A stretch of 64,000 nucleotides of DNA from Candidatus Omnitrophota bacterium (GTDB lineage: Bacteria; Omnitrophota; Gorgyraeia; Zapsychrales; Fredricksoniimonadaceae). Numbering within the stretch: position 1 is the first letter of the stretch; every line of letters starts with the position of its first letter. This document shows positions 1 to 64,000 of this stretch, piece after piece. Position numbers and translations under genes: made by a program. The stretch is from assembly GCA_002753465.1 (NCBI GenBank), contig PEAF01000003.1, positions 13,551-77,550 on the forward strand, read 5' to 3'. The notes beneath the pieces are model-generated. The model was not told the DNA's origin. It ran no database searches and worked only from the letters and a program-made list of their open reading frames with translations.

Positions 1-1265
1 TCAGGCTGATGAGCGTACTCCCAGCTGTCAACTACAAGAAAAGAACTCAAGGACGTTGATTCAACTGGATGAAAATGATCTTTAGGCATAAGCACAGGGA
101 ATATCAGTCCGCCGTCTTCAACAAATTCAAGCCCTGTGAAGTATCTCATTTGACGGCGTGATCCGGTGAATATAATTGAATTGGCAGGGGCGTTATTTTT
201 AAGCCAGTGTGCCGCCGCAGAATAGCCTGTATAGCCCTGCCGTGAGCAAGACAGCAGCTTTAGATGCGTTAACATATCCGAAAATATGGTGACAGAAGCA
301 TAAGCAATAAGAAGGCTGCAGATGATCCGCCTGATCAAATTTTTATCCCCCCAGACAAAGAGCAGATCAATGCCAGCACCCATCAGAATAAATAATGGCG
401 GCAGAAATATCAGGGCATAACGGACCTGCTTCTCACCTGCTGATGAAACAAAGAACAAGGTGATGATAAAAGAGAAGAAGCACAATGATAAAAGTTTATT
501 CTTCGTTTTAAATACACTTATGGTGCCGAGTATAAAGAATAAAAGAATTACCGGGTATGGTAATCTTAAAACATCGTTCAATGAAAGAATGTAGGTCCAC
601 CAGGACCCTTGTTGTAAGTCTCCATACAACGGTGCCAAATAAGGAAAGATCGTCCCGAAAGCGATCTTATTCAATAATAAAAGGAAAATTATTGTTACTA
701 TCGCCGGGAGCAATAAAAAAGACATGTTCCTGCGTGAAAGATGCTGCCGGTTAATAAGAATAAAAACGCAAAGAATCGGAAATACAAGAACTCCTGACCA
801 TTTTACTGTTAAACAAAATGCAGCTGAAATAGCTATCGCCCACAGATAACGCCTGTCTTTCAGTTTGTTGAATGACATTGTCTTTAGCATTAAAAAGTGC
901 AGTAACATAAAACTGCTAAATTGAAGAATATCAGGCAGACAACGTTGGGAAATTGTATAGATAAAGGAGTTTGTTAATATCCAAATACTGATAAGAAAGG
1001 CCGGAAGGCTTTGAGCAACGATCCGTATGCTCATAAAAACAAGGAGAACAACTGTAAATATCAGAAAAAGATTCAGGACGCTGGAACCTGCCAATGGATC
1101 GATATTCAGCAGTTTAAAGAATGATAATAAAAATGGGAATGCCGGTGGATGGAATTCTATAACGCCAGGAGAAAATATTGCGCCCATATCCCTGGCAATA
1201 ACATTGGCTTTCCACGCGTATAATGCTTCATCAGGCCATACCGAGAGATTGTCAACGGATAGCAT
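1..1265 (-). CDS. GT-C family membrane glycosyltransferase (ArnT/PMT_2-like); C-terminus runs off the window
   Basis: Hand translation of the minus strand. It is absent from the ORF track because there is no stop in the window. Sequence reads MLSVDNLSVWPDEALYAWKANVIARDMGAIFSPGVIEFHPPAFPFLL..., followed by many hydrophobic segments (LVFMSIRIV, WAIAISAAFCLTV, VFPILCVFILI, LLLPAIVTIIFLLLL, etc). The DEaxY loop motif is typical of ArnT/PMT-type enzymes. The ATG at 1265 is preceded by an in-frame TGA. Confidence 0.55.
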   Translation of the reverse strand, partial: MLSVDNLSVWPDEALYAWKANVIARDMGAIFSPGVIEFHPPAFPFLLSFFKLLNIDPLAGSSVLNLFLIFTVVLLVFMSIRIVAQSLPAFLISIWILTNSFIYTISQRCLPDILQFSSFMLLHFLMLKTMSFNKLKDRRYLWAIAISAAFCLTVKWSGVLVFPILCVFILINRQHLSRRNMSFLLLPAIVTIIFLLLLNKIAFGTIFPYLAPLYGDLQQGSWWTYILSLNDVLRLPYPVILLFFILGTISVFKTKNKLLSLCFFSFIITLFFVSSAGEKQVRYALIFLPPLFILMGAGIDLLFVWGDKNLIRRIICSLLIAYASVTIFSDMLTHLKLLSCSRQGYTGYSAAAHWLKNNAPANSIIFTGSRRQMRYFTGLEFVEDGGLIFPVLMPKDHFHPVESTSLSSFLVVDSWEYAHQP

Positions 1266-2085
1266 GGATGATATCCTCAGCGATCATGCTTGACTGAGAT
1301 GCACGCTTGGCAGCCCTATCGCCTGCTTCGCCGTGCCACTTGACGCCATATCTGGCTGCTTCAAGAGGTTTAACGCCCTGCGCCAGTAAACCTGCGATCA
1401 TACCCGTAAGAACATCGCCGCTGCCAGCCGTCGCCATGCCTGGATTCCCTGTCTTGTTGATGTATAATTTTCCGTCAGGCGAAGCGACAACTGTACGATG
1501 GCCTTTGAGGACAAGGATACAGTTAAATTTCCTTGAAGAATCTCTGGCAATACCGCTGCGATCTTTTTCAATCGAGGTGCGATCCAATGCGATTAGCCGC
1601 GCCATTTCACCTGGATGAGGCGTTAGGATACGCGGGCCGTTGGCATTTAAAAGAATATCAGTTTTACCTTCAAGCGCGTTTAAAGCGTCAGCATCGACCA
1701 CCATGGGCAAAGGACATGCTTTGATCAAGTGCTGTGCAAAGAGTGCCGTTGAAGGGTTTAAAGATAATCCAGGACCGATGGCGACGGATGAGAATTTATG
1801 GATTGATCGCAGAAGAATTGTCGCTGCCGATACGGAAAATGTCATTTGTTTTGTCTGTGGCAGGCACAGCGTCATAACAACATGGGATATCTTTTTCTGT
1901 AAAGTGAGATTCAGGGCTTTAGGAATAGCGGCGGTGACGAGGCCTGCGCCTGATCGCATGGCGGCTAATGATGTCAGACACGCAGCGCCCAGCATGTTCG
2001 GTGATCCGGCCACAACCAGCACATGGCCGAAGTCATTTTTATGCGAATTACTCTTGCGTCTCAATGACAGCGCTGGCAACGGCAT
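1252..2085 (-). CDS. nnrD: ADP-dependent NAD(P)H-hydrate dehydratase (YjeF C-terminal domain only)
   Basis: Motifs HKNDFGHVLVVAGSPNMLGAACLTSLAAMRSGAGLV and GNPGMATAGSGDVLTGMIAG. There is no N-terminal epimerase domain. The track ORF starts at 2163, which would overlap acpS by 116 nt, so I prefer the ATG at 2085 (MPLPALSLRRKSNSHK). Confidence 0.8.
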   Translation of the reverse strand: MPLPALSLRRKSNSHKNDFGHVLVVAGSPNMLGAACLTSLAAMRSGAGLVTAAIPKALNLTLQKKISHVVMTLCLPQTKQMTFSVSAATILLRSIHKFSSVAIGPGLSLNPSTALFAQHLIKACPLPMVVDADALNALEGKTDILLNANGPRILTPHPGEMARLIALDRTSIEKDRSGIARDSSRKFNCILVLKGHRTVVASPDGKLYINKTGNPGMATAGSGDVLTGMIAGLLAQGVKPLEAARYGVKWHGEAGDRAAKRASQSSMIAEDIIHAIR

Positions 2086-2401
2086 AGAATTTTGAATGGG
2101 ATATAGATAAATGAACGATTTGACCGGGAATGGAGCGATTGATACGGCAAACTGGCTTACCATCGGGAGCGTTTATAACCGTAATGTCCTTCCAAGACAG
2201 CGTCTTGTCACCCAACGCTTTATAAATGGCCTCTTTGGCCGCGAAACGCCCCGCATAATGAGGATAAGGTACGGCATGGGCTTTTGCGTAAGAGATTTCT
2301 TCGGGGTTTAGGATGCGCGTTAGAAAGCGGTCTCCCCACGTTTCTACCGCACTTCGGATACGGGGGATCTCGACAATATCAATGCCCGTGCCTTTGATCA
2401 T
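2048..2401 (-). CDS. acpS: holo-[acyl-carrier-protein] synthase
   Basis: 117 aa, MIKGTGIDIVEIPRIRSAVE...FAAKEAIYKALG, ACPS-type PPTase. It has a 4-nt overlap with pdxJ. Confidence 0.9.
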   Translation of the reverse strand: MIKGTGIDIVEIPRIRSAVETWGDRFLTRILNPEEISYAKAHAVPYPHYAGRFAAKEAIYKALGDKTLSWKDITVINAPDGKPVCRINRSIPGQIVHLSISHSKFYAVASAVIETQE

Positions 2402-3120
2402 ACGCGAGCCTGGGCTAATTCTTTCATCTCTTTTACAGCTTGAGCAAGGCCCGCAAAAACGGCATAGGAAATAATGGAATGCCCGATATTAAGTTCATGC
2501 ATACCCGGTACATTGGCGATCGGGGTCGTATTGTCATATTTCAAACCATGCCCGGCATTGACCACAAGCCCCAACTTCGATGCATATGCTGTCATTTGAA
2601 TAATTCTTTTCAATTCCTTGTTTCTGGCAGCAATTGTTTTAGCCATGGCGTAACAGCCTGTATGTATTTCGATGATGCCGACATTAAGATCGACTGTCCT
2701 GTCGATCTGAGCCTTATCAGGTGCAATAAAAAGGCTTATTTCCGCGCCGTGATCCTTGAGTTTAGCGCAGGCAAGTTTAAGGCGTTTGAATTGTTTGATG
2801 ACATCAAGACCGCCTTCTGTGGTTAATTCCTGACGGCGTTCCGGAACCAGGGTTACCTGTTCGGGCTTTAACTTGCAAGCGACATTAACGATCTCTGGGG
2901 CGATCGACATTTCCAGGTTGAAGCGAATTGAGAGCCTCTCTCGGAGCAGTTTGACATCATTATCATTAATATGCCGACGGTCTTCCCGCAAGTGGGCTAC
3001 GATTGAATCAGCCCCGGCCTGTTGGCAGATCAGGGCTGCCTTGATCGGATCAGGATCTGATTCGCGACGAGCCTGACGTAACGTAGCCACGTGATCTATA
3101 TTGACACCCAGTAATGCCAT
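2398..3120 (-). CDS. pdxJ: pyridoxine 5'-phosphate synthase
   Basis: 240 aa with LGVNIDHVATLRQARR, IEIHTG and VNAGHGL motifs. Confidence 0.95.
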   Translation of the reverse strand: MALLGVNIDHVATLRQARRESDPDPIKAALICQQAGADSIVAHLREDRRHINDNDVKLLRERLSIRFNLEMSIAPEIVNVACKLKPEQVTLVPERRQELTTEGGLDVIKQFKRLKLACAKLKDHGAEISLFIAPDKAQIDRTVDLNVGIIEIHTGCYAMAKTIAARNKELKRIIQMTAYASKLGLVVNAGHGLKYDNTTPIANVPGMHELNIGHSIISYAVFAGLAQAVKEMKELAQARV

Positions 3121-3134
3121 GGCGCGGTTATTCC

Positions 3135-3233
3135 TTATCTTAAGATCTCGCCGTTAACGTAGATCCATGTAATGATCGCAAGGCCTAAAGCGATGATCTT
3201 AAGGGCAAGATTGGTTGTCAGGAAGTCTCTCAT
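3135..3233 (-). CDS. 32-aa TM-only remnant of the CdaA regulator CdaR (YbbR family) - micro-ORF or vestige
   Basis: Hand-found and below the ORF-track length cutoff. The ATG overlaps the cdaA stop as ATGA. An AAAGG lies 7 nt upstream. It translates to MRDFLTTNLALKIIALGLAIITWIYVNGEILR*. This resembles the N-terminal membrane anchor of YbbR/CdaR proteins and sits at the position cdaR normally occupies after cdaA. Confidence 0.45.
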   Translation of the reverse strand: MRDFLTTNLALKIIALGLAIITWIYVNGEILR

Positions 3234-4003
3234 TTCTTTGCCTTTGTAGTGGTGAACAAAAGATCTTTGAGCACGGATTGAAGCCGTTCAGGCCCGGTAA
3301 TAGGGATAAATTTTCCGTCACAGGCAACAGATATCTCGCCGGTTTCTTCAGAGACCAAGAGAACAACGGCGTCCGTATGCTCCGTCAGTCCGAGCGCTGC
3401 ACGGTGACGCGTTCCGATGATCTTGCTTAAATTCATGTTGTCCGTTAACGGGAACAGGCATGCCGCCGCTACGATCCGCTGTCCGCGAACAACAACTCCC
3501 CCGTCATGGATAGGCGATTCATGCTTGAAAATTGTCTGGGCTATTTCCGAAGAAATAAGCCCGTCGATCTGAACGCCACTTTCAGCGTATGTATCAAGCT
3601 TTGTTTCTCGTTCAAAAGCGATCAGGCATCCTGTTTTCTTCTCAGACAACTTGAAAGCGGCGTCCGACAGTTCACCGATCGAGGCCACGACATCAGATTC
3701 TTCCATAAAAAGGTTGAAGAAATGCCCTCGGCCTAATCGAGCTAAACCATGACGCAGTTCCTGTTGAAAAATAATGACCAGGGCCAGTACGGAAATGGCG
3801 AAAACTTTCATCAGCAACCAATTAAGCGTATCAAACCGCAGTAACTGAGCTAAAAGGAACGCAACGGCCAAGTAGGTTACACCTTTTAGAACTTGGAATG
3901 CACGTGTCCCTTGGAAGAAAATAAGGATACGATAAAAGATCCACCATAAAACCAGGATCTCGGCAATGGGCTTGATCATGGACCAGAGTTCAAAGAAGTT
4001 CAT
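3230..4003 (-). CDS. cdaA: diadenylate cyclase CdaA (membrane-anchored DAC domain)
   Basis: N-terminal TM helices followed by a DAC domain: HDGGVVVRGQRIVAAACLFPL, GTRHRAALGLTEHTDAVVLLVSEETGEISVA. Confidence 0.9.
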   Translation of the reverse strand: MNFFELWSMIKPIAEILVLWWIFYRILIFFQGTRAFQVLKGVTYLAVAFLLAQLLRFDTLNWLLMKVFAISVLALVIIFQQELRHGLARLGRGHFFNLFMEESDVVASIGELSDAAFKLSEKKTGCLIAFERETKLDTYAESGVQIDGLISSEIAQTIFKHESPIHDGGVVVRGQRIVAAACLFPLTDNMNLSKIIGTRHRAALGLTEHTDAVVLLVSEETGEISVACDGKFIPITGPERLQSVLKDLLFTTTKAKK

Positions 4004-4018
4004 GCATCTATCCTCGGG

Positions 4019-4888
4019 TTATGAAGCTTTCATTATAGCATCAGTCACACTGAGTGCTTGCTTCATTTCTTTAACATCATGTACGCGGACAATATGAGCG
4101 CCGCATGAAGCCGCCATGACAGCACTGGCTATAGTACCTGCCAGCCGGTTGGTTGAATCGTTATTAAGAACCTTGCCGATAAAGGACTTGCGTGATGTCC
4201 CTACAAGGATCGGTAAATGTAAACGGGCAAACAAATTTAGATTCTTTAATAAAGAAAGATTTTGTTCTGCTGTCTTTGAGAACCCGATCCCGGGATCTAT
4301 TACAATGTTTTGATTATTTACGCCACAGTCTTCACAAATTTTTAAGGCATGCGAAAGTTCGTTCAGTATACCGTGTACAACATCTTTGTAAGTTGTTAAA
4401 GACTGCATGTTCCTGGGTGTTCCGCGCATATGCATCAGAATAAGCCCGGCGTTATATCTTTTTACAGTTTTCAATAAAGCAATTTGAGGCGGCGTTCCTT
4501 TGATCGTATTAATGATCGACGCCCCTGCGTCCAATGCTTGCTGCGCGACAACCGGTTTATAGGTATCCACCGATATGGGGATCTTGACGCGTTTGGCCAG
4601 AGCGCTGACCAAGGGGATGACACGCCGCAATTCATCTTGAACAGCAACACATTTAGCCCCGGGCCGTGTCGACTCCCCGCCAATATCAAGGATATCAGCC
4701 CCCAGATCATGAAGTTTTAACGCGTATGAAAGTCCGGGGACTTTTTCATTTTTATATTTGGAAAGAACACCATCCCCGCTGAATGAATCAGGTGTTGCAT
4801 TGATGATCCCCATGATCAACGTTCGTTCACCCAGGGCGATTGTAAAAGAACGTGCGCGCCAATTAAAAGGGCGGCGCATTTTAAGCAT
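4019..4888 (-). CDS. folP: dihydropteroate synthase
   Basis: IMGIINATPDSFSGDG, DIGGESTRPG, SVDTYKP, DPGIGFSKT. The start overlaps the ftsH stop (TGATG). Confidence 0.93.
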   Translation of the reverse strand: MLKMRRPFNWRARSFTIALGERTLIMGIINATPDSFSGDGVLSKYKNEKVPGLSYALKLHDLGADILDIGGESTRPGAKCVAVQDELRRVIPLVSALAKRVKIPISVDTYKPVVAQQALDAGASIINTIKGTPPQIALLKTVKRYNAGLILMHMRGTPRNMQSLTTYKDVVHGILNELSHALKICEDCGVNNQNIVIDPGIGFSKTAEQNLSLLKNLNLFARLHLPILVGTSRKSFIGKVLNNDSTNRLAGTIASAVMAASCGAHIVRVHDVKEMKQALSVTDAIMKAS

Positions 4889-6798
4889 CAGACCTCAACC
4901 TTGGGCGCCAGCGGAAAACCTAAAAGCGTACGTGCTTCTTCAATATCCATAACTTCTTTTTCGATCAAACGATTGGCAATAATATCTAATTTGTCCCTGT
5001 TTTCAGTAATGATCGTTTTGGCACGCTGATAAGCCGCATCGACCAGTTTCTTGACCTCTTCATCGATCATTCTGGCGGTATCAGGGCTGAAATCTTTTTC
5101 ATCAAACAAGTCTCGTCCGAGAAAAGATGGGTGCGCATTGCGTCCATACGCACGCTTACCCAAAGCATCATTCATACCAAAAGCACAAACCATGCTGCGT
5201 GCCAGTGAAGATACTTTTTCAAGGTCGTTGGAAACACCGGTTGTTGTATCATTCATAAAGACTTCTTCACCCACCAACCCTCCCAAAAGAACTGTCATTT
5301 GGCCAAAAAGTTCTTTTCGCGTGTAGTAATGTTTGTCTTCAGTCGGAGGGGTTAACGTATATCCACCCGCCATACCGCGCGGAATAATGGAAACCTTGGA
5401 GAACGTATCGACTTCCGGAATATAAAGACTGAGTAATGCATGGCCTGCCTCGTGATGGGCCGTCATTTCTTTTTCTTTTTTGGAAGTTGTATGAGATTTT
5501 TTCTCAGGGCCTAAAGTAACACGCTCAACGGCTGCCAGGAATTCGGCCATGGTCACTGTTTCAAGGTTGCGACGTGCTGCTAAAAGAGCCGCTTCATTGC
5601 AGACATTGGCAAGATCAGCTCCGGAGAAATAAACAGTTTGTTGCGCTATGCGGCGCAAATCTACATCAGGATCCAATTTGATCCTGGTCGAATGAACTTT
5701 AAGAATTCCTTCACGTCCATTGATATCAGGCAATCCGACAACGATACGCCGGTCAAAGCGTCCCGGACGCAATAAAGCCGGATCAAGCGTATCTGGGCGG
5801 TTTGTTGCTGCCATAACGATCAACCCGCTTGGGCCGCTAAAGCCATCCATTTCAACCAGCAGGGCATTCAATGTCTGTTCACGTTCATCATTGCCACCGC
5901 CGATGCCGGCAAAACGCTGACGGCCGACAGCATCAATTTCATCAATGAAAATAATGCCGCCTTTGGTTGAAACGCGCGCGGCTTTACGCGCCTGCTCGAA
6001 CAGATCACGTACGCGTGAAGCCCCGACACCCACAAACATTTCTACAAAGTCGGAACCGCTTAAAGAGAAAAATGGAACATCAGCTTCCCCGGCGACAGCT
6101 TTCGCTAAAAGCGTTTTACCGGTACCCGGAGGTCCAACGAGAAGAACGCCTTTAGGGATTTTTCCTCCAAGCCGTTCAAATTTCTTGGGCTCTTTAAGGA
6201 ACTCAATGATCTCCTGAAGCTCCTCTTTGGCTTCATCTACACCTGCAACATCAGCAAAAGTGATCTTGTTCTGCCCTTTCTCACTGACTTTGGCGCGAGA
6301 CTTGCCGAAAGACCAAACCTTGTTCACGCCTTCTGCACCGCGGCGTCCAATGAACCAGATAAAAAAGATGATCAGAAAAACAGGCACGAAAGAAAAGAAA
6401 ACCTGGCTCCAGAATGTTTCCATTGGCTGGACATTCATATTATCGACGTTGTCACGAAGCGCCGACAATAGATCTTTATCATCATTGGGAATATTTATAC
6501 GAAGCTCGGATCCGTCTTTAAGTGTAGCGCGAATGATATTCTCCGCACCCTCGGAAAGAGTTACCTTTTTAATGGCCCTGCTCTCTTTATTTGTTTTTAC
6601 CAGGGCATAAAACTGGCTGTAGGTCATTTTTGGCGCAGTTTTGGTATTGGTCGCGGGTTGACCGGCAATGATAAGGAACACGCAGATGATGATAATCCAA
6701 AAGATCCACACACCGCTGCCGTCTTTATTATTAAAAGGCCCCGTCGATTTACGCGGCGGGACGTTTTTCTTTTGAGAGGGTAATTTTTCTTCTGCCAT
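4888..6798 (-). CDS. ftsH: ATP-dependent zinc metalloprotease FtsH
   Basis: 636 aa. Two N-terminal TM segments, Walker [24 protein letters not shown] region, and Zn site HEAGHAL. Confidence 0.97.
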
Positions 6799-6812
6799 TA
6801 AAACTCCTGATA

Positions 6813-8030
6813 TTAGTAATTCTGTTCAAATTCCAATTTTCCGCGATTGTCAAAACCTTTGCGTTTGACCTTTACACCAGCTGCATATGAATCTATATAA
6901 GCAAGATCACCTTTTTCGTGAAATATTCTCGTTTCACCATCGATCTTGCCGTTCACGTAATTCTCTTCGCTTAACAACTCACCTGTTTGAAAGAATGACT
7001 TTGAAGGGCCGGATTGAATGCCGTTAACGATCTCCCACTCCTGTTTTACACCACCGTTAGGAAAATGCTCGCGCATCTTTCCGTTCTGGCGACCTTTGTC
7101 GTAGGTAACTTCCATCCACAAAGACCCCGTATCCTTATATTCGCGTGCCAGACCCTGCTTCTCACCGGATTTATAGGCCCAATCTAGCCATAATTTCCCA
7201 TTAGGGTAGTACTCTTTGCAAGGCCCGTCTTTCTGGCCCTGTTTATAATAGCACTCACTTTTGATGTTGCTGTTCTGAAAATATTCTTTGACCAGACCGT
7301 TGTACTGATTCTCGATATAATCAGCTTCAAGTAAAAGGATCCCGTTCTTGCTGAATTTCTTACCGACGCCGGAAATATCGCCGTCACGGAATGTTAATGA
7401 CCACTCCTCCTTGCCATTATCATAATATGTTCTTGAGTTGCCCGATTTTTGACCGTTCTCATAATTCCAGATAGCATATAAAGAGCCGTTGTCTTTAAAT
7501 TCTTTAGCTACGCCATTTAACTCATTGTCCCGGTAGTGTACTTCACTCGTAAGAACACCACTGGTGTTGTATTCACGGCTTGTCCCATTGAGCTGCCCTT
7601 CGGTGAACTCAAGCGTATATTTCAAAACCCCGTTATCATAGAAATATTTGCAAATCCCGTCGAGATTATCATACTTGTAGTTTTCTATATTTTTCTGATT
7701 ACCATTCTCGAAAAATTCTTTACTTAAGCCGTGCTGGAGGCCATTAACATAGAACTTTTCAATAAAGAGAGTTGCATCGCTATAGTACGATTTATAAGGC
7801 CCTTCCAGTAAACCATCCTTATAAGCGCCGACAGTAAGGATCTTGCCATCTGAGTAATATTCACGGAAGGTACCATTAAGCTTGTTGTTAAGGTAAGTTT
7901 TTTCTGTTTTGACACGTCCGTCATCAAAGAGCTCTTTGACGACGCCATCAGGAAATCCCTGGGCTTGTGCGTAACAGGTAGAAAATAGAATGGAAATAAT
8001 GAGAATGAATCTTTTCAAAAGAAACCTCAT
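6813..8030 (-). CDS. secreted MORN-variant (YwqK-like) repeat protein
   Basis: Signal peptide MRFLLKRFILIISILFSTCYAQA. It is followed by about 15-16 consecutive ~24-aa repeats of the form xGxxkEYYxNGxxxxExxYxxGxx. Confidence 0.75.
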   Translation of the reverse strand: MRFLLKRFILIISILFSTCYAQAQGFPDGVVKELFDDGRVKTEKTYLNNKLNGTFREYYSDGKILTVGAYKDGLLEGPYKSYYSDATLFIEKFYVNGLQHGLSKEFFENGNQKNIENYKYDNLDGICKYFYDNGVLKYTLEFTEGQLNGTSREYNTSGVLTSEVHYRDNELNGVAKEFKDNGSLYAIWNYENGQKSGNSRTYYDNGKEEWSLTFRDGDISGVGKKFSKNGILLLEADYIENQYNGLVKEYFQNSNIKSECYYKQGQKDGPCKEYYPNGKLWLDWAYKSGEKQGLAREYKDTGSLWMEVTYDKGRQNGKMREHFPNGGVKQEWEIVNGIQSGPSKSFFQTGELLSEENYVNGKIDGETRIFHEKGDLAYIDSYAAGVKVKRKGFDNRGKLEFEQNY

Positions 8031-8076
8031 TAAGGAATAATAATTTTATATATAGTATACGTAGTAAGAAATATTC

Positions 8077-9045
8077 TCAAGAAAGACTTATGAATTTCTT
8101 ATTGATCATGATTTTAAGATCAGCACCGCAGGAAATTTTATGGGTACTTCCGGTCTGTTCGGCAAGAACTTCGATCAATGAAACATGTTTTAAGGATAAA
8201 CCACCCTGGCCCCCGGCAATACGTTTCGCCGCTTCGCGCAGAAGCATCCGGCGCATTGATCTGGGCAGCATTTTCCACTCGCTAAGCTGAATTTGGACCT
8301 TCCCCCTGCTTTGAACAACTACTTTAGGCCAAATTTGATTAAGTTCTTCAGCCAACACATCATAATCAATGGCGGCATTAACGGCTAGTTCGGCAAGTTT
8401 TTCAGTAATGGCAGGTGTAAAATTCCTGGAAATATACGGGATCAACGCATGGCGGATCTTGTTACGCAGAAAAATATCCTGTCTGTTACTGGGGTCTTCT
8501 ATATGCTTGGCCTTGATCTGGACCATGAATTTTTCTAAGGCAGAACGCCTTGTGTTCAGTAATGGCCTTAGAAAAAGCACGCCGTTAATTTCTCTGGCCG
8601 GCAGAATAGACCTTAAGCCTGAAAGTCCTGTGCCTCTGATGATCCTCATTAAAACAGTTTCAGCCAGGTCATCCTGTGTGTGCGCAAGGATGACGGCATC
8701 AGCGCTCAATCTTCCGGCGACTCTAAAGAAGAAATCAAAGCGTTGCTCCCGGGCAAATTCTTCCGTAGAAATGCCTTTAGCGCATTTCTTATGATTTTTC
8801 TCTGTAATAAAAACAAAACCCAATTCTGCCGCTATCCTGGATACGAAATGAGCATCCTTTGATGAACCCGGACGTAAAGCATGATCATAATGAACAACAA
8901 TGATCTCGATGGCAAGGTTATGCTTGATGCGGTTCAAAAGATGCAACAAAGCAATTGAATCAAGCCCGCCGGATACGCCAACCAGCACTTTAGAAGCGCG
9001 CGGAATGATCGTTTGATCAAGCATGTCTTCGGGAGTTGTTACCAT
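8077..9045 (-). CDS. tilS: tRNA(Ile)-lysidine synthase
   Basis: PP-loop VGVSGGLDSIALLHLL, HYDHALR, and 322 aa length. Confidence 0.9.
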   Translation of the reverse strand: MVTTPEDMLDQTIIPRASKVLVGVSGGLDSIALLHLLNRIKHNLAIEIIVVHYDHALRPGSSKDAHFVSRIAAELGFVFITEKNHKKCAKGISTEEFAREQRFDFFFRVAGRLSADAVILAHTQDDLAETVLMRIIRGTGLSGLRSILPAREINGVLFLRPLLNTRRSALEKFMVQIKAKHIEDPSNRQDIFLRNKIRHALIPYISRNFTPAITEKLAELAVNAAIDYDVLAEELNQIWPKVVVQSRGKVQIQLSEWKMLPRSMRRMLLREAAKRIAGGQGGLSLKHVSLIEVLAEQTGSTHKISCGADLKIMINKKFISLS

Positions 9046-9572
9046 TCGCCTTGAATGCCGCGCATTTCACGTCGCGCTTCCTGGTACGCCGACCTGAGTT
9101 TGTCGGCATATTTCATATTGGGAGGGACTAGTTTTAAATCAGCATAGCCGGCGCGGATCAGTTCAGCATTCAATAATTCACCTGAAGGAAGTATCACATA
9201 GGCCAGAATATTACCGTCGTTATCTCGTCGCTGGGTATCAAATTCAAGACGAACGTATTTGCCTTCAGCTAGTTTCTGTGTAAAACGAAAGGCCTCAAGC
9301 GCCAGCGGTGTTGTCGGATCAGTATCCGGAATGACGAATCCGTTTTCATCACGTTTTACATCCTGGTATTTAGGAGACTTGGAACGTTTGAGCCCGATCA
9401 GGGATATCTTTTCATCATTTTCGAGAAGAATGCGATCTATGGCTATGATCTGGGAGATACGGATATTTTGGTATTTGACAGATTGTTCAAGTAAAGGGTT
9501 TAAATCACCGGCAAAAGAGAGGGATGTCGACACCGAAAAAGTTAGAAAAAGTATAGTTAAGAATTTCTTCAT
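9039..9572 (-). CDS. secreted staphylococcal-nuclease-fold (SNase/OB) protein with a degenerate active site
   Basis: Signal peptide MKKFLTILFLTFSVSTSLSFA. SNase-like blocks EAFRFTQKLAEGKYVRLEFD, DNDGNILAYVILPSGELLNAELIRAGYA. The Ca/catalytic positions are not conserved (ISLIGLKRSK in place of RLxxxDxPE, and DNDGN in place of DxYGR). Confidence 0.7.
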   Translation of the reverse strand: MKKFLTILFLTFSVSTSLSFAGDLNPLLEQSVKYQNIRISQIIAIDRILLENDEKISLIGLKRSKSPKYQDVKRDENGFVIPDTDPTTPLALEAFRFTQKLAEGKYVRLEFDTQRRDNDGNILAYVILPSGELLNAELIRAGYADLKLVPPNMKYADKLRSAYQEARREMRGIQGEW

Positions 9573-9683
9573 AATTTTTTATTATAGCAGGATTTATCAA
9601 TAAAGACGTTTAAAAATGGAGCTTTACATAGAAATGATACAGGCGGGGCCGATCGACATTATGTCCTATATATACAAAAAAAG

Positions 9684-9757
9684 TGCCGAGGGAGAGATTC
9701 GAACTCTCGCCCCTACGGGTATGAACCGTATGCTCTAGCCAACTGAGCTACCTCGGC
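9684..9757 (-). tRNA. tRNA-Met (anticodon CAU), 74 nt, CCA not encoded
   Basis: Minus-strand sequence GCCGAGG TA GCTC AGTTGGCTA GAGC A TACGG TTCATAC CCGTA GGGGC GAGAG TTCGAAT CTCTC CCTCGGC A folds as a canonical cloverleaf. The anticodon loop is UUCAUAC. A T7 run follows the 3' end. Confidence 0.85.
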
Positions 9758-9800
9758 AAAATCTTTTCACAGAACATTTATAAGCCAGAAATGATGCGGA

Positions 9801-9829
9801 ATTATAAGATAAACTTCTATGAAATTCAA
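9801..9829 (-). promoter_or_regulatory. predicted sigma70-type promoter upstream of the tRNA
   Basis: Minus strand reads TTGAAT - 17 nt - TATAAT, about 40 nt upstream of the tRNA 5' end. Confidence 0.4.
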
Positions 9830-9837
9830 GAAGGAAT

Positions 9838-10143
9838 TTATTTAACAAAAAAGATGATGAACAGCAGCGCAAGAATAACAACGAAAGCGGCAATATAAAA
9901 ATCATTGTAAGACAGAAGGTCCTGCACACGTTCTTTCATTGTATAAGGGAACTTTACAGTTTCCGCCGTGATGTTGCCGGAATTCCTTAATGACAGTATA
10001 TCTTCACGTTTAAACCGTACGTATTGTCCGGCAATACGGTATGCCTGAAGTTTCTTTTCGTCGGAAAGTGACATCAATTTACCTTCACTGATGCCAAGGA
10101 TCTGAGCTGCTTCGCGTACGGTTACATACGGGCTTGTCGTCAT
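9838..10143 (-). CDS. tail-anchored membrane protein with an N-terminal excisionase/MerR-type HTH (HTH_17-like)
   Basis: N-terminal HTH VTVREAAQILGISEGKLMSLSDEKKLQAYRIAGQYVRFKREDI. C-terminal TM FYIAAFVVILALLFIIFFVK. ATGA overlap with the upstream bactofilin gene. Confidence 0.6.
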   Translation of the reverse strand: MTTSPYVTVREAAQILGISEGKLMSLSDEKKLQAYRIAGQYVRFKREDILSLRNSGNITAETVKFPYTMKERVQDLLSYNDFYIAAFVVILALLFIIFFVK

Positions 10144-10685
10144 TTAGAAGCTCCTGTGGCCGCCCAATGATCGATCTGGGCACGCTCAAACTTAGTATGA
10201 TCACCTTCCTGAACAAAAGGTATTTTGCCTGCACGAACCAATTCCCAGATAACTCCTTCTTCGATCTCTAGGTAGACGGCCAATTCTTTGATATTGAACC
10301 AGTCACCTGTCGGCGCATCGTTTAATGTCATATGGCACAGCCCCTGAAACACAGCCCCTTCAACAATATTTAATTTGGGTGCATGCAGATCGCCGATAAG
10401 TACCGCTGTTGGCATAAGGGTCAGGAGCTTTGTGGCATGGACATTGCCTTTGACCTTACCGGCAATGACAACATAATCACCGGTGATATTGGCTTCAACG
10501 CAAGCACGTCCGCCGACAGTCAGTGAGCCTTTAACATCTAAATTGCCAGAATACTTCCCGTTGATCCTTAGGTCAACAGGTTCTTTGAATGACAGTGTGC
10601 CATTCATTTCAGCATTAAGCTCAATAACGTTCGTTACCGGACTGGACGTATTTGGTTTGATCGGTTTCTTTTCCCCAAAAACCAT
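10140..10685 (-). CDS. bactofilin (DUF583) fused to a C-terminal excisionase-type HTH domain
   Basis: Bactofilin beta-helix repeats INGKYSGNLDVKGSLTVGGRACVEANITGDYVVIAGKVKGNVHATKLLTLMPTAVLIGDLHAPKLNIVEGAVFQG, then WFNIKELAVYLEIEEGVIWELVRAGKIPFVQEGDHTKFERAQIDHW. An AGGAGG SD precedes the ATG. Confidence 0.75.
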   Translation of the reverse strand: MVFGEKKPIKPNTSSPVTNVIELNAEMNGTLSFKEPVDLRINGKYSGNLDVKGSLTVGGRACVEANITGDYVVIAGKVKGNVHATKLLTLMPTAVLIGDLHAPKLNIVEGAVFQGLCHMTLNDAPTGDWFNIKELAVYLEIEEGVIWELVRAGKIPFVQEGDHTKFERAQIDHWAATGASK

Positions 10686-10712
10686 GAAACGCCTCCTGTG
10701 GATGACTTGATT

Positions 10713-10741
10713 CTTATAACAAAATGTTCTTTTGACGTCAA
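10713..10741 (-). promoter_or_regulatory. predicted sigma70-type promoter for the bactofilin-HTH pair
   Basis: Minus strand reads TTGACG - 17 nt - TATAAG in the 66-nt gap after tsaD. The -35 lies inside the palindrome TTTGACGTCAAA. Confidence 0.4.
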
Positions 10742-10751
10742 ATCAATAAGG

Positions 10752-11726
10752 TCAACGTTTTTGGGCGTAGGCCAAACCGGCGACCATGGCCGCATTGTCC
10801 ATGCATAGTGACATGGACGGAAAACTAACCAGTATGCCACTTTTGGCTGCTAATGTGTTCAGGCGCTCCCTTAATCCGGAGTTGGCAGCAACACCTCCGC
10901 CAACCAGCAATGTGCTGGACTTTCGTTTTAAGCACGCCTTTATACTTTTCTCCGCCAAAACTGATATGACGCTTTCCTGAAAAGCTGCCGCTACTTTATT
11001 AATTGAATAGCCTTCTGTGCCTGCATATTTCTGTGTGTGGTATAAAACTGCAGTTTTAACGCCGCTGAAACTGAAATCATGCGTTCCTTCAAGATTGGCT
11101 TTCGGAAAACGAAGCTCATTCTCACCGACGGAGCGTGCCAATTTATCGATCACAGGTCCACCGGGATATCCTAAATTAAGGATGCGCGCCACTTTATCAT
11201 AAGCTTCACCGGCGGCATCATCCCGTGTTTGTCCTATAACACCGAATGTATTGAAGTCTTTAATATTGAAAAGACTTGAATGACCACCCGAAACCACCAA
11301 TCCGATAGCAGGCAGTTCAAGTTCCTTGTAGATCGTTCGAAATCGTGAAGACCCTTTTTCGACCAGATAATTGGCGTAAATATGCGCATGGATATGATTA
11401 ACATGGATCAGGGGTTTTTTAAGGGCATACGCCATAGAATGCGCGAATGTGATACCGACCAGCAATGACCCGATCAACCCAGGATTTCGTGTAACCGCCA
11501 CAGCATCAATGTCGCTTATCTTAAGGCCCGCATCTTCCAGGGCTTTAGCTGTAACAATGTTGATATATTCTAATTGACGCCTTGAGGCGATCTCAGGAAT
11601 AATACCGCCGAATTTCTGATGTTCTTTAAGACTTGTGGCAACAACATTGGAAAGCACTTCCCTCCCGTCACGGACAATGCTGGCTGAAGTTTCGTCGCAG
11701 GATGTTTCAATGCCGAGGATATTCAT
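10752..11726 (-). CDS. tsaD: tRNA N6-adenosine threonylcarbamoyltransferase
   Basis: MNILGIETSCDETSASIV, HIHAHIYA, VVSGGHS, LLVGGGVAAN. Confidence 0.95.
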   Translation of the reverse strand: MNILGIETSCDETSASIVRDGREVLSNVVATSLKEHQKFGGIIPEIASRRQLEYINIVTAKALEDAGLKISDIDAVAVTRNPGLIGSLLVGITFAHSMAYALKKPLIHVNHIHAHIYANYLVEKGSSRFRTIYKELELPAIGLVVSGGHSSLFNIKDFNTFGVIGQTRDDAAGEAYDKVARILNLGYPGGPVIDKLARSVGENELRFPKANLEGTHDFSFSGVKTAVLYHTQKYAGTEGYSINKVAAAFQESVISVLAEKSIKACLKRKSSTLLVGGGVAANSGLRERLNTLAAKSGILVSFPSMSLCMDNAAMVAGLAYAQKR

Positions 11727-12583
11727 TTCTGAGCTTTAATATAATCTTTTAAAGAAAGGAATTCATAGCCCTGTTCTTTATACTTACGTATCTCTTCTTG
11801 TACGATCTGCAGGGTAAGCGCCCTATCATGTCCGATCATCAAAACAAAACCCTTGCTGCGGGCGATTTTTACGCCATCTTCAAAGGCACGTTCTATGGCA
11901 GCACGTTCATTACGGTTATCAAGAAAAACGTCTCTACGGGTAAAGCGAATGCCGGTTTCTTGAGCGACTTCGGCGCAAATGGAATGAACGCTTGTGACGC
12001 TATCCAGAAAGAAAAGGCCGCGTTTTTTAAGTTCAGTGATGATTGTCGTCATCATCGGTTTATCTTCTGTCGCTTTAGAGCCCATATGATTGTTAACGCC
12101 AATAACTCCCGGGTGCTCATCGAGGACCTTTTTAAGAAGCTTTAAGACCTCTTTTTGAGACATCCACGTGGTAAGGATATAGCCTCGCGGGTAAGGGTCC
12201 TTATTATTGTGCGGCTCTAAAGGTAAATGCAGAATTGGTTCCTGCCCTGCTGCAATGGCACACGCGATCACATCTTTAGAGTACTGAAGGCCAGGTAAAA
12301 CAGCCGGAGCTACCGGTACTCCAAAAGATTCCAGATACTTGCAATGTGACCGGTTAAAGCCCCAATCATCAAGAACGATCGCGATCTTGCCTTGCCCTTG
12401 TTTTGTCGGCACTGGTTTGACCAGCGGCTTCTTTTCAGGCTTGACGATTGGCGGTTTAGTAACAGGCGGCAGCGTCTGTTTCTTATTGAGTAAAATATAT
12501 CCTTGAATGCAAACAATAGCGATCAATACCCATATTAAGGGCATCAACCAGGATGCATTCTTTTTACCATTTGGAGCAGGCAT
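11723..12583 (-). CDS. divergent polysaccharide deacetylase (YibQ family)
   Basis: N-terminal TM, Pro/Lys-rich linker, then IAIVLDDWGFN...NNHMGSKATED...MIGHDR. Confidence 0.8.
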   Translation of the reverse strand: MPAPNGKKNASWLMPLIWVLIAIVCIQGYILLNKKQTLPPVTKPPIVKPEKKPLVKPVPTKQGQGKIAIVLDDWGFNRSHCKYLESFGVPVAPAVLPGLQYSKDVIACAIAAGQEPILHLPLEPHNNKDPYPRGYILTTWMSQKEVLKLLKKVLDEHPGVIGVNNHMGSKATEDKPMMTTIITELKKRGLFFLDSVTSVHSICAEVAQETGIRFTRRDVFLDNRNERAAIERAFEDGVKIARSKGFVLMIGHDRALTLQIVQEEIRKYKEQGYEFLSLKDYIKAQK

Positions 12584-12592
12584 GAAGTCTTC

Positions 12593-14074
12593 TTATTTTT
12601 CGATTGTTTGTAATGTTTTATAGACACGAATGCCTTTTATTACACTTATGGCACTTTGTATCTGATTGTCATCAACCATACGTTTCTTTGTCATCTCTTC
12701 ACGCTTACGCTTTTCAACGACATTGGGATCATCAATACCTTCTAATTCAAGTTTCTCAAAGATCTCTTTGGCAGCTTTGTCCTTTTTAACCTTTTTATCA
12801 GTCTTTAAAGAGTCCTTTGTTTCGGCCTCTTCATCATTATCGCCTGCGGATTCATCGCCTTTGGGATAAATACGTTCAACGACAATATCCGGAACAATGC
12901 CTATTTCATGGATACAGACACCTGAAGGCGTAAAATATTTACTGGTCGTTAAACGAAGGCCTGACCCATCAGGAAGCGGTATAACAGATTGAACAGAGCC
13001 TTTCCCGTAAGATTTTGCCCCTAAAATAACCGCACGCTTATTATCCTTAAGAGCTCCGGCAAGGATCTCACTCCCTGAAGCGCTGCCTTCATTGATCATA
13101 AGGACGATCGGCCAGTCAGCGAATTCATTCTTATTGTTATGTGAAATGCTGATCGTGTTCTGTGCAGGATGACGTCCTTTAGTAGAAACAATCGTTTTTC
13201 CTGAAGGAAGGAACATTTCACTGATGTCTATCGCCACGTTTAAAAGGCCGCCGGGATTATTACGCACGTCAAGGATAAGGGCGGTAGCCCCCTCTTCTTT
13301 GAGCTTAAGAAGGGCTTTGTGCATTTGAGTGTATGAATCTTCCCTGAATTCAACAAAACGTAAGTAGGCGATATTGTCTGTGATTATATGCGGATCTTTA
13401 ATGTCCTGAACATGAATGATCTCCCGCGTGATCTCAAATTCATGGATCTTGAATTCAGACTCACGTAAGATGGTGATGTGGACTTTGCTCCCGGGTTCAC
13501 CACGCAATTTCTTCACGGCTTGGCTTAAGGTCATATCACGCGTTAATTCTTTTTCGATCTTAACGATCTTATCGCCGGCCTTCAGTCCTACTTTCCACGC
13601 AGGGGTATCTTCAATAGGTGTCACGACCGTCAAAAGCCCGTCACGGATAGATATTTCAATGCCTAACCCGCCGAATTTTCCCTGCGTATCTGTTTTAAGC
13701 TCATCATAATCTTCAGGTGTTAAGAACTGACTGTGAGGATCAAGGGAATTCAGCATGCCGGTCAAAGCCCCATAGATCACATCTTTAGGCTTCTTTTCCT
13801 CAACGTATTCACTCATGATGGTCGAGAGCGTGTAGCTGAAAAGTTCTACCTGAGAATAAAGGTCTTCGGGGCCTTTGTTGGTAGAATTTTTTTCGACCTT
13901 GGTTTGTTCTCCGGCAGGCACATTGATTTCTGCTGGAGTCACAACAGCCTTGGGGTCGATCGCAGGAGCCGCCTTGGTCGAAGTGTTCTTCTCGGATTGA
14001 GACCCTGCAAAAGTCGTGAAGCACACGATTCCAATGCTCAGAAAGAGAATGGATAAAAGGACCTTCTTAAGCAT
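12593..14074 (-). CDS. ctp: carboxy-terminal processing protease (S41, Ctp/Prc) with a long charged C-terminal tail
   Basis: PDZ (GLKAGDKIVKI), then S41 core LILDVRNNPGGLL, INEGSASGSEILAGAL, SYGKGSVQ. I prefer the ATG at 14074 ([12 protein letters not shown]) because an AAGGAG lies 8 nt upstream. The track ORF starts at 14101. Confidence 0.9.
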   Translation of the reverse strand: MLKKVLLSILFLSIGIVCFTTFAGSQSEKNTSTKAAPAIDPKAVVTPAEINVPAGEQTKVEKNSTNKGPEDLYSQVELFSYTLSTIMSEYVEEKKPKDVIYGALTGMLNSLDPHSQFLTPEDYDELKTDTQGKFGGLGIEISIRDGLLTVVTPIEDTPAWKVGLKAGDKIVKIEKELTRDMTLSQAVKKLRGEPGSKVHITILRESEFKIHEFEITREIIHVQDIKDPHIITDNIAYLRFVEFREDSYTQMHKALLKLKEEGATALILDVRNNPGGLLNVAIDISEMFLPSGKTIVSTKGRHPAQNTISISHNNKNEFADWPIVLMINEGSASGSEILAGALKDNKRAVILGAKSYGKGSVQSVIPLPDGSGLRLTTSKYFTPSGVCIHEIGIVPDIVVERIYPKGDESAGDNDEEAETKDSLKTDKKVKKDKAAKEIFEKLELEGIDDPNVVEKRKREEMTKKRMVDDNQIQSAISVIKGIRVYKTLQTIEK

Positions 14075-15503
14075 GATGCAATCTCCTTGTGAAAATATCA
14101 TTAAGTTTTTTAGGGTTCGCCTTGCCCTGAGTTTTTTTCATGGCTTGTCCGACAAGAAATCCCAGCGCCGTTGTCTTTCCTGAAAGAATTTCTTGTACGG
14201 TCTTCTGGTTCTGGGCTAATAGTTCATCGACGATCTTTTCTAATGCGGCATCGTCAGACACCTGGGCGATACCCTTCTCTGCGATCAACACATCAGCATC
14301 TTTAGCTGTCAGGACTATATCACTTAAAAGGTCTTTAGCGGCGATATTGCTGATCGTCCCGTCTTCAACGCGTGTAATGAGCTTAACAAGATTCAACGGC
14401 GACAAGTGAAGTTGTGTCAGTCCCAGTTTCCGTTCATTCATTTCTTTTAAGATCGGCCCGTTGATCCAGTTCGCGATCTTTTTAGTATCAGGATAACTTT
14501 TAGCACATGTTTCAAAAAAATCTGCCAGCGACTGGTCCTGAATGAGTATCCCTGCATCATATGTTGAAAGTTTGTACGCTGATACAAATCTTGACAATTT
14601 GGCCTGCGGCAATTCAGGCAGGCTTTGACGCATATTTTCAATAACATCACTCTTGATAATAAAAGGGACCAGATCAGGTTCCGGGAAGTATCGATAATCA
14701 TGCGCCTGCTCTTTACTGCGCATAGAAACGGTACGCCCCTTGGCTTCATCCCATAACAGTGTTTCCTGAACAATGCTTCCGCCGGAAAGAATAACCGTTG
14801 TTTGACGAGCTACTTCAAAATCAATGGCACGCTTGACAGCGCTGAAAGAGTTCAGGTTTTTAAGTTCAGCCTTTGTCCCAAGTTTAATCTGGCCAAGAGG
14901 GCGAATAGAAACGTTCGCATCACAGCGTAATGAGCCCTTTTCCATATCGCAATCGGAAACATTAAGATATGAAAGGATCAGCTTGAGCCCGGTTAAATAG
15001 TCATAAGCTTCTTGTGAAGAGCGAAGATCTGGCTCAGAAACGATCTCAATGAGCGGCGTTCCCGTTCGATTGTAATCGACCAAAGTGCAGGCATTGACCG
15101 TATCGTGAATAAGCTTTCCAGCATCTTCCTCAAGATGGGCGCGCGTAATGCCGATCCGCTTTTCTTTTCCGTCGACAAGGATATCAAGGAACCCTAGTTT
15201 GGCGATCGGAAAGTCAAATTGAGATATTTGATACCCTTTCGGGAGATCCGGATAAAAATAATTCTTACGGTCAAACTTGACGAAGGAATTGATCGAGCAG
15301 TTTAGCGCAAGTCCGACCTTCATACCGTACTCAAGGACCCGACGGTTTAAAACAGGCAGGGTCCCCGGTAAACCGAGACATACAGGACATACGTTCGTAT
15401 TTGGCGCACTGCCAAACTCATTAAGGCAACCGCAGAATATCTTTGTTTTGGTTTTAAGCTGAAGATGAACTTCAAGCCCGATAACTGTCTCAAAAGTTGT
15501 CAT
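14067..15503 (-). CDS. gatB: Asp/Glu-tRNA amidotransferase subunit B
   Basis: 478 aa, [23 protein letters not shown]. Confidence 0.97.
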
Positions 15504-16930
15504 AAGACGGCCCTGCGCTCATGCCATGGCGTTGCTTGCTCATAAGCATATGCGGCACGTAATACTGTTTCCTCAGCAAAAGGCTTGGCCATGAACTGCA
15601 ACCCAATCGGCAATGAAGCCGAATCAAATCCGCAAGGGATTGAAATAGCAGGGATACCTGCCAAATTGGCCGGTATTGTAAAAATATCCGAAAGGTACAT
15701 CGCGATTGGATCGTCCATCTTTTCACCGATCTTAAAAGAAGTAGTCGGTGATGTGGGTGAAATAATTACATCACATTCATTAAATGCTTTATCAAAGTCC
15801 TGTTTGATGAGGGTCCTTACTTTCTGTGCACGCAAATAATAAGCCTCATAATAACCAGACGAAAGAACATAGGTCCCCAGCATGATGCGGCGCTTGGCTT
15901 CATTGCCAAAGCCCTGGGCACGCGTTTCTTCATACATATCAAGCAAAGAACTTTTCCGCGGCACAGAAGGCATGGCGCGCAGACCAAACTCTACCCCGTC
16001 AAAGCGTGCCAGATTTGAACTTGCTTCAGCTGTAGCAACGATGTAATAAGTGGCAACCGCGTATTCTGTATGCGGTAGCGATAGCGGCACGATCAGAGCT
16101 CCCTGCCCTTTAAGCACTTCAATAGCTTTATTAACGGCGGTTAAAACCTCAGGCTGTATCCCGTCAATGAAATATTCTTTCGGGATACCGATGCGCAAAC
16201 CTTTAACATCTTTTGTCAGTGCTTGAGTGTAATCCGGAACAGCTACATCCATGGACGTAGAATCTCTGGGGTCGAATCCACCGATAACATTCAGCAAAAG
16301 CGCACAGTCAGTCACGTCTTTTGTAAGTGGGCCGATCTGGTCGAGGCTTGAGCCAAAGGCGATCAACCCGTAACGGGATACACGACCATAAGTTGGCTTA
16401 AGGCCGACAATGCCGCAAAAAGACGCGGGTTGCCGAATAGAACCGCCCGTATCACTGCCTAGCGCCCATACAACCTGACCTGCGGCAACAGCAGCAGCGG
16501 AACCACCGGATGAACCGCCAGGGACCCTGCTTAAGTCCCATGGATTGCGAGATGGACCATAAAAAGAAGTTTCGCAAGATGATCCGAAAGCGAACTCATC
16601 CATATTAAGGCCGCCGAAAATGACATTCCCTGCGCCGCGCAATTTTTCAACGACACAAGCATCATACGGAGGTCTGAACCCATCCAGTATCCTGGATCCG
16701 CACGTTGTTAAATGTCCCTTGATACAAATATTGTCTTTAATACCAACCGGCAACACATCACCATCTGTGTTTAAAATAGTTACGGCATCCGGCGTCCGAA
16801 TAAAAGCGTTAGTTTTAGGATTAACAAGGCTATTACGTTCAATGATGGCCGCTTTTAGCGCTGAAGGTTTTAATTCTGAGCATTGGATCTTTTTAAGGAT
16901 CTCGTTGGCAGTGAGGTCAAAAAGATTCAT
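15500..16930 (-). CDS. gatA: Asp/Glu-tRNA amidotransferase subunit A
   Basis: Amidase signature [14 protein letters not shown]...[16 protein letters not shown]. Confidence 0.97.
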
Positions 16931-17211
16931 TCAATAACCTTGGGGACTTTATAGGCGCCGTTCAACTTCTCTACACTGAAGGCCAGAGCTTGTTCCTGGG
17001 AAAGGCTGGGTTTAACCGTATCGTCACGAAAAACATTCTCCATATCCAAAACATGACTGGTAGGTTTAACCTGTGAAACATCAAGAGAATTAAGCTTCTC
17101 GACGTAATGCAGAATAGCTTCCAGGTCGCCAGCGAACTTCTGAGCCTGAACCTCATTAATATGAAGCTTGGCCAAGCCGCTTATATAGTTTACTGTTTCG
17201 CGTGTGATCAT
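16927..17211 (-). CDS. gatC: Asp/Glu-tRNA amidotransferase subunit C
   Basis: [26 protein letters not shown]...; 94 aa from the ATG at 17211. The track ORF extends to 17277. Confidence 0.9.
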
Positions 17212-17286
17212 TTCATCCCTTTTTTTGAAGGAAATAATATTAGCATCCGACGTCATAGCATACAAGGAGAAAGTCAAATATGAAGG

Positions 17287-18930
17287 CTAGGAGGACGCAT
17301 TTGATACTGTCAGTTTTTTGGGGATCGTGAAATGGAACTCTGAGCCATGCCCTTGCTCAGAAATGACCCAAACTTTGCCGCCATGATCATCAATAACGCT
17401 TTTAACGATACTTAAACCGGCTCCAGTCCCTTCATACTTCTCGGACACGTCAAGCCGTTTGAACATGGCAAAGATATCTTCGTGATGTTCCGGCGGGATT
17501 CCTATGCCGTTATCTTTAATAATGAATTCATAGTGGTCAGCGTGATTTAGCGTTGTGATCGTGACCTTGGGCTGAACGTCGGGTCTTCCCGATGAGAATT
17601 TGATGGCATTGGTCATCAGGTTTAAAAATACTTCTTTTAATTTGATCGGGTCGCAGATAATCGTCGGCATCGTTGAATCTATATGGAGATCGACTCTATT
17701 TTGCTTGATCTTGTAATCCAGGGTTGCGACAAGATCTTCCAGCATACTGGCCGTAGATACTTCCTGATAAGGATTACGGATACGCGAGATGCGTGTCAGA
17801 GCTAAAAGATCATTGATCAAAGCGTTAGAACGGTCCACTCCGCGGCAAACACCGTTAATACTGTCCTGTCCTTTTTTATCCAAGTTAGCATAATGATGGG
17901 TTTTCAGGAAATCAGCATACCAGGCGATACCCATCAGCGGTGAACGGATGTCATGACTGACTGTATGCACAAAACGATCAAGCTCCTGATTTATCTTTTC
18001 CAGATCCTTCTTCTGTTGAGCTGTAAGGTCAAGGTTGAATTGCAGGACTTTACTTTGTTGCTCCAGTTTATCACGCGCATCAGCCAACTGCCCTGACATA
18101 CGGTTGAACTCACAGCTAAGAATGCCCAGTTCATCTTTGGATGACTCATCAAGCTTTACCGATAAATTACCGCTGCCGATCTGATGCGTAGCTTTAAGCA
18201 AATGTCTTAAGGGCTCGTTAAAGCTGCGGATGATGGAAAACGCCAGGGCCAGGCTGGCCAGAAAGCTTGAAATAAAAATAGTCCACAATAAATATTGCGT
18301 TGTGGTTTCATATTTCCCGGCATTTGTGACAGATATTTGAGTGAATACCTGTATCTTATCAAGGAGTTTTTGAAGTTCAGTCGCAAGTTTACGTTCATCG
18401 GTCTGGATCTGGTTAATATCTTCGGGAGATATTTCATATTGCGCCGCATCGACATTCTTGAAGATCTCGTTGGCCATGGCATCATAATGAATATGAGCTT
18501 TTTCGATTTCTTTCAGTACAGAAGTAACTTCTTCGAGATCCTGCCTGGCCTTTGGCGTCGCAGCAGAAGACATGGACTGGCTGACCATGACTTTGGCATT
18601 AACAATATTAAGAGCGCCTTCTTTAGCCAATGCATCAAAATCTTTCCTGGCTAACTTTATATGAAAAAGTAAATGCTCTTTCCGTGCCGCATTAACTTGC
18701 TGATAAGCCAGCTCTTCAGTGATACGACGCAAGCGTTCAAAAATGATCGCTTTTTGCTGTTGCTGTTTAGTGATCATGGTGGCTGACTGCATAAGCACAA
18801 CGTCTTTGTTAACGACCGTATGCAATTCACGCCCGACACCCTTAAGTAAAGTAATACTGATGATGCCATTAACAGCCAGGATCAACAGGAAAAATGTAAT
18901 GAGGGCGATGATCTTTGTGGCAATCTTCAT
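17287..18930 (-). CDS. sensor histidine kinase (2 TM, helical extracytoplasmic domain, HAMP, HisKA, HATPase_c)
   Basis: H-box FVHTVSHDIRSPL, N/G boxes NLMTNAIKF, DNGIGI, GTGAGLSIVK. There is no adjacent response regulator. Confidence 0.85.
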   Translation of the reverse strand: MKIATKIIALITFFLLILAVNGIISITLLKGVGRELHTVVNKDVVLMQSATMITKQQQQKAIIFERLRRITEELAYQQVNAARKEHLLFHIKLARKDFDALAKEGALNIVNAKVMVSQSMSSAATPKARQDLEEVTSVLKEIEKAHIHYDAMANEIFKNVDAAQYEISPEDINQIQTDERKLATELQKLLDKIQVFTQISVTNAGKYETTTQYLLWTIFISSFLASLALAFSIIRSFNEPLRHLLKATHQIGSGNLSVKLDESSKDELGILSCEFNRMSGQLADARDKLEQQSKVLQFNLDLTAQQKKDLEKINQELDRFVHTVSHDIRSPLMGIAWYADFLKTHHYANLDKKGQDSINGVCRGVDRSNALINDLLALTRISRIRNPYQEVSTASMLEDLVATLDYKIKQNRVDLHIDSTMPTIICDPIKLKEVFLNLMTNAIKFSSGRPDVQPKVTITTLNHADHYEFIIKDNGIGIPPEHHEDIFAMFKRLDVSEKYEGTGAGLSIVKSVIDDHGGKVWVISEQGHGSEFHFTIPKKLTVSNASS

Positions 18931-19316
18931 ATGACCACCAGCTTAGTTCTCAAGTCTTCAGGTAAAGGATGAGGCTTGAAGTCTTTGTTAAGGCAAACAA
19001 GCCCCACTTCAGCCTCAACAATGGTCCGGTTGGAGGCATGATCCCATATCCGCTGGGCAAAAACAATTTGTGCGCCGGTCAACTTAATGACGCGCGCATC
19101 GATCGTCAAATTGTCCCCATAGCGCGCCGGACTTTTATAATCCACATAACAGTGCCGTACAGCATACGTCAATCCTCTGTCAGAAAAAAGGCGAACGCCG
19201 AGGCCGAGGTTTTCTAGAAATTCGGTGCGGGCCTCTTCAAGGTATTTCAAATAATTAGCGTAATAAACGATCCCGCCGGCATCAGTGTCATGATAAAAGA
19301 TCTTGCGCGTAGACAT
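18927..19316 (-). CDS. 4HBT-fold acyl-CoA thioesterase (YbgC-like)
   Basis: 129 aa, IFYHDTDAGGIVYYANYLKYLEEART. Confidence 0.8.
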   Translation of the reverse strand: MSTRKIFYHDTDAGGIVYYANYLKYLEEARTEFLENLGLGVRLFSDRGLTYAVRHCYVDYKSPARYGDNLTIDARVIKLTGAQIVFAQRIWDHASNRTIVEAEVGLVCLNKDFKPHPLPEDLRTKLVVI

Positions 19317-20103
19317 TGGCTATCCTTGCATATTGGCTGATCGTCAAATCTTCAGCGCGTAATTTGAAATCTATTCCGGACTTTTCCAGCAGTAAAGCGA
19401 CAGGCGCTTTCCCTGAGGGATAAAGACATGACAATGCATTCAATAAATTCTTTCGCCGGTGATGAAAAGCCTGGCGGACAACTCTGACAAAAAGCGTCTC
19501 GTCATCAAGAGGTTCAGCCGGTTTGTCCCGCATATCAAGACGCAGGAAAGATGATGTCACTTTAGGGATGGGCCGGAAAGCCTGAGGCGCGATCTTAAAT
19601 AAAATCTTAGGCTCCGCGAACATTTGAATGAAGCAGGATAATGATGAATAATCTTTGCTGCCCACCTGCGCGATCAGCCGCTCCCCGAACTCTTGCTGGA
19701 TGGTCATAAACACCGTGGATATGAAATGCCTGTTCTCAATGACCTTTGTCAGGATCGGTGTCGAAATATTATACGGGATATTCCCGATGATCTTTATCGG
19801 CGTTAGGAACTGACGTAAATCAAATTGAATAAAATCAGCATTATAAACAGAAAGGTTCTTATCGATATATTCTTCCTGAAGCCTCTCCGTGAGTACACGG
19901 TCCGTTTCAACAGCAATGACAGATTTAACGCAAGGTAAGATCGCCTGGGTTAAAGCGCCCTCCCCTGGACCGATCTCAAGAACTGTTTCATCTAAAGAAA
20001 GGCCGCAGGCATCAATGATACGGGCAATGACCCTTTGATCGACGAGAAAGTTTTGACCAAGATACTTCTTTGTGATGATTTTATTGGATATTTTTGAGGT
20101 CAT
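19288..20103 (-). CDS. rsmA: 16S rRNA (adenine1518/1519-N6)-dimethyltransferase
   Basis: YLGQNFLVDQRVIARI, VLEIGPGEGALT, GNIPYNISTPIL. Confidence 0.93.
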   Translation of the reverse strand: MTSKISNKIITKKYLGQNFLVDQRVIARIIDACGLSLDETVLEIGPGEGALTQAILPCVKSVIAVETDRVLTERLQEEYIDKNLSVYNADFIQFDLRQFLTPIKIIGNIPYNISTPILTKVIENRHFISTVFMTIQQEFGERLIAQVGSKDYSSLSCFIQMFAEPKILFKIAPQAFRPIPKVTSSFLRLDMRDKPAEPLDDETLFVRVVRQAFHHRRKNLLNALSCLYPSGKAPVALLLEKSGIDFKLRAEDLTISQYARIANVYAQDLLS

Positions 20104-21056
20104 TACATTAATTCCGCAGCTAGTTTTATAGCCGCTATCATTGAACCTGGGTCTGCCAGGCGTTTACCGGCGATGCCAAAGGCCGTCCCATGGGCAGGAG
20201 ATGTTCTAATGAATGGTAAACCAACGGTGACATTGACCAGTTCATTGAAATACTGTGCCTTAAGGGCTGTAAGCGCCTGATCATGGTACATCGCTGCAAC
20301 AAGATCATATTGCCCACTGATATGAGGTTCGAAAAGTGTGTCCGCCGGTAAAGGGCCGGTAACGGATATTTTCAGTTTTCTCAAGTCGTTTAAGGCCGGG
20401 ATTATCTGCGTGATCTCTTCACTTCCCATATGACCGCCTTCGCCGGCATGAGGATTAAGACCGCAAACGGCAATTTTAGGAGACTTGACACCGAAGCGCT
20501 CAGCGAGAAAGTTAGCGGTGGTACGTACAACAGAAACGATCTTTTGACGGGAGATAAGCCCCGGGACATCTTTTAACGGAACATGTCGCGTGACCAAAAC
20601 CACCTTAAGGCCCTTAGCCACAAAAAGCATTTCGACATTTTCAATACCAAAAGCCTCAGCAAGAAAAGTTGTGTGCCCTTTGAAACCGGGATGGAACGGG
20701 ATAATGGCTTCTTTGGAAACGGGAGCAGTTACCAGCGCGTCTACGTCAATATTCGTTAATAGTTTTACCGCATGTTCAAGATATAAAAGAGAGTCCTTGC
20801 CGGATGCTGAGGTTGGCCTGCCCGAGCGGTATTCAACCCCGGGGCTGTCAGTAACGTGCAGCACACAAGGGATATTTTTCTTTGAATGCCAGTATCTATT
20901 CAGGACATTTTCATTGCCAATGACCAGAAATTCGACGCCTTTGATTGAAGCACATTTCTCAATGGCAGCAACGGTTACTTCCGGACCGACGCCGCAAGCA
21001 TCACCCATCGTAACAGCAATGATCTTTTTAGAACGCTTAGCTTTTGATCTCGACAT
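20103..21056 (-). CDS. pdxA: 4-hydroxythreonine-4-phosphate dehydrogenase
   Basis: IAVTMGDACGVGPEV, GLNPHAGEGGHMG, RTSPAHGTAFGIAG. Confidence 0.93.
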   Translation of the reverse strand: MSRSKAKRSKKIIAVTMGDACGVGPEVTVAAIEKCASIKGVEFLVIGNENVLNRYWHSKKNIPCVLHVTDSPGVEYRSGRPTSASGKDSLLYLEHAVKLLTNIDVDALVTAPVSKEAIIPFHPGFKGHTTFLAEAFGIENVEMLFVAKGLKVVLVTRHVPLKDVPGLISRQKIVSVVRTTANFLAERFGVKSPKIAVCGLNPHAGEGGHMGSEEITQIIPALNDLRKLKISVTGPLPADTLFEPHISGQYDLVAAMYHDQALTALKAQYFNELVNVTVGLPFIRTSPAHGTAFGIAGKRLADPGSMIAAIKLAAELM

Positions 21057-22011
21057 ATGATTTCTTCCTGAGTTTTTCTACCCATGCTGCGAATTGTTCT
21101 TTGAATTTGATCTCAAATAGTTTTTGATAGATCTCATTTTTTACTTCATTCAGAAGCGGTGCCGCCGCGGGTGAACGCCCACCGAGTTTTAAAATATATA
21201 AACCGTTGGGATTGGAAATAACCTCTGACACCTGCCCGACCCACATCATATCAAGCCTTGATTTGAAATCAGGGCTTAAACTGTCATCAAAAACATCCCC
21301 AATGATGGGAAGCTCCGAGTATTCTTTGGCAACTTCATTGAAATCCTGGCCGGCTTTGATCTTATCCAAAGCGGTTTGCATTTTTTTCATAGAAAGATCA
21401 GGATTGACATCCGCCTTGACAAAGATCGATTGGACAAAAACGCGGGATCTTCGACGATAGTCATCTATATGCGCATTATAATATTCTGTGACTTCTTGGG
21501 GGTTGACATAGATCTTGTCACGGACATCCTTGGTAACAACATAGCGGGCCTTGAATTGATCTTCAATTTTCTTGCGGATATCCGAGATCGTCACACCTTC
21601 TTTATTGATCGCTGCGATAAATTCTTCGGGTGAAGGGTATTTACCCTTAATCTCGTTCAATCTCTCTTCAATGGCCGCTGGACGTATGGTCATGCCTTGA
21701 CGTTTGGCTTCAACCAGGATCAAGCGATCATCCACTAGCTGATTGACGCCTTTTGACTGATATTCATTCATGATATCTTTGATCTCCTGATCAGTCCGGC
21801 CTTCAATGCGCAGTTGTGAATAAATACCGCGCATATAATCCTGAAGATCTTTGGAAGTAATAACGTCATCATCGACGATAGCAATGATACCGTCCTCGGC
21901 AGCGAAGGTGTAGGGTGAAAGAAAAACAATCCCGCAACTAAAACTTAGGCTGCACAAGATGCTTATCAGTAACTTCCGTAGCATTCTTTGACTCCTTCTT
22001 AATGTTTTCAA
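21037..22011 (-). CDS. surA: periplasmic chaperone / PPIase of the SurA family
   Basis: Signal peptide, SurA_N-like region and a parvulin-like segment. The surA-pdxA-rsmA order matches E. coli. The start is uncertain (alternative M at 21984). Confidence 0.75.
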   Translation of the reverse strand: MKTLRRSQRMLRKLLISILCSLSFSCGIVFLSPYTFAAEDGIIAIVDDDVITSKDLQDYMRGIYSQLRIEGRTDQEIKDIMNEYQSKGVNQLVDDRLILVEAKRQGMTIRPAAIEERLNEIKGKYPSPEEFIAAINKEGVTISDIRKKIEDQFKARYVVTKDVRDKIYVNPQEVTEYYNAHIDDYRRRSRVFVQSIFVKADVNPDLSMKKMQTALDKIKAGQDFNEVAKEYSELPIIGDVFDDSLSPDFKSRLDMMWVGQVSEVISNPNGLYILKLGGRSPAAAPLLNEVKNEIYQKLFEIKFKEQFAAWVEKLRKKSYVEIKS

Positions 22012-23863
22012 TAGATTCTTTTAGCATGCGGCAGTAAAGATCAAATCCTACTGATGAAATATAACCATGCTGCTGTTCACCTAAAAGATTCCCTGCACCG
22101 CGGATCTGAAGATCTTCAAACGCTATGTTAAATCCAGCACCGAGGTCAGTAAATTTCTCCAGTGCTTGCAAGCGCTGGCGAGCTATTCCTGATAGCAGTC
22201 CTTTTTCAGGAATAATAAAATAGGCATACGCTTTAACGTCCATTCGTCCCACGCGGCCGCGCAACTGATGCAGATCGGCAAGTCCGAAGCGGTCGGCACG
22301 GTTTACAATAAGCGTATTGGCATTAGGAATATCAATACCGGATTCTATTATAGTGGTACAGACCAAACAATCAATCTCGCCCTTGAGAAATTTCAACATC
22401 ACGGCTTCAAGTTCACGGGCCGGCATTTGCCCGTGGCCTACAGCCAATCGGATGCGCGGGACAAGCTTTTGTATTACCTGCGCAATAGGGGCTATATCCT
22501 CCACATGATTGTGGAGGAAAAATATCTGTCCCTTGCGTTTTAATTCACGATCAATGGCCTCAGCTAAAAGATCTTCATCGAAATGGATCATATGTGTCGC
22601 CACAGGGATCCTGTTTTGAGGAGGCGTTGTGATAACGGACATGTCGCGACAACCCGCCATAGCCATATAAAGCGTGCGCGGTATCGGTGTGGCCGTCAAC
22701 GTAAGGACATCTGCTAAAAGTTTCATATGTTTAAGGCGCTCTTTGGCACCAACGCCGAAACGTTGCTCCTCATCGATAATAATCAGCCCAAGGTCTTTAA
22801 AAGAAACGTCTTTTGATAAAAGCCTGTGCGTCCCGATCAGGATATCGACTTTGCCTTCTTTGGCCTCACGGATGATCATGTTCTGTTCATTCTTAGTACG
22901 AAAACGCGAGATCATGCCGACACGCACAGGAAAGTCCTGCATGCGTTTTGAAAAATTATAATAGTGCTGCTCGGCAAGGACAGTCGTAGGCACTAAAATA
23001 GCCACCTGACGTCCGCCCATAACAGCTTTAAAGGCGGCACGCATGGCGACCTCAGTCTTTCCATAACCGACATCCCCGCATAAGAGCCTGTCCATGGGAA
23101 GTGTGGCTTCCATGTCAGTTTTCACTTCGATGCTGGCTTTAGCCTGATCAGGGGTTTCTTTAAAAGGGAATCGCTCTTCAAATTCTTTTTGCCATGGCGT
23201 ATCGGGTGGAAAATTAAAACCAGTGAGCGTCTGACGAACGGCCTGAACATGTAAAAGTTCAGCGGCCAGGCGCTGAAGTCGCTTTTCGATCTGTCGCTTA
23301 ACCCCCTCCCACTCGCGGCTACCGAGTTTAAAAAGACGTGGCGGGCGTTTGCCGAAACTGATGTATTTCTGGACCAGGTGAAGATCGTGTTTTGGAACAA
23401 AGAGTTTATCACCACCTTCATACTCAATAACGAAATGCTCAAGTTGTTTGGCATCGACAAGCAGTTCTTTAACACCCAGGAATCGCCCGATACCGTGAAC
23501 ATTATGAACAACATAATCACCCTTATCGATGTCCACAAAATTATTTAGCGGCATGTCAGCCGTAAAAGCGGCTTTATTCCCTTTAGCCCGTACTGGTAAA
23601 AGAATGACTGCTTTATGCTCCCATATATTCTTCCCGGTAGTCAGGTTGTAGGTGTAAATACAGCGTATCGTATCATCATCAAGGTCCATGCGGATGGGGG
23701 CGTCAAAATTGACGGGGAAGATATCGATGATACCACCGCGTACCGCGAAATCACCTGCCTGTAAGGCTGTCTTGGTGCGTAAGTAACCAAAAGCGTTCAG
23801 ATCATGCACCATGACCTCAAGGCTGATCGATTGAGCTAGGAAATATTTAAGGGATCTGAACAT
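21938..23863 (-). CDS. mfd: transcription-repair coupling factor, minimal form (641 aa)
   Basis: GDFAVRGGIIDIFP (UvrB-homology segment), RID DYVVHNVHGIGRFLG, SF2 motifs GDVGYGKTEVAMRAAF, IIDEEQRFG, TATPIPRT, LRGRVGR. It ends about 20 aa after GFDLYCRMLKESI. Confidence 0.85.
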   Translation of the reverse strand: MFRSLKYFLAQSISLEVMVHDLNAFGYLRTKTALQAGDFAVRGGIIDIFPVNFDAPIRMDLDDDTIRCIYTYNLTTGKNIWEHKAVILLPVRAKGNKAAFTADMPLNNFVDIDKGDYVVHNVHGIGRFLGVKELLVDAKQLEHFVIEYEGGDKLFVPKHDLHLVQKYISFGKRPPRLFKLGSREWEGVKRQIEKRLQRLAAELLHVQAVRQTLTGFNFPPDTPWQKEFEERFPFKETPDQAKASIEVKTDMEATLPMDRLLCGDVGYGKTEVAMRAAFKAVMGGRQVAILVPTTVLAEQHYYNFSKRMQDFPVRVGMISRFRTKNEQNMIIREAKEGKVDILIGTHRLLSKDVSFKDLGLIIIDEEQRFGVGAKERLKHMKLLADVLTLTATPIPRTLYMAMAGCRDMSVITTPPQNRIPVATHMIHFDEDLLAEAIDRELKRKGQIFFLHNHVEDIAPIAQVIQKLVPRIRLAVGHGQMPARELEAVMLKFLKGEIDCLVCTTIIESGIDIPNANTLIVNRADRFGLADLHQLRGRVGRMDVKAYAYFIIPEKGLLSGIARQRLQALEKFTDLGAGFNIAFEDLQIRGAGNLLGEQQHGYISSVGFDLYCRMLKESIENIKKESKNATEVTDKHLVQPKF

Positions 23864-23890
23864 AACTTACTCGTTGCTAGATGCACGAAA

Positions 23891-23930
23891 CCCCTGATGT
23901 CAAAAGGGTTTGCCTTTTTGATACCAGGGG
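23891..23930 (-). terminator. imperfect long hairpin after secDF (possible terminator or attenuator)
   Basis: Minus strand CCCCTGGTATCAAAAAGG-CAAA-CCCTTTTGACATCAGGGG followed by TTTCGTG. The stem has a few mismatches and the U-tract is weak. Confidence 0.35.
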
Positions 23931-23945
23931 CCTCGTTACAAAGGA

Positions 23946-26159
23946 TTATTTATTCGTCGTCCACTTAGTCTGGAAGGCCAATACTAACGGTGTAACGATA
24001 TACATCGTCGAATATACACCGCAAATAAAGCCGATCATCATTACCAGCGAGAATGTATTGAGCACTTCACCGCCGAAGAAAAACAGCGCGATAACAACAA
24101 GCAAAGTAACTGATGTTGTCAGGATCGTGCGGCCGAGCGTTTGATTGATACTGAGGTTGATCACCTCAGCCAAGCTAAGTTTTTTGTGAGCCGGCTTGGT
24201 CATATTCTCACGTACGCGGTCATAAATAATAATGGTGTCATTGATCGAGTAACCGGCAATGGTTAAGAGTGCCGTAACGACCAATAGGTCTATCTGCCGC
24301 CCCATCATGACGGAGAGCCCCAGGGCGACAATGATATCGTGGATCAAGGCAATAACACCGGCAATAGCAAACCCGAAGTTCTTAAAGCGAATGCCGACAT
24401 AAACAAGAATGCCGCCCATCGCCAGAAGGATCGCCCATAAAGCGCGTTCACGCAGCACTTTGCCGACCATCGGTCCTACTTTCTCGACACGGAGGATCTC
24501 AAACGAATTACTCTTCAGATCTTTCCTAAATACAGCGGCAACAGCTGAGGCTGTATCATCACTTGTACGGATAATGATAGTTTCAGGTGTTTTATCGAAT
24601 TGCTGAATAACAGCGTCTTTGATCCCGCCATCTTTAAGGGCATTGCGGACATTGTCCGCAGAAACGGCTTTAGCAAAACGGTATTCCTGAACTTGTCCCC
24701 CTGCAAAATCAATACCGTACGCGGTATTTTTCTTAGCAATGATTGTAACAATACCAGCGACTGTGATCACAATAGATAAGGCACAAAAGACATACATCAG
24801 TTTCATAAAATTGAAGTTTGTCTTTTTGAAGATGCGCATCATATGCAATTCTTTGATCGCCTGCGCTTCCATGAGCCACATGAACAAAGTACGGGAAACA
24901 TAGACAGCCGTGAACAAACTGGCCATAAGACCGATTGTCAGTGTGATCGCAAAGCCTTTAATCGGGCCGGAGCCGAATTGGAATAAGAGGATAGCGGCAA
25001 TGATCGTAGTTAAATTCGAGTCAAGGATCGCTGAAAAAGCTCTTTCATAACCGCTTTCAATAGCTGCCGCCAGTGTTCGGCCATTTTCTAATTCTTCACG
25101 TATACGTTCATTGATCAGGACGTTGGCATCAACAGCCATACCCAAGGTAAGAACGATACCGGCGATGCCCGGCAATGTTAATGTTACTTGTGAATACGGA
25201 AGCATCACATTAATAAACCCCATAATGCCGAGGATCATCCCTAAGTTAAGCAAAAGTGAAAAAGAAGCGATCATGCCTCCTACCCAATAATAGACGATCA
25301 TGAAACCAAAAACAAAGAGCACGCCAAAGAGCGTTGCACGGATGCCTGCTTCAATGGAATCTTTACCCAGTAACGGACCGATAGTACGTTCTTCTTCAAC
25401 GCTCATCGGTACCGGGAGCGAACCAGAGCGCAAGGCCAAAGCCAGCACAGAAGCTTCATCATAACTGAACTGTCCGGTTATTTCAGCCGTGCCGGTCAGG
25501 ATACCTTCGCGGATGTTTGGGGCTGACATAACCTCACCATCAAGAACAATGGCTAAACGTTCACCGACATTCTTTGAAGTAAGATCGCCGAAATCTTTGG
25601 TTCCTTTTGTGTTAAATGAAAGCGAGATCTTAGGAAGCATGGATGAGGAATCAAAATCAACCTTGGCATCAGAGATGGCGTCGCCCTGCATGGGTGACTG
25701 CGTATGAACCAGTACCGCTTCTTTATTGTCACCTTTGGTGTATTTTAACTCTAAGCCTTCAGCAATTTTTCCACCCAAAGCATCCTTGAGTTTAATAGGA
25801 TCACTATCAACAAGCCTGAACTCAAGATGAGCCACACGCTTGACCATATCAACAGCTTTTTCACGATCGGTAACACCCGGTAACTGAACAAGGATCTGGT
25901 CGATACCCTGACGCTGTATCGACGTTTCACCTACACCCATGCTATCGATGCGATTGCGTAAGATCTCCATGGCGCGAAGAACGGCATCATCTTTGGCTTT
26001 TTCGGCCAGCTTAGATGTATCAACCTTAAGGACTAAGTGCATGCCGCCTTTAAGGTCAAGGCCAAGATTAATACGCTTTTGAATAGGCCACACAAAAGCG
26101 ACGCAGGCCACAATAACTCCAAGGATGATCAAAAAACGGGTGCGGAGATTCTTGCTCAT
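23946..26159 (-). CDS. secDF: protein translocase subunit SecDF (fused)
   Basis: 737 aa. The SecD periplasmic domain plus 6 TM is followed by a SecF-like half (YGIDFAGG...). Confidence 0.93.
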   Translation of the reverse strand: MSKNLRTRFLIILGVIVACVAFVWPIQKRINLGLDLKGGMHLVLKVDTSKLAEKAKDDAVLRAMEILRNRIDSMGVGETSIQRQGIDQILVQLPGVTDREKAVDMVKRVAHLEFRLVDSDPIKLKDALGGKIAEGLELKYTKGDNKEAVLVHTQSPMQGDAISDAKVDFDSSSMLPKISLSFNTKGTKDFGDLTSKNVGERLAIVLDGEVMSAPNIREGILTGTAEITGQFSYDEASVLALALRSGSLPVPMSVEEERTIGPLLGKDSIEAGIRATLFGVLFVFGFMIVYYWVGGMIASFSLLLNLGMILGIMGFINVMLPYSQVTLTLPGIAGIVLTLGMAVDANVLINERIREELENGRTLAAAIESGYERAFSAILDSNLTTIIAAILLFQFGSGPIKGFAITLTIGLMASLFTAVYVSRTLFMWLMEAQAIKELHMMRIFKKTNFNFMKLMYVFCALSIVITVAGIVTIIAKKNTAYGIDFAGGQVQEYRFAKAVSADNVRNALKDGGIKDAVIQQFDKTPETIIIRTSDDTASAVAAVFRKDLKSNSFEILRVEKVGPMVGKVLRERALWAILLAMGGILVYVGIRFKNFGFAIAGVIALIHDIIVALGLSVMMGRQIDLLVVTALLTIAGYSINDTIIIYDRVRENMTKPAHKKLSLAEVINLSINQTLGRTILTTSVTLLVVIALFFFGGEVLNTFSLVMMIGFICGVYSTMYIVTPLVLAFQTKWTTNK

Positions 26160-26193
26160 GGATTACCTTTATATTTTTTAAGATGTTATCTAA

Positions 26194-26475
26194 TTATTCG
26201 CCTTTTTTCTGTAAAACAAGAATAGCTTCTTTATCAAACTCAACACGCACATTCTCGTCTAGACGCAGAACAACGGAGGTGTCTTTAATGTTGACGACAA
26301 TCCCGTGGATACCGCCACTGGTGACAACCTCATCATTCTTATGAAGATTCTTGACCATTTCGAGATGATCTTTCTGCTTCTTCTTTTCAGGACGGATAAC
26401 AAGGAAATAAAATATCCCGAAAATAAGGACCATGGGAATGAGCTGTACAATAAAAGGTGCCTGTGCTGCTGGCAT
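26194..26475 (-). CDS. yajC: preprotein translocase subunit YajC
   Basis: MPAAQAPFIVQLIPMVLIFGIFYFLVIRPEKKKQK...VVTSGGIHG. The ATG at 26475 has a GAAAGG SD. The track ORF start at 26568 would overlap rpsP. Confidence 0.85.
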   Translation of the reverse strand: MPAAQAPFIVQLIPMVLIFGIFYFLVIRPEKKKQKDHLEMVKNLHKNDEVVTSGGIHGIVVNIKDTSVVLRLDENVRVEFDKEAILVLQKKGE

Positions 26476-26495
26476 AACGTGTGAACCTTTCGATA

Positions 26496-26747
26496 TTACT
26501 TCTGTTTTTTTGTCTTGTTGTAAAGTGTACGGACGGTGTCTGACATCTGTGCGCCGTTCTTGATCCACTTTTCAGCCTTGGCAACATCCAGCTTATAAAC
26601 AGCCGGTTTCTTGGACGGATCGTAGTGACCGAGGATCTCAAGTACTCTGCCGTCGCGCGCGGTGCATTTGCTGATCGCAACGATACGCCAGTTATAATTC
26701 TTCTGGGCCGGGTCCCCCGCTCTTTGCATTCTGATCTTAACTTCCAT
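26496..26747 (-). CDS. rpsP: 30S ribosomal protein S16
   Basis: MEVKIRMQRAGDPAQKNYNWRIVAI...LGHYDP. Confidence 0.95.
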   Translation of the reverse strand: MEVKIRMQRAGDPAQKNYNWRIVAISKCTARDGRVLEILGHYDPSKKPAVYKLDVAKAEKWIKNGAQMSDTVRTLYNKTKKQK

Positions 26748-26779
26748 TGCTCGTGTTTCCTTTCTTCTTTCGTTGTCGC

Positions 26780-28282
26780 TTAGCGCGTATGGGCTAATTC
26801 TAAAGCCCTTATCTGCGCCTTTGCTTTGTTTAATGTTTCTGTGTATTCGGTTGCAGGGTCAGAATCGGCTACAATGCCAGCTCCTGCCTGAACATAGGCT
26901 TTATTGCCTTTGATCACAATGGTGCGTATTGTAATACAAGTATCCAAATCTTGCGAGAAACTTATATAACCAATGCATCCGCCATAAGGACCCCGTTTGG
27001 CAGGTTCAAGATCTTCAATGATCTGCATGGCCCTGATCTTAGGAGCACCTGAGAGCGTTCCCGCCGGAAAAGTAGCTTCCAGCGCAGATAAAGAATCGTG
27101 TTCAGGGCGTAATTCTCCCTGGACATTGGTCACAATATGCATAACATGCGAGTAACGCTCAACGGACATAAGGTCGGTTACTTTAACGGTACCCTCACGG
27201 CAAACACGTCCGAGGTCATTGCGCCCAAGATCAACGAGCATTACATGTTCAGCAATCTCTTTGGGGTCAGCCAGCAACTCTTTCTCAAGAACTTCATCTT
27301 CACCGGATGTTTTTCCGCGCGGGCGTGTTCCGGCAATGGGGCGCGTGGCCACAAGGCGCCCTTCACAACGCACTAAGAGTTCAGGTGATGATCCGACAAT
27401 AGATATGCCATCAAGATTTAACAGGTACATATAAGGCGATGGATTGAGTGTGCGCAATGTACGGTATACATCAATCGACGATGCCTTGATCGTTGTTTCA
27501 AAACGCTGAGAAAGAACAACCTGAATTATCTCACCCGCTTTGATCTCTTCCTTGGCCTTCACAACCATTTTTGCGTAGGCATTAGCTGATGTATTGGATT
27601 TTAAGATGAGTTTTTTCGACGATGAACCCTTAGCTTTGGGCAGTAATAGCGGTTTTGAGATATCTTTAATAAGAGCGCCAATACGACGCATGGCGGATTG
27701 ATACTTGTTAACTAAAATGGCGCGGGTATCTTTAGCGGTCACATCAACGCACGCAACGATCTTGATCGTGTGATGCAAATGATCGAAAATGACAACATCT
27801 TTCGCTAACATTAAAACAATATCAGCTAATTTAAGATCATCTGGATTTGTATCGGGCAGTTTTTCAAAGAATCTGACTGTATCATAGCTCAAATATCCAA
27901 CCAACCCCCCGCAAAAATTGGGAAGATCAGGAATATTAACGAATTTATAGTGGCTTATCAGTTCTCGGACTAATTCAAGCGGTGAGCGGTCGAACGAACG
28001 TTTTTCAACAGCAGCCCTATTATTCTTAAAGCGCACGATCTCGGCAAGATGTCCTTTTGTTTGAAATACAAGCTCAGGATTGCGTGCTAAAAATGAATAA
28101 CGGGCCAGTTTTTCGCCACCTTCAACAGATTCCAGCAAAAAAGAATATTTTACATCGGAGGCCAATTTCATGTAGGCAGCAACCGGCGTTTCAAGATCCC
28201 CATAGATCTCACTAAAAACAGGGACCAGATTACCTTGTTTGGCGTAATGTAAGAATTCTTTTTCAGTCATTTGTTTTCTCAT
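26780..28282 (-). CDS. trpE: anthranilate synthase component I
   Basis: [34 protein letters not shown], chorismate-binding C-terminus [10 protein letters not shown]. No trpG or trpD is adjacent. Confidence 0.85.
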
Positions 28283-29043
28283 AAACGTACACTCACGCCC
28301 TTGATCTTTAAATGAGCCTTAACTTCTTCGATCTTGATCTCGCCATAATGAAATATTGACGCGGCCAACCCCGCATCTGCCCCGGTCATGGTGAACACAT
28401 CCGTAAAATGTTCCACTTTACCGGCGCCACCCGACGCAATGACAGGAATGTTGACCGCCGCAGCTACAGCTTTAGTGAGAGGAAGGTCAAACCCGTCTTT
28501 TGTTCCATCTGCATCCATACTGGTCAGCAATATCTCGCCTGCGCCTAAACGCTCGACTTCACGGGCCCACGCGACTACTTCTTTATCAGTCTGATTCCTT
28601 CCGCCATGCGTAAAAACTTTCCATCCATCGCCTGTTCTTTTAGAATCAATCGCCACAACGATACATTGACTTCCAAAACGTTCAGATGCCTCACGGATAA
28701 GGTTTGGGTTCTTAACCGCTGCCGTATTGATAGATGTTTTATCAGCACCGGCATTAAGCAAGAGACGGATATCATCAACAGAATTGATCCCGCCACCCAC
28801 GGTAAGTGGCATGAATATCTGTTCAGCTGTACGGTTAACTACATCTAAGAAGATCTTTCGGCCTTCATGACTGGCCGTGATGTCCAGAAAAACCAACTCA
28901 TCCGCACGTGCTTGATCATAGATCTTGGCGACCTCAACAGGATCACCCGCGTCGCGTAAGTTGACAAAATTAACGCCTTTGACAACGCGGCCGTCTTTGA
29001 CATCCAGGCAGGGAATAATTCGCTTAGTCAGCATTGGGAGCAT
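28279..29043 (-). CDS. hisF: imidazole glycerol phosphate synthase cyclase subunit
   Basis: [25 protein letters not shown]. Confidence 0.96.
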
Positions 29044-29767
29044 CCTTCTGGCATAAAGCCAATGCTTCTTTTACATCCAGGACGCCTTCATAGATGGCTT
29101 TCCCCGTTATAACGCCGTAGAGATTCTTATTTCTCAGGGCCAATAAAGCCTTAATGTCGTTAAGATGGCTTACGCCGCCGGATGCGATCACATTAACATT
29201 GTCTATAGCCAGCATTTCTTTAAGGCCTTCGATATTAGGGCCATGCAATGTACCATCGCGGGCGATATCCGTATAAATGATAAACTTCAACCCCATGGCA
29301 ACGAATTCCCGGGCCATATCGGTACCTTTTACCGTCGAAGTCTCTACCCATCCGCGTTGGGCGACAAAGCCATTTGAACAGTCAAGGCTAACGGCAATAC
29401 GTTCACGCCATGCCTTTAAAATATTAGCTAAGAAAGGCCGGTCATCAACGACTTTAGTGCCTAAAATAACACGGTCGATACCGGCATTCAAATAATCATC
29501 AACGACTTCCAGACTGCGTATACCGCCACCTGTTTCAACAGGGATCTTGAGTTCCTTGGCTATTTTCTTAATGGCAGACTGATTGCGCCTCTCACCTGAT
29601 TGGGCTCCATCCAGGTCTACAACGTGTAAATAAGGAGCCCCAGTATCTTCCCAGCGTTTAGCCATGGACACAGGGTCTGAGGCGTATTCGCTGACCATAT
29701 CAAAACGTCCTTTAAAAAGACGTACGACTTTGCCGTCTTTGATATCTATCGCCGGAATGATCAACAT
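29024..29767 (-). CDS. hisA: ProFAR isomerase
   Basis: [25 protein letters not shown]. Confidence 0.95.
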
Positions 29768-30363
29768 GAAACAAAGTTCTCCAGTAATTTTAATCCGACG
29801 GACTGGCTTTTCTCAGGATGGAACTGCACGCCCCATATATTGCCCGAAACGATTGAAGAGGCATACATAATGCCGTAATCTGTCGTTGTCGCAACAGCCG
29901 CTGGATCTTTCGGCTTAACATAAAATGAATGGCAAAAGTATACTGCGGCGCCATTTTCAATACCGGCATACATAGGGCAATTTTTTTGAACAATGGCTAT
30001 TTGATTCCAGCCCATTTGAGGCACTTTAACAGATGAAGGGAAACGTTCAACGCTGCCATGTAAAATCCCAAGGCCTTTGACATCGCCCCCTTCTGTGCTG
30101 GAATCAAATAATAGCTGATAGCCCAAACAGATCCCCAGGAACGGCTTTCCTGTTGAAATAAAAGTCCTGATAGGATCAATGATCCCCAGTTCTTTCAATC
30201 TGTCCATGGCAGGCTTCATCGCACCGACGCCCGGCAACACAAGTTTATCAGCTTTTAAGATCTGATCTTGAAATGTAACAATAGACGTAGAAGCGCCGGC
30301 ATGCTCCAAGGCTTTCTGCACACTGCGTAAATTCCCCATGCCGTAATCGATAATGGCGATCAT
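29761..30363 (-). CDS. hisH: imidazole glycerol phosphate synthase glutaminase subunit
   Basis: MIAIIDYGMGNLRSV, LGICLGYQLL, VQFHPEKS. Confidence 0.95.
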   Translation of the reverse strand: MIAIIDYGMGNLRSVQKALEHAGASTSIVTFQDQILKADKLVLPGVGAMKPAMDRLKELGIIDPIRTFISTGKPFLGICLGYQLLFDSSTEGGDVKGLGILHGSVERFPSSVKVPQMGWNQIAIVQKNCPMYAGIENGAAVYFCHSFYVKPKDPAAVATTTDYGIMYASSIVSGNIWGVQFHPEKSQSVGLKLLENFVSC

Positions 30364-30992
30364 CAGTCAATGATCCCTTTAGTTGACGGGACAATGCCCT
30401 CACGACGGGCGTCAATTTGTGTTGCCTGATCAAGCGCCAAGCCAAATGCTTTAAAAACAGACTCGACATTGGTATGCACGTCATCGGAAACATTCTGCAG
30501 CGTGATGCTTATAGTGGCGCCCATGGCATGTGCAAAAGACTCCATGAAATGCTCTAGATATGTTAAAGAATATTCATCCTTACTCTTGACCGGGACAACC
30601 ATATCATCTTCAACATTAAGTTTAAAGTACCCACGTCCGCTGATATCCACAATAGCACGTCCTACAGTAGACTCCATCGGCGCCCCGGCACAACCGAAAC
30701 GACGGATACCCGCCTTATCACCTAAAGCCTGTTTAAAGGCCTTGCCTAATACGATCCCGATATCCTCATTAGTGTGGTGAATATCAATGGCCGTATCTGA
30801 GGACACAACCTCAAGCTCAAGGTCATAAAGACCATGGAAAGCAAAAAGTTCGATCATGTGGTCCAGAAATGCAATGCCCGTCTTGATCTCTGTACGGTCA
30901 CCGCGTCCGTCGATGTTTAGTTTGACCTTAATATGAGTTTCTTTGCTTTTACGCTCAATAACTGCCGTTCTTGATGACATAAGTTTCTCCAT
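30363..30992 (-). CDS. hisB: imidazoleglycerol-phosphate dehydratase
   Basis: RKSKETHIKVKLNIDG, DIHHTNEDIGIVLG. Monofunctional size. Confidence 0.95.
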   Translation of the reverse strand: MEKLMSSRTAVIERKSKETHIKVKLNIDGRGDRTEIKTGIAFLDHMIELFAFHGLYDLELEVVSSDTAIDIHHTNEDIGIVLGKAFKQALGDKAGIRRFGCAGAPMESTVGRAIVDISGRGYFKLNVEDDMVVPVKSKDEYSLTYLEHFMESFAHAMGATISITLQNVSDDVHTNVESVFKAFGLALDQATQIDARREGIVPSTKGIID

Positions 30993-31027
30993 CCTTTTTA
31001 ATCTGTATTTCCCGACATGATCCCGAT

Positions 31028-32254
31028 CTAAGCTTTAAACCTGATGTTAACTGCTTCGGCATGCTTAACAAGACCTTCAATACTGGCAATGTGTTCAAGC
31101 GGTCCCCGTACCTTCTCTAACGCTTTTCGAGAATATGAAATGATGTGGCTTGTTTTCATAAAACTGGACAAGCTTAAACCTGATGAGAATTTAGCTGTCC
31201 CAAGCGTAGGCAGGACGTGGCTCGGACCGGCCATATAATCCCCCAAAGGTGTCGGACTGTAAGGACCTAAGAAAATCGCCCCGGCATGTTTGATCATTTT
31301 AGCGACGCCGGCAGGGTTACTGGTAAGGATTTGCAAATGTTCAGGTGCTATTTTATTGGCAATATCACAGGCTTCTTCCATATTCTTGGCATAGATCACA
31401 AAGCCGCCTTGAACGCGATTCTTTACCTGTTTTATCAGTTGTTTCGATGTTGATACCAAAATGGATATGCCGCCCGCATGCTCTACTTGGGATTCAAAAT
31501 CAGCGACGACAAAGTCAGGATTACTAAGACGGTTGGCAATGATCACCAGCTCTGTCGGCCCCGCCAGCATATCAATGTCAACATAACCAAAAAGCTGCCG
31601 TTTGGCCTCAGTCACATACGCATTGCCGGGACCTACGATCTTATCGACCCTCGATATAGTTTTAGTGCCGAAAGCCAATGCCGCGATCGCCTGGGCACCG
31701 CCGATCTTATATACTTCATTGACGTTAAGAAGATTGGCCACAGCTAGAATGTGCGGATTAACACGGCCGTCTCTGCCTGGAGGCGTGACAATAACAATAC
31801 GCTTCACGCCGGCGATCTTCGCGGGTATAACCGTCATATAAACTGACGAGACTAAAGGTGCTGTGCCTGCCGGGATATATACGCCCACTGTATCAATTGG
31901 ACGGAATTCTTCTTTTAAAAGGATACCGTCTTCGCTTTTAATACAGCAGGGTTTCTTGACCTGACTGCGGTAGAAGGCACTGACGTTGTTAATAGCCATT
32001 TTAAGTGTGGCAATAAACTCAGGTTTGATATTTTGAAATGCCCCGCTGATCTCGCTCTCAGCTACGCGTAAGTCTTTCGCCGTAAGTTTTACATGATCAA
32101 AACGCTGCGTGTATTTTAAGACAGCTTCATCTCCGTGAGAACGGACATCCTCAACGATCCTTGAAACCTTATCAACGACACTCTTGCGACGATAATAAAA
32201 ATGCCGGTCATAAAGCTGCTGTATGTTCTTACTGTTTAACTTTAGAAGTTTCAT
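31028..32254 (-). CDS. hisD: histidinol dehydrogenase
   Basis: 408 aa, IVGPGNAYVTEAKR, GDYMAGPSHVLPT. ATGA overlap with the alaS stop. Confidence 0.95.
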   Translation of the reverse strand: MKLLKLNSKNIQQLYDRHFYYRRKSVVDKVSRIVEDVRSHGDEAVLKYTQRFDHVKLTAKDLRVAESEISGAFQNIKPEFIATLKMAINNVSAFYRSQVKKPCCIKSEDGILLKEEFRPIDTVGVYIPAGTAPLVSSVYMTVIPAKIAGVKRIVIVTPPGRDGRVNPHILAVANLLNVNEVYKIGGAQAIAALAFGTKTISRVDKIVGPGNAYVTEAKRQLFGYVDIDMLAGPTELVIIANRLSNPDFVVADFESQVEHAGGISILVSTSKQLIKQVKNRVQGGFVIYAKNMEEACDIANKIAPEHLQILTSNPAGVAKMIKHAGAIFLGPYSPTPLGDYMAGPSHVLPTLGTAKFSSGLSLSSFMKTSHIISYSRKALEKVRGPLEHIASIEGLVKHAEAVNIRFKA

Positions 32255-34884
32255 AACAATCCCTTAACAAGCGTTTTGGCTGCATCCAGGGCCTCAGATA
32301 ATTTTGACGGTACTTTCCCGCCGGCCTGCGCCATATTTGGCCGGCCGCCGCCTGAACCACCGATCAACGGTGCGACTTTCTGAATGATCTCGCCAGCCTT
32401 GATCTGACGTGCGATCAGATTGTCAGCGACTGTAATAAGAAGCGCGGCTTCTTCAGCCCCATTAGCAGCGCCCAGAAGATGGACGGATGTCGGGCACTTT
32501 TGCTTGATCAAGTCAGATACCCGACGCAATGTATCCATATCAACATTCTTGAATATATGCAGTACTAAGGTTGCATCTTTGACCGTTTCCGCCTTAGCAA
32601 TAACATCATCAATAGTTGAGCGGATAACATCAAAGTTAAGATCACTTACTTCTTTCTGCAATTCTTTAACACGTTTTGACTGTTGTTCCACGCGAAGGAA
32701 AAGATCGTCCGGGGACGTCTTAAGAACAGCGGCGGACTTCTCAAGCATCTTCTCGCGTGAACGCACAAGGGTGATCGCATTCGTCCCGGTAACCGCCTCG
32801 ATACGACGAATACCCTGGGCAACAGCTCCCTCGGAAACGATCTTGAACAGCCCGATCTGTCCCGTACAATCCAAATGCGTGCCTCCGCAGAATTCTTTTG
32901 AGTGGTCACCGATCCCAACGACACGCACCTTATCTCCGTATTTCTCGGCAAAGAAAGCCAACGCACCGCTTTCTTTAGCTTCATCGATGGTCATTTCGTT
33001 CTTTGATACCGCCTCACAACGACGGATAAATGAATTGACCAGATCCTCAATGCTTTCAAGTTCAGCCTTAGTGACGGCTTTAGGATGTGTAAAATCAAAC
33101 CGTAATCGCTGATCATCGACCAAAGAGCCCTGCTGCTTAACATGTTCACCAAGGATCATGCGCAGCGCAGCCTGTGTGAGGTGTGTGGCCGTATGATTTC
33201 GGGCAACCGCCATGCGCATCTCGCCATCGATCGACGCCTTAACAGGGTCTTTGACCTTAATGACGCCTTTAGCAACAACACCTTTATGAATATAAACGTC
33301 GGTCACTTTTTGAGTGTCCTTAATCTGAACCGCATTGGTCTTACCTGAAATCATGCCAACATCCGCACGCTGACCACCCTGCTCAGCGTAAAAAGGCGTC
33401 CTATCAAGTACCACAGCGACCTGGTCACCCTCTTTGGCTTCAGACGATGACAGCCCATCAACAAAGATCTTCAATATAGTGGCTTCACAGGAAGGTTCGT
33501 TATAACCAACAAAGATTGTTTTAGCCACATCTTTAACATCGACATTCTTAGACAGAAATACATCACCTTGCATTTTACTGCCGGCACGTGAACGTTCTTT
33601 CTGTTCATTCATTAAAAGATCAGCATGAGTAATGGCCTTGGCAAGAATATCCGAGCCGAATTTATCGCCGACCTTTGACTGAATGAGCGCCATCGGGAGG
33701 CCGTATGTATCCCGATAACGGAACATCATTTCTCCGATGATAACGGGATCAGCTTTTATACCAGCAAGTTCGTTGACAAATTCGGGAACTTTCTCGCCAT
33801 TGAGCTTGATCACGGCTTCTTCAACACGCTTAACTGTTTCAATAATATCTTTCTGTTTTCCAACAAGTTCAGGGTAAGGCCCCTTCATCACATCCACTAC
33901 GGCGGGGATAAAGGTATGGACCAGCGGTTTCTTGATGCCAGCCTGAATAATAATGTTTGTCATATCGACGATCAACTTACGCATGACGTAGCCGCGCCCT
34001 TCATTGGAGGGCATAACACCGTCAGAAAGTCCGAATGTTACAGCACGCGTGTGATCCGTAATGATGCGCGTTTCACGTAATGAGATCGTTGCTCCTTCAG
34101 CGGCGACTGAACGTGAAATAGCGGTCATGATCGACGTGAAGAGATCTGATTCAAAGTTATTGTGTTTACCCTGCATGACGGCCGTTAATCGCTCGAGGCC
34201 CATCCCGGTATCGATGTTCTTAGCAGGCAAAGGCTCAAGCGCACCGCCATCTTTGCGGTTATACTGAGTAAAAACAAGATTCCACACTTCGCAAAAACGA
34301 CCGCAGTTACAGTCCGGATTACAATCCGGATCTTTGCAATGATTGAATCCCCAGTCGAAAAAGATCTCCGAACATGGACCGCAGGGGCCATTAGGACCGT
34401 TCAGACGGGCATTAGACGGCCAGAAATTGGATTTATCCCCCAACTTAACAATACGATGGACAGGCACCTTGATCTCGTTAAGCCAAATGCCATAAGCTTC
34501 ATCATCATCTTTGTTGACGGAAACCCAGAGCTTATCCGCAGGAATACCCATAACGCGGGTCAAAAACTCCCACGCCCAGGTAATAGCTTCGCGTTTGAAG
34601 TAATCGCCAAAAGAGAAATTGCCCAGCATTTCAAACATGGTGTGATGAAAGTCAGTAACACCCACCTCGGTCAGGTCGTCGGTACGAAGGCATTTCTGGG
34701 AAGTAGTCGCTGTCTTGAAATCCGTAATGTGGCCCATGAACTGCGGCTTGAACTGCTGCATGCCGGCTGTTGTAAAAAGCACCGTCGGATCGTCTTTAGG
34801 GACCAACGAATCACTGGCAATGACTTTATGGCCCTTAGATTTGAAGAATTCAAGATATTTGCTGCGGATCTCATGCCCTGTCAT
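32251..34884 (-). CDS. alaS: alanine--tRNA ligase
   Basis: 877 aa, FTTAGMQQFKP, editing-domain HTATHL, C-terminal DHHA1-like GGSGGGRPNMAQAGG. Confidence 0.97.
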   Translation of the reverse strand: MTGHEIRSKYLEFFKSKGHKVIASDSLVPKDDPTVLFTTAGMQQFKPQFMGHITDFKTATTSQKCLRTDDLTEVGVTDFHHTMFEMLGNFSFGDYFKREAITWAWEFLTRVMGIPADKLWVSVNKDDDEAYGIWLNEIKVPVHRIVKLGDKSNFWPSNARLNGPNGPCGPCSEIFFDWGFNHCKDPDCNPDCNCGRFCEVWNLVFTQYNRKDGGALEPLPAKNIDTGMGLERLTAVMQGKHNNFESDLFTSIMTAISRSVAAEGATISLRETRIITDHTRAVTFGLSDGVMPSNEGRGYVMRKLIVDMTNIIIQAGIKKPLVHTFIPAVVDVMKGPYPELVGKQKDIIETVKRVEEAVIKLNGEKVPEFVNELAGIKADPVIIGEMMFRYRDTYGLPMALIQSKVGDKFGSDILAKAITHADLLMNEQKERSRAGSKMQGDVFLSKNVDVKDVAKTIFVGYNEPSCEATILKIFVDGLSSSEAKEGDQVAVVLDRTPFYAEQGGQRADVGMISGKTNAVQIKDTQKVTDVYIHKGVVAKGVIKVKDPVKASIDGEMRMAVARNHTATHLTQAALRMILGEHVKQQGSLVDDQRLRFDFTHPKAVTKAELESIEDLVNSFIRRCEAVSKNEMTIDEAKESGALAFFAEKYGDKVRVVGIGDHSKEFCGGTHLDCTGQIGLFKIVSEGAVAQGIRRIEAVTGTNAITLVRSREKMLEKSAAVLKTSPDDLFLRVEQQSKRVKELQKEVSDLNFDVIRSTIDDVIAKAETVKDATLVLHIFKNVDMDTLRRVSDLIKQKCPTSVHLLGAANGAEEAALLITVADNLIARQIKAGEIIQKVAPLIGGSGGGRPNMAQAGGKVPSKLSEALDAAKTLVKGLL

Positions 34885-35342
34885 AACTCTTTGATCACTT
34901 TCATAATAACATCCAGCTGAAAACCTCGACGGGCAAGATAATCCATTACCCGTTTCTTACGCTTCAGAGGATCAATGTTAGTGTATTTTCTTATACGTTT
35001 TTGAGCCAGGCTTCTGACAACATCCAGCTCATCGTAACTTTCTTTGATATCAGCCCACTGGCTTTGAACAAGATCTTGGGGTATACCTTTATCGGCCAAC
35101 TCACGTGACACACGCCTATAGCCCATCGGCCTGTTAAGCCGATACTGCAGCCAGACTTTTGTAAACGCTTCATCGTCGAGGAATCCTAAACGTAAAAAAT
35201 CCTCGATCAGCATATCAGCCTCGGCAGCATAACCTTTTGAGTTGAGCTTCTGGCGTAACTCAAGAACGCTGCGGGGCCTTAATTTAAGAAGGCGAAGAGC
35301 GTACCCCTTCGCCTTCTTAAAATTCAAATCATCAAAACTCAT
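34881..35342 (-). CDS. recX: recombination regulator RecX
   Basis: 153 aa helical-repeat protein between recA and alaS. The recA-recX-alaS order matches E. coli. Confidence 0.85.
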   Translation of the reverse strand: MSFDDLNFKKAKGYALRLLKLRPRSVLELRQKLNSKGYAAEADMLIEDFLRLGFLDDEAFTKVWLQYRLNRPMGYRRVSRELADKGIPQDLVQSQWADIKESYDELDVVRSLAQKRIRKYTNIDPLKRKKRVMDYLARRGFQLDVIMKVIKEL

Positions 35343-36385
35343 TATTCAGTCTTTTTAGCCGGTGGAGGTACGACCTTGGACTTTTCTAGAATTAACTTTT
35401 CAAGTTTCTGCGCCACTTTGGGATTATCCTGTAAATATTTCCGGGCATTATCCCGACCCTGCCCGATACGCTCACCTTCAAAGGCAAACCACGCGCCGGA
35501 TTTCTCGATCGCATTGAATTTTGTGCCAAGGTCGACCAGGTCGCTGGCATGCGAAATCCCTTCATCAAAATGGATCTCAAATTCCGCCTCTTTGAACGGT
35601 GCCGCTACTTTATTCTTGACAACTTTGGCACGGACACGGTTGCCGATAACATCATCGCCACGCTTAAGAGTTTCTATCTTGCGCAGGTCAATACGTACTG
35701 ATGAGTAGAACTTAAGCGCATTGCCGCCAGTCGTTGTTTCAGGATTTCCAAACATGACGCCAATCTTCATACGGATCTGATTAATGAAGATAAGACATGT
35801 ATTCGACTTACTGGTCACGGCCGTCAATTTTCGAAGCGCCTGTGACATTAAACGCGCATGCAGCCCCATATGGCTGTCGCCCATATCGCCTTCGATCTCA
35901 GCCTTGGGCGTTAATGCCGCCACTGAATCAATAACAACAAGGTCAACAGCGCTGGAACGTACTAATGTTTCTGCGATCTCGAGCGCCTGTTCCCCCGTAT
36001 CCGGCTGGGAAATAAGAAGGTCTTCTAATTTAACACCGATCTTTTGGGCATACGCTGCATCAAAGGCATGTTCAGCGTCAATAAAAGCCGCTGTGCCACC
36101 CTTTTTCTGGATCTGGTGAATAACACTTAATGTTAACGTTGTCTTACCGGAAGATTCAGGCCCGTAGATCTCGATCACGCGGCCACGTGGGATACCCCCA
36201 ATGCCAAGAGCTATATCAAGTCCGAGTGACCCTGTAGGAATGGCATCGACATCCGCATGTACATTGCCATCCAGCTTCATGATAGAGCCCTTCCCGAACT
36301 GTTTTTCGATCTGAGTCAGCGCCAGATCAAGTGCTTTCTTGCGATTTTCAACTTCAGCTGGCGTTTGTTTCTTTTGTTCCGTCAT
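35342..36385 (-). CDS. recA: recombinase A
   Basis: [41 protein letters not shown] prefer the ATG at 36385 (MTEQKKQ) because a GGAGGT lies 7 nt upstream. The track start is 36403. Confidence 0.97.
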
Positions 36386-36473
36386 ACAAATACCTCCGGT
36401 CATACCTTATTAATATAGGAAGGGGTGGATGATTATACAAAAGTGATGTTAGATTGTCAATGCGGGATAAAAT

Positions 36474-36503
36474 AAAAAGGCCGGGTTGTTTCCCGGCCTT
36501 TTT
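36474..36503 (-). terminator. rho-independent terminator after the pilin array (symmetric, A/T tracts on both sides)
   Basis: AAAAAGGCCGGG-TTGTTT-CCCGGCCTTTTT. On the minus strand the stem is followed by TTTTTATTTT. It separates the pilin genes from the recA promoter region. Confidence 0.6.
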
Positions 36504-36542
36504 CGATCAATGACTAATACACCCTTTAACCAAAGACCTTCT

Positions 36543-37022
36543 TTAATACCCCGCGCAAAGAGCTCCGGCGGCAACGGCAAGAGCACCAACAGGCGACTGT
36601 AAAACCGTCGTTGAACGGCCCACAATGCCTTCAACCGCCGAACCAGCAGGATAACCTCTCATAAGAGTGAAGTTGGGAGCTACTGTATCCCATGACATTT
36701 TGACACAATTAGCATTTATCGGTGATACTAATGTTGCATAAAAAGTAATATTAGTACCACTGGTTCCCATTGAATATGTATACTTACTATCACCGGGAAT
36801 TGTGACGGAAAGCTCTGCCAATGAATCACACGAGGCTAATACCTGGGTTTGATCAAAACAATTGATCGCTTGACGTTTTAATAAACCTAAAGTATTCGTA
36901 GCTTCCATGGATTTAGCTGAATCTATCTGCGCCGTTAAACGCGGCATAGCTAAAGTAGCCAAAACACCAATGATAATAATAACAATGATGATTTCGATTA
37001 AAGTAAAACCCTTTTGTCTCAT
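36543..37022 (-). CDS. type IV (pseudo)pilin, major-pilin paralog 1 (most divergent copy)
   Basis: MRQKG|FTLIEIIIVIIIIGVLATLAMPRL, the class III signal with E+5. Same 159-aa length and the same C-terminus GALAVAAGALCAGY as copies 2 and 3. The ATG at 37022 has the same GAGGT SD geometry as copy 2. The track start is 37046. Confidence 0.8.
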   Translation of the reverse strand: MRQKGFTLIEIIIVIIIIGVLATLAMPRLTAQIDSAKSMEATNTLGLLKRQAINCFDQTQVLASCDSLAELSVTIPGDSKYTYSMGTSGTNITFYATLVSPINANCVKMSWDTVAPNFTLMRGYPAGSAVEGIVGRSTTVLQSPVGALAVAAGALCAGY

Positions 37023-37052
37023 GTGATACCTCGAATTAACAAACATTAACCA

Positions 37053-37532
37053 TTAATACCCTGCGCAAAGAGCTCCCGCCGCAACTGCCAGAGCACCGGT
37101 CGGAGCACCTAAAACACCTCCAGTAGAACGCTGCACTATACTTTGAACAGCCGAAGCAGCTGGGTAACCTCTTAATTCAGTTCGTCCCGTGACTGAATCC
37201 CAAGACATCTTGACACAGTTAGTGTTAATGGGCGACACCAAGGTTGCATAAAACGTGATCGAGTTACCACTTGTTCCAACAGAGTATGTATATTTACTAT
37301 CAGCGGGAACCGTAACATTTAATTCTGCTAAGGTATCGCAAGATGCAAGGGCATTTGTTTGGTCAAAACAATTGATCGCCTGGCGCTTTAATGTTCCAAG
37401 CAGATTCGTCGCTTCCATCGATTTTGAGGCATCAATCTGCGCCGTTAAACGCGGCATGGCCAAAGTAGCCAGAACACCAATAATTATAATAACTATAATA
37501 ATTTCTATAAGCGTAAAACCACGATTTCTCAT
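37053..37532 (-). CDS. type IV (pseudo)pilin, major-pilin paralog 2
   Basis: MRNRG|FTLIEIIIVIIIIGVLATLAMPRLTAQ. Four Cys (C54, C64, C105, C156). Differs from copy 3 at 3 residues. Confidence 0.8.
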   Translation of the reverse strand: MRNRGFTLIEIIIVIIIIGVLATLAMPRLTAQIDASKSMEATNLLGTLKRQAINCFDQTNALASCDTLAELNVTVPADSKYTYSVGTSGNSITFYATLVSPINTNCVKMSWDSVTGRTELRGYPAASAVQSIVQRSTGGVLGAPTGALAVAAGALCAGY

Positions 37533-37562
37533 ATAAATTACCTCTATTCGTTTATAAAAACA

Positions 37563-38042
37563 TTAATACCCTGCGCAAAGAGCACCCGCTGCAACTGCCA
37601 GAGCACCCGTCGGAGCACCTAAAACGCCACCCGTAGAGCGCTGGACAATACTTTCAACAGCAGAACTTGCCGGATATCCTCTTAATTCAGTTCGGCCTGT
37701 GACAGAGTCCCAGGACATCTTGACACAGTTAGTGTTAATGGGCGACACCAAGGTTGCATAAAACGTGATCGAGTTACCACTTGTTCCAACAGAGTATGTA
37801 TATTTACTATCAGCGGGAACCGTAACAGCTAATTCGGCTAAGGTATCGCAAGATGCAAGGGCATTTGTTTGGTCAAAACAATTGATCGCCTGGCGCTTTA
37901 ATGTTCCGAGCAGATTCGTCGCTTCCATCGATTTTGAGGCATCGATCTGTGCCGTTAAACGCGGCATGGCCAATGTTGCCAACACACCAATGATGATAAT
38001 GACAATGATGATTTCGATAAGTGTAAAACCGCGATTTCTCAT
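37563..38042 (-). CDS. type IV (pseudo)pilin, major-pilin paralog 3 (promoter-proximal)
   Basis: Same as copy 2, with an AAAGGAG SD and an 81-nt AT-rich upstream gap. Confidence 0.8.
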   Translation of the reverse strand: MRNRGFTLIEIIIVIIIIGVLATLAMPRLTAQIDASKSMEATNLLGTLKRQAINCFDQTNALASCDTLAELAVTVPADSKYTYSVGTSGNSITFYATLVSPINTNCVKMSWDSVTGRTELRGYPASSAVESIVQRSTGGVLGAPTGALAVAAGALCAGY

Positions 38043-38084
38043 ATTTCTCTCCTTTTTTTTTAAATAAAATATAGCACTGTTAAA

Positions 38085-38113
38085 AGTATACCCTGCGGTT
38101 TGTTCTAAAACAA
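38085..38113 (-). promoter_or_regulatory. possible sigma70-type promoter for the pilin array
   Basis: Minus strand TTGTTT - 17 nt - TATACT in the gap between rsmE and pilin copy 3. The -35 is weak. I did not recognise a sigma54 GG-N10-GC element. Confidence 0.3.
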
Positions 38114-38123
38114 TGTTATTTCA

Positions 38124-38864
38124 TTATTTCTTATATCTCCATATTTTAACAGCGGCAACAGCTATGGCCGCTGTATCCACCTTAAGTACATTAATACCAA
38201 GTGTTACAGGAATGGCGCCGAGGTCTATAGCCATATCGACTTCGGCCTTTGTAAAATCTCCCTCAGGACCAATAAGAAAAACCACTTCCCCGTCGGGTGA
38301 GTCAGCCATGGCTTCCATCAAAGGTAAACGTTTTCCTTCAAGCCAGGGGATCAATAGTTTTGCACGTGTACTGGATAGAGTCTTTATCGCCTCATTGAAA
38401 TCCATTGGCGCATCAATTTGAGGAAACCATAAACGTCGGGATTGTTTGGCGGCGTTAAGAGCGACACGTTCATAACGTTCGCTTTTCTTTCCGATCCGGT
38501 CATGCGTTAAATCAACCTCTGTTCTTTCCGTGATCAGAGGAATGATCCTGTCAACACCCAGTTCAGTGCACTTTTCAATGATCGTTTCAAATTTAGCTTT
38601 CTTAGGAATAGCGCAGGCAAGGGTAACTTTAAGGGGGTCAGATTTGGAGGTAAAGCTGGCTTCATTAATAATAATACAGGCGGCTGAGCGGGCAATATCC
38701 TTTAAACAACCGCTGGCCATACCGCCACAACCATTGATCAATTCGACTTGATCACCGACTTTTAAACGCAATACTTTGGATAGGTGTTGCAGTTCATCGG
38801 GGTCACAAAGCATAACTTCGCGCTCTTCATGACCAAAAGGGCAGAAGAAACGATGCTTAGCCAT
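38124..38864 (-). CDS. rsmE: 16S rRNA (uracil1498-N3)-methyltransferase
   Basis: MAKHRFFCP..., PUA-like N-terminus and SPOUT C-terminus (FLIGPEGDFT). The ATG at 38864 avoids overlap with the upstream pseudopilin. Confidence 0.85.
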   Translation of the reverse strand: MAKHRFFCPFGHEEREVMLCDPDELQHLSKVLRLKVGDQVELINGCGGMASGCLKDIARSAACIIINEASFTSKSDPLKVTLACAIPKKAKFETIIEKCTELGVDRIIPLITERTEVDLTHDRIGKKSERYERVALNAAKQSRRLWFPQIDAPMDFNEAIKTLSSTRAKLLIPWLEGKRLPLMEAMADSPDGEVVFLIGPEGDFTKAEVDMAIDLGAIPVTLGINVLKVDTAAIAVAAVKIWRYKK

Positions 38865-38868
38865 AAGC

Positions 38869-39519
38869 TTAAAAATCACCGATATTTTCCTGAATCCTGA
38901 CGGAAAATTGAGGATTGTCCAATATCCCCTTCGTTAAGGAACCCGCAAGTACATGTGCCCCTGCAGAAGGATCAGCCCTGTTAACAAGTGTCATATCAAA
39001 ATAAAATACTCCGGTGGCTCTGTTGGCTACCACTTGTGGCGATGGTAAAGCTAGAATAGTCGCATTACTGAACTCATCACTGACCAAACGGCCGACAAAT
39101 GTATCAGCCGCTGTGCATGTGCCAGCGCCCCCATTAAAAAGACATTGATAAACAGCGGTATTCCCGGCAGGTTGCGTATAACATGACCAGTTATCATCAG
39201 CATAATTCTTTGGAGTGTACTGACCGGCTACTTGAATATCATAACGAAAACAAACCGTGTGGTTGGGTATATCAACATTGATCCCAGTTTTAGCGGAGTT
39301 AAGGGCATTGTCGATATAGCCGTGAGTTCTTCGGACATCATAACGGATCAACTCAGCCATATTTGTTGTTGCTAAGGAAAGTTGAGAATCTTGATTGGTG
39401 TTCTTGTCTATACGTCGAATTGCAAAATCAGTATTAACAACACCGGCAATGACCATGCTGACGAGAACGCTGGCAATGATCAGTTCAGTTAATGTTAGGG
39501 CTTGTGTGTTCTTCTTCAT
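38869..39519 (-). CDS. large minor (pseudo)pilin, PilW/GspJ-like
   Basis: MKKNTQA|LTLTELIIASVLVSMVIAG. Prepilin-type N-terminus with Ala at -1 and E+5. 216 aa. Confidence 0.65.
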   Translation of the reverse strand: MKKNTQALTLTELIIASVLVSMVIAGVVNTDFAIRRIDKNTNQDSQLSLATTNMAELIRYDVRRTHGYIDNALNSAKTGINVDIPNHTVCFRYDIQVAGQYTPKNYADDNWSCYTQPAGNTAVYQCLFNGGAGTCTAADTFVGRLVSDEFSNATILALPSPQVVANRATGVFYFDMTLVNRADPSAGAHVLAGSLTKGILDNPQFSVRIQENIGDF

Positions 39520-39535
39520 AAATTATGGGAATACG

Positions 39536-39904
39536 TTACCAGGTTACAGTAACATCTACTTTGCGCAGGCCGTTTGTGTCAGTCGTAATTAAGGAAACAA
39601 CATAGCTCGCCGTGAAACCCGGGAACAAAGGATCGGCAGCAACCCCGTGCGCACCAACAGATAAATTCCCTGCTGTTATTCCCGATTTTACATCTTTGTG
39701 TAATCCGTCAGCAACCTTCTTGGCAAAAGTCATAGCCGTGATCCTTGAAGAATTTGAAAGAGACGGACTATTCATAAGACCGATGGTGGATAGTACACCT
39801 GCGGCCGCGATAATAAAAATAACAGATGCAATAATTACTTCGACCAAGGTGAAACTACGACGGGCGTTCAAATAAAAGTAGGAAGATTTCTTATGGGCAA
39901 GCAT
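39536..39904 (-). CDS. minor (pseudo)pilin, PilV/GspI-like
   Basis: ...NARRS|FTLVEVIIASVIFIIAAAGVL. The start is uncertain (39904 or 39934). Confidence 0.6.
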   Translation of the reverse strand: MLAHKKSSYFYLNARRSFTLVEVIIASVIFIIAAAGVLSTIGLMNSPSLSNSSRITAMTFAKKVADGLHKDVKSGITAGNLSVGAHGVAADPLFPGFTASYVVSLITTDTNGLRKVDVTVTW

Positions 39905-40277
39905 TCTGACCCGAGGCGCATGATGGATTAGCAAGGTTAAGGGGGTTTGATGCGCCTAAATTTAACGTGATCGTAAACGCTGTTGTCGTAGCCGTACAGA
40001 CATTAGCGGCACAGGCATACGTAGCACCATTGGGCATGATATTCAGACCAAGACCCGCATTAATAGCCGCAATTGTTGCCCCCGTAAAATTAACCCCGTT
40101 ACGCGCGAAATAATCAGTATTTAGCGTATGAATGCTCCTAAGATTATTCATAGCATCACGCGCTTTGGTTCGGTTGATGGCTTTAAATAAACTAGGAAAA
40201 CCGAAAGTAACAAGTATGCCCATGATAATAACAACAACACTTAGCTCAATTATTGTGAAAGCTTTTTTATTACTCAC
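39891..40277 (-). CDS. prepilin-type protein (paralog pair A)
   Basis: MSNKKA|FTIIELSVVVIIMGILVTFGFP. Four Cys. C-terminus NPSCASGQNACP. Confidence 0.7.
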   Translation of the reverse strand: MSNKKAFTIIELSVVVIIMGILVTFGFPSLFKAINRTKARDAMNNLRSIHTLNTDYFARNGVNFTGATIAAINAGLGLNIMPNGATYACAANVCTATTTAFTITLNLGASNPLNLANPSCASGQNACP

Positions 40278-40327
40278 AAACAGATTACCTTAGTAAAAGA
40301 AAAACCCTTAACCTTTTCAAACACATC

Positions 40328-40723
40328 TTATGGACAAGCCGCGTATGTTCCCTGAGGACATGAAGGGTTTGCCGCACTTAAAGGCGTGTTTAAAGAAACA
40401 GTAGCCACAAAAATGCTCCCAGGCCCAGTCGCCACACACGTATTTGCCGCATCACAGGCATAAGTTGATCCATTAGCGCTAATATTTAATGTCAAAGCCG
40501 TATTAATGGCACCTAGATTGGCAGCCGTGCTTAAATTAGCCCCAGCACGCGAGCGGTATAGAATATTGGCCGCATGGATAATATTTAAATTATTTATAGC
40601 ATCCTTAGCTTTAGCGCGATTAATTGTTTTAGCAAAATTGGGAACACCGAAACTGGCCATAATACTTATGATGACAACAACGATCATAAGCTCAACAATG
40701 GTGAACGCTTTATTTGATCTCAT
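40328..40723 (-). CDS. prepilin-type protein (paralog pair B)
   Basis: MRSNKA|FTIVELMIVVVIISIMASFGVP. Four Cys. C-terminus NPSCPQGTYAACP. Confidence 0.7.
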   Translation of the reverse strand: MRSNKAFTIVELMIVVVIISIMASFGVPNFAKTINRAKAKDAINNLNIIHAANILYRSRAGANLSTAANLGAINTALTLNISANGSTYACDAANTCVATGPGSIFVATVSLNTPLSAANPSCPQGTYAACP

Positions 40724-40738
40724 ATAACCCTCACTTGG

Positions 40739-41161
40739 CTAATTACTAAAACACGATCGTAAAACGGCAGTAGTACACCCCGCTCCAGTACAAGTATACA
40801 CGGGAGACCCCGTTTGTGCCGCAGTTGCAGTATAAACAGGTCCGCCGACTCTACTTAACGTAACGGCGCCTGTGCCAGAATCACAAGTCGGCGTATCAAA
40901 AAACTTAGGGGTGTTAACTGCGATATCTAAGGCACTGCAGTCAGTACCGGCAAAGGTACCCTTCTCAAGGTTATACCTGGCCTGTGCGGAACGCATTGTG
41001 GACAAGGTACTTATGGCTTCTGAGCAGATAGCGCTTTCATTGGTTGAAATAAGCCTCGGGATGACGAGGGTAGCAATGACGCCCATAATAATAAGAACAA
41101 TGATCAACTCGATGATCGTAAACCCACATGCCCGATGGTTTCTGGAATTTATTATTATCAT
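40739..41161 (-). CDS. prepilin-type protein (GspG/PilA-like)
   Basis: ...RNHRACG|FTIIELIIVLIIMGVIATLVIPRL. 140 aa, immediately after pilC. Confidence 0.7.
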   Translation of the reverse strand: MIIINSRNHRACGFTIIELIIVLIIMGVIATLVIPRLISTNESAICSEAISTLSTMRSAQARYNLEKGTFAGTDCSALDIAVNTPKFFDTPTCDSGTGAVTLSRVGGPVYTATAAQTGSPVYTCTGAGCTTAVLRSCFSN

Positions 41162-41166
41162 TTTCT

Positions 41167-42402
41167 CTATCCGCCTGTAGACATCGTTAAAATTGGCAAG
41201 AACATGGCGATGATAAGCACGCCGATAATGCCACCCATCACAATAAGCATAACAGGTTCGATCAAAGTTCCAAAACTTTTTAAGAAGTCTTTAACATTTC
41301 TTTTATAATAAATGGCAACGTGGTTTAACATTTTACCCAGTTCGCCTGTTTCTTCACCGACGCGTATCATCTGAACCGCCATAGGCGGGAAAAAGCCGCT
41401 TGTCTCCATCGGATCAGCTAAAAGGCGGCCTTCGCGAACAGCTTCGCGCACACCCTTGATAACTTCTGCGCAAACTAGATTATCGACAAGGCGTTCGGAT
41501 ATCTCAAGCGCATAAAGGATCGGGACACCGCTATCGACAAGCATGGCCATTTGAGACGTAAATTTCTCTACAATAATAAGTTTAAAGATCTTTCCGAAAA
41601 CAGGCATTCTAAATAAAAAGGATTCAAAATTTCTTCTGCCTATATCCGTTTTAATATAGCCCTTGAACATAAACCAGCCGCCGATACCTGCACCGATAAT
41701 AAACAGAAATTGAGTTCTGATGATCTTGAACATGGCTAAAACAGCAGATGTAATGCCGGGTAACTGCATACCCATATCTTTGAAAATACGCTCAAACGTA
41801 GGGCCGATAAAAACAGCAAAAGCCACGACAGCTCCGGTACATACAAAGAATAGAACGGCAGGATAAACGAGGGCACCGACGACAGCACTTTTAAATGCGG
41901 CAGCCTCTTCCATATATTCAGTTAGTTTTTCAAGTACAGCCGGCATGGTACCGGAGGCCTCGCCAACCTCAACTAAACTGACCCAAAACGGCGAGAAAAC
42001 TTTAGGGTGTTTGGTCAAAGCCCTACTGAAGGCCTGACCTTCCGAGACATCTGATACCAATTCATGAAGAACTTCAGACAACTGCTTACTCTCCACTTGT
42101 TCTGAGATAACGGATATAGAACGCATGAGAGGAACGCCAGCGCTAAGCATCGTCGCCATTTGGCGTGAAAATGAAATAATATCTTCAAGGGTTGCTTTTG
42201 AATGCGTAAATCTTCCGGCAGAATTATTCGAAGAAACTTTCTTTTGAATTGATGGTGCAGCATCAGCGACTTGTTTCACTGAAGTCACAAAAAGATCTTT
42301 AGCTTGAATTTGAGCAACTGCGGCATTACTGTCGAATGCTTCAATGATTTCATTGAAAGTACGCCCTGATTTATCTTTGGCGGTAAGAATAAATTTTGGC
42401 AT
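41167..42402 (-). CDS. pilC: type IV pilus / T2SS inner-membrane platform protein (PilC/GspF)
   Basis: 411 aa with two T2SSF repeats (SRQMATMLSAGVPL...; TSQMAMLVDSGVPIL...). Confidence 0.92.
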   Translation of the reverse strand: MPKFILTAKDKSGRTFNEIIEAFDSNAAVAQIQAKDLFVTSVKQVADAAPSIQKKVSSNNSAGRFTHSKATLEDIISFSRQMATMLSAGVPLMRSISVISEQVESKQLSEVLHELVSDVSEGQAFSRALTKHPKVFSPFWVSLVEVGEASGTMPAVLEKLTEYMEEAAAFKSAVVGALVYPAVLFFVCTGAVVAFAVFIGPTFERIFKDMGMQLPGITSAVLAMFKIIRTQFLFIIGAGIGGWFMFKGYIKTDIGRRNFESFLFRMPVFGKIFKLIIVEKFTSQMAMLVDSGVPILYALEISERLVDNLVCAEVIKGVREAVREGRLLADPMETSGFFPPMAVQMIRVGEETGELGKMLNHVAIYYKRNVKDFLKSFGTLIEPVMLIVMGGIIGVLIIAMFLPILTMSTGG

Positions 42403-42418
42403 TTTAAAACGACTCCCT

Positions 42419-44137
42419 CTAACCGATGGTTACGCCCAGCATCTCGTCCAAACTCGTAACACCCTCTTCTACTTTCTTAATGCCGATCTCAAACAACGTT
42501 GCCATGCCGTTCTTTCGCGCCGCATCGCGAATATCGTTATAAGTCGCATTTTTACCGATAAGTCGACGCATGGCCTCATCAACCAATAAAACTTCAGCGA
42601 CGACCATACGCCCCTTATAGCCGGTATGCGAACATAGATCACAACCTTTGGCACGATAGATAAGATCTGTGGCAAGTTTAATTTCACCAAGTTCTTCTTG
42701 TTTTGGCTCATAGGGTTCTTTGCAATGCGGACACAACTTGCGACCGAGGCGCTGACCGATGATCATGGTTAAAGACGGCGTTAGAAGATATGAGGGCACA
42801 CCGATATCCAATAAACGCGTGATAGCGGCAGGTGCATCATTTGTATGTAAAGTAGACAGCACAAAGTGACCTGTGAGCGCAGCACGCACGCAGATCTGGG
42901 CGGTTTCTACGTCACGCACCTCACCTACCATGATAATGTCAGGATCCTGCCTTAGAAAAGATCTTAATGCTTCGGCAAAGGTAAATCCGATATCCGGTCG
43001 AACATGAACCTGATTAATGCCATCAATACGGAACTCAACCGGGTCTTCGGCTGTCATGATGTTCTTGGCCGGGTCCATGACTTCACTTAAACAGGAATAA
43101 AGTGTCGTAGATTTACCGCTGCCCGTTGGCCCCGTCACAAAGAATAAACCATAAGGTACTTTTAATGCTTTACGGATAAGATCAAGTTGCTTGGCATCAA
43201 ATCCTAATGTCGCTAGATCGAGCCGGATGGCATCTTTATCAAGGATGCGCATAACAACTTTCTCGCCCCAAACGGTCGGCAGGGTCGATACACGAAGATC
43301 AACGGTGCGATCCTCTAGTTTTGCCGATATCCGTCCATCCTGAGGCAGACGCCGTTCGGCAATGTCCATTTTTGCCAGGATCTTCACGCGTGAAACAATG
43401 GGCATGTGCAAATGTTTCGCCGGAGGGGGGATTTGATACAATTCTCCGTCGATACGGTACCTGACATCAAGTTTATCTTTAAACGGTTCTATATGGATAT
43501 CGCTGGCACGCTCATCGATCGCCTGACGAATGATGAGATCAACAAGCTTAATAACAGGTGCTTCTTCAGCACGCGCAATTAATTTATCAAGGCTGAGCTC
43601 TGTTTCAGATTTCTCTTCAACAAAAGCGTTTTCTTTCTTCATGGTCAAATGGGCTCGTTCAACCGTCTGACCCCAAAGCGCTGCATTATTGGCCTCACCA
43701 CCAAGATAAAAATCCTGTATAGCTTTTGAAATATCTGAACGTGTCGCAATAACAAAGTTGATCTCGCAGCTTGTCATCTTTTTAAGATTGTCGATCATGA
43801 TAAGGTCGAACGGATTAAAAAGAGCGCATGTTAAAGAATTAATATTACGGCTTAAAGGAAGAACATGATTTTCCTTGGCATATTCATACGGGACAAGCTT
43901 TTCAAGACCTGCATCTTTTTGGGGTACGAGTAAACCTGAAGCTTTTGATGCGTACGGAATAAGCAATTGAGTGCTTAAAGCCGTAGCCAGATCTTCTTCT
44001 TTGATAATGCCCTTTTTTACAAGGATCTCGCCGATATGGCCTTTTTCGTTCTTCTGGGAAGCAATAGCTTCATTCAATTGGACTTCTGTCAGAAGCCCTT
44101 GTTTGATGAGGATCTCGCCTAAACGTAATCTTGACAT
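42419..44137 (-). CDS. pilB: type IV pilus / T2SS assembly ATPase (PilB/GspE) with an N-terminal MshEN domain
   Basis: Walker A GPTGSGKSTT, Asp/His boxes, tetracysteine CPHC...CDLC. N-terminus RLGEILIKQGLLTEVQLNEAIASQ-KNEKG-HIGEILVKKGIIKEEDLATALSTQ. Confidence 0.93.
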   Translation of the reverse strand: MSRLRLGEILIKQGLLTEVQLNEAIASQKNEKGHIGEILVKKGIIKEEDLATALSTQLLIPYASKASGLLVPQKDAGLEKLVPYEYAKENHVLPLSRNINSLTCALFNPFDLIMIDNLKKMTSCEINFVIATRSDISKAIQDFYLGGEANNAALWGQTVERAHLTMKKENAFVEEKSETELSLDKLIARAEEAPVIKLVDLIIRQAIDERASDIHIEPFKDKLDVRYRIDGELYQIPPPAKHLHMPIVSRVKILAKMDIAERRLPQDGRISAKLEDRTVDLRVSTLPTVWGEKVVMRILDKDAIRLDLATLGFDAKQLDLIRKALKVPYGLFFVTGPTGSGKSTTLYSCLSEVMDPAKNIMTAEDPVEFRIDGINQVHVRPDIGFTFAEALRSFLRQDPDIIMVGEVRDVETAQICVRAALTGHFVLSTLHTNDAPAAITRLLDIGVPSYLLTPSLTMIIGQRLGRKLCPHCKEPYEPKQEELGEIKLATDLIYRAKGCDLCSHTGYKGRMVVAEVLLVDEAMRRLIGKNATYNDIRDAARKNGMATLFEIGIKKVEEGVTSLDEMLGVTIG

Positions 44138-44142
44138 AAGCC

Positions 44143-45612
44143 TTATTTACGCTGGTGCTGGTTAGCGATACTGAGTAAGTCCTCGCTGATCACTTTTGAT
44201 CTATCCGGAGAGGATGTTTCACGTGAACGAAAATCAATGGCCTTCTTTTTCCCATCCAATGAATCACCTAAATTGTTAAGAATGGTCGGAGTTATAAAAA
44301 TGATAAGCTCACGGTCAGTGCCATTTATATTATCTGATCTGAATAACCGGCCTAAAAAAGGAATACTTCCTAAAAAGGGAACTTTAGTAACAACTTTTTC
44401 AAGTTTTTTACGCAAAAGACCACCAATCATAATAGTCTCACCTGCCTGTACTTTCATTATAACACTGGCTGAACGTTCTTCGGTATCTCTAAAAGCTTGA
44501 CCGCCTTCTTTTGAAAATTGACTTTGAGACGCCTCGATCGCTTTGGGCGTTATGGCCAGTGTGATCTCATTGGTTAATAAATTGACCTGGGGCGTGACAG
44601 TTAAGAAAACACCTGTTTTGGCACGTTCAGCTGTCGTTGTTCTTTTGCCGGTTGTTGCATCTTCAACAGTAATAGTACCAACCACTTCATCGTTGGATAT
44701 CATTATTTGAGCCGTCTGATTGTCCATGGTTAATATGCGTGGCCTGGCGAGTGCACGTGTATCCGTGCACTTTTCGAGAAAGGTTGCGGCCGCGGTCATA
44801 CCCTTCATTCCCATTGTTCCGGCACCAGAAAAGGTTCGTAGACCACCCTTATCCAAAATATTTTTCTGATTAAAAGGGAAAAATGTAGGAATAGTAGCTC
44901 CCGTTACACTAAAGAAAGTTCCACTTCCATAATCGAAACCCAGGGTGTCAACGTTGATCTTACTAACATCGAGCATTTTGACTTCGATCAAAACTTGAGG
45001 GATGGCAATATCTAGTTTTGCTAATATAGCGTCAATTTTAGAAAAGTTTTCTTCGTAATCTGTGATGATCAGGCTATTGGTACGCGGATCTTCGGCGACT
45101 TTGCCGTCTTTTGAAATTGCAGATTGTAAGCTGGAACTTATTCCAGAGTCTTTACCACCAGCAACGGCTGCGCCAGCTCCGACAATAGAAATGGTAGCGT
45201 TAAGTTTAGAACCGGACACGGTGGCATTCTTTAAGGGATATACCCGCGTGACCATTTTCACTTCTTGATCTTTGGCGGAAACAGTGAAGATATTGGATTC
45301 GGCATTATAGACATATGTCAAACCATTGGAAGCCAGTATCCTTTCCATTGCTTCTTCCACAGGAACATTATCGAGATACACAGTTACTTTAGTTTTCTCA
45401 ATTTTTGAATCTAAAACAAAATTGGCACCGATTTGACGTGAAAAAACCTTTAGAACATCCTTCATGTCAGCATCTTTCAGGTCCAAAGAAACCCGTTTTG
45501 AATACTGAGGCATAATGAAAGAACTGTCTTCACTGAATGCCTGAGAGGACACAAAGAAAAGAATACCGAATGTTGCCGTGCAGAAAATGCGAAGGTAAAA
45601 CAGATTTTTCAT
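44143..45612 (-). CDS. pilQ: secretin (PilQ/GspD family)
   Basis: Signal peptide and N0/N1-like domains. Secretin C-domain ...GGLLRKKLEKVVTKVPFLGSIPFLGRLFRSDNINGTDRELIIFITPTIL. Confidence 0.88.
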   Translation of the reverse strand: MKNLFYLRIFCTATFGILFFVSSQAFSEDSSFIMPQYSKRVSLDLKDADMKDVLKVFSRQIGANFVLDSKIEKTKVTVYLDNVPVEEAMERILASNGLTYVYNAESNIFTVSAKDQEVKMVTRVYPLKNATVSGSKLNATISIVGAGAAVAGGKDSGISSSLQSAISKDGKVAEDPRTNSLIITDYEENFSKIDAILAKLDIAIPQVLIEVKMLDVSKINVDTLGFDYGSGTFFSVTGATIPTFFPFNQKNILDKGGLRTFSGAGTMGMKGMTAAATFLEKCTDTRALARPRILTMDNQTAQIMISNDEVVGTITVEDATTGKRTTTAERAKTGVFLTVTPQVNLLTNEITLAITPKAIEASQSQFSKEGGQAFRDTEERSASVIMKVQAGETIMIGGLLRKKLEKVVTKVPFLGSIPFLGRLFRSDNINGTDRELIIFITPTILNNLGDSLDGKKKAIDFRSRETSSPDRSKVISEDLLSIANQHQRK

Positions 45613-45623
45613 AAGACCTCTGT

Positions 45624-46100
45624 TTATTTATTAAAATATTTTACGAAGTAGATCTCGTCAGCATATTTAAAAATGATCCCGCCTTCTTTAATCTTTAAAA
45701 CTTTTGCACGGGCAACAATATCACCTACGCCTACCACTTGCCCGTTAATAATAGCTTGCGGTTGTTTTGTCTTAAAGATCAATCCTGTTACGCTCATTTT
45801 CGGTAAGACAAGCCTCGGGAGCTTTACAGGTTTAGCGATCTTTTTAACAGGTGGCGGAGCTGGTTCAACTGGCTTAATCTCAACGACGACAGGTTTCTCT
45901 ACTTTCTTCACAAAAGCAGGTTTTGGCTGCCATTTCATAAAAGGATTTCTTAACGAAGAAACAACCTCTGTAAATGGCGACTCCTGCTCGGCTAACCCTG
46001 CTGATAACAAAACAGCGAACAAACAAAGAAATGCACCCGCTATAAGAGTATATCGGACAAAAAAGTTCTTGTTACTTCTTTTTAGATTTTTTCTGATCAT
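45624..46100 (-). CDS. PilP/GspC-like secretin-linking protein (tentative)
   Basis: N-terminal TM, Pro-rich spacer (KPVEPAPPPVKK), C-terminal beta-domain GLIFKTKQPQAIINGQVVGVGDIV. Position is between the pilO-like gene and the secretin. Confidence 0.4.
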   Translation of the reverse strand: MIRKNLKRSNKNFFVRYTLIAGAFLCLFAVLLSAGLAEQESPFTEVVSSLRNPFMKWQPKPAFVKKVEKPVVVEIKPVEPAPPPVKKIAKPVKLPRLVLPKMSVTGLIFKTKQPQAIINGQVVGVGDIVARAKVLKIKEGGIIFKYADEIYFVKYFNK

Positions 46101-46698
46101 TATTTAACAATTCAATTGAAGTAATGCTTAAACTAAGATTGATGCCTTTTTCCCCTTGAGACGGGGTTTCGGATGATGCTTCAACTTTACTTATATTTAC
46201 AGAATCGACCTTAAGCAGAAATTTTGAACTTTCAAGGTCATGAATAAATAAGAGGGCGTTTTGGAATGATGTTACCCCACAAATAAAACTGATCTTTGTT
46301 TCGCGATAAAAACTTCTGATTATGGTCTGAGGAGGTTCAAACGAATCGATCTGAATGCCGCGCTTATTAGCTGTTTCCGCCACAAAAGGGATCATGTTGT
46401 TCTCGGATAAAGCGCTGGGGATTAGCTTATAAATAGCCTGCATATCCTTAAGTACTTTTTCGTAGTCATTGATCGGTTGCTCTTTTGATCTAAGAACTTT
46501 TAGCTGTTCACTCAGTTTGTAATACTCTGCAGAACGCACATTAATGATCACACCCATAACAATCAAGGCTATTAAAACTAAAACAGAAGACAGAACAAGC
46601 GCTTGACGCTCATTGATAAAGTTCTTTATATCCTGAGGGGTAATATGCTTAATAGCCTCGAAATCAACTTTGAAATTTTTTAAGTCATCTAGATTCAT
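46072..46698 (-). CDS. PilO/GspM-like bitopic protein (tentative)
   Basis: Short cytoplasmic N-terminus, one TM (LVLSSVLVLIALIVMGVIINV), a coiled coil and a C-terminal domain. The position matches pilO. Confidence 0.5.
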   Translation of the reverse strand: MNLDDLKNFKVDFEAIKHITPQDIKNFINERQALVLSSVLVLIALIVMGVIINVRSAEYYKLSEQLKVLRSKEQPINDYEKVLKDMQAIYKLIPSALSENNMIPFVAETANKRGIQIDSFEPPQTIIRSFYRETKISFICGVTSFQNALLFIHDLESSKFLLKVDSVNISKVEASSETPSQGEKGINLSLSITSIELLNNDQKKSKKK

Positions 46699-48308
46699 TT
46701 TCCCTCACAGACAATCTTTAAGGTTGTAACTTTCTTTTTATCAACTGTCTGGGATTTTAAAGATGATACTGTTACCTTCTGGAATTTAGAAAAGAATAGA
46801 TCATCTTTGCGTAAATTGTTAATAAAGCGATTGGCTTCATTAAAAGCTATGTTGGCATCACTTATGTGCAGCTTGGCATCAAACTCAAGCGAAAACGTGG
46901 ATTGAATGGGCGTATATTTAATCTCCTGGGCTTCTGATTTATCTTCTTCAGATTTTTCAATCTTTATGGCACGCCCTGAACCGGTGCCATCTTGATCGGC
47001 AATTGATAATAAAATTGAATCAAGTGTCATTTCTTTAGGCATACGCTTGATCAAACGGATAATTAACGGTGAAATTCTGCCGTTTAAAGGCAGCGATTGC
47101 AGCGCCTTTAATTTATGGCGCTCATTGCTGATATGTTTATCAATTTCATCCACTGACAATTCCATATGATTGCCGGCAGTAGACATTAAAGCCTTGATCT
47201 GAAAATTTAACCCGTTAACAAAAAGACCGCTGAAGTAGAAAACAAGCCCGATCGTACATGCAGTGACAATGCCTAATAAAATAGGCAGTATCAGCTTGCG
47301 GTTCTTTTTAAGAATTTCTTCTTTTTTAAGTGATACCTGCGTTGAGGCATCTTCAAAAAGGTTAAAGTCGATTACAGAAGAAATATCACCTGACATTGAC
47401 GCACCAAAAGCATTCGCGCCTTCAATGTCCATAAGGCCGGGCATGCTAAATAGTTTAGATGAATCAACGATCTCCAAAGGAACGCCGGCCTCTTCATTTA
47501 AGCCAGTCCAAAACGCCTGACTCCGTCCTGAAGAAAGCGTAATAAGCTTATCTACGCCAGTTTCACTGCTTTGACGTGAAAAGAACTCGAAAGAAATTCG
47601 CACTTCATTGAATATCCTGGTACGTAAAACATCATCGATGTCACCCGCTGTCATCTGGACATCATCTGTATTGATCTTGAAATCACGGATGAATTTAACA
47701 TGACCCTTATACGCAATAATAAGCTCACCGGAACTGCCAAAAACATTCAAAATAGCTGTATTCTGATCTAAGTTGATCAGACGTTTATAGACCAGAATCC
47801 TTAAAAGGCTCATGGCTGCAGGTTCACTGCAGACAACATTGAGACCGGATTGTATGAAAACATTGGTGTATTTGGATAATACGACTTTTCTAATAGCTAC
47901 AAAGACAATCCCTATTTGCTTGATATTGTCCAGGACAACTGTCGTCGGATAGTACGTATAGGCAATTTCATTTAAATTAAAAGGTATGTATTTTTGAGCT
48001 TCGAAGGCAACCGATCCATGGATCTCGCTGCTTTTCATCCATGGGATAATGAACGAACGGATCAAAATATCTTTGGAGGGAAGGGCGACGTGTGTGTTTA
48101 AAGTGGAGAACCCATTGTTGTGGATCGTTTTCTGCAATGCTTCAAGGATCCGCAGATCACTTGAAATTCCAGGATTGTGCGAGGCCTCAGCATTATCGTC
48201 AGGTTCAAAAGGAACAAAGGCCGACAATAAGGGCGTATCTCGTCCCGACTCAACGAGAGAAATACCTTTTTCGCCCCAATAAACACCTAATCGTTTATGC
48301 GTCGCCAT
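46695..48308 (-). CDS. PilM-PilN fusion (GspL-like architecture)
   Basis: About 330-aa actin-like PilM-type N-domain (KRLGVYWGEKGISLVE...), a TM (LILPILLGIVTACTIGLVFYF), then about 180 aa of PilN-like periplasmic region. Confidence 0.7.
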   Translation of the reverse strand: MATHKRLGVYWGEKGISLVESGRDTPLLSAFVPFEPDDNAEASHNPGISSDLRILEALQKTIHNNGFSTLNTHVALPSKDILIRSFIIPWMKSSEIHGSVAFEAQKYIPFNLNEIAYTYYPTTVVLDNIKQIGIVFVAIRKVVLSKYTNVFIQSGLNVVCSEPAAMSLLRILVYKRLINLDQNTAILNVFGSSGELIIAYKGHVKFIRDFKINTDDVQMTAGDIDDVLRTRIFNEVRISFEFFSRQSSETGVDKLITLSSGRSQAFWTGLNEEAGVPLEIVDSSKLFSMPGLMDIEGANAFGASMSGDISSVIDFNLFEDASTQVSLKKEEILKKNRKLILPILLGIVTACTIGLVFYFSGLFVNGLNFQIKALMSTAGNHMELSVDEIDKHISNERHKLKALQSLPLNGRISPLIIRLIKRMPKEMTLDSILLSIADQDGTGSGRAIKIEKSEEDKSEAQEIKYTPIQSTFSLEFDAKLHISDANIAFNEANRFINNLRKDDLFFSKFQKVTVSSLKSQTVDKKKVTTLKIVCEGK

Positions 48309-48328
48309 GCAGTATATCCATTACTATT

Positions 48329-48357
48329 ATTTAATCCTTAGCTCAAACCTTTGTCAA
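48329..48357 (-). promoter_or_regulatory. possible internal promoter ahead of pilMN
   Basis: Minus strand TTGACA (perfect -35) - 17 nt - TTAAAT in the 72-nt gap. Confidence 0.3.
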
Positions 48358-48380
48358 ACGCTTTCGGAGATATTAAAAAG

Positions 48381-48704
48381 TCAATAGGTGACCAGCACCG
48401 TATATGGCGAGGTGCCACCAGGACCTGAACCGCTTGACGAATACGTAACCGTGTAGAGGTTCCCATTTAAATACTCAGTGTAGTTAGTTAAGGCCCAGCC
48501 GTTATGTAACGCTTCAACAGCCTTCCAAACAGCCCCTTTAGCGATCACCTCGGCCGTAATTCGTTTGAGAATCGAATCAGATGATAAAGCGCGGGACGTC
48601 GTCCGGCTTAATATACCCATGACTAGAATGAAAATAACCAGAATAGACATAATAACAACAGTTAGAACGAACGCGTGCTTGCGACGGATATTATTCTGAT
48701 TCAT
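48381..48704 (-). CDS. PilX/GspK-like minor pilin (non-cleaved hydrophobic N-terminus)
   Basis: MNQNNIRRKHAFVLTVVIMSILVIFILVMGILSRT resembles the PilX_N type. The ATG at 48704 has a GGAGAA SD. The track ORF start at 48770 lies inside the upstream gene. Confidence 0.45.
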   Translation of the reverse strand: MNQNNIRRKHAFVLTVVIMSILVIFILVMGILSRTTSRALSSDSILKRITAEVIAKGAVWKAVEALHNGWALTNYTEYLNGNLYTVTYSSSGSGPGGTSPYTVLVTY

Positions 48705-48921
48705 GGCTGTTCTCCACGTAACTTTTACAAATAGGGCAAACCCAAATAGCCGGAACATGCTCCATTTCAATAATATGACTACAGTATACGCACTGCCGGA
48801 CAGTCTTGTGTTTTTCTTTTGTCTTCTTAAATAGAAAGCATTTATTCTGCAGTATTAAAAAAAATATAAGTACCCCTAGCAGTCCTATCCCAACGAGAAA
48901 TGAAAGTTCAACTTTAATCAA
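48691..48921 (-). CDS. small membrane protein with a C-terminal CxxC...CxxC zinc ribbon (uncharacterised)
   Basis: TM LSFLVGIGLLGVLIFFLIL, then CVYCSHIIEMEHVPAIWVCPIC. The start codon is TTG and overlaps the upstream stop (TTGA). The SD is weak. Confidence 0.35.
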   Translation of the reverse strand: MIKVELSFLVGIGLLGVLIFFLILQNKCFLFKKTKEKHKTVRQCVYCSHIIEMEHVPAIWVCPICKSYVENSHESE

Positions 48922-49325
48922 TGATTTTCCAATCTAAGATCCATTAATGATGCCGCAGGTATATCATCGCTACCGGATACCGGTTCAACATCCAAAGAAA
49001 CAGACTCACCTACAAAACGCAGCAATCTGCTATCAGCGATTTGTGTTGCACCGCTAAATATATTCGGTTTATCGTATTGAATCCCTTGTAACCACATTTT
49101 TTGACGAAGCTTGATATCAGAAGCCACGGAGATCTCTGGTGCCCAAGTTCCAGACATTGTCTTTTCCTGAAAAAAACTCACATCATTTAATCTTAAAATA
49201 GATCCCAAAGATACAAAATCAAACAGGTAATCCTTGGAAACTCCATGCACCTTGAAACTAAAAAGCAAGAAAACTAAAATATGAGAAATGATCGCCAAGC
49301 TGGCCGCTCGATGCCATGCCAACAT
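48918..49325 (-). CDS. TonB/TolA-position N-terminally anchored protein, no recognisable C-terminal domain
   Basis: A single N-terminal TM with an embedded His (AASLAIISHILVFLLFSF). It directly follows exbD, with GGAGGAG upstream. It has no Pro-rich spacer and no TonB_C-like end. Confidence 0.35.
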   Translation of the reverse strand: MLAWHRAASLAIISHILVFLLFSFKVHGVSKDYLFDFVSLGSILRLNDVSFFQEKTMSGTWAPEISVASDIKLRQKMWLQGIQYDKPNIFSGATQIADSRLLRFVGESVSLDVEPVSGSDDIPAASLMDLRLENH

Positions 49326-49328
49326 AAA

Positions 49329-49724
49329 CTACTCCTCCTGATCACTTGCGACATTAATACGTTTAATTCCTGTTGCACGTGCAATATCCCATATATCAAC
49401 AACGCGGCCAACAGACGCCCTGCGGTCGACCTTTATAAAAAGTCCCGCGGGCGTTCTTTTTACAAAGAGATTTCTGAGTTCCTGCAAGGTTATAATCCTA
49501 TTATTAATAAATAAAATGTTTTCTCCCGTCACGACAACAGTTAGATCTGTAACATTAAGCATGTCACTGGTAACAACCTTAGGAAGCTTTACAAGCATGA
49601 CAGGTTTTCCTAAAGACACCGGGACAATGTAAAGAAAAGCCAAAATAAGAAGTGCCAGATTTATAAAAGCAAAGGCATCGATCCGTAATATAGGCGAAAC
49701 CTTTACATATTGAGCAAAATTCAT
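49329..49724 (-). CDS. ExbD/TolR family PMF-stator subunit
   Basis: 131 aa. TM with the conserved Asp (ILRIDAFAFINLALLILAF). Periplasmic domain ...FIKVDRRASVGRVVDIWDIARATG. Confidence 0.8.
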   Translation of the reverse strand: MNFAQYVKVSPILRIDAFAFINLALLILAFLYIVPVSLGKPVMLVKLPKVVTSDMLNVTDLTVVVTGENILFINNRIITLQELRNLFVKRTPAGLFIKVDRRASVGRVVDIWDIARATGIKRINVASDQEE

Positions 49725-50395
49725 ACATCCTCCTTGATAAAAAGATTGCTTCCATTGGAGGATGCCATGATCGATAAAAGAGAAGCTGAAGATCTTTCCA
49801 ATCCGTGAACAGTATCAAGAATTTTTCCAGCCAGATAATTATGGGCCATCAAAGCGACAATGCTAACCGTTAAACCACTCGCTGTTGTGATCAAAGCATG
49901 CCAAACACCCGTTGTAACATCCGCCATCGTCATGGGGTTAATTGCTTCAGTACGAATTTGCACCAAATATAAAACATTGGCAAGCCCAAGGACAGTCCCC
50001 AAGATCCCTAATAAAGGGGCGACGGTGACCATCGTGGCAAGAATATTCATGCCGTTTTCTAATACCGGAAGTTCTTGCTTGACGATGCCGTGCATCGCTT
50101 CTGATATATCACTTTCGGCACACGCGAATTTCAAAAGCCCGGATTTAAAAATCCCTCCTAAAAGAGATGAAGTAGCATCACATAACTCAATAGCTTGCTT
50201 GATCTCATTCTTACGAACAGCCGCAAGAACACAGTCGGTAAGTATTGCCGATTCTTTAACAACCAATGATAGAGAAAACATTTTCTGGATAATAACAGTC
50301 AATGAGATCATCGAACACGCTAGAATAGGCCACATCAATGGCCCTCCCATTATAAAAATCTGCCAGGGTGTTATTTCTGTCATGAGTACACTCAA
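49721..50395 (-). CDS. MotA/TolQ/ExbB family proton channel
   Basis: 224 aa, three TM segments. C-terminal signature TVAPLLGILGTVLGL...ALITTASGLTVSIVAL. Confidence 0.85.
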   Translation of the reverse strand: MSVLMTEITPWQIFIMGGPLMWPILACSMISLTVIIQKMFSLSLVVKESAILTDCVLAAVRKNEIKQAIELCDATSSLLGGIFKSGLLKFACAESDISEAMHGIVKQELPVLENGMNILATMVTVAPLLGILGTVLGLANVLYLVQIRTEAINPMTMADVTTGVWHALITTASGLTVSIVALMAHNYLAGKILDTVHGLERSSASLLSIMASSNGSNLFIKEDV

Positions 50396-52870
50396 CTAAT
50401 TCTTGGTACGTCTGTCTAAAACCCAGGCGATGCGCTCAGCCGCAAATTTAGATTCAGCCACATTCATATCAACGATCTTCTTATAGGCGGCAACAGCCTT
50501 ATCCCAATCTTCTTTATTCTCATATATCTTGCCGATCCTCAGATAAGCTTTGATCACCCAAGAGGACTCCTTTGAATAAATATAGGGGATCTTGAAATAA
50601 ACCTCTGCTGCCTTATCAAGTTCTCCCAGGATTTCATAAGCATCACCCATCGCAAATTGTATTTGAGCATTAGTTGTATCACTTTGCCCCTTAGGCGCAT
50701 CGAATGCCTTTTGATAGGCATTAAGCTCATCGTTATATTGACGCTGCTTACGGTAAATCTGCGCAATCTTAACTAAAGCATCACGGGTAAAATCAGGGCT
50801 GGTGGCAATGATACTTTGATACGTTTCAATGGCTTTGGCAGGGTCAATTTCCTTGGAAAATATCTCCGCGATCGCCAACTTTGCTTTCGGGTAAAAAGAA
50901 GGGTCTTTCTTGGCATCAACCTGCCGGTAATGTTCCAATGCCTTATCAAACTGCTCTAAAGCATGGTAAGCTCGCGCCAACTCAAAATGAATCATTCCCG
51001 TCTTGGGCGTTTGAGGCATATCGTTAAGAGCAGCTAAGTAATATTCAACGGCACGTTCGAATGCACGCGTAGTCATAGCGTGCTGCCCCATCCAGAGGTA
51101 AGACTCCAGCGCGGCATCAGTTTTAGGGTACCGATACGCAATCTCTTTAAATCGGACAAGTCCCTCCTTAACATCACCCATTTCATAATAAGTTTTTGCA
51201 ATACCTGTTTGCGCATTTTGAACAATTAGGGGTTGATCGGGATAAATCTTTATCATTTCATTAAAAATATTAATAGCTTTATCAAATTGGTGAAGATTAA
51301 AATAAGCCAGCGCTAAAAGATATCTCGCTTCAGATGAAAACTCGCCCTGGACCGACGCCGTGGAAATAAAGGCCGTTAAGACTTCGACCGTAGAGGCCCA
51401 GTCTTTCTTTTTAAAATAGGCGGCGCCAAGATAATATTTAGATTCGTTTAAATACTTACTGTTCGCATAATTTGTTTTTAATGCCTGTAAGGCCAAAACA
51501 GCAGAATCAATTTGCCCCATCTTGAGAAGCGCAACCCCCAGCATGTATTGAGCATGGTCAGAATAGGGCGTGTCAGGCATCTCCTTAAGGATTTTGTCGT
51601 AGATACCAATCGCCTTATCCATTTCACTGGCATCCTGATAAGCATCAGCAATCTGAGTCAAAGCACTGGCTTTTACATTCTTACTGTCAGCTTTATCGAC
51701 AACGGACTGGAAGCTCTTAATGGAGCTTGCAAGGTCTCCGCTTTTAAGATATGTCCACGCCAATCCAAAACGGGCTTTCTCAATAAGATTGACCTGAGCA
51801 GGGTCCATTTCATAAAGTGAAATAAGCTGTTTGTAATCGTTAATGGCCAGGGCATATTCATTAATAAGATAGTAAGCGTTAGCGCGCCCCAAATAACTTT
51901 CAACAACGCGACCACTAGACGGAAAACGTGAAATAAGGTCACTGTAACTGATGATCGCCTCTTTGAATTTTTCCTGAGATGTGAACAGGCTCGCTTTCCC
52001 CAGAAGAATATCTTCTTCTGAAATATTGCCCGATTTAGCCGCCGACTGGGCCTCATCAAATGCTTTCAGGGCTTCATCAAACTTCTGCATTTTCATGTAG
52101 CTCCAGCCTACGCCGATCATGGATAACATGATCGATCTGGAGTCCTTGGTCAATGACTTAGCTTTTAAATATCCGTCTACAGACTTGTCAAATTGTTCAA
52201 GGTAGTAGAACGCCTCGGCAATATTAAACTGTGCGTCATAAAGCCGGGACGACTGCGGATGATCTTGAATATATTTGCTGAACTGGACAATAGAGGCCTC
52301 ATACTGACCAGCGTTATAGTCACATTCACCTAGTTTGAAGGCCGCGTCCTCAGAAAGATTATTGGATGGGTATTTCTCGATCAAAAGTTGAAATGTTTTC
52401 TTGGACTGGTCATAATCACCTTTTTGAAAATAACTCCAGGCCAAAGAATAATATGCCTGTGATGTGTAAAGTGATGACGGGAAGCCGTCAATCACTTGAC
52501 GGTACTGTTCTTGTGCCTTGGCAAGATCGCCACCTTTTAAATAGGTTTCTCCTAACCAGAAAAGAGAGGCGTCTTTATACTCCCCGCGACCGACAAGGTC
52601 TTTAAAAATAGCAAAAGCCTTAACGTATTCTTTCTTAAAAAAATAACATTGTCCTTCTAAGAGCTTAGCTTCAACTAATTTGGTCGTGGCGGGGAATTCT
52701 TTTAAAAGCTGATCGATATAACGGATGGAAACATCAAAGAAACCATCTTCGAAAGCACGTTGAGCAACAACATAAAGCTCTTTTTCATTAGAAGCGGAAA
52801 ATGAGGGCTCTTGAGGACTAAATATGAAAATATTTAAAAATATTAAACTTATTAAATAGACTTTTCTCAT
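50396..52870 (-). CDS. large exported TPR-repeat protein (YbgF/CpoB- or BamD-like repeats)
   Basis: 824 aa. Signal peptide, then continuous TPR-like units (A..Y.LG..Y...g.y..A...F). Its stop abuts the exbB start. Confidence 0.8.
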   Translation of the reverse strand: MRKVYLISLIFLNIFIFSPQEPSFSASNEKELYVVAQRAFEDGFFDVSIRYIDQLLKEFPATTKLVEAKLLEGQCYFFKKEYVKAFAIFKDLVGRGEYKDASLFWLGETYLKGGDLAKAQEQYRQVIDGFPSSLYTSQAYYSLAWSYFQKGDYDQSKKTFQLLIEKYPSNNLSEDAAFKLGECDYNAGQYEASIVQFSKYIQDHPQSSRLYDAQFNIAEAFYYLEQFDKSVDGYLKAKSLTKDSRSIMLSMIGVGWSYMKMQKFDEALKAFDEAQSAAKSGNISEEDILLGKASLFTSQEKFKEAIISYSDLISRFPSSGRVVESYLGRANAYYLINEYALAINDYKQLISLYEMDPAQVNLIEKARFGLAWTYLKSGDLASSIKSFQSVVDKADSKNVKASALTQIADAYQDASEMDKAIGIYDKILKEMPDTPYSDHAQYMLGVALLKMGQIDSAVLALQALKTNYANSKYLNESKYYLGAAYFKKKDWASTVEVLTAFISTASVQGEFSSEARYLLALAYFNLHQFDKAINIFNEMIKIYPDQPLIVQNAQTGIAKTYYEMGDVKEGLVRFKEIAYRYPKTDAALESYLWMGQHAMTTRAFERAVEYYLAALNDMPQTPKTGMIHFELARAYHALEQFDKALEHYRQVDAKKDPSFYPKAKLAIAEIFSKEIDPAKAIETYQSIIATSPDFTRDALVKIAQIYRKQRQYNDELNAYQKAFDAPKGQSDTTNAQIQFAMGDAYEILGELDKAAEVYFKIPYIYSKESSWVIKAYLRIGKIYENKEDWDKAVAAYKKIVDMNVAESKFAAERIAWVLDRRTKN

Positions 52871-52922
52871 AATGAAAACATTCTACCAAGAATAAGTTTG
52901 TTTTCAGGAAAAATCGGAAATA

Positions 52923-55709
52923 TTATCTTAAAAGCAGCGGCCGTAAATATTGCCCTGTATAAGATCGTGCGTGGTGAACAAGATCTTCAGGTCTTCCGCA
53001 AAAAACAATCTCTCCACCCCGGTCACCGCCATCTGGGCCAAGATCGATGATACAGTCAGCTGATTTGATCACGTCAAGATTATGTTCAATTACCAGTACT
53101 GTGTTGCCTTTATCAACAAGCCGTTGCAACACTGTTAAGAGTTTCTGGACATCGGCAAAATGCAAGCCCGTTGTCGGTTCGTCAAGAACATATAAAGTGC
53201 GCCCTGTCGCCGGCTTACAGAGTTCTGCCGCCAGCTTGACACGCTGGGCCTCGCCGCCGGAAAGAGTCGTTGCCGACTGTCCTAACTTAATATAACCAAG
53301 TCCGACATCATTAATCACTTCAAAAATACGCCGTATGCGGGGTATATTCTCGAAAATATCCAGTGCTTCAATGATCGAAAGATCCAGGATCTGGCTAATA
53401 TTCTTGCCTTTGTATTCAACTTGAAGCGTCTGCTCGTTAAACCGGTGACCATGGCAAACCTCACACTCCACATGAACATCCGGCAGAAAATGCATCTCTA
53501 TTTCTTTGACACCGTCTCCCTGACATGCTTCACACCGACCACCTTTAACATTAAAACTAAATCTTCCCGGATCGTATCCACGTAATTTAGCTTCAGGTAA
53601 TCGAGCGAACAAAGAACGAATATCTGTAAAGACACCTGTATATGTCACGGGATTGGAACGAGGCGTTCTTCCGATAGGCGATTGATCGACGACGATCACC
53701 TTGTCAATATTATCCAAACCAGTGATTTTTTTGAATGCGCCAGGTTTTTCACGCGAATGATTGATCTTCTGTGCAATGGCCTTATAAAGAACATCGTTCA
53801 CAAGGGTGGATTTGCCAGACCCTGAGACTCCGGTAATGCATATAAAAGCACCTAAGGGGAAATCAACGTCAATATTTTTAAGATTATGTTCAGACACGCC
53901 TGTGAGACGGATAAACTTGGTGTTGATGATTTCACGCCGTTTGTCCGGAAGAGGGACTTTAATGGCTCCCTTCAAATATTTTCCAGTCAATGATCCCGGT
54001 GTATTCATGATCCCTTCTACGGGGCCGGCGTACATGATCTCACCCCCATGAAGCCCGGCTCCTGGTCCGAGATCAACCACCCAATCTGCCCGACGGATCG
54101 TTTCTTCATCATGCTCAACGACGATCAGTGTGTTACCAAGATCGCGAAGGGCATGCAAACTGGCCAGTAAACGATCATTATCTTTTTGATGCAATCCGAT
54201 CGATGGCTCATCAAGCACATAAACAACACCGACCAGTCCTGATCCGACCTGGGTAGCCAGCCGGATACGCTCGGCTTCGCCACCGGATAGGGTGCCGCTC
54301 TTACGGTCAAGGGTAAGGTAATCCAGGCCGACATTGATACAAAAATCCAGCCTGCGATTGATCTCTTTCAGGATGGGGTCGGCGATAGATACTTTGTCAC
54401 TATCCCAACTTAACCCTGCAAAGAAGTCTTTGGCTTCAGTAATAGAGAGCTTTACGACATCGGCAATATTCTTCCCCCCCACTAAAACCATCAGCGACTC
54501 TCTTTTGAGTCGATCGCCGTTGCATGATGGACACGGCGCCTCAGACATGAACTTGGAGATCTCTTCCTTTAACCAGTCACTGTCTGTCTCACGGAAAAGC
54601 CGCTCCAAATATCCGGCCACACCCTCAAATTTCTTGCCCCAAATAATATCCTCTCCGCCGAAAAGAACACGTTTCTTAAAATCCTTTGGAAGTTTATTGA
54701 ATGGCGTCGTTGCATTAATATTGTAAAGACCGGCGATTTCACGCAAAACCGCGCGATAATACATCATGTACCCGCGTTGCCCCTTTCTCCACGGCACTAT
54801 AGCGGAAACCCATGGCTTATCCGGGTCACTGACCAATGATAAAGTGTCAATTTCCATCTTAGTGCCAATACCATTGCACTCCGGGCATGCACCATAGGGC
54901 GAATTAAAGGAGAACGTACGTGGCTCAAGTTCAGGTAAATTTATATCCTCATCAGGAACGGAGAAACTTTCGCTAAGCATCAAGTCCGGCTTATTATCTT
55001 GAAAGCCGACAATTAGAAATCCTTTTCCTATTCTAAGGGCTGTTTCGGTAGAATCTGTCAGACGGGATTTAATATCAGGCTTTACCGTTAAACGATCAAT
55101 CATGATCTCGATCGAATGCACCTTATAACGGTCTAATTTAATCTTTTCACTTACTTCATAAATCTCGCCATCAACACGTAAACGGGCAAATCCGGCCTTA
55201 GCAACTTCGTTACCGATATTAGGATAGGTTCCCTTTTTACCGCGTACGTAAGGGGCAAGTATCTGAATCTTTGTTCCTTCAGGAAGTCGCAGTATACGAT
55301 CGACCATTTCCTGGGCAGACTGCTTCTCAAGCTTAGTACCTTTGTAGTATGGCACCCCAGTCCTTGCAAAAAGCAAACGTAAATAATCGTAGATCTCGGT
55401 TTGAGTCGCTACCGTAGATCGAGGATTGCGGCTTGTGGTTTTCTGTTCAATGGAAATCGTAGGGCTAAGGCCTTCGATGGACTCAACGTCAGGCTTTTGC
55501 ATTTGATCAAGGAATTGACGTGCATAGGCAGACAGACTTTCAACATATCTACGCTGTCCTTCAGCATAAATAGTGTCAAAAGCCAGTGAAGATTTTCCTG
55601 AACCACTTAAGCCCGTCACAACAATAAACTTATTGCGCGGCAACTCAAGTGAAACATTCTTCAGATTATGTTCTTTAGCGTTTTTTATAACGATATTATT
55701 TAATTGCAT
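52923..55709 (-). CDS. uvrA: excinuclease ABC subunit A
   Basis: 928 aa. Two ABC modules ([45 protein letters not shown]) and zinc modules CPECNGIG and CEACQGDG. Confidence 0.97.
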
Positions 55710-55754
55710 ATACAGTACCTTTTAAGTTTAGTCCTGTATTTTACTCTGCGCTTA

Positions 55755-55797
55755 CAAAAAAACAACCCCTCTCATCATTTCTGACGAGAGGGGTTGT
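55755..55797 (-). terminator. rho-independent terminator after the small Lys-rich gene
   Basis: Minus strand ACAACCCCTCTC-(12-nt loop)-GAGAGGGGTTGT followed by TTTTTTT. Confidence 0.7.
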
Positions 55798-55821
55798 TAA
55801 AGAAAATACTAAAGGAAAGAA

Positions 55822-56091
55822 TTACTTCTTTGCCTTCTTAGCGACCTTCTTCTTCTTGCCGCCCTTGACCATAGCCGCGCAAGAGATATCTCCCTGCTTG
55901 TCAATGAAGTACAGGAAACCAGCTTCCTTCTTGATGCCGACCTTAGCGACCTTCTTGGTCTTACCACCCTTCTTGTCGCCGCGAGCCATAGCTGCGCAGG
56001 AAACGTCACCCTGCTTATCAATGAAATACAGGAATCCCTTTTCCTTCTTGACCCCAACCTTCTGAACTTTCTTAGCCATTTTCTTATTCAC
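55822..56091 (-). CDS. small lysine-rich protein with an internal 39-aa duplication (uncharacterised)
   Basis: KKVxKVG(V/I)KKExGFLYFIDKQGD(V/I)SCAAM occurs twice. The track start at 56091 is GTG. An ATG at 56079 (MAKKVQK) is also possible, with AAAGGGGG upstream. The gene has its own terminator. Confidence 0.6.
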   Translation of the reverse strand: MNKKMAKKVQKVGVKKEKGFLYFIDKQGDVSCAAMARGDKKGGKTKKVAKVGIKKEAGFLYFIDKQGDISCAAMVKGGKKKKVAKKAKK

Positions 56092-56117
56092 CCCCTTTCG
56101 TCATGCTTATGTAGTGT

Positions 56118-56945
56118 TTAGGTACCGACTTTTACATTCATTGCAAATTCCTGAAGAGTTTTAATCCCAGAAAGAACAGCTAGATAACTTGTTTTAGGAT
56201 TGTCCGGACAAATCGTGTTCTCTGATCTAGTTGTTATCTGTCCGAATTTACCACTAAGAGTTATCTCGTGTGTATTGCATTTTAAATTAGGTGAAGCAAT
56301 GATCCTGACACACAACTTGGCCCGAGGTCCCGCCGCCAAAGCTACAGCGGCAGCAACATTAATGTTTTGGGGGAAAAGATGGACAGCATCTTTAACATTG
56401 CCATCAAATAAGACAACATCTTTCTTAATAGCGCCTGAAAGAAGCTTTTTCTCTTGAACATAGGGGTTATTTAAAAAGCCGGATGGCGGCTTCCTGGACG
56501 TAAGTGTGATCGAAGTAATGCGCACAAGCGCTGCAGCTTTAATGGCATCAAGACCTGCAACGGCTCCTGAAGGTAATAAAAGAGTGGCTCCAGAACGTTC
56601 CACTAAAGCAAAAAGACTGCGGTTACCCAGCAGTCTTCCAATACTCATCGCCAAAACAGTTTTACCAGCTTTAATAGATCGGGAAACTATATCCAAAGTA
56701 GCAGGCGTATTAACTGCCTCAACTACTAAATTCGAATGACGCAACAGATCGTCGATATTATTAGCCACTTTAACGCGCGTCTTGAAACGCCCTGCAAGCA
56801 CTTTAGCTTTAGTTGCATCAATATCGTAAAGGGCAGAGATCATGAATTTGCTCTTAAGCTCCTTATTTACGCTGAGAGCGATCCTTGAACCTATCGCCCC
56901 GCAACCGACGATACCTAATCTAATCTTGCATTTATCTGAGGTCAT
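56118..56945 (-). CDS. nadX: L-aspartate dehydrogenase
   Basis: Rossmann motif IVGCGAIGS, LLLPSGAVAGLDAIKAA, LFPQNINVAAAVALA, NTHEI, DNPKTSYLAV. These closely match the Thermotoga NadX pattern as I recall it. Confidence 0.85.
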   Translation of the reverse strand: MTSDKCKIRLGIVGCGAIGSRIALSVNKELKSKFMISALYDIDATKAKVLAGRFKTRVKVANNIDDLLRHSNLVVEAVNTPATLDIVSRSIKAGKTVLAMSIGRLLGNRSLFALVERSGATLLLPSGAVAGLDAIKAAALVRITSITLTSRKPPSGFLNNPYVQEKKLLSGAIKKDVVLFDGNVKDAVHLFPQNINVAAAVALAAGPRAKLCVRIIASPNLKCNTHEITLSGKFGQITTRSENTICPDNPKTSYLAVLSGIKTLQEFAMNVKVGT

Positions 56946-57790
56946 TTAGCCTTAACAACAATATTATCGATCAAACGCGTATTACCGATCTTGACCGCTA
57001 CTGCTACAAGTACTTTGCCTTCTATCCGACGGACAGGAAGAAACCTATCGAGCCCTACGCAAGAAACATAAACAATGCTAACATTCGTTCCGTCGGAAAT
57101 CAACTTTTTTATTCTAAAAATTATTTGGGATGCATCACGCTGCCCGTCGGCCACCATTTCTCTTGCAAAACAGAGGGCTTGATACAGCCTCGGAGCGATA
57201 GCTCTTTCCGTCGGAGAAAGAAACGAATTACGTGAGCTCATTGCCAGCCCGTCGCGCTCACGGGCCGTAGGACAGACAGTAATCTTGACGTGAAAATTAA
57301 GATCCTTAATCATTCTTTTTATAACTTCGACCTGCTGCGCGTCTTTTTGGCCAAGGTACATCACATCCGGCTGAATAATGTTAAGCAACTTAGAGACAAC
57401 TGTTGCAACTCCGCGGAAATGACCCTGGCGTGTGGCGCCACATAGAATGTCCGCAATCTGTCCCACGTCAACATATGCCAATTGTTTCTCAGGATACATT
57501 TCTGCAACAGATGGAGCAAAAATAAAGTCAACCCCAGCCGCCTCAGCAACTTGAATATCGTGTTTTAAATTCCGCGGATAACGTGCAAGATCTTCCTTGG
57601 GACCGAACTGGGTTGGATTTACAAATAAACTGACGATCGTCACATCGTTCCTGTTTACCGATGCCTTCATCAAGGAAACATGCCCCGGGTGAAAAAAACC
57701 CATCGTAGGGACAAACCCGATTGAGTTTCTCCTCAATCGTAACTTTGAGATAACACGACGCATGGCTGTAATTGTACGTATGATCCGCAT
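56942..57790 (-). CDS. panC: pantoate--beta-alanine ligase
   Basis: GFVPTMGFFHPGHVSLM, VSLFVNPTQFGP, YLGQKDAQQ. Confidence 0.95.
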   Translation of the reverse strand: MRIIRTITAMRRVISKLRLRRNSIGFVPTMGFFHPGHVSLMKASVNRNDVTIVSLFVNPTQFGPKEDLARYPRNLKHDIQVAEAAGVDFIFAPSVAEMYPEKQLAYVDVGQIADILCGATRQGHFRGVATVVSKLLNIIQPDVMYLGQKDAQQVEVIKRMIKDLNFHVKITVCPTARERDGLAMSSRNSFLSPTERAIAPRLYQALCFAREMVADGQRDASQIIFRIKKLISDGTNVSIVYVSCVGLDRFLPVRRIEGKVLVAVAVKIGNTRLIDNIVVKAK

Positions 57791-57914
57791 AAGCTTCTCA
57801 TTTGGTTGGAATTGTAAATTTAACTATTTAATGCTTATTCGCTTAATTAATATATATTAAATAAGTTAAATTTAACAAGTTTTGTTATCAAACGTTTAAA
57901 TAGAAAGACCTCTC

Positions 57915-58451
57915 ATGCAAGAAGATCAAATGAAAAAACTTCTGATTGCATCCGTCGAAGAAACTTTTCTGACAACTTTTAACGGATGTCCTGAAGTCAT
58001 ATATTTTGATAACTTCAATGATATGGAAGAAGAATGCGTCATCAGCTCCATCGGTTTTAACGGAACACTTGAAGGGACCTGTGCCCTTTGTCTACCCGAT
58101 TCAAGCGCTTGCACCATGGTCTCACGGATGATGAATCAGGAGGTTACCGAAGTCAGCGCTGAGATCATTGACGGCATTGGTGAAATGGTGAATATTATCC
58201 TTGGCGGGATAAAAATGAAGCTGCAAGGAACAGAGTTTGACTTTAATATCAGCGTCCCAAGCTGTATTAAAGGAAGCCGTATGGTCATTCTTTCAGACAT
58301 TAAAAAGACGGTCACCATCAGCGTAAAATATAAGTTTGAGAACATCCTTTTTGTTATAAGCCTGATGTATAAAGTTAAAGCAAAAGTCGATGGTGAGGCC
58401 GTAAAAAAGCTGGCGCTGGAACGCCTCAGGAATCTTGGAATGAAGAAATAA
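57915..58451 (+). CDS. CheX/CheC-like CheY-P phosphatase family protein
   Basis: IDGIGEMVNIILGGIK...SVP fits the D/S-x3-E-x2-N-x~22-P motif. This is the only plus-strand gene in the window. The start may be 57933 (MKKLL). Its 3' end overlaps folK convergently by 26 nt. Confidence 0.7.
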   Translation: MQEDQMKKLLIASVEETFLTTFNGCPEVIYFDNFNDMEEECVISSIGFNGTLEGTCALCLPDSSACTMVSRMMNQEVTEVSAEIIDGIGEMVNIILGGIKMKLQGTEFDFNISVPSCIKGSRMVILSDIKKTVTISVKYKFENILFVISLMYKVKAKVDGEAVKKLALERLRNLGMKK

Positions 58452-58854
58452 GCCCATCTGGCTCAATTTCCAGAAGCGGTATCATTACAAAATCACGCAC
58501 CCGCATCCTGGGATGAGGTATAACAAGATGAGGGGTGTTTAAATGAATGCCTTCATACAATAAAATATCTATATCGATCGTGCGCGGACCATTCTTAACG
58601 GCACGAATTCGACCTAAATCCCCCTCAACCTTTTGTAAAACAACCAGCAATTCATGAGGGTTCAGCGCTGTTTCAGCTTTTAAGACCGCATTAAGAAAAA
58701 GACCCTGTGGAGGGCCTCCAACAGGGTTAGTCTCAATAATTGTTGATAGTCGTACTTTCCTGACACCGCGCTCATTGAGCAAGGTGACCGCTTCATGGAT
58801 ATTCTTACATCGATCACCCAGATTGGAACCTAAACCTAAATAAACAATGGGCAA
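58426..58854 (-). CDS. folK: 2-amino-4-hydroxy-6-hydroxymethyldihydropteridine diphosphokinase
   Basis: IVYLGLGSNLGDR, GPRTIDIDILLY, PHPRMRVRDFV. Confidence 0.9.
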   Translation of the reverse strand: MPIVYLGLGSNLGDRCKNIHEAVTLLNERGVRKVRLSTIIETNPVGGPPQGLFLNAVLKAETALNPHELLVVLQKVEGDLGRIRAVKNGPRTIDIDILLYEGIHLNTPHLVIPHPRMRVRDFVMIPLLEIEPDGLISSFQDS

Positions 58855-58869
58855 AACAGTCTCCCCTGA

Positions 58870-60033
58870 CTAGGCAAGAACTTTTGCCATACGTTCAACC
58901 GCTTCATGTATCCGTTCGACAGAAATAGTAAGTGACATCCGAACATATCCCTCGCCACATTTACCAAAGCCAACACCAGGGGTCATAACAATATTCGCCT
59001 CATCCAGGAACGCCTTGGCACAGGTCATAGAATCAGGAAATTTTGACGGGATCTTTGCCCATACATAAAATGCAGCCTTGGGTGGATCTATCTTCCACCC
59101 TATCGAACGACAGCCGTTAATGAGAGCATCACGCCGTTCCTGGTAAGCTGCACGCATATCCTCAACTTCAGCCGGGTCCATATGCAACGCAGCAATACCG
59201 GCATATTGAATAGCATTAAAAACACCGGAATCAACATTGGATTTGACACGCGCCAAGGCAGCGACCATTTGTGGATTACCGCATGCCCAACCTAAGCGCC
59301 AACCGGTCATGTAATAAGTTTTAGAAAAAGAATGAAACTCAATGGCAATATCCTTCGCCCCTGGTATCTCGAGAATGCTAGGCGGCTTAACACCGTCATA
59401 ATAGACTTCAGAATATGCCAGATCGGAAATGATCATGATATTTTTTTCCGTGCACACACGTACAAGTTCAGTGTAAAACTGCCTATTGGCTACAGCTGAA
59501 GTAGGATTGTTAGGATAGCAAACAATTATAGCCTTGGCATTCTTAGCCTCTTCAATATCGGAAATTTTCGGCAGAAAATTATTGGAAGCTTTTAAAGGTA
59601 GATACTGGATCTTTCCACCTGCAAATGTCACCGCTGCTTGATAAGCCGGATAAGCAGGGTCTGTTAAAAGAACTTTATCCCCAGGATTGATCACCGCTAA
59701 AGGAAAATGTGCCAAACCCTCTTTAGACCCTATAAGCGGATAAATCTCAGTGACGGGATCAAGATCGACATTAAAACGTCCTTTGAACCACTGAGATATC
59801 TCGGTGCGTAATTGAGGGACGCCAGCATCAAAAGGGTAATGGTGGTTACGTCCGTCTTCAACAGCTTTTTTCAACGCATCAATGATGGGCTTGTGTGTTG
59901 TTTGGTCAGGATCGCCTACCCCTAAATTGATCACATCACGCCCTTCAGCCAAAGCAGCACGTTTAGCTTTATCGATCTCAATAAACAAATAAGGAGGTAA
60001 TTGTTTCAAACGCTCTGATATTTCAATATTCAT
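58870..60033 (-). CDS. dapL: LL-diaminopimelate aminotransferase (class I aminotransferase)
   Basis: RLKQLPPYLFIEIDKAKRAALAEGRDVINLGVGDPD, PLP-Lys region SFSKTYYMTGWRLG. It lies in an operon with dapB, dapA, dapF and lysA, and no dapD/dapC/dapE genes are present in the window. Confidence 0.8.
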   Translation of the reverse strand: MNIEISERLKQLPPYLFIEIDKAKRAALAEGRDVINLGVGDPDQTTHKPIIDALKKAVEDGRNHHYPFDAGVPQLRTEISQWFKGRFNVDLDPVTEIYPLIGSKEGLAHFPLAVINPGDKVLLTDPAYPAYQAAVTFAGGKIQYLPLKASNNFLPKISDIEEAKNAKAIIVCYPNNPTSAVANRQFYTELVRVCTEKNIMIISDLAYSEVYYDGVKPPSILEIPGAKDIAIEFHSFSKTYYMTGWRLGWACGNPQMVAALARVKSNVDSGVFNAIQYAGIAALHMDPAEVEDMRAAYQERRDALINGCRSIGWKIDPPKAAFYVWAKIPSKFPDSMTCAKAFLDEANIVMTPGVGFGKCGEGYVRMSLTISVERIHEAVERMAKVLA

Positions 60034-60749
60034 AGGCCTAACACTTCCTGCATGTTAAAGAAACCTTTGTTTTTGATGGCCAGGAACTTGGCAGCGGCTA
60101 ACGCTCCCTCTGCAAACATATCGCGGGTCTTAGCGTTATGCGATATTTCAATAGTATCCACTGAACCCTCAAACCTTACTTTATGGTAGCCGATAACTTC
60201 TCCCTCACGGATAGATGCAATATCAGAAATAGCCTTCCCCGTCACACCTTCAATAACTTCAGCCATTGTTTTTGCTGTTCCAGATGGTGCATCTTTCTTG
60301 TGAATATGATGTGTTTCTGTAATAGCAACGCCATACCCCTTTAAAACAGAAGCCATTTGCTTTAAAAGACCAAAAACAACATTTACACCAATTGACATGT
60401 TGGTAGATTGAACGATCGCTATTTTTTCGGAGGCATTTCTGATCACGCCACGCTGATCATCAGAAAGACCCGTCGTACCAATAACCATACGCACTCCATG
60501 CTTAAGGCAGGCAGCGAGATCATTCATGGTTGGATCAGGCAGTGTAAAATCGATCAGCACATCAGCACCCTGGATCGCATTAATATCCCGAGAGATACTA
60601 ATGCCATGAAGCGTTGCAGGCACATCTGTCCGATTAGGACTTTCAATCAAAGCAACGATCTTGAAGTCCTTGTCATTGGCCGCTAACTCCGTAATGCGCT
60701 GCCCCATACGGCCATAACAACCCGTCACAGCTAACTTGATCATACTCAC
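60030..60749 (-). CDS. dapB: 4-hydroxy-tetrahydrodipicolinate reductase
   Basis: IKLAVTGCYGRMGQ, ETHHIHKKDAPSGTA. Confidence 0.93.
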   Translation of the reverse strand: MSMIKLAVTGCYGRMGQRITELAANDKDFKIVALIESPNRTDVPATLHGISISRDINAIQGADVLIDFTLPDPTMNDLAACLKHGVRMVIGTTGLSDDQRGVIRNASEKIAIVQSTNMSIGVNVVFGLLKQMASVLKGYGVAITETHHIHKKDAPSGTAKTMAEVIEGVTGKAISDIASIREGEVIGYHKVRFEGSVDTIEISHNAKTRDMFAEGALAAAKFLAIKNKGFFNMQEVLGL

Positions 60750-61627
60750 CCCTTCATAAGATCGTAATTCGCCAGAACTTGCTTAAGCTTCTTTAGATTA
60801 TCAGGTTCAAGCTCACACATTGGCAGCCTTAACTTCGCTGAGCAAAGCCCCATTAACCCGCAAGCGGTCTTCACCGGCGCCGGGTTTGTTTCAAGGAACA
60901 TAGCTTTAATGATAGGCAGTAATTTTTCCTGTTTGGCTTCAGCCTCTTTAACTTTACCTTTAAGCATAAGAGCGACAACTTCTGAGACTTCTTTTGGCAT
61001 TATATTGGCCAGGACCGAGATCACGCCGGTACCGCCGAGCTTCATCATCGGGATCGTTAAAGCATCGTCACCGGAAAGAAGGTCGAACGTTTTTCCGCAG
61101 GCTTCTTTAACAGCTTTAGCCTGATCAAGGTTCCCTGACGCTTCTTTGACGCCAATAATATTCTTGCAGTCTTTAGCCAAAGCCTTGATGGTCGATGTTT
61201 CAATATTACGGCTGCAACGGCCTTCAATATTATAAAGGATGATCGGTATCTTAACACTGTCAGCTACAGCCTTAAAATGCAGATAAAGCCCTTTTTGTGT
61301 AGGCTTATTGTAATAAGGCGTAACAACCAAGGCAGCGTCAGCGCCAGATTCTTCGGCATGCCGCGTCAAACGGATCGCCTCTGAAGTTGAGTTTGAACCT
61401 GTGCCTGCAATAACAGGAACACGCTTACGCGCCGCATCGACGGCAATTTCTATGACCTTATCATGCTCTTCATGCGTAAGTGTAGGAGATTCGCCAGTTG
61501 TTCCGCAAGGGACAATGCCTTTAGTCCCGTTCTTGATCTGATATTCGACCAGTTCTGCCAACTTCCACTCATCGACCCCGTGGTCAGTAAAAGGGGTCAC
61601 CAACGCAACAATAGAACCTTTAAACAT
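60746..61627 (-). CDS. dapA: 4-hydroxy-tetrahydrodipicolinate synthase
   Basis: GSIVALVTPF, GTTGESPTL, YNIEGR, GVKEASG. Confidence 0.95.
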   Translation of the reverse strand: MFKGSIVALVTPFTDHGVDEWKLAELVEYQIKNGTKGIVPCGTTGESPTLTHEEHDKVIEIAVDAARKRVPVIAGTGSNSTSEAIRLTRHAEESGADAALVVTPYYNKPTQKGLYLHFKAVADSVKIPIILYNIEGRCSRNIETSTIKALAKDCKNIIGVKEASGNLDQAKAVKEACGKTFDLLSGDDALTIPMMKLGGTGVISVLANIMPKEVSEVVALMLKGKVKEAEAKQEKLLPIIKAMFLETNPAPVKTACGLMGLCSAKLRLPMCELEPDNLKKLKQVLANYDLMKG

Positions 61628-61636
61628 GATCTTCTC

Positions 61637-62485
61637 CTAGGGCTGATAGTAATAATCACCTTTACAAATAAACTTGCCGCTGCCTTTAAGCCATACATTC
61701 GTGATCACAGGCTTGTCGTTAATAATATCAAGGTCAAAAGTTACGTCCAGCACTTCTCCGCTTTTCGTGACAACACGCATCGCCGCGTTATTTATCGGCA
61801 GCAGTTTTTCTATCCCTTGTAAATAACCGATAAGAGCGCAAGCAACGCTTCCTGTGCCGCAGGCCAAAGTTTCTGCCTCGACACCTCGCTCATAAGTACG
61901 CAGCGCAACCACTCCTTCTTTGATCTTCTCTACAAAATTAACATTGGCCCCCTTGGGCGCAAACACACTGTGGTTACGTATAAGCTGCCCCAAGCCATGA
62001 ACATCCATTTCCTGCAAGCCCTGGACAAAAATAACAGCATGCGGAACGCCGGTGTTAATGAAATGCCCGGTTAATTTCTTGTCACCGATCTTTATATCAA
62101 CATTAGGACGGTAATCTTTAGGGTTGCTCAGCTGAACCGTCGCTATTTCACCATCAACCTTGGCACTGATCTTTCCTGCATGTGTTTCCATAGAAAAGAT
62201 TTCTGGAACAACTGCAAACTTACGTGCTACATAAACAGCCATACAGCGTGCTCCGTTACCGCACATTTCCGCTTCAGATCCGTCAGCATTGATAATACGC
62301 ATGCGGTAATCGCAGGATTTAGACTTATCGAGGACCAAAATACCATCGGCGCCAATGCCCATATGCCGGTCACAGGTTTTCCTGGCCAGCACTTGATAAT
62401 CAATGGATGCATCATGGTCGATGACAATAAAATCATTGCCCGCACCCTGCATTTTTACAAAAGGAACCTTTATCATCGTACTCAT
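61637..62485 (-). CDS. dapF: diaminopimelate epimerase
   Basis: FVKMQGAGNDFIVID, MCGNGARC, ACGTGSVA. The ATG at 62485 overlaps the lysA stop (ATGA). The track ORF extends to 62557. Confidence 0.93.
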   Translation of the reverse strand: MSTMIKVPFVKMQGAGNDFIVIDHDASIDYQVLARKTCDRHMGIGADGILVLDKSKSCDYRMRIINADGSEAEMCGNGARCMAVYVARKFAVVPEIFSMETHAGKISAKVDGEIATVQLSNPKDYRPNVDIKIGDKKLTGHFINTGVPHAVIFVQGLQEMDVHGLGQLIRNHSVFAPKGANVNFVEKIKEGVVALRTYERGVEAETLACGTGSVACALIGYLQGIEKLLPINNAAMRVVTKSGEVLDVTFDLDIINDKPVITNVWLKGSGKFICKGDYYYQP

Positions 62486-63759
62486 GTGACAAACTCCGGT
62501 ATATGCGACCCGCGTATGAGATCTTTGAAAACTTCCCGATCCTGCACCACGGCCCATTTATTGCCTTTAACCATTACCTCAGCAGACCGTCCACGAACAT
62601 TATAATTGCTCGACATGGCATATCCATAGGCGCCCGTTGATAGAAGGGCAAGATATTCGCCGTCTTGAATATCGGCAACATCACGATCATGTGCAAAAAC
62701 ATCCCCGCTCTCACAAATAGGCCCGACCACGTCACATGTGATCTTTTTGGCCGCAGAAGCCTTGAGCGGAATGATCTCATGATAAGCGTCATACATGGAT
62801 GGGCGTACCAGATCATTCATACCGGCATCGACGATCATGAACTTTTTAACGCCATTATCCTTAGTGTAAAGCTTCTTGGTAACAAACACACCCGCATTCC
62901 CCACAATAAAACGACCTGGCTCCATGATCAAGCGGAACTTGCGACCTTTAATCAGCGGTAATACTTTGCTGGCATATTCATGAGCCGTCTGGGGATTTTC
63001 ATCTTTATAAAATATTCCCAAACCGCCTCCGATATCAAAATACTCGACCTTTACACCACTCGCCTCTAACGCATCAATGAATGATAAGGTTTTCTTGATA
63101 GCCGTGACAAAGGGCTCACCCTTGGTTATCTGTGAACCGATATGTATGTGGATGCCGTTAATATGCAAACGTTTATAGCTCTTTTGATTCAGGAAGATAC
63201 TTCTTGCCGTCGCAAGATCAATGCCAAACTTTTTCTTCAGGCTACCCGTATTGATCTTGTCATGTGTCGGAGAATCAATGTCAGGATTGATACGTAAAGC
63301 AACCTGAACATTTTTCTTCATTTTCCCGGCTATGCGGTCGATATTCTTAAGCTCAGGCTGTGATTCAACATTAAACAGCAGAATCCCTGCTTTGATCGCA
63401 TCCATGATCTCTTGATCAGTCTTGCCAACAGAGGCATAAACAACCCTGGACATATCAGCCTTGACCATGCGTGCTTTCTGAAGCTCTCCGCCGGAAACGA
63501 TATCAAATCCAGCCCCGTTATTGACCAGAGCCTTTAAAACGGCAAGATTACTGTTGGCCTTCATCGCGAAACAAATGATGGGATCAACAGCTTTAAATGC
63601 CTCAACGATCTTAAGGTAATGTTCCACCAGCGTATTATGGCTGTAAATATAAAGCGGCGTCCCTACTTTTTTGACAATGGACGATATGCGCACGCCTTCA
63701 CAGTAAAGATCTGTTTGCTTATAATGAAAATCGTGGATCGGGTGAGATAACATACTCAT
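62482..63759 (-). CDS. lysA: diaminopimelate decarboxylase
   Basis: GTPLYIYS, FAMKAN, IHIGSQ, GAYGYAMSSNYN. The ATG at 63759 overlaps the argH stop (ATGA). The track start at 63777 is a GTG. Confidence 0.95.
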   Translation of the reverse strand: MSMLSHPIHDFHYKQTDLYCEGVRISSIVKKVGTPLYIYSHNTLVEHYLKIVEAFKAVDPIICFAMKANSNLAVLKALVNNGAGFDIVSGGELQKARMVKADMSRVVYASVGKTDQEIMDAIKAGILLFNVESQPELKNIDRIAGKMKKNVQVALRINPDIDSPTHDKINTGSLKKKFGIDLATARSIFLNQKSYKRLHINGIHIHIGSQITKGEPFVTAIKKTLSFIDALEASGVKVEYFDIGGGLGIFYKDENPQTAHEYASKVLPLIKGRKFRLIMEPGRFIVGNAGVFVTKKLYTKDNGVKKFMIVDAGMNDLVRPSMYDAYHEIIPLKASAAKKITCDVVGPICESGDVFAHDRDVADIQDGEYLALLSTGAYGYAMSSNYNVRGRSAEVMVKGNKWAVVQDREVFKDLIRGSHIPEFVT

Positions 63760-64000
63760 TTTAAACGTTTCTTCCACTTATTGATCTGAACCTTGACCAT
63801 ATCGGGGTTTGTTGAACCCAGGGATTTTTTGACCCGAACTGAAACCTCAGGTTTTAATAAATTCTTAATGTCCTCTTCAAAATGCATTGAATATTTTTTT
63901 AATTGACCAAGAGGCATATCAGATATTTTTCGCCCGTGATCAAGGCATTCCTTAACCATGGCACCGACCGTATCATGCGCATCACGGTAAGAAACACCTT
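63756..64000 (-). CDS. argH: argininosuccinate lyase, C-terminal fragment (5' part lies outside the window)
   Basis: ...HDTVGAMVKECLDHGRKISDMPLGQLKKYSMHFEEDIKNLLKPEVSVRVKKSLGSTNPDMVKVQINKWKKRLK matches the ArgH C-terminal pattern. Confidence 0.85.
   Translation of the reverse strand, partial: GVSYRDAHDTVGAMVKECLDHGRKISDMPLGQLKKYSMHFEEDIKNLLKPEVSVRVKKSLGSTNPDMVKVQINKWKKRLK

Follow-up and report, generated by a model that had tools for sequence, protein, structure and literature searches.

What is the role of a bactofilin that carries an excisionase-type helix-turn-helix (HTH) in its own polypeptide, and why is it encoded together with a small membrane protein that has a domain of the same fold? 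These questions are raised by two adjacent genes, here called A and B, on the minus strand of a 64,000-nt stretch of DNA from Candidatus Omnitrophota bacterium (contig PEAF01000003.1; hereafter the window). The first-pass annotation, made from the letters of the window, had read them as a two-protein device that anchors or positions DNA at the envelope. Bactofilins are usually plain scaffolds and obtain specificity from separate clients, whereas the A subunit itself holds a domain of the nucleic-acid-binding type. Literature searches for bactofilins with HTH, excisionase or Omnitrophota returned no description of the A fusion, and the library searched contained no paper joining bactofilins to excisionases or to Omnitrophota. 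Gene A comprises the following parts (window coordinates):

10140–10685, minus strand: gene A, bactofilin–winged-helix fusion of 181 aa (open reading frame, Pfam and TIGR01764 matches, AlphaFold2)
10638–10685, minus strand: residues 1–16, disordered N-terminal tail (pLDDT <50) with the motif M-A/V-F-x-x-K/R-K, a candidate membrane-targeting sequence
10335–10628, minus strand: residues 20–117, bactofilin β-helix core including Phe113 at the polymerisation interface (Pfam, profile, Foldseek)
10302–10334, minus strand: residues 118–128, flexible linker (pLDDT <50 at 122–126)
10155–10301, minus strand: residues 129–177, acidic HTH_17 / MerR-Xis-type winged helix with the signature Y-L-E-[IV]-[ED]

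The domains proposed by the first-pass annotation, a bactofilin with an HTH in A and an HTH in B, all scored above the curated cutoffs in a Pfam scan. In A, the Bactofilin family (PF04519) matched residues 20–117 with an E-value of 2e-23 (82.8 bits vs. a cutoff of 27.9), HTH_17 (PF12728) matched residues 129–177 (E 1.7e-8, 35 bits vs. 27), and TIGR01764 ("excise") reached 32.8 bits vs. 28.8. The AlphaFold2 model consists of a disordered tail (1–16), a β-helix (19–117, pLDDT 87–95 in the core), a low-confidence linker and a winged helix (129–178); the length of the linker differs among relatives. Profiles of the core matched TtBac (6ria) and BacA (2n3d) with E ~1e-9, and Foldseek retrieved 6rib (TtBac) and 2n3d (probability 1.00; TM normalised to the target, 0.78–0.83). 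Model, Foldseek and profiles thus agree on a right-handed β-helix fold as in BacA and TtBac. Phe113 of A aligned with F105 of TtBac and F130 of BacA and is kept in at least 90% of 120 relatives; the F130R exchange abolishes polymerisation of BacA (PMC12448750).

Among the 81 relatives, 80 have F, L or I at position 3 of the N-terminal tail of A, and 78 have K or R at position 6. The published membrane-targeting consensus of bactofilins is MFSKKKK (PMC12448750), while the family motif of A, M-A-F-x-x-[KR]-[KE]-..-K, has its hydrophobic residue at position 3 instead of 2. Distant fusions do not contain the motif and have Lys-rich tails instead. By its residues, the tail of A resembles the bactofilin targeting sequence with an offset of one residue, and we regard it as a candidate for this function.

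Gene B is organized as follows:

9838–10143, minus strand: gene B, tail-anchored winged-helix (wHTH) protein of 101 aa, its start overlapping the stop of A (open reading frame, domain matches, AlphaFold2)
9988–10128, minus strand: residues 6–52, basic HTH_17 winged helix
9895–9945, minus strand: residues 67–83, conserved juxtamembrane segment Y-T-x-x-E-R-x-R-D-F-x-x-Y-N-D-F-Y
9847–9903, minus strand: residues 81–99, C-terminal transmembrane helix with 2 residues beyond it

HTH_17 matched residues 6–52 of B with an E-value of 1e-9 (39 bits vs. 27), and TIGR01764 gave 37.4 bits vs. 28.8. The AlphaFold2 model contains a winged helix (6–54), a short helix (69–79) and a helix at 81–99 (pLDDT ~94), the last of which is the transmembrane segment already suspected at the C-terminus of B: its best 19-residue Kyte–Doolittle window averages 2.5 over the family. 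Beyond this helix there are only 0–3 residues in 80 of 81 relatives. B has essentially no periplasmic part and is therefore unable to act itself on the cell wall. The surface of its winged helix is very strongly conserved, including R10, K21/K22, R36, R43, K45 and R46, and in the juxtamembrane segment Y67, E71, R72, D75, N80, D81, F82 and Y83 are invariant or nearly so. A similarity of B to MamR was not significant (NCBIfam E 0.04, 14 bits vs. a cutoff of 100).

The expression signals of the gene pair were read from the sequence, and the overlap, the promoter and the palindrome were compared over 81 related loci:

10692–10697, minus strand: Shine-Dalgarno sequence AGGAGG, 6 nt before the ATG of A (read from the sequence)
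10736–10741, minus strand: −35 box TTGACG of the A–B operon promoter (sequence, and recurrence in ~25 closer relatives)
10713–10718, minus strand: −10 box TATAAG preceded by TGT (extended −10-like, TTTGTTATAAG), with a 17-nt spacer to the −35 box
10731–10742, no strand assigned: palindrome TTTGACGTCAAA, which overlaps the −35 box and is not conserved

The stop of A and the start of B share the tetranucleotide ATGA (10140–10143). This coupling, seen at first pass together with the AGGAGG of A, is retained as a 4-nt overlap in 45 of the 81 loci and as a 1-nt overlap in 6 more, so that the genes overlap in 51/81; an AGGAG before the ATG of B sits within the 3′ end of A. The operon's own promoter had likewise been proposed, as TTGACG-17-TATAAG. 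It is missed by a generic promoter scan, which demands T as the final base of the second hexamer, because TATAAG does not end in T. Yet ~25 closer relatives have the pattern TTGAC[GCT]-N17-TATAAx upstream of A, with TGT directly 5′ of the second hexamer, which supports a real promoter. In 18 loci the 250 nt preceding A contain the exact TGTTATAA, against a background of 0.023 per kb in the same loci. The palindrome that the first-pass annotation had placed at the −35 box is present, but its suggested role as a binding site did not hold: of the 81 regions upstream of A, one contains TTTGACGTCAAA and two contain its core TGACGTCA. We therefore rejected it as an operator; it is probably the −35 box with a symmetric continuation that arose by chance. 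Apart from the two promoter hexamers, the upstream regions of the 81 loci yielded no conserved candidate binding site near the operon.

Co-conservation of the two genes, on which the first-pass reading had been made to depend, is complete. B follows A directly in 81/81 loci found through A, and A stands directly upstream of B in all 78 informative loci found through B. The arrangement is therefore fixed in all ~160 informative loci, in several gene contexts and across an uncultivated phylum, and all named matches of the pair are Omnitrophota. In the window the neighbors are gatA, gatB, an S41/PDZ protease, a YibQ-type deacetylase, tsaD, tRNA(CAT), an SNase-like nuclease, tilS, a MORN protein, ftsH and folP. 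This housekeeping synteny holds to ~50% identity across the phylum, and at 36–45% identity the pair is still found together in three other, unrelated gene neighborhoods. Since A and B are co-conserved in every informative locus, including those with different neighborhoods, we consider them a functional unit, and probably two subunits of one membrane-bound module that has so far been found only in Omnitrophota.

The same context bears on the possibility that A–B is an excisionase, or a component of a mobile element or of a defence system. The domain-level matches to TIGR01764, to PHROG excisionase families and to the MADS protein MAD1 of PADLOC/NCBIfam speak for it, and the best matches of both winged helices in sequence and structure are indeed excisionases and small MerR-like DNA binders (Pukovnik Xis 4j2n, Tn916 Xis, BldC, RdfS), which share the fold and the Pfam family. 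However, the PHROG and PADLOC matches span only the ~50-residue HTH, and the NCBIfam MAD1 scores (33.1 and 17.8 bits) stay far below the cutoff of 80. Integrase, phage or defence genes are absent from the neighborhood of A–B. The known proteins are small, soluble and basic (+4 to +5) and act with integrases or as regulators, whereas of the two copies here the acidic one is part of a polymer subunit, the other is anchored in the membrane, and both lie in a housekeeping context. The lack of a mobile-element context makes an excision role unlikely, as had been assumed at first pass; together with the HTH-only matches and the low MAD1 score, it effectively refutes the mobile-element and defence reading, which we hold to be highly improbable. 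The automatic label "excisionase family DNA binding protein", given to many such proteins, should not be read literally.

We next compared the two winged helices. Both models show the order α1-α2-β1-β2-α3, and Foldseek aligned both domains with 4j2n, 6ama, 8dgl and 5i44 at an rmsd of 1.0–2.3 Å over ~50 residues. Pukovnik Xis and the DNA complexes of BldC and RacA are among the matches of both; the best matches of B are DNA-bound complexes. The protein-binding MerR-like fold of CbpM (3ucs) is also among the structural matches. A direct BLASTP comparison of the A HTH with the B HTH gave no alignment, while profile–profile comparison related them with a probability of 97.8%. Their charges are opposite: over 81 relatives the mean net charge is −3.9 for A (from −6 to −1, negative in every relative) and +2.2 for B, compared with +4 to +5 in three solved DNA-binding relatives. 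In the recognition helix of A, three acidic residues and no basic one are conserved. At the positions of the essential K15 and R19 of RacA, A has G/P and E; its family keeps the R30 equivalent only, and in the A of this window that residue is Gln. Of the three basic residues with which RacA contacts DNA (K15, R19 and R30), B retains two, with K at the K15 position in 59/81 relatives and R or K at the R30 position in 79/81. At the R19 position B has Asp or Ser; loss of R19 abolishes DNA binding by RacA. The B of this window has Gly at the K15 position, and B is without an equivalent of the wing-tip Gly34.

Judged by these residues, B, with its basic and more canonical winged helix, is the likelier DNA binder of the two, and A has very probably lost DNA binding. 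A function of the A HTH as a protein–protein module appears at least as likely as nucleic-acid binding. The proposal that a nucleic-acid-binding module is built into the polymer is thereby upheld for the fold, an HTH_17 domain fused to the bactofilin, and weakened for the function. In its full form, this proposal takes both winged helices to bind DNA, so that the polymer itself would be a DNA-binding filament and B would tether a second copy. Bactofilin filaments are non-polar, hence the C-terminal winged helices would pair at each tail-to-tail interface, and such multivalency could offset a weak affinity of the single domain. The scores of A above the HTH_17 and TIGR01764 cutoffs, a second wing strand (K-F-E-R) similar to the R-V-E-R of Pukovnik Xis, and the conserved K/R159, K165 and R168 agree with it. 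Yet the uniformly negative charge, the acidic recognition helix and the replaced contact residues of A all count against it, and we consider it decidedly unlikely.

We tentatively prefer a model, with a confidence short of even, in which A and B form a complex on the inner membrane and B is the likelier contact to DNA. A would polymerise via its bactofilin β-helix, in the nucleotide-independent manner of bactofilins, and its tail may add membrane binding. B, made from the same mRNA, would be inserted into the membrane through its C-terminal helix. In both proteins a flexible tether would present a MerR/Xis-type winged helix to the cytoplasm. The acidic winged helix of A, without the usual DNA-contact residues, would serve as a protein-binding adaptor, most likely for the basic winged helix of B, and the many B winged helices arrayed along the polymer could contact DNA. 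The module would thereby attach the nucleoid, or one particular region of the chromosome, to the envelope. Such anchoring would be a plausible function of the A–B pair. Several results stand against the preferred model. The covariation analysis (APC-corrected mutual information, 112 A–B–TsaD triples, effective number ~67) gave no signal for an A–B contact above the phylogeny control, as the A–B maximum of 0.44 compares with phylogeny-only values of 0.50 for A–TsaD and 0.44 for B–TsaD. The missing R19 equivalent of B and its Gly at the K15 position in the window, the lack of a conserved candidate site near the operon, and the offset of the A tail motif together with its loss in distant fusions also weigh against it. 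The genes neighboring A–B give no hint of chromosome biology, and the PDZ and SPOR proteins in divergent contexts hint at the envelope instead.

These neighbors are in line with a scaffold made of proteins only. In this reading DNA would be bound by neither of the two winged helices; B, anchored by its tail, would serve the bactofilin polymer as membrane adaptor or client, and contact of one HTH with the other, or of an HTH with the β-helix, would be the coupling device of a module for the envelope or cell shape. In divergent contexts the neighbors of the pair include PDZ, TPR and SPOR proteins, and the S41/PDZ protease and the YibQ-type deacetylase belong to the main synteny. Most studied bactofilins serve envelope or cell-shape functions, and the HTH of RodZ, which binds MreB, offers a parallel. 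The acidic winged helix of A with its missing contact residues, the absence of the R19 equivalent from B and the match to CbpM point the same way, as do the bitopic membrane proteins that bactofilins typically recruit (PMC12448750). Against a protein-only scaffold stand the basic and very strongly conserved surface of the B winged helix, its best matches to DNA-bound complexes, and the virtual lack of a periplasmic part with which B could act on the wall. We rate this explanation as somewhat unlikely. A switch of the BacR type would instead make B a membrane-held transcription factor, the DNA-binding face of which is masked by the acidic, DNA-mimicking winged helix of A; polymer state or envelope stress would govern the access of B to DNA, and B might autoregulate the operon. 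The precedent is BacR (YhbD, DUF4004) of Bacillus, an HTH protein encoded in an operon with two bactofilins, which bind it and recruit it to the membrane, and it loses DNA binding (PMC13649987). The opposite charges of the two winged helices suit such masking, and A–B is an operon with its own conserved promoter. B is permanently anchored, however, so that switching between membrane and nucleoid would need proteolytic release, of which we found no sign; no conserved operator-like element lies near the promoter, the palindrome not being conserved; and B is not a DUF4004 protein. Sequestration of B by A therefore seems an unlikely account of the pair.

The pair was also compared with known systems. 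With canonical bactofilins (BacA of C. crescentus, TtBac of T. thermophilus), A shares the β-helix core, the interface Phe and a disordered, basic-hydrophobic N-terminal tail, and the pair would share the association with a bitopic membrane protein that is encoded nearby or recruited as a client. Bactofilins typically recruit such proteins via their cytoplasmic regions; clients bind the polymerised form, and a membrane-bound client can provide the bactofilin with membrane anchoring (PMC12448750). Canonical bactofilins end in short unstructured tails, whereas A has a folded 50-residue winged helix on a linker and a dedicated, translationally coupled partner of the same fold. In the B. subtilis BacR–BacE/BacF system, the likeness is the HTH protein in one operon with a bactofilin (PMC13649987). 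BacR is a soluble, dimeric DUF4004 regulator of an HTH family different from HTH_17; DUF4004 had no Pfam match in A or B at E up to 1. In the A–B pair, the bactofilin itself contains one HTH, and an integral membrane protein the second. In Myxococcus, a protein whose fold is of the DNA-binding type connects the bactofilin polymer of the BacNOP–PadC–ParABS system with the organisation of the chromosome (PMC5703909). PadC, however, is a ParB-like CTPase adaptor that recruits ParA, and the bactofilins have neither a fused domain nor a tail-anchored partner.

The closest functional parallels, by analogy, appear to be RacA with DivIVA in Bacillus and RocS and RicO in cocci (S. pneumoniae and S. aureus, respectively). 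RicO, RocS and RacA link origin DNA to the membrane by combining a MerR-type winged helix with an oligomerisation domain and a membrane anchor. Membrane binding of RocS needs oligomerisation, and its amphipathic helix is replaceable by a transmembrane domain. The shared logic is a MerR-type winged helix with self-association and membrane attachment, and both winged helices have RacA among their best structural matches. Homology to RacA was not supported, with an E-value of 0.46 for the A-HTH profile and no match for the B-HTH profile at E up to 10, and the RacA/RocS/RicO family is known only in Firmicutes. In these proteins a coiled coil follows the winged helix, whereas B has a 25-residue linker, a short helix and the transmembrane helix, the last being a functional equivalent only of their membrane attachment by a C-terminal amphipathic helix or via DivIVA. 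Self-association of A–B would come from the bactofilin and hence reside on a different polypeptide from the likelier DNA binder. A bolder version, which we see as rather unlikely, joins a bactofilin filament with paired winged helices at its tail-to-tail interfaces and B into a lattice at the membrane that binds DNA and positions the nucleoid or drives its segregation. If true, Omnitrophota would possess a self-contained, kinetochore-like anchor without relation to ParABS, and the principle of RacA/RocS/RicO would have been invented a second time, independently, in another phylum. The pair provides a first specific starting point for the cell biology of an almost uncharacterised phylum and offers a concrete route to study the coupling of cytoskeletal polymers to the nucleoid or to membrane-held regulators; both proteins are small and easily expressed heterologously.

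The two genes, here A and B, occupy adjacent positions in the window, near a tRNA gene and two tRNA-modification genes:

10140-10685, minus strand: gene A, ORF of 181 aa (bactofilin-winged-helix fusion)
9838-10143, minus strand: gene B, ORF of 101 aa (tail-anchored winged-helix partner)
9683-9757, minus strand: tRNA with anticodon CAT, tRNA-Met according to ARAGORN
10752-11726: tsaD (t6A synthesis)
8077-9045: tilS (lysidine on tRNA-Ile2 CAU)

The domain assignment of the first-pass annotation, a bactofilin core and an HTH in A and an HTH in B, was borne out by Pfam: residues 20-117 of A matched Bactofilin (E 2e-23) and residues 129-177 HTH_17 (E 1.7e-8), residues 6-52 of B matched HTH_17 (E 1e-9), and these as well as the TIGR01764 ('excise') matches all exceeded the curated cutoffs. 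The stop codon of A indeed overlaps the start of B (ATGA), the strong Shine-Dalgarno sequence reported for A was found as AGGAGG 6 nt 5′ of its ATG, and an AGGAG within the 3′ end of A precedes the ATG of B. Upstream of the pair are gatA, gatB, an S41/PDZ protease, a YibQ-type deacetylase and tsaD; downstream are the tRNA, an SNase-like nuclease, tilS, a MORN-repeat protein, ftsH and folP. As noted earlier, no integrase or phage genes were found near the pair in the window.

The pair was also said to have its own promoter. TTGACG-N17-TATAAG is present upstream of A, and we accepted it because the arrangement TTGAC[GCT]-N17-TATAAx, with TGT directly 5′ of the -10 box, is seen again 5′ of A in ~25 of the closer relatives. 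The palindrome at the -35 box, proposed as a candidate binding site, was rejected: TTTGACGTCAAA occurs in only 1 of 81 loci (80 related loci and the window). Directly past the stop codon of B (9801-9829, minus strand) is TTGAAT-17-TATAAT, a promoter-like site close to consensus that presumably drives the downstream tRNA; the stretch from B to the tRNA showed no terminator-like hairpin. This tRNA sits between tsaD and tilS, in the same place in most syntenic relatives, and may be tRNA-Ile2 rather than tRNA-Met. Nearly all gene-like ORFs of at least 150 aa in window 1-64000 are on the minus strand, an extreme coding-strand bias.

Database searches returned 382 relatives of A (E <=1e-3), with both domains in nearly all of the 120 listed; the named relatives among the matches listed were Omnitrophota/Omnitrophica, bar one labelled Elusimicrobia. 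For B there were 87, all ~100 aa long. When one genome per species was scanned by pattern, 149 species had an A relative. The possibility that the genes are not conserved together, raised in the first-pass annotation, clearly fails, as B directly follows A in all 80 loci kept and in the window (81/81), with 45 four-nt overlaps, 6 one-nt overlaps and otherwise gaps of <=120 nt. The order S41 protease - deacetylase - tsaD - A - B - tRNA(CAT) - nuclease - tilS - MORN is kept down to ~50% identity. Starting from B, a metagenome search yielded 414 relatives; 80 loci were kept, and full-length A was directly 5′ of B in 78 of these, the two exceptions having a contig end within 50 nt of B. With HMMER, run exhaustively over 1.84 billion representatives, ~25 further clusters of full-length fusions emerged (29-45% identity), three of them in unrelated neighbourhoods (A-B-greA-acpS, BatD-TPR-MgtC-A-B-PDZ and SPOR-TPR/PDZ-A-B), each with an HTH_17 protein bearing a C-terminal hydrophobic helix immediately 3′ of A. 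A profile of the distant fusions matched 2617 proteins at E <=1e-10; both domains are present in each of the best 120, whose named members are all from Omnitrophota. Since the adjacency holds from both search sides and in unrelated neighbourhoods, the pair is a conserved, phylum-wide chromosomal unit.

In the AlphaFold2 model of A (120 sequences, mean pLDDT 80), a disordered tail (residues 1-16) is followed by a confident beta-helix (19-117), a linker with pLDDT <50 (122-126) and a winged helix (129-178). By Foldseek, the core matches T. thermophilus bactofilin (6rib) and C. crescentus BacA (2n3d), and the C-terminal domain matches BldC-DNA, RdfS excisionase, Pukovnik Xis, RacA-DNA and CbpM, the last a protein-binding MerR-like protein. 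Phe113 of A, kept in at least 90% of relatives, aligns with F105 of the T. thermophilus protein and F130 of BacA, where F130R abolishes polymerisation (PMC12448750). The model of B (mean pLDDT 75) comprises a winged helix (6-54), a linker, a helix (69-79) and a confident helix (81-99), with Pukovnik Xis, BldC-DNA and RacA-DNA as top structural matches. The most hydrophobic 19-residue window of B averages 2.5 (Kyte-Doolittle, 81 relatives) and is followed by just 0-3 residues in 80 of 81, which makes B tail-anchored. hhalign relates the winged helices of A and B to one another (probability 97.8%).

The suggestion of a DNA-binding HTH in both proteins was supported only in part. Across the 81 relatives the winged helix of B is basic (mean net charge +2.2), whereas that of A is acidic (mean -3.9, range -6 to -1); the aligned segments in the window carry +3 and -4, respectively, vs. 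+5 in BldC and +4 in both Pukovnik Xis and Tn916 Xis. Solved DNA binders have 2-3 basic residues in the recognition helix. B has K21 and K22, while A has no conserved basic residue and three conserved acidic ones, and its signature Y-L-E-[IV]-[ED]...E-L is the same in the distant fusions. DNA binding by RacA requires K15, R19, R30 and G34 (PMC4914108); their equivalents were aligned by hand on the confirmed RacA sequence.

Equivalents of the RacA DNA-binding residues in B and A
RacA K15: B, K21 (K in 59/81; Gly in the window, with K22 adjacent); A, G/P144
RacA R19: B, D/S25; A, E148
RacA R30: B, R/K36 (79/81); A, K/R159 (75/81; Gln in the window)
RacA G34: B, Q40; A, no equivalent given, the wing being one residue shorter

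B is a plausible candidate DNA binder, and A probably does not read DNA in the normal way. A may nevertheless bind DNA, its second wing strand being canonical (K-F-E-R vs. R-V-E-R in Pukovnik Xis).

We infer, as the best-supported reading, that A and B assemble into a single complex at the membrane's inner face, because the two are co-translated and always occur together, the homologous domains carry opposite charges, and polymerised bactofilins bind membrane-anchored clients, which aid membrane attachment (PMC12448750). Two further features fit this: the N-terminal tail of A (M-A-F-x-x-K/R-K) resembles, offset by one residue, the published bactofilin membrane-targeting consensus MFSKKKK, and the juxtamembrane segment of B (Y67 ... 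E71 R72.. D75 F.. Y N80 D F Y83), which equals its HTH in conservation, is a second candidate site of contact. A covariation test for an A-B interface gave nothing above the phylogeny control.

For the role of such a complex, we tentatively favour a tether between DNA and membrane, in which B would make the DNA contact and the polymer of A would supply multivalency. It is suggested by the origin anchors RacA/DivIVA, RocS and RicO, which are defined by combining a MerR-type winged helix with self-association and attachment to the membrane, the same three functions that the A/B pair would provide; membrane binding by RocS requires oligomerisation, and its amphipathic helix is replaceable by a transmembrane domain. 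Somewhat less likely is a scaffold built on protein contacts alone that would act on the envelope, by analogy with RodZ-MreB, with neither winged helix binding DNA. Less probable still is a sequestration switch like that of BacR (PMC13649987), which is itself a separate soluble DUF4004 regulator. That both winged helices bind DNA, as originally read, is improbable given the acidic domain of A, and an excisionase or defence role is effectively excluded.

The closest described systems differ from the A/B pair in kind: RacA, RocS and RicO rely on coiled coils and are known only in Firmicutes, PadC is a ParB-like adaptor, and BacR is not fused to its bactofilin. We found no literature on a bactofilin fused to an HTH, or linking bactofilin with excisionase or with Omnitrophota, in a search that covered subscription journals in part. 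Proteins of both types are already in public databases under the automatic names 'polymer-forming cytoskeletal protein' and 'excisionase family DNA binding protein'. New here is a bactofilin that incorporates a winged helix and has an obligate partner with a tail anchor; this architecture is solid, as is its strict conservation, and specialists would find both surprising, while the function we only infer.

PDZ-domain proteins adjoin the pair in two divergent loci (L083, 6767-7768; L086, 3912-5569, with a SPOR-domain protein also beside the pair), and the main synteny includes the S41/PDZ protease (window 12593-14101); this recurring envelope/proteolysis neighbourhood could bear on A/B function. 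The synteny itself (window 6813-14101 and loci L001-L080) is unusually stable for functionally unrelated genes, extending through Omnitrophota genomes down to ~50% protein identity. One MAG (nDJH2bin18) has two copies of the whole block (L011, JADFXX010000019; L021, JADFXX010000002), with A 66% and 55% identical to that of the window, which points to a mixed bin of two organisms rather than paralogues. Many 'uncultured Planctomycetales bacterium' records (binchicken MAGs; L004, L018, L023 and others) and one 'Elusimicrobia'-titled record (L009) show the full Omnitrophota-type synteny and fusion and are probably taxonomically mislabelled. In two further metagenome contigs (L085, Ga0105164_10002154, 1-6850; L087, ERZ27245622 k141_986312, 1-6711), a distant bactofilin-HTH_17 fusion, ~29% identical to A, stands at the end of a conserved cluster with a MamF/MmsF-like fragment, an HTH_31 gene, a Volactin (actin-like) gene, a ParA/MinD-like ATPase with an AMPK1_CBM domain and several unknown genes. 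The gene 3′ of the fusion in L085 encodes a signal-peptide/TM protein, not the HTH-TM partner, and L087 ends shortly past the fusion gene. The cluster is possibly cytoskeletal or magnetosome-like.

Follow-up and report, generated by a model that had tools for sequence, protein, structure and literature searches.

Gene content and packing of the locus

Within the window, i.e. the whole 64-kb stretch of Omnitrophota DNA that was analyzed, six consecutive open reading frames run on the minus strand from position 52870 down to 48381, as the original prediction had placed them. The first gene encodes a secreted TPR protein of 824 aa with YbgF/CpoB-like repeats (50396..52870), which is matched by many Pfam TPR families. 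It is followed by the genes for an ExbB/TolQ-family channel subunit (49721..50395; 224 aa from a TTG start; PF01618, 83.9 bits), an ExbD/TolR-family subunit of 131 aa carrying Asn22 (49329..49724; PF02472, 46.4 bits) and a truncated, 135-aa anchor of the TonB/TolA family (48918..49325). The last two genes code for a 76-aa protein with a transmembrane (TM) segment and a zinc ribbon (48691..48921; weak zinc-ribbon Pfam matches) and for a small, 107-aa pseudopilin-like protein (48381..48704), named from its family alignment and predicted architecture. The upstream neighbor, known from the open reading frame listing, is the functionally unrelated uvrA (52923..55709, minus strand).

Downstream, a gap of 72 nt (48309-48380), also confirmed, precedes a pilus/secretion cluster on the same strand. 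Its first gene encodes a PilM-PilN fusion of 537 aa (46695..48308; PF11104, 36 bits; TIGR01175, 51 bits). In the stretch 41167..46698 there follow PilO (46072-46698), a PilP-like protein (45624-46100), a secretin with STN/N0 domains (44143-45612), a PilB ATPase with an MshEN domain (42419-44137) and PilC (41167-42402). Five prepilin-like genes (38869-41161) and three tandem major-pilin paralogues (36543-38042), both groups with N_methyl Pfam matches, are interrupted by the gene of an RsmE-type RNA methyltransferase (38124-38879; Pfam Methyltrans_RNA). The identities proposed for ExbB, ExbD, the TPR protein, PilM, PilO, the secretin, PilB and PilC are supported by Pfam.

The gene junctions were found to be as tight as described. 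The exbB and exbD genes overlap by ATGA, the junction of exbD and the anchor gene reads GGAGGAG-TAG-TTT-ATG, the anchor and zinc-ribbon genes overlap by TTGA, and the zinc-ribbon and pseudopilin-like genes overlap by 14 nt, with GGAGAA upstream. For ExbB, the layout with a start at 50395 abutting the TPR stop stands while the start itself is uncertain: the NCBI annotation gives a product of 204 aa, and N-terminal conservation among the homologues favors TTG 50395 or ATG 50383. Tight chaining had been pointed out for this block. However, 29 of the 57 gene junctions in the window overlap or abut, 41 measure 20 nt or less and the median gap is 0. Unrelated genes (hisD/alaS/recX/recA; ksgA/pdxA/surA/mfd) are equally chained, and so is the methyltransferase gene amid the pilin genes. 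Since tight packing is the norm in the window, stop/start chaining carries no signal. Gaps exceeding 60 nt number only nine in the window, that of 72 nt among them.

ExbB, ExbD and the anchor protein

The TPR protein shows matches to NCBIfam TIGR02795 in ten stretches and reaches 70 bits with the CpoB equivalog, the cutoff of which is 383. For ExbB, the best NCBIfam and PDB matches are TolQ; all scores with the NCBIfam TolQ, ExbB, TolR and ExbD equivalogs lie far under cutoff. The ExbB protein retains the threonines of TM2 (T134) and TM3 (T171), and its TM3 Glu has given way to His166, which a PDB alignment to TolQ puts on the conserved Glu. Among the 120 nearest ExbBs, Gln is common at this position (102/120) and His is rare (2/120).

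The original prediction held that ExbD keeps its transmembrane Asp within the sequence RIDAFAF. This residue (D16) aligns with a juxtamembrane D/E, whereas the column equivalent to D25 of Escherichia coli ExbD, anchored through 6tyi_Y in a profile alignment, contains Asn (N22). The conserved Pro three residues ahead of N22 is also gone (Ala19). The same Asn was found in the aligned ExbDs of loci L001, L089, L092, L093, L094 and L096, and its occurrence in the nearest relatives (L001, L093, L094, L096) argues against a sequencing error. In E. coli, no activity is left after 18 of 19 substitutions of ExbD D25, and the D25N variant is both dominant-negative and unresponsive to the proton motive force (PMF). 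The designation as a PMF stator is thus not supported, as the Asp on which every PMF response of the E. coli protein depends has become Asn. Extrapolation from the E. coli mutagenesis suggests that PMF coupling has most likely been lost in the module of the window, and it is unlikely that its ExbB-ExbD complex acts as a proton-driven pilus motor. Another protonatable residue, e.g. His166 of ExbB, could conceivably compensate in this genome.

The anchor starts with a TM helix containing AxxxH (A11...H15), followed by the motif G-S-I-L-R-x-x-D-V. Its His, previously considered to deviate from the canonical SxxxH spacing, sits in the TonB/TolA register, with AxxxH here and SxxxH in most homologues; one of the two was present in 66 of 66 anchors scored. 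The tail is extended and periplasmic and harbors the short conserved motifs W..GI..DKP, RF.GE.V.LD and DIP....LRL. No Pfam or NCBIfam match was obtained for the anchor, and AlphaFold2 modeled a confident TM helix (residues 2-21) with the remainder extended and without a globular periplasmic domain. It is therefore correct that the protein has no TonB_C domain. It belongs to a small family of approximately 135-aa proteins with conserved motifs along their full length, the C-terminus included. By hhalign, this family matches a long-form family of 208-230 aa (probability 96.2%, E = 2e-9, 51 N-terminal columns), the C-terminus of which aligns to the TonB_C region of the TonB protein of locus L013 (probability 70%, E = 4e-5). 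Instead of the novel adaptor suggested before, the 135-aa protein represents a TonB/TolA-family anchor in its short form.

The loss of both the TonB C-terminal domain and the ExbD Asp might mean that the module became non-functional in this lineage and awaits deletion. The missing ExbD Pro, anchors shortened further to 87-88 aa in L089 and L092, and the complete loss of the TPR gene and anchor in L008 and L017 (gene order uvrA-ExbB-ExbD-...-pilM) would fit such a decay. It is nevertheless improbable since the genome is compact, with hardly any spare DNA, and yet every open reading frame has stayed intact and strong Shine-Dalgarno sequences have been kept. Moreover, the Asn-type ExbDs are mutually just 43-46% identical, yet their periplasmic domain is strongly conserved, and the short anchors have kept their conserved motifs.

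The module of the window resembles Ton and Tol systems in its ExbB channel, ExbD plug and single-pass TonB/TolA-family partner and differs from them in lacking the ExbD TM Asp and the TonB-type C-terminal domain. No gene for TolB, Pal or a TonB-dependent receptor was found in the 64-kb window, which, along with the missing TonB_C and the low equivalog scores, bears out the view that these genes do not encode a standard Ton or Tol system. One might still think of an ordinary energizer with its clients, TonB-dependent receptors or TolB-Pal, encoded at other places in the genome. The TolQ matches of ExbB and the CpoB/YbgF-like repeats of the TPR protein point in this direction, as do the nearest non-Omnitrophota ExbB, which lies in a receptor-ExbB-ExbD-TonB cluster (L007), and the Omnitrophota locus L013, which carries ExbB-ExbD and a bona fide TonB. 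But a protein having neither TonB_C nor TolA domain III for reaching an outer-membrane partner, together with an ExbD deprived of its Asp, makes this the most improbable of the explanations.

Accessory proteins, gene order and the pilus cluster

In the 76-aa protein, an N-terminal TM helix is combined with a probably cytoplasmic zinc ribbon (CxxC...CxxC). A 76-aa protein of L012 is homologous to it (E = 3e-8), and homologues occur in all 48 loci that extend 1.1 kb or more beyond ExbD on the downstream side and also at the Verrucomicrobiota locus L038. At the other end, all 32 loci with enough flanking sequence have a TPR gene upstream of ExbB. The conserved module comprises the TPR protein, ExbB, ExbD, the TonB/TolA-family anchor and, as its accessory subunit, the membrane zinc-ribbon protein.

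In the 107-aa protein, a hydrophobic helix comes after an Ala that is Gly in homologues; the protein lacks Glu5 and has a C-terminal '...V-x-Y' conserved in the family alignment. Neither Pfam nor PDB sequence matches were obtained. A single-sequence AlphaFold2 model (pLDDT 71) consists of a helix (residues 3-67) and a three-stranded sheet, and its top Foldseek matches, EpsI/GspI pseudopilins, were non-significant (E at least 1.2). The former label of a PilX-like minor pilin is without HMM support; what is left is a pilin-like predicted architecture and these fold matches. In 28 of 30 loci a homologue precedes (HTH_17-)pilM, and none is present at L012, which has no pil genes. Its position in other genomes thus ties the gene to the pilus side.

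Strong synteny of the module with pilMNOPQBC was confirmed, as 19 of 20 Omnitrophota loci with at least 5 kb of downstream sequence carry pil genes there, and so do about ten further loci (L001-L005, L008, L009, L011, L017, L089), and the adjacency persists across deep divergence (ExbB 33-38% identical). At L012, L160, L090, L063 and L038, the module occurs without pil genes. As a control for how far synteny may be read as function, uvrA was used. It precedes TPR-ExbB in 31 of 32 loci, and likewise at L001, L003, L005, L008, L009, L011, L012, L017 and L063; aspartate dehydrogenase and a small open reading frame upstream of uvrA are kept in no fewer than 14 of 25 loci. Between module and pilM, genes for DUF2582 (23/30 loci) and HTH_17 (24/30 loci) are usually found, CutA1 is a further unrelated intervening gene, and gaps of 94-150 nt usually part the two in relatives. 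A module dedicated to the pilus, as proposed originally, is not supported by a gene order in which uvrA is equally conserved, unrelated genes intervene and five loci are devoid of pil genes.

The module had also been placed at the head of the pilus operon. The gap ahead of pilMN, however, holds a promoter-like element read from the sequence (48329..48357, minus strand), with TTGACA (48357-48352), a 17-nt spacer and TTAAAT (48334-48329), 49 nt upstream of the pilMN ATG. The block GAAA-CGTTTGACAA-GG is common to this gap and to that of L001, the nearest long relative, where it lies 52 nt upstream of pilM, and the 10-mer TTGACAARGG occurs just three times in 1.1 Mb of surveyed loci, once in the window. 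A terminator-like fold was not detected in the 72 nt (z = +0.84), so that co-transcription across the gap is possible. At L089, only 18 nt lie between the pseudopilin gene and pilM.

[quoted passage not shown] By analogy, the module might serve the adjacent type IV pilus or T2SS-like machine as a functional accessory, needed for assembly, placement or secretin function of that machine; the module would be PMF-driven in Asp-bearing lineages and a static adaptor in that of the window. Besides this precedent and the persistent adjacency, such a role would be in line with the STN/N0 domain of the secretin, a kind shared with TonB-dependent transducers, and with the overlap of the pseudopilin-like and zinc-ribbon genes in the window, L001, L009 and L011. 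ExbB-ExbD kept beside pilM even without TPR gene and anchor (L008, L017) hint at a partner on the pilus side. Furthermore, canonical TonB-dependent receptor architecture is reported to be absent from the collection of an Omnitrophota genome preprint, leaving the module without its usual client. On the other hand, the similar conservation of uvrA and aspartate dehydrogenase, the unrelated genes and gaps before pilM, the five loci without pil genes and the promoter-like element ahead of pilMN render this role doubtful, albeit less so than decay.

A probable static envelope complex collinear with pilus genes

We give a slight preference to the reading that the six genes specify a PMF-unresponsive, static inner-membrane envelope complex of the Ton/Tol type, collinear with pilus genes, from which no coupling is deduced. 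The replacement of the ExbD Asp by Asn and the loss of the TonB-type C-terminal domain make such a complex most likely. Its core would be formed by the ExbB channel, the ExbD plug and the TonB/TolA-family partner, with the large periplasmic CpoB-like TPR protein and the membrane-tethered zinc-ribbon protein as lineage-specific companions. The very persistent adjacency to pil genes, the 18 nt of L089 and the terminator-free gap weigh against this reading.

The module is passed on within one long collinear block, in the order aspartate dehydrogenase, small open reading frame, uvrA, TPR, ExbB, ExbD, TonB-like and zinc ribbon, continuing with [DUF2582], the small pseudopilin, [HTH_17] and pilMNOPQBC. 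DUF2582 and HTH_17 are absent in this lineage with its compact genome; their presumed loss would have brought the pseudopilin gene into overlap with the zinc-ribbon gene, and the apparent chaining to a pilus subunit would result from it. As the pil genes have their own promoter-like element, the adjacency represents conserved gene order rather than demonstrated coupling. Within the static complex, ExbD-Asn would mimic the protonated, PMF-collapsed state, and the conserved periplasmic domain of ExbD, the short periplasmic motifs of the anchor and the TPR protein may together form a scaffold. Six intact open reading frames and the conserved C-terminal motifs of the short anchor indicate that selection maintains the module for some function.

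Gene packing in the six-gene block and the window

All six minus-strand ORFs of the original prediction, and every junction claimed for them, were found to be present. The block begins with the gene of an 824-aa TPR protein (50396-52870), an ORF in which Pfam and NCBIfam detect multiple YbgF/CpoB-like repeats. It is followed by exbB (49721-50395), whose TTG start abuts the TPR stop, and by exbD (49329-49724), which shares an ATGA overlap with exbB. The start of ExbB is uncertain; the NCBI product has 204 aa, and N-terminal conservation favours TTG 50395 or ATG 50383. The ATG of a 135-aa ORF (48918-49325), with GGAGGAG upstream, is located 3 nt past the exbD stop, a TTGA overlap connects this ORF to a 76-aa ORF (48691-48921), and a 107-aa ORF (48381-48704, ATG at 48704, GGAGAA upstream) overlaps the latter by 14 nt. 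After a 72-nt gap, the pilus cluster follows, comprising according to Pfam and NCBIfam a PilM-PilN fusion, PilO, a PilP-like protein, an STN/N0 secretin, PilB, PilC and eight prepilin-like genes.

The tight chaining had been taken as a signal. However, the genes of the window lie nearly all on the minus strand, and 29 of its 57 junctions overlap or abut, 41 of the 57 measure 20 nt or less, and the median gap is 0. Packing is thus not informative, because unrelated genes (hisD/alaS/recX/recA; ksgA/pdxA/surA/mfd; gatB and an S41 peptidase gene; an RsmE-type methyltransferase gene and a pilin-like gene) are chained identically. Only nine gaps exceed 60 nt, the one before pilMN among them.

The RsmE-type 16S rRNA methyltransferase gene (38124-38879, minus strand) is inserted between the minor-pilin genes and three major-pilin paralogues, with an 11-nt overlap with the upstream pilin-like gene. 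The paralogues (36543-38042, minus strand) encode 159, 159 and 167 aa, the first two being near-identical, and all three share the C-terminal sequence ALAVAAGALCAGY. A Mfd-like protein (21938-23863, minus strand), whose gene overlaps a surA-like gene, possesses UvrB-interaction, CarD/TRCF-RID and helicase domains in only 641 aa and is thus much shorter than a typical Mfd of ~1,150 aa. The sole RNA gene detected in the window, tRNA-Met (CAT) at 9683-9757 (minus strand), is situated in its largest intergenic gap.

ExbB, ExbD and the transmembrane aspartate

Judged by its domains, the block is built on the Ton/Tol plan, with an ExbB/TolQ, an ExbD/TolR and an SxxxH-type anchor. ExbB clearly exceeded the cutoff of the MotA/TolQ/ExbB family PF01618 (83.9 bits vs 22.9) but fell far short of the NCBIfam equivalog models for TolQ (TIGR02796, 76.3 vs 221) and ExbB (TIGR02797, 39 vs 206.2). 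Its closest named relatives belong to Candidatus Omnitrophica/Omnitrophota, while the nearest ExbB outside the phylum, sharing 37% identity, is encoded by the Desulfobacterales locus L007 in a canonical receptor-ExbB-ExbD-TonB cluster. In the ExbB alignment, the threonines of TM2 (T134, within "APLLGxLGT") and TM3 (T171) are invariant. At the position of the TM3 glutamate (TolQ E173, ExbB E176), the window protein has His166. This residue might have been a further hint at a dead channel, but the idea was rejected and His166 was not counted as degeneracy because Gln is the majority state here (102 of the 120 nearest ExbBs), canonical receptor-ExbB-ExbD-TonB clusters included. The TM3 glutamate is therefore no strict defining feature of the ExbB family.

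ExbD belongs to the ExbD/TolR family PF02472 (46.4 bits vs 25.4). Since a PDB search with the single sequence gave no match, a clade profile had to be used for the structural alignment; its E values were 8e-20 for E. coli ExbD and 6e-10 for TolR. ExbD had been thought to keep the transmembrane Asp within RIDAFAF, but this residue (D16) aligns to a juxtamembrane D/E. The Asp column of the motif "P-L-I-D-x-V-F" is occupied by N22, which corresponds to P22-F23-I24-D25 of E. coli ExbD (structure 6tyi), and inspection of the ExbD alignment revealed the same spacing from N22 to the LPK motif as from the Asp to LPK in other homologues. Hence, the residue equivalent to the essential Asp of ExbD (D25), TolR (D23) and MotB (D32) is Asn22 in the window.

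The same column was scored in 80 metagenome loci retrieved with the ExbD alignment. It contained Asp in 71 loci, Asn in four and Gly in four, and was truncated in one, so that Asn or Gly occurs in 8-9 of the 79 scorable metagenome loci, in addition to the window and its closest relatives. The Asn group of the metagenomes includes the three loci nearest to the window (L093, L094, L096); Asn was also found in L001, the closest long relative of the window, in L089 and L092, and in the Verrucomicrobiota loci L038 and L048. Due to this recurrence in relatives, the Asn is a clade trait rather than a sequencing error. Within the module family, the aspartate has been lost several times. In E. coli, every D25 substitution but Glu abolishes the activity of the TonB system, and Glu retains only 5-10%; D25N is inactive and dominant-negative and mimics a collapse of the proton gradient (bioRxiv 10.1101/2022.09.26.509584). 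With Asn in place of the Asp, the proposed PMF stator is not credible in this genome. On balance, we lean towards a Ton-like envelope complex that would not respond to the PMF and would be merely collinear with the pilus cluster.

A decaying remnant, a reading to which the substituted aspartate and a shortened anchor would lend themselves, is regarded as quite unlikely. An ordered decay, in which the anchor would first lose its C-terminal domain (TonB_C) and ExbD its Asp thereafter, was rejected: the Asn-type ExbD of L137 is found with a long anchor, and the Gly-type Omnitrophota ExbDs ("APLIGMVLQLL") of L107, L108, L125 and L154 with full-length TonB-like proteins.

The anchor, the other module proteins and known systems

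The 135-aa protein did not match any Pfam or NCBIfam model, and a word-indexed search retrieved only the protein itself. An exhaustive HMMER search uncovered a small family of ~135-142 aa, whose alignment shows an N-terminal TM helix with a His at an invariant position and a small residue four positions before. The His spacing had been called non-canonical, but it represents the SxxxH register of TonB and TolA with Ala in the window (A11, H15) and Ser in most homologues (60 SxxxH and six AxxxH among 66 anchors scored). Beyond the helix, the short proteins share F-x-G-S-I-L-R-x-x-D-V and three more short motifs. AlphaFold2 predicted a confident TM helix (2-21), one short helix and an otherwise extended, low-confidence chain, with no globular periplasmic domain. 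As originally noted, the protein lacks a Pro-rich spacer (there are no Pro-Glu or Pro-Lys repeats) and a TonB_C end, PF03544 being unmatched in the window protein and in its short homologues.

At most related loci, exbD is followed by a longer gene, for a protein of 204-230 aa whose TM helix contains "SLLGH" and whose C-terminal block is conserved. Profile-profile comparison aligned the 135-aa family with this long form over 51 columns at its N-terminus (probability 96.2%, E = 2e-9). The C-terminal block of the long form matched the TonB_C region of a bona fide Omnitrophota TonB from L013 (TonB_C, 52.6 bits) with a probability of 70% and E = 4e-5, and the 241-aa orthologue of L012 reached 21.6 bits against Pfam TonB_C, just below the cutoff of 24.6. 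For the common long forms of 207-211 aa (L003, L005, L104), the Pfam TonB_C search was negative, and moderate support for TonB_C came only from profile-profile comparison. Against the PDB, the sole sequence matches of the long-form profile were weak ones to the TolA membrane anchor (E = 0.05). Short forms make up about a quarter of the sampled anchors (18 of 66). The protein had been regarded as a novel adaptor; given its match to the long form, it is a TonB-family anchor that has lost the C-terminal domain, and no new kind of protein. In L013 (9986-19198), ExbB, ExbD and the bona fide TonB are directly followed by a 2,361-aa ORF without a Pfam domain, which echoes reports of giant Omnitrophota genes flanked by secretion or TonB-domain genes.

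The 76-aa protein consists of an N-terminal TM helix, a Lys-rich stretch and CxxC...CxxC and is homologous to the protein at the same position in L012 (E = 3e-8). Homologues were detected in 48/48 loci with enough downstream sequence and also in the Verrucomicrobiota locus L038. From this distribution, the Zn-ribbon protein is assigned to the ExbBD module and not to the pilus genes. At the other end of the module, the TPR protein gave ten matches to the TPR-domain model TIGR02795 (232 bits) but only 70 bits against the CpoB equivalog NF008068 (cutoff 383). CpoB/YbgF has about 260 aa, with a coiled coil and one TPR domain.

With the TonB-ExbB-ExbD system of E. coli, the module has in common adjacent, overlapping genes of the PF01618 and PF02472 families, a next gene encoding a single-pass protein with a TM His and a small residue four before, and, in its longer anchor orthologues, a TonB_C-like end. 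It differs from this system by the Asn at D25, the lack of a TonB-dependent receptor nearby and of both spacer and C-terminal domain in the TonB-like protein, and by two conserved additional genes, that of the 824-aa TPR protein upstream and that of the TM/Zn-ribbon protein downstream. To Tol-Pal it is similar in that TolQ models and TolQ structures are the best-scoring matches of the window ExbB, that the membrane segment of the long anchor weakly resembles the TolA N-terminus, and that its operon also includes the gene of a periplasmic TPR protein with CpoB/YbgF-like repeats. However, TolB, Pal and TolA domains II and III are missing, Asn replaces the counterpart of TolR D23, and the TPR protein, three times as large as CpoB, is encoded first instead of last.

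Annotation of the rest of the window bore out that TolB, Pal and a TonB-dependent receptor are missing from it; neither TolB, PD40 nor an OmpA-family Pal was present among the window ORFs of at least 110 aa or in the related loci inspected. The original view that this is not a standard Ton or Tol system thus holds, given the lack of the ExbD Asp, of TonB_C or TolA domain III, of TolB/Pal and of a receptor, as well as equivalog scores far below the cutoffs. In view of these deficits, an ordinary Ton/Tol system whose clients are encoded elsewhere is very unlikely. Literature searches on ExbB/ExbD and Tol-Pal in Omnitrophota yielded nothing specific. According to a recent preprint, the Omnitrophota genomes it collected do not have the canonical TonB-dependent receptor architecture. 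If this applies to Omnitrophota in general, the usual client of the module would be missing from the phylum.

Related modules were found in Planctomycetota and Verrucomicrobiota (L031, L036, L070, L082, L038), where a large TPR gene also lies directly upstream of exbB-exbD and a gene for a single-pass protein downstream. Unlike the window, the Planctomycetota and most Verrucomicrobiota loci have a downstream partner of 1,100-1,600 aa, and none of the five has pil genes nearby. The Verrucomicrobiota locus L038 additionally shares with the window the Asn in ExbD, a Zn-ribbon protein and an anchor, here with SxxxH. In the other four, a TPR protein of ~1,050 aa, ExbB, ExbD and the 1,100-1,600-aa protein with its one N-terminal TM helix occur without TonB or pil genes, an arrangement that may represent a distinct ExbBD-powered system of PVC bacteria.

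Relation of the module to the pilus genes

The module was proposed to be dedicated to the pilus. Pil genes are indeed located downstream of it in 19 of the 20 loci with at least 5 kb of downstream sequence, and also in L001-L005, L008, L009, L011, L017 and L089. The typical order is uvrA, TPR, ExbB, ExbD, TonB-like, Zn-ribbon, DUF2582, small pseudopilin, HTH_17, pilMN, with gaps of 94-150 nt preceding HTH_17 in relatives. The main test of the proposal thus came out in favour of conserved synteny, but the control genes showed that the pilus genes are not special in this respect. Upstream of the module, uvrA lies in 31/32 loci and the TPR gene in 32/32, and at least 14 of 25 loci have the genes for aspartate dehydrogenase and a small ORF ahead of uvrA. 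Moreover, five loci harbour the module without pil genes (L012, L160, L090, L063, L038); in L012 it is followed by DUF2582, CutA1 and an M48 peptidase, in L160 by NAD synthase, an AsnC-family regulator and glutamine synthetase. Gene order therefore cannot separate functional coupling from inherited collinearity.

Many relatives (e.g. L003:1541-3133) carry a second TPR protein of ~530 aa inserted directly upstream of uvrA, which is probably why aspartate dehydrogenase falls outside the flank in 11/25 loci. In the window, the small ORF (55822-56091, minus strand) encodes an 89-aa Lys-rich protein with two internal repeats (VG-KKE-GFLYFIDKQGD-SCAAM) and no Pfam match. It is always situated between aspartate dehydrogenase and uvrA and shares 62-82% identity across divergent Omnitrophota loci, an unusually high conservation for an unannotated small protein. 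Close to its gene, there is a strong terminator-like hairpin (55798-55761, minus strand). An HTH_17 domain, of the same family as the small gene before pilM in most relatives, also forms the C-terminus of a 181-aa bactofilin-domain protein of the window (10140-10685, minus strand).

The 107-aa ORF had been described as a PilX-like minor pilin. It yielded only itself in a word-indexed search and neither a Pfam nor a PDB sequence match. Its family possesses a Gly (Ala in the window) followed by a hydrophobic helix without Glu5 and a conserved C-terminal motif; the class III signal peptide (G|F/M-x-x-x-E) is therefore lacking, with Ala (window) or Gly (homologues) at -1, and N_methyl gave no match at E values as high as 10. 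From the single sequence, AlphaFold2 predicted a long helix (3-67) and a three-stranded sheet (pLDDT 71). The top Foldseek matches of this model were the T2SS minor pseudopilins EpsI/GspI, non-significantly so (best E = 1.2, probability 0.82). The ORF is placed on the pilus side because its homologues are found directly upstream of (HTH_17-)pilM in 28/30 loci and are absent from the pil-less L012. In most loci a DUF2582 gene separates it from the Zn-ribbon gene; the overlap of the two genes in the window has probably arisen secondarily in lineages without DUF2582.

Within the gap before pilMN, TTGACA and TTAAAT stand 17 nt apart, a promoter-like element located 49 nt upstream of the pilMN ATG. 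The block around this element is conserved in the equivalent gap of L001, 52 nt upstream of pilM, while the proteins flanking the gap are only 35-46% identical between the two loci. Due to this conservation pilMN probably has its own promoter, although read-through from upstream could occur, and no terminator-like structure was found in the gap. As a general pilM promoter or operator, the 10-mer TTGACAARGG was rejected: it occurs three times in 1.1 Mb of surveyed sequence, is confined to the window and L001, is absent from 30 metagenome pilMN loci, and was not found in loci with HTH_17 at the gap position.

While the original reading was unaware of any characterised coupling of this kind, a dedicated link between an ExbB/ExbD/TonB-type complex and type IV pili is known from Pseudomonas aeruginosa, where both the production and the localisation of pili require PocA-PocB-TonB3, and TonB3 was suggested to interact with the N0 domain of the secretin PilQ (PMC5285504). 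What the two cases have in common is such a complex linked to type IV pili rather than to the uptake of nutrients. On the other hand, the Poc link is genetic and experimental while that in the window is known from gene order alone, and TonB3 was reported as a TonB homologue while the window anchor has no C-terminal domain. A Poc-like functional link is favoured by L008 and L017, which have lost both TPR gene and anchor but keep exbB-exbD between uvrA and pilM. However, adjacency to pil genes is matched by that of uvrA, and the module also exists without pil genes, so such a link is tentatively considered, as somewhat unlikely. A broader proposal is unlikely as a whole. It envisages a phylum-wide five-component Ton-like module (giant TPR, ExbB, ExbD, TonB-like anchor, membrane Zn-ribbon) whose real client would be the neighbouring type IV pilus/T2SS-like machine instead of an outer-membrane receptor. 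The module would then tolerate repeated loss of the ExbD Asp (to Asn at least three times, to Gly once) and could act without proton flow through ExbD, as a Poc-like adaptor in a motor-to-scaffold transition.

The original observation is real but only partly accurate, and its interpretation is partly supported: the block departs from the standard systems, and pilus genes are its persistent neighbours. For annotation, the 135-aa "hypothetical" protein can be named a truncated TonB-family anchor, and an active stator function should not be presumed for the window ExbD. The most interesting remaining features are the recurrent loss of the ExbD Asp, the anchors without TonB_C and the universal Zn-ribbon subunit, and the family provides natural material on roles of ExbB-ExbD beyond the harvesting of the proton gradient. 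If the module serves the pilus/secretin machine, it would be a second, phylogenetically distant example of the poorly understood Poc-type link, with a fixed gene neighbourhood to work from.
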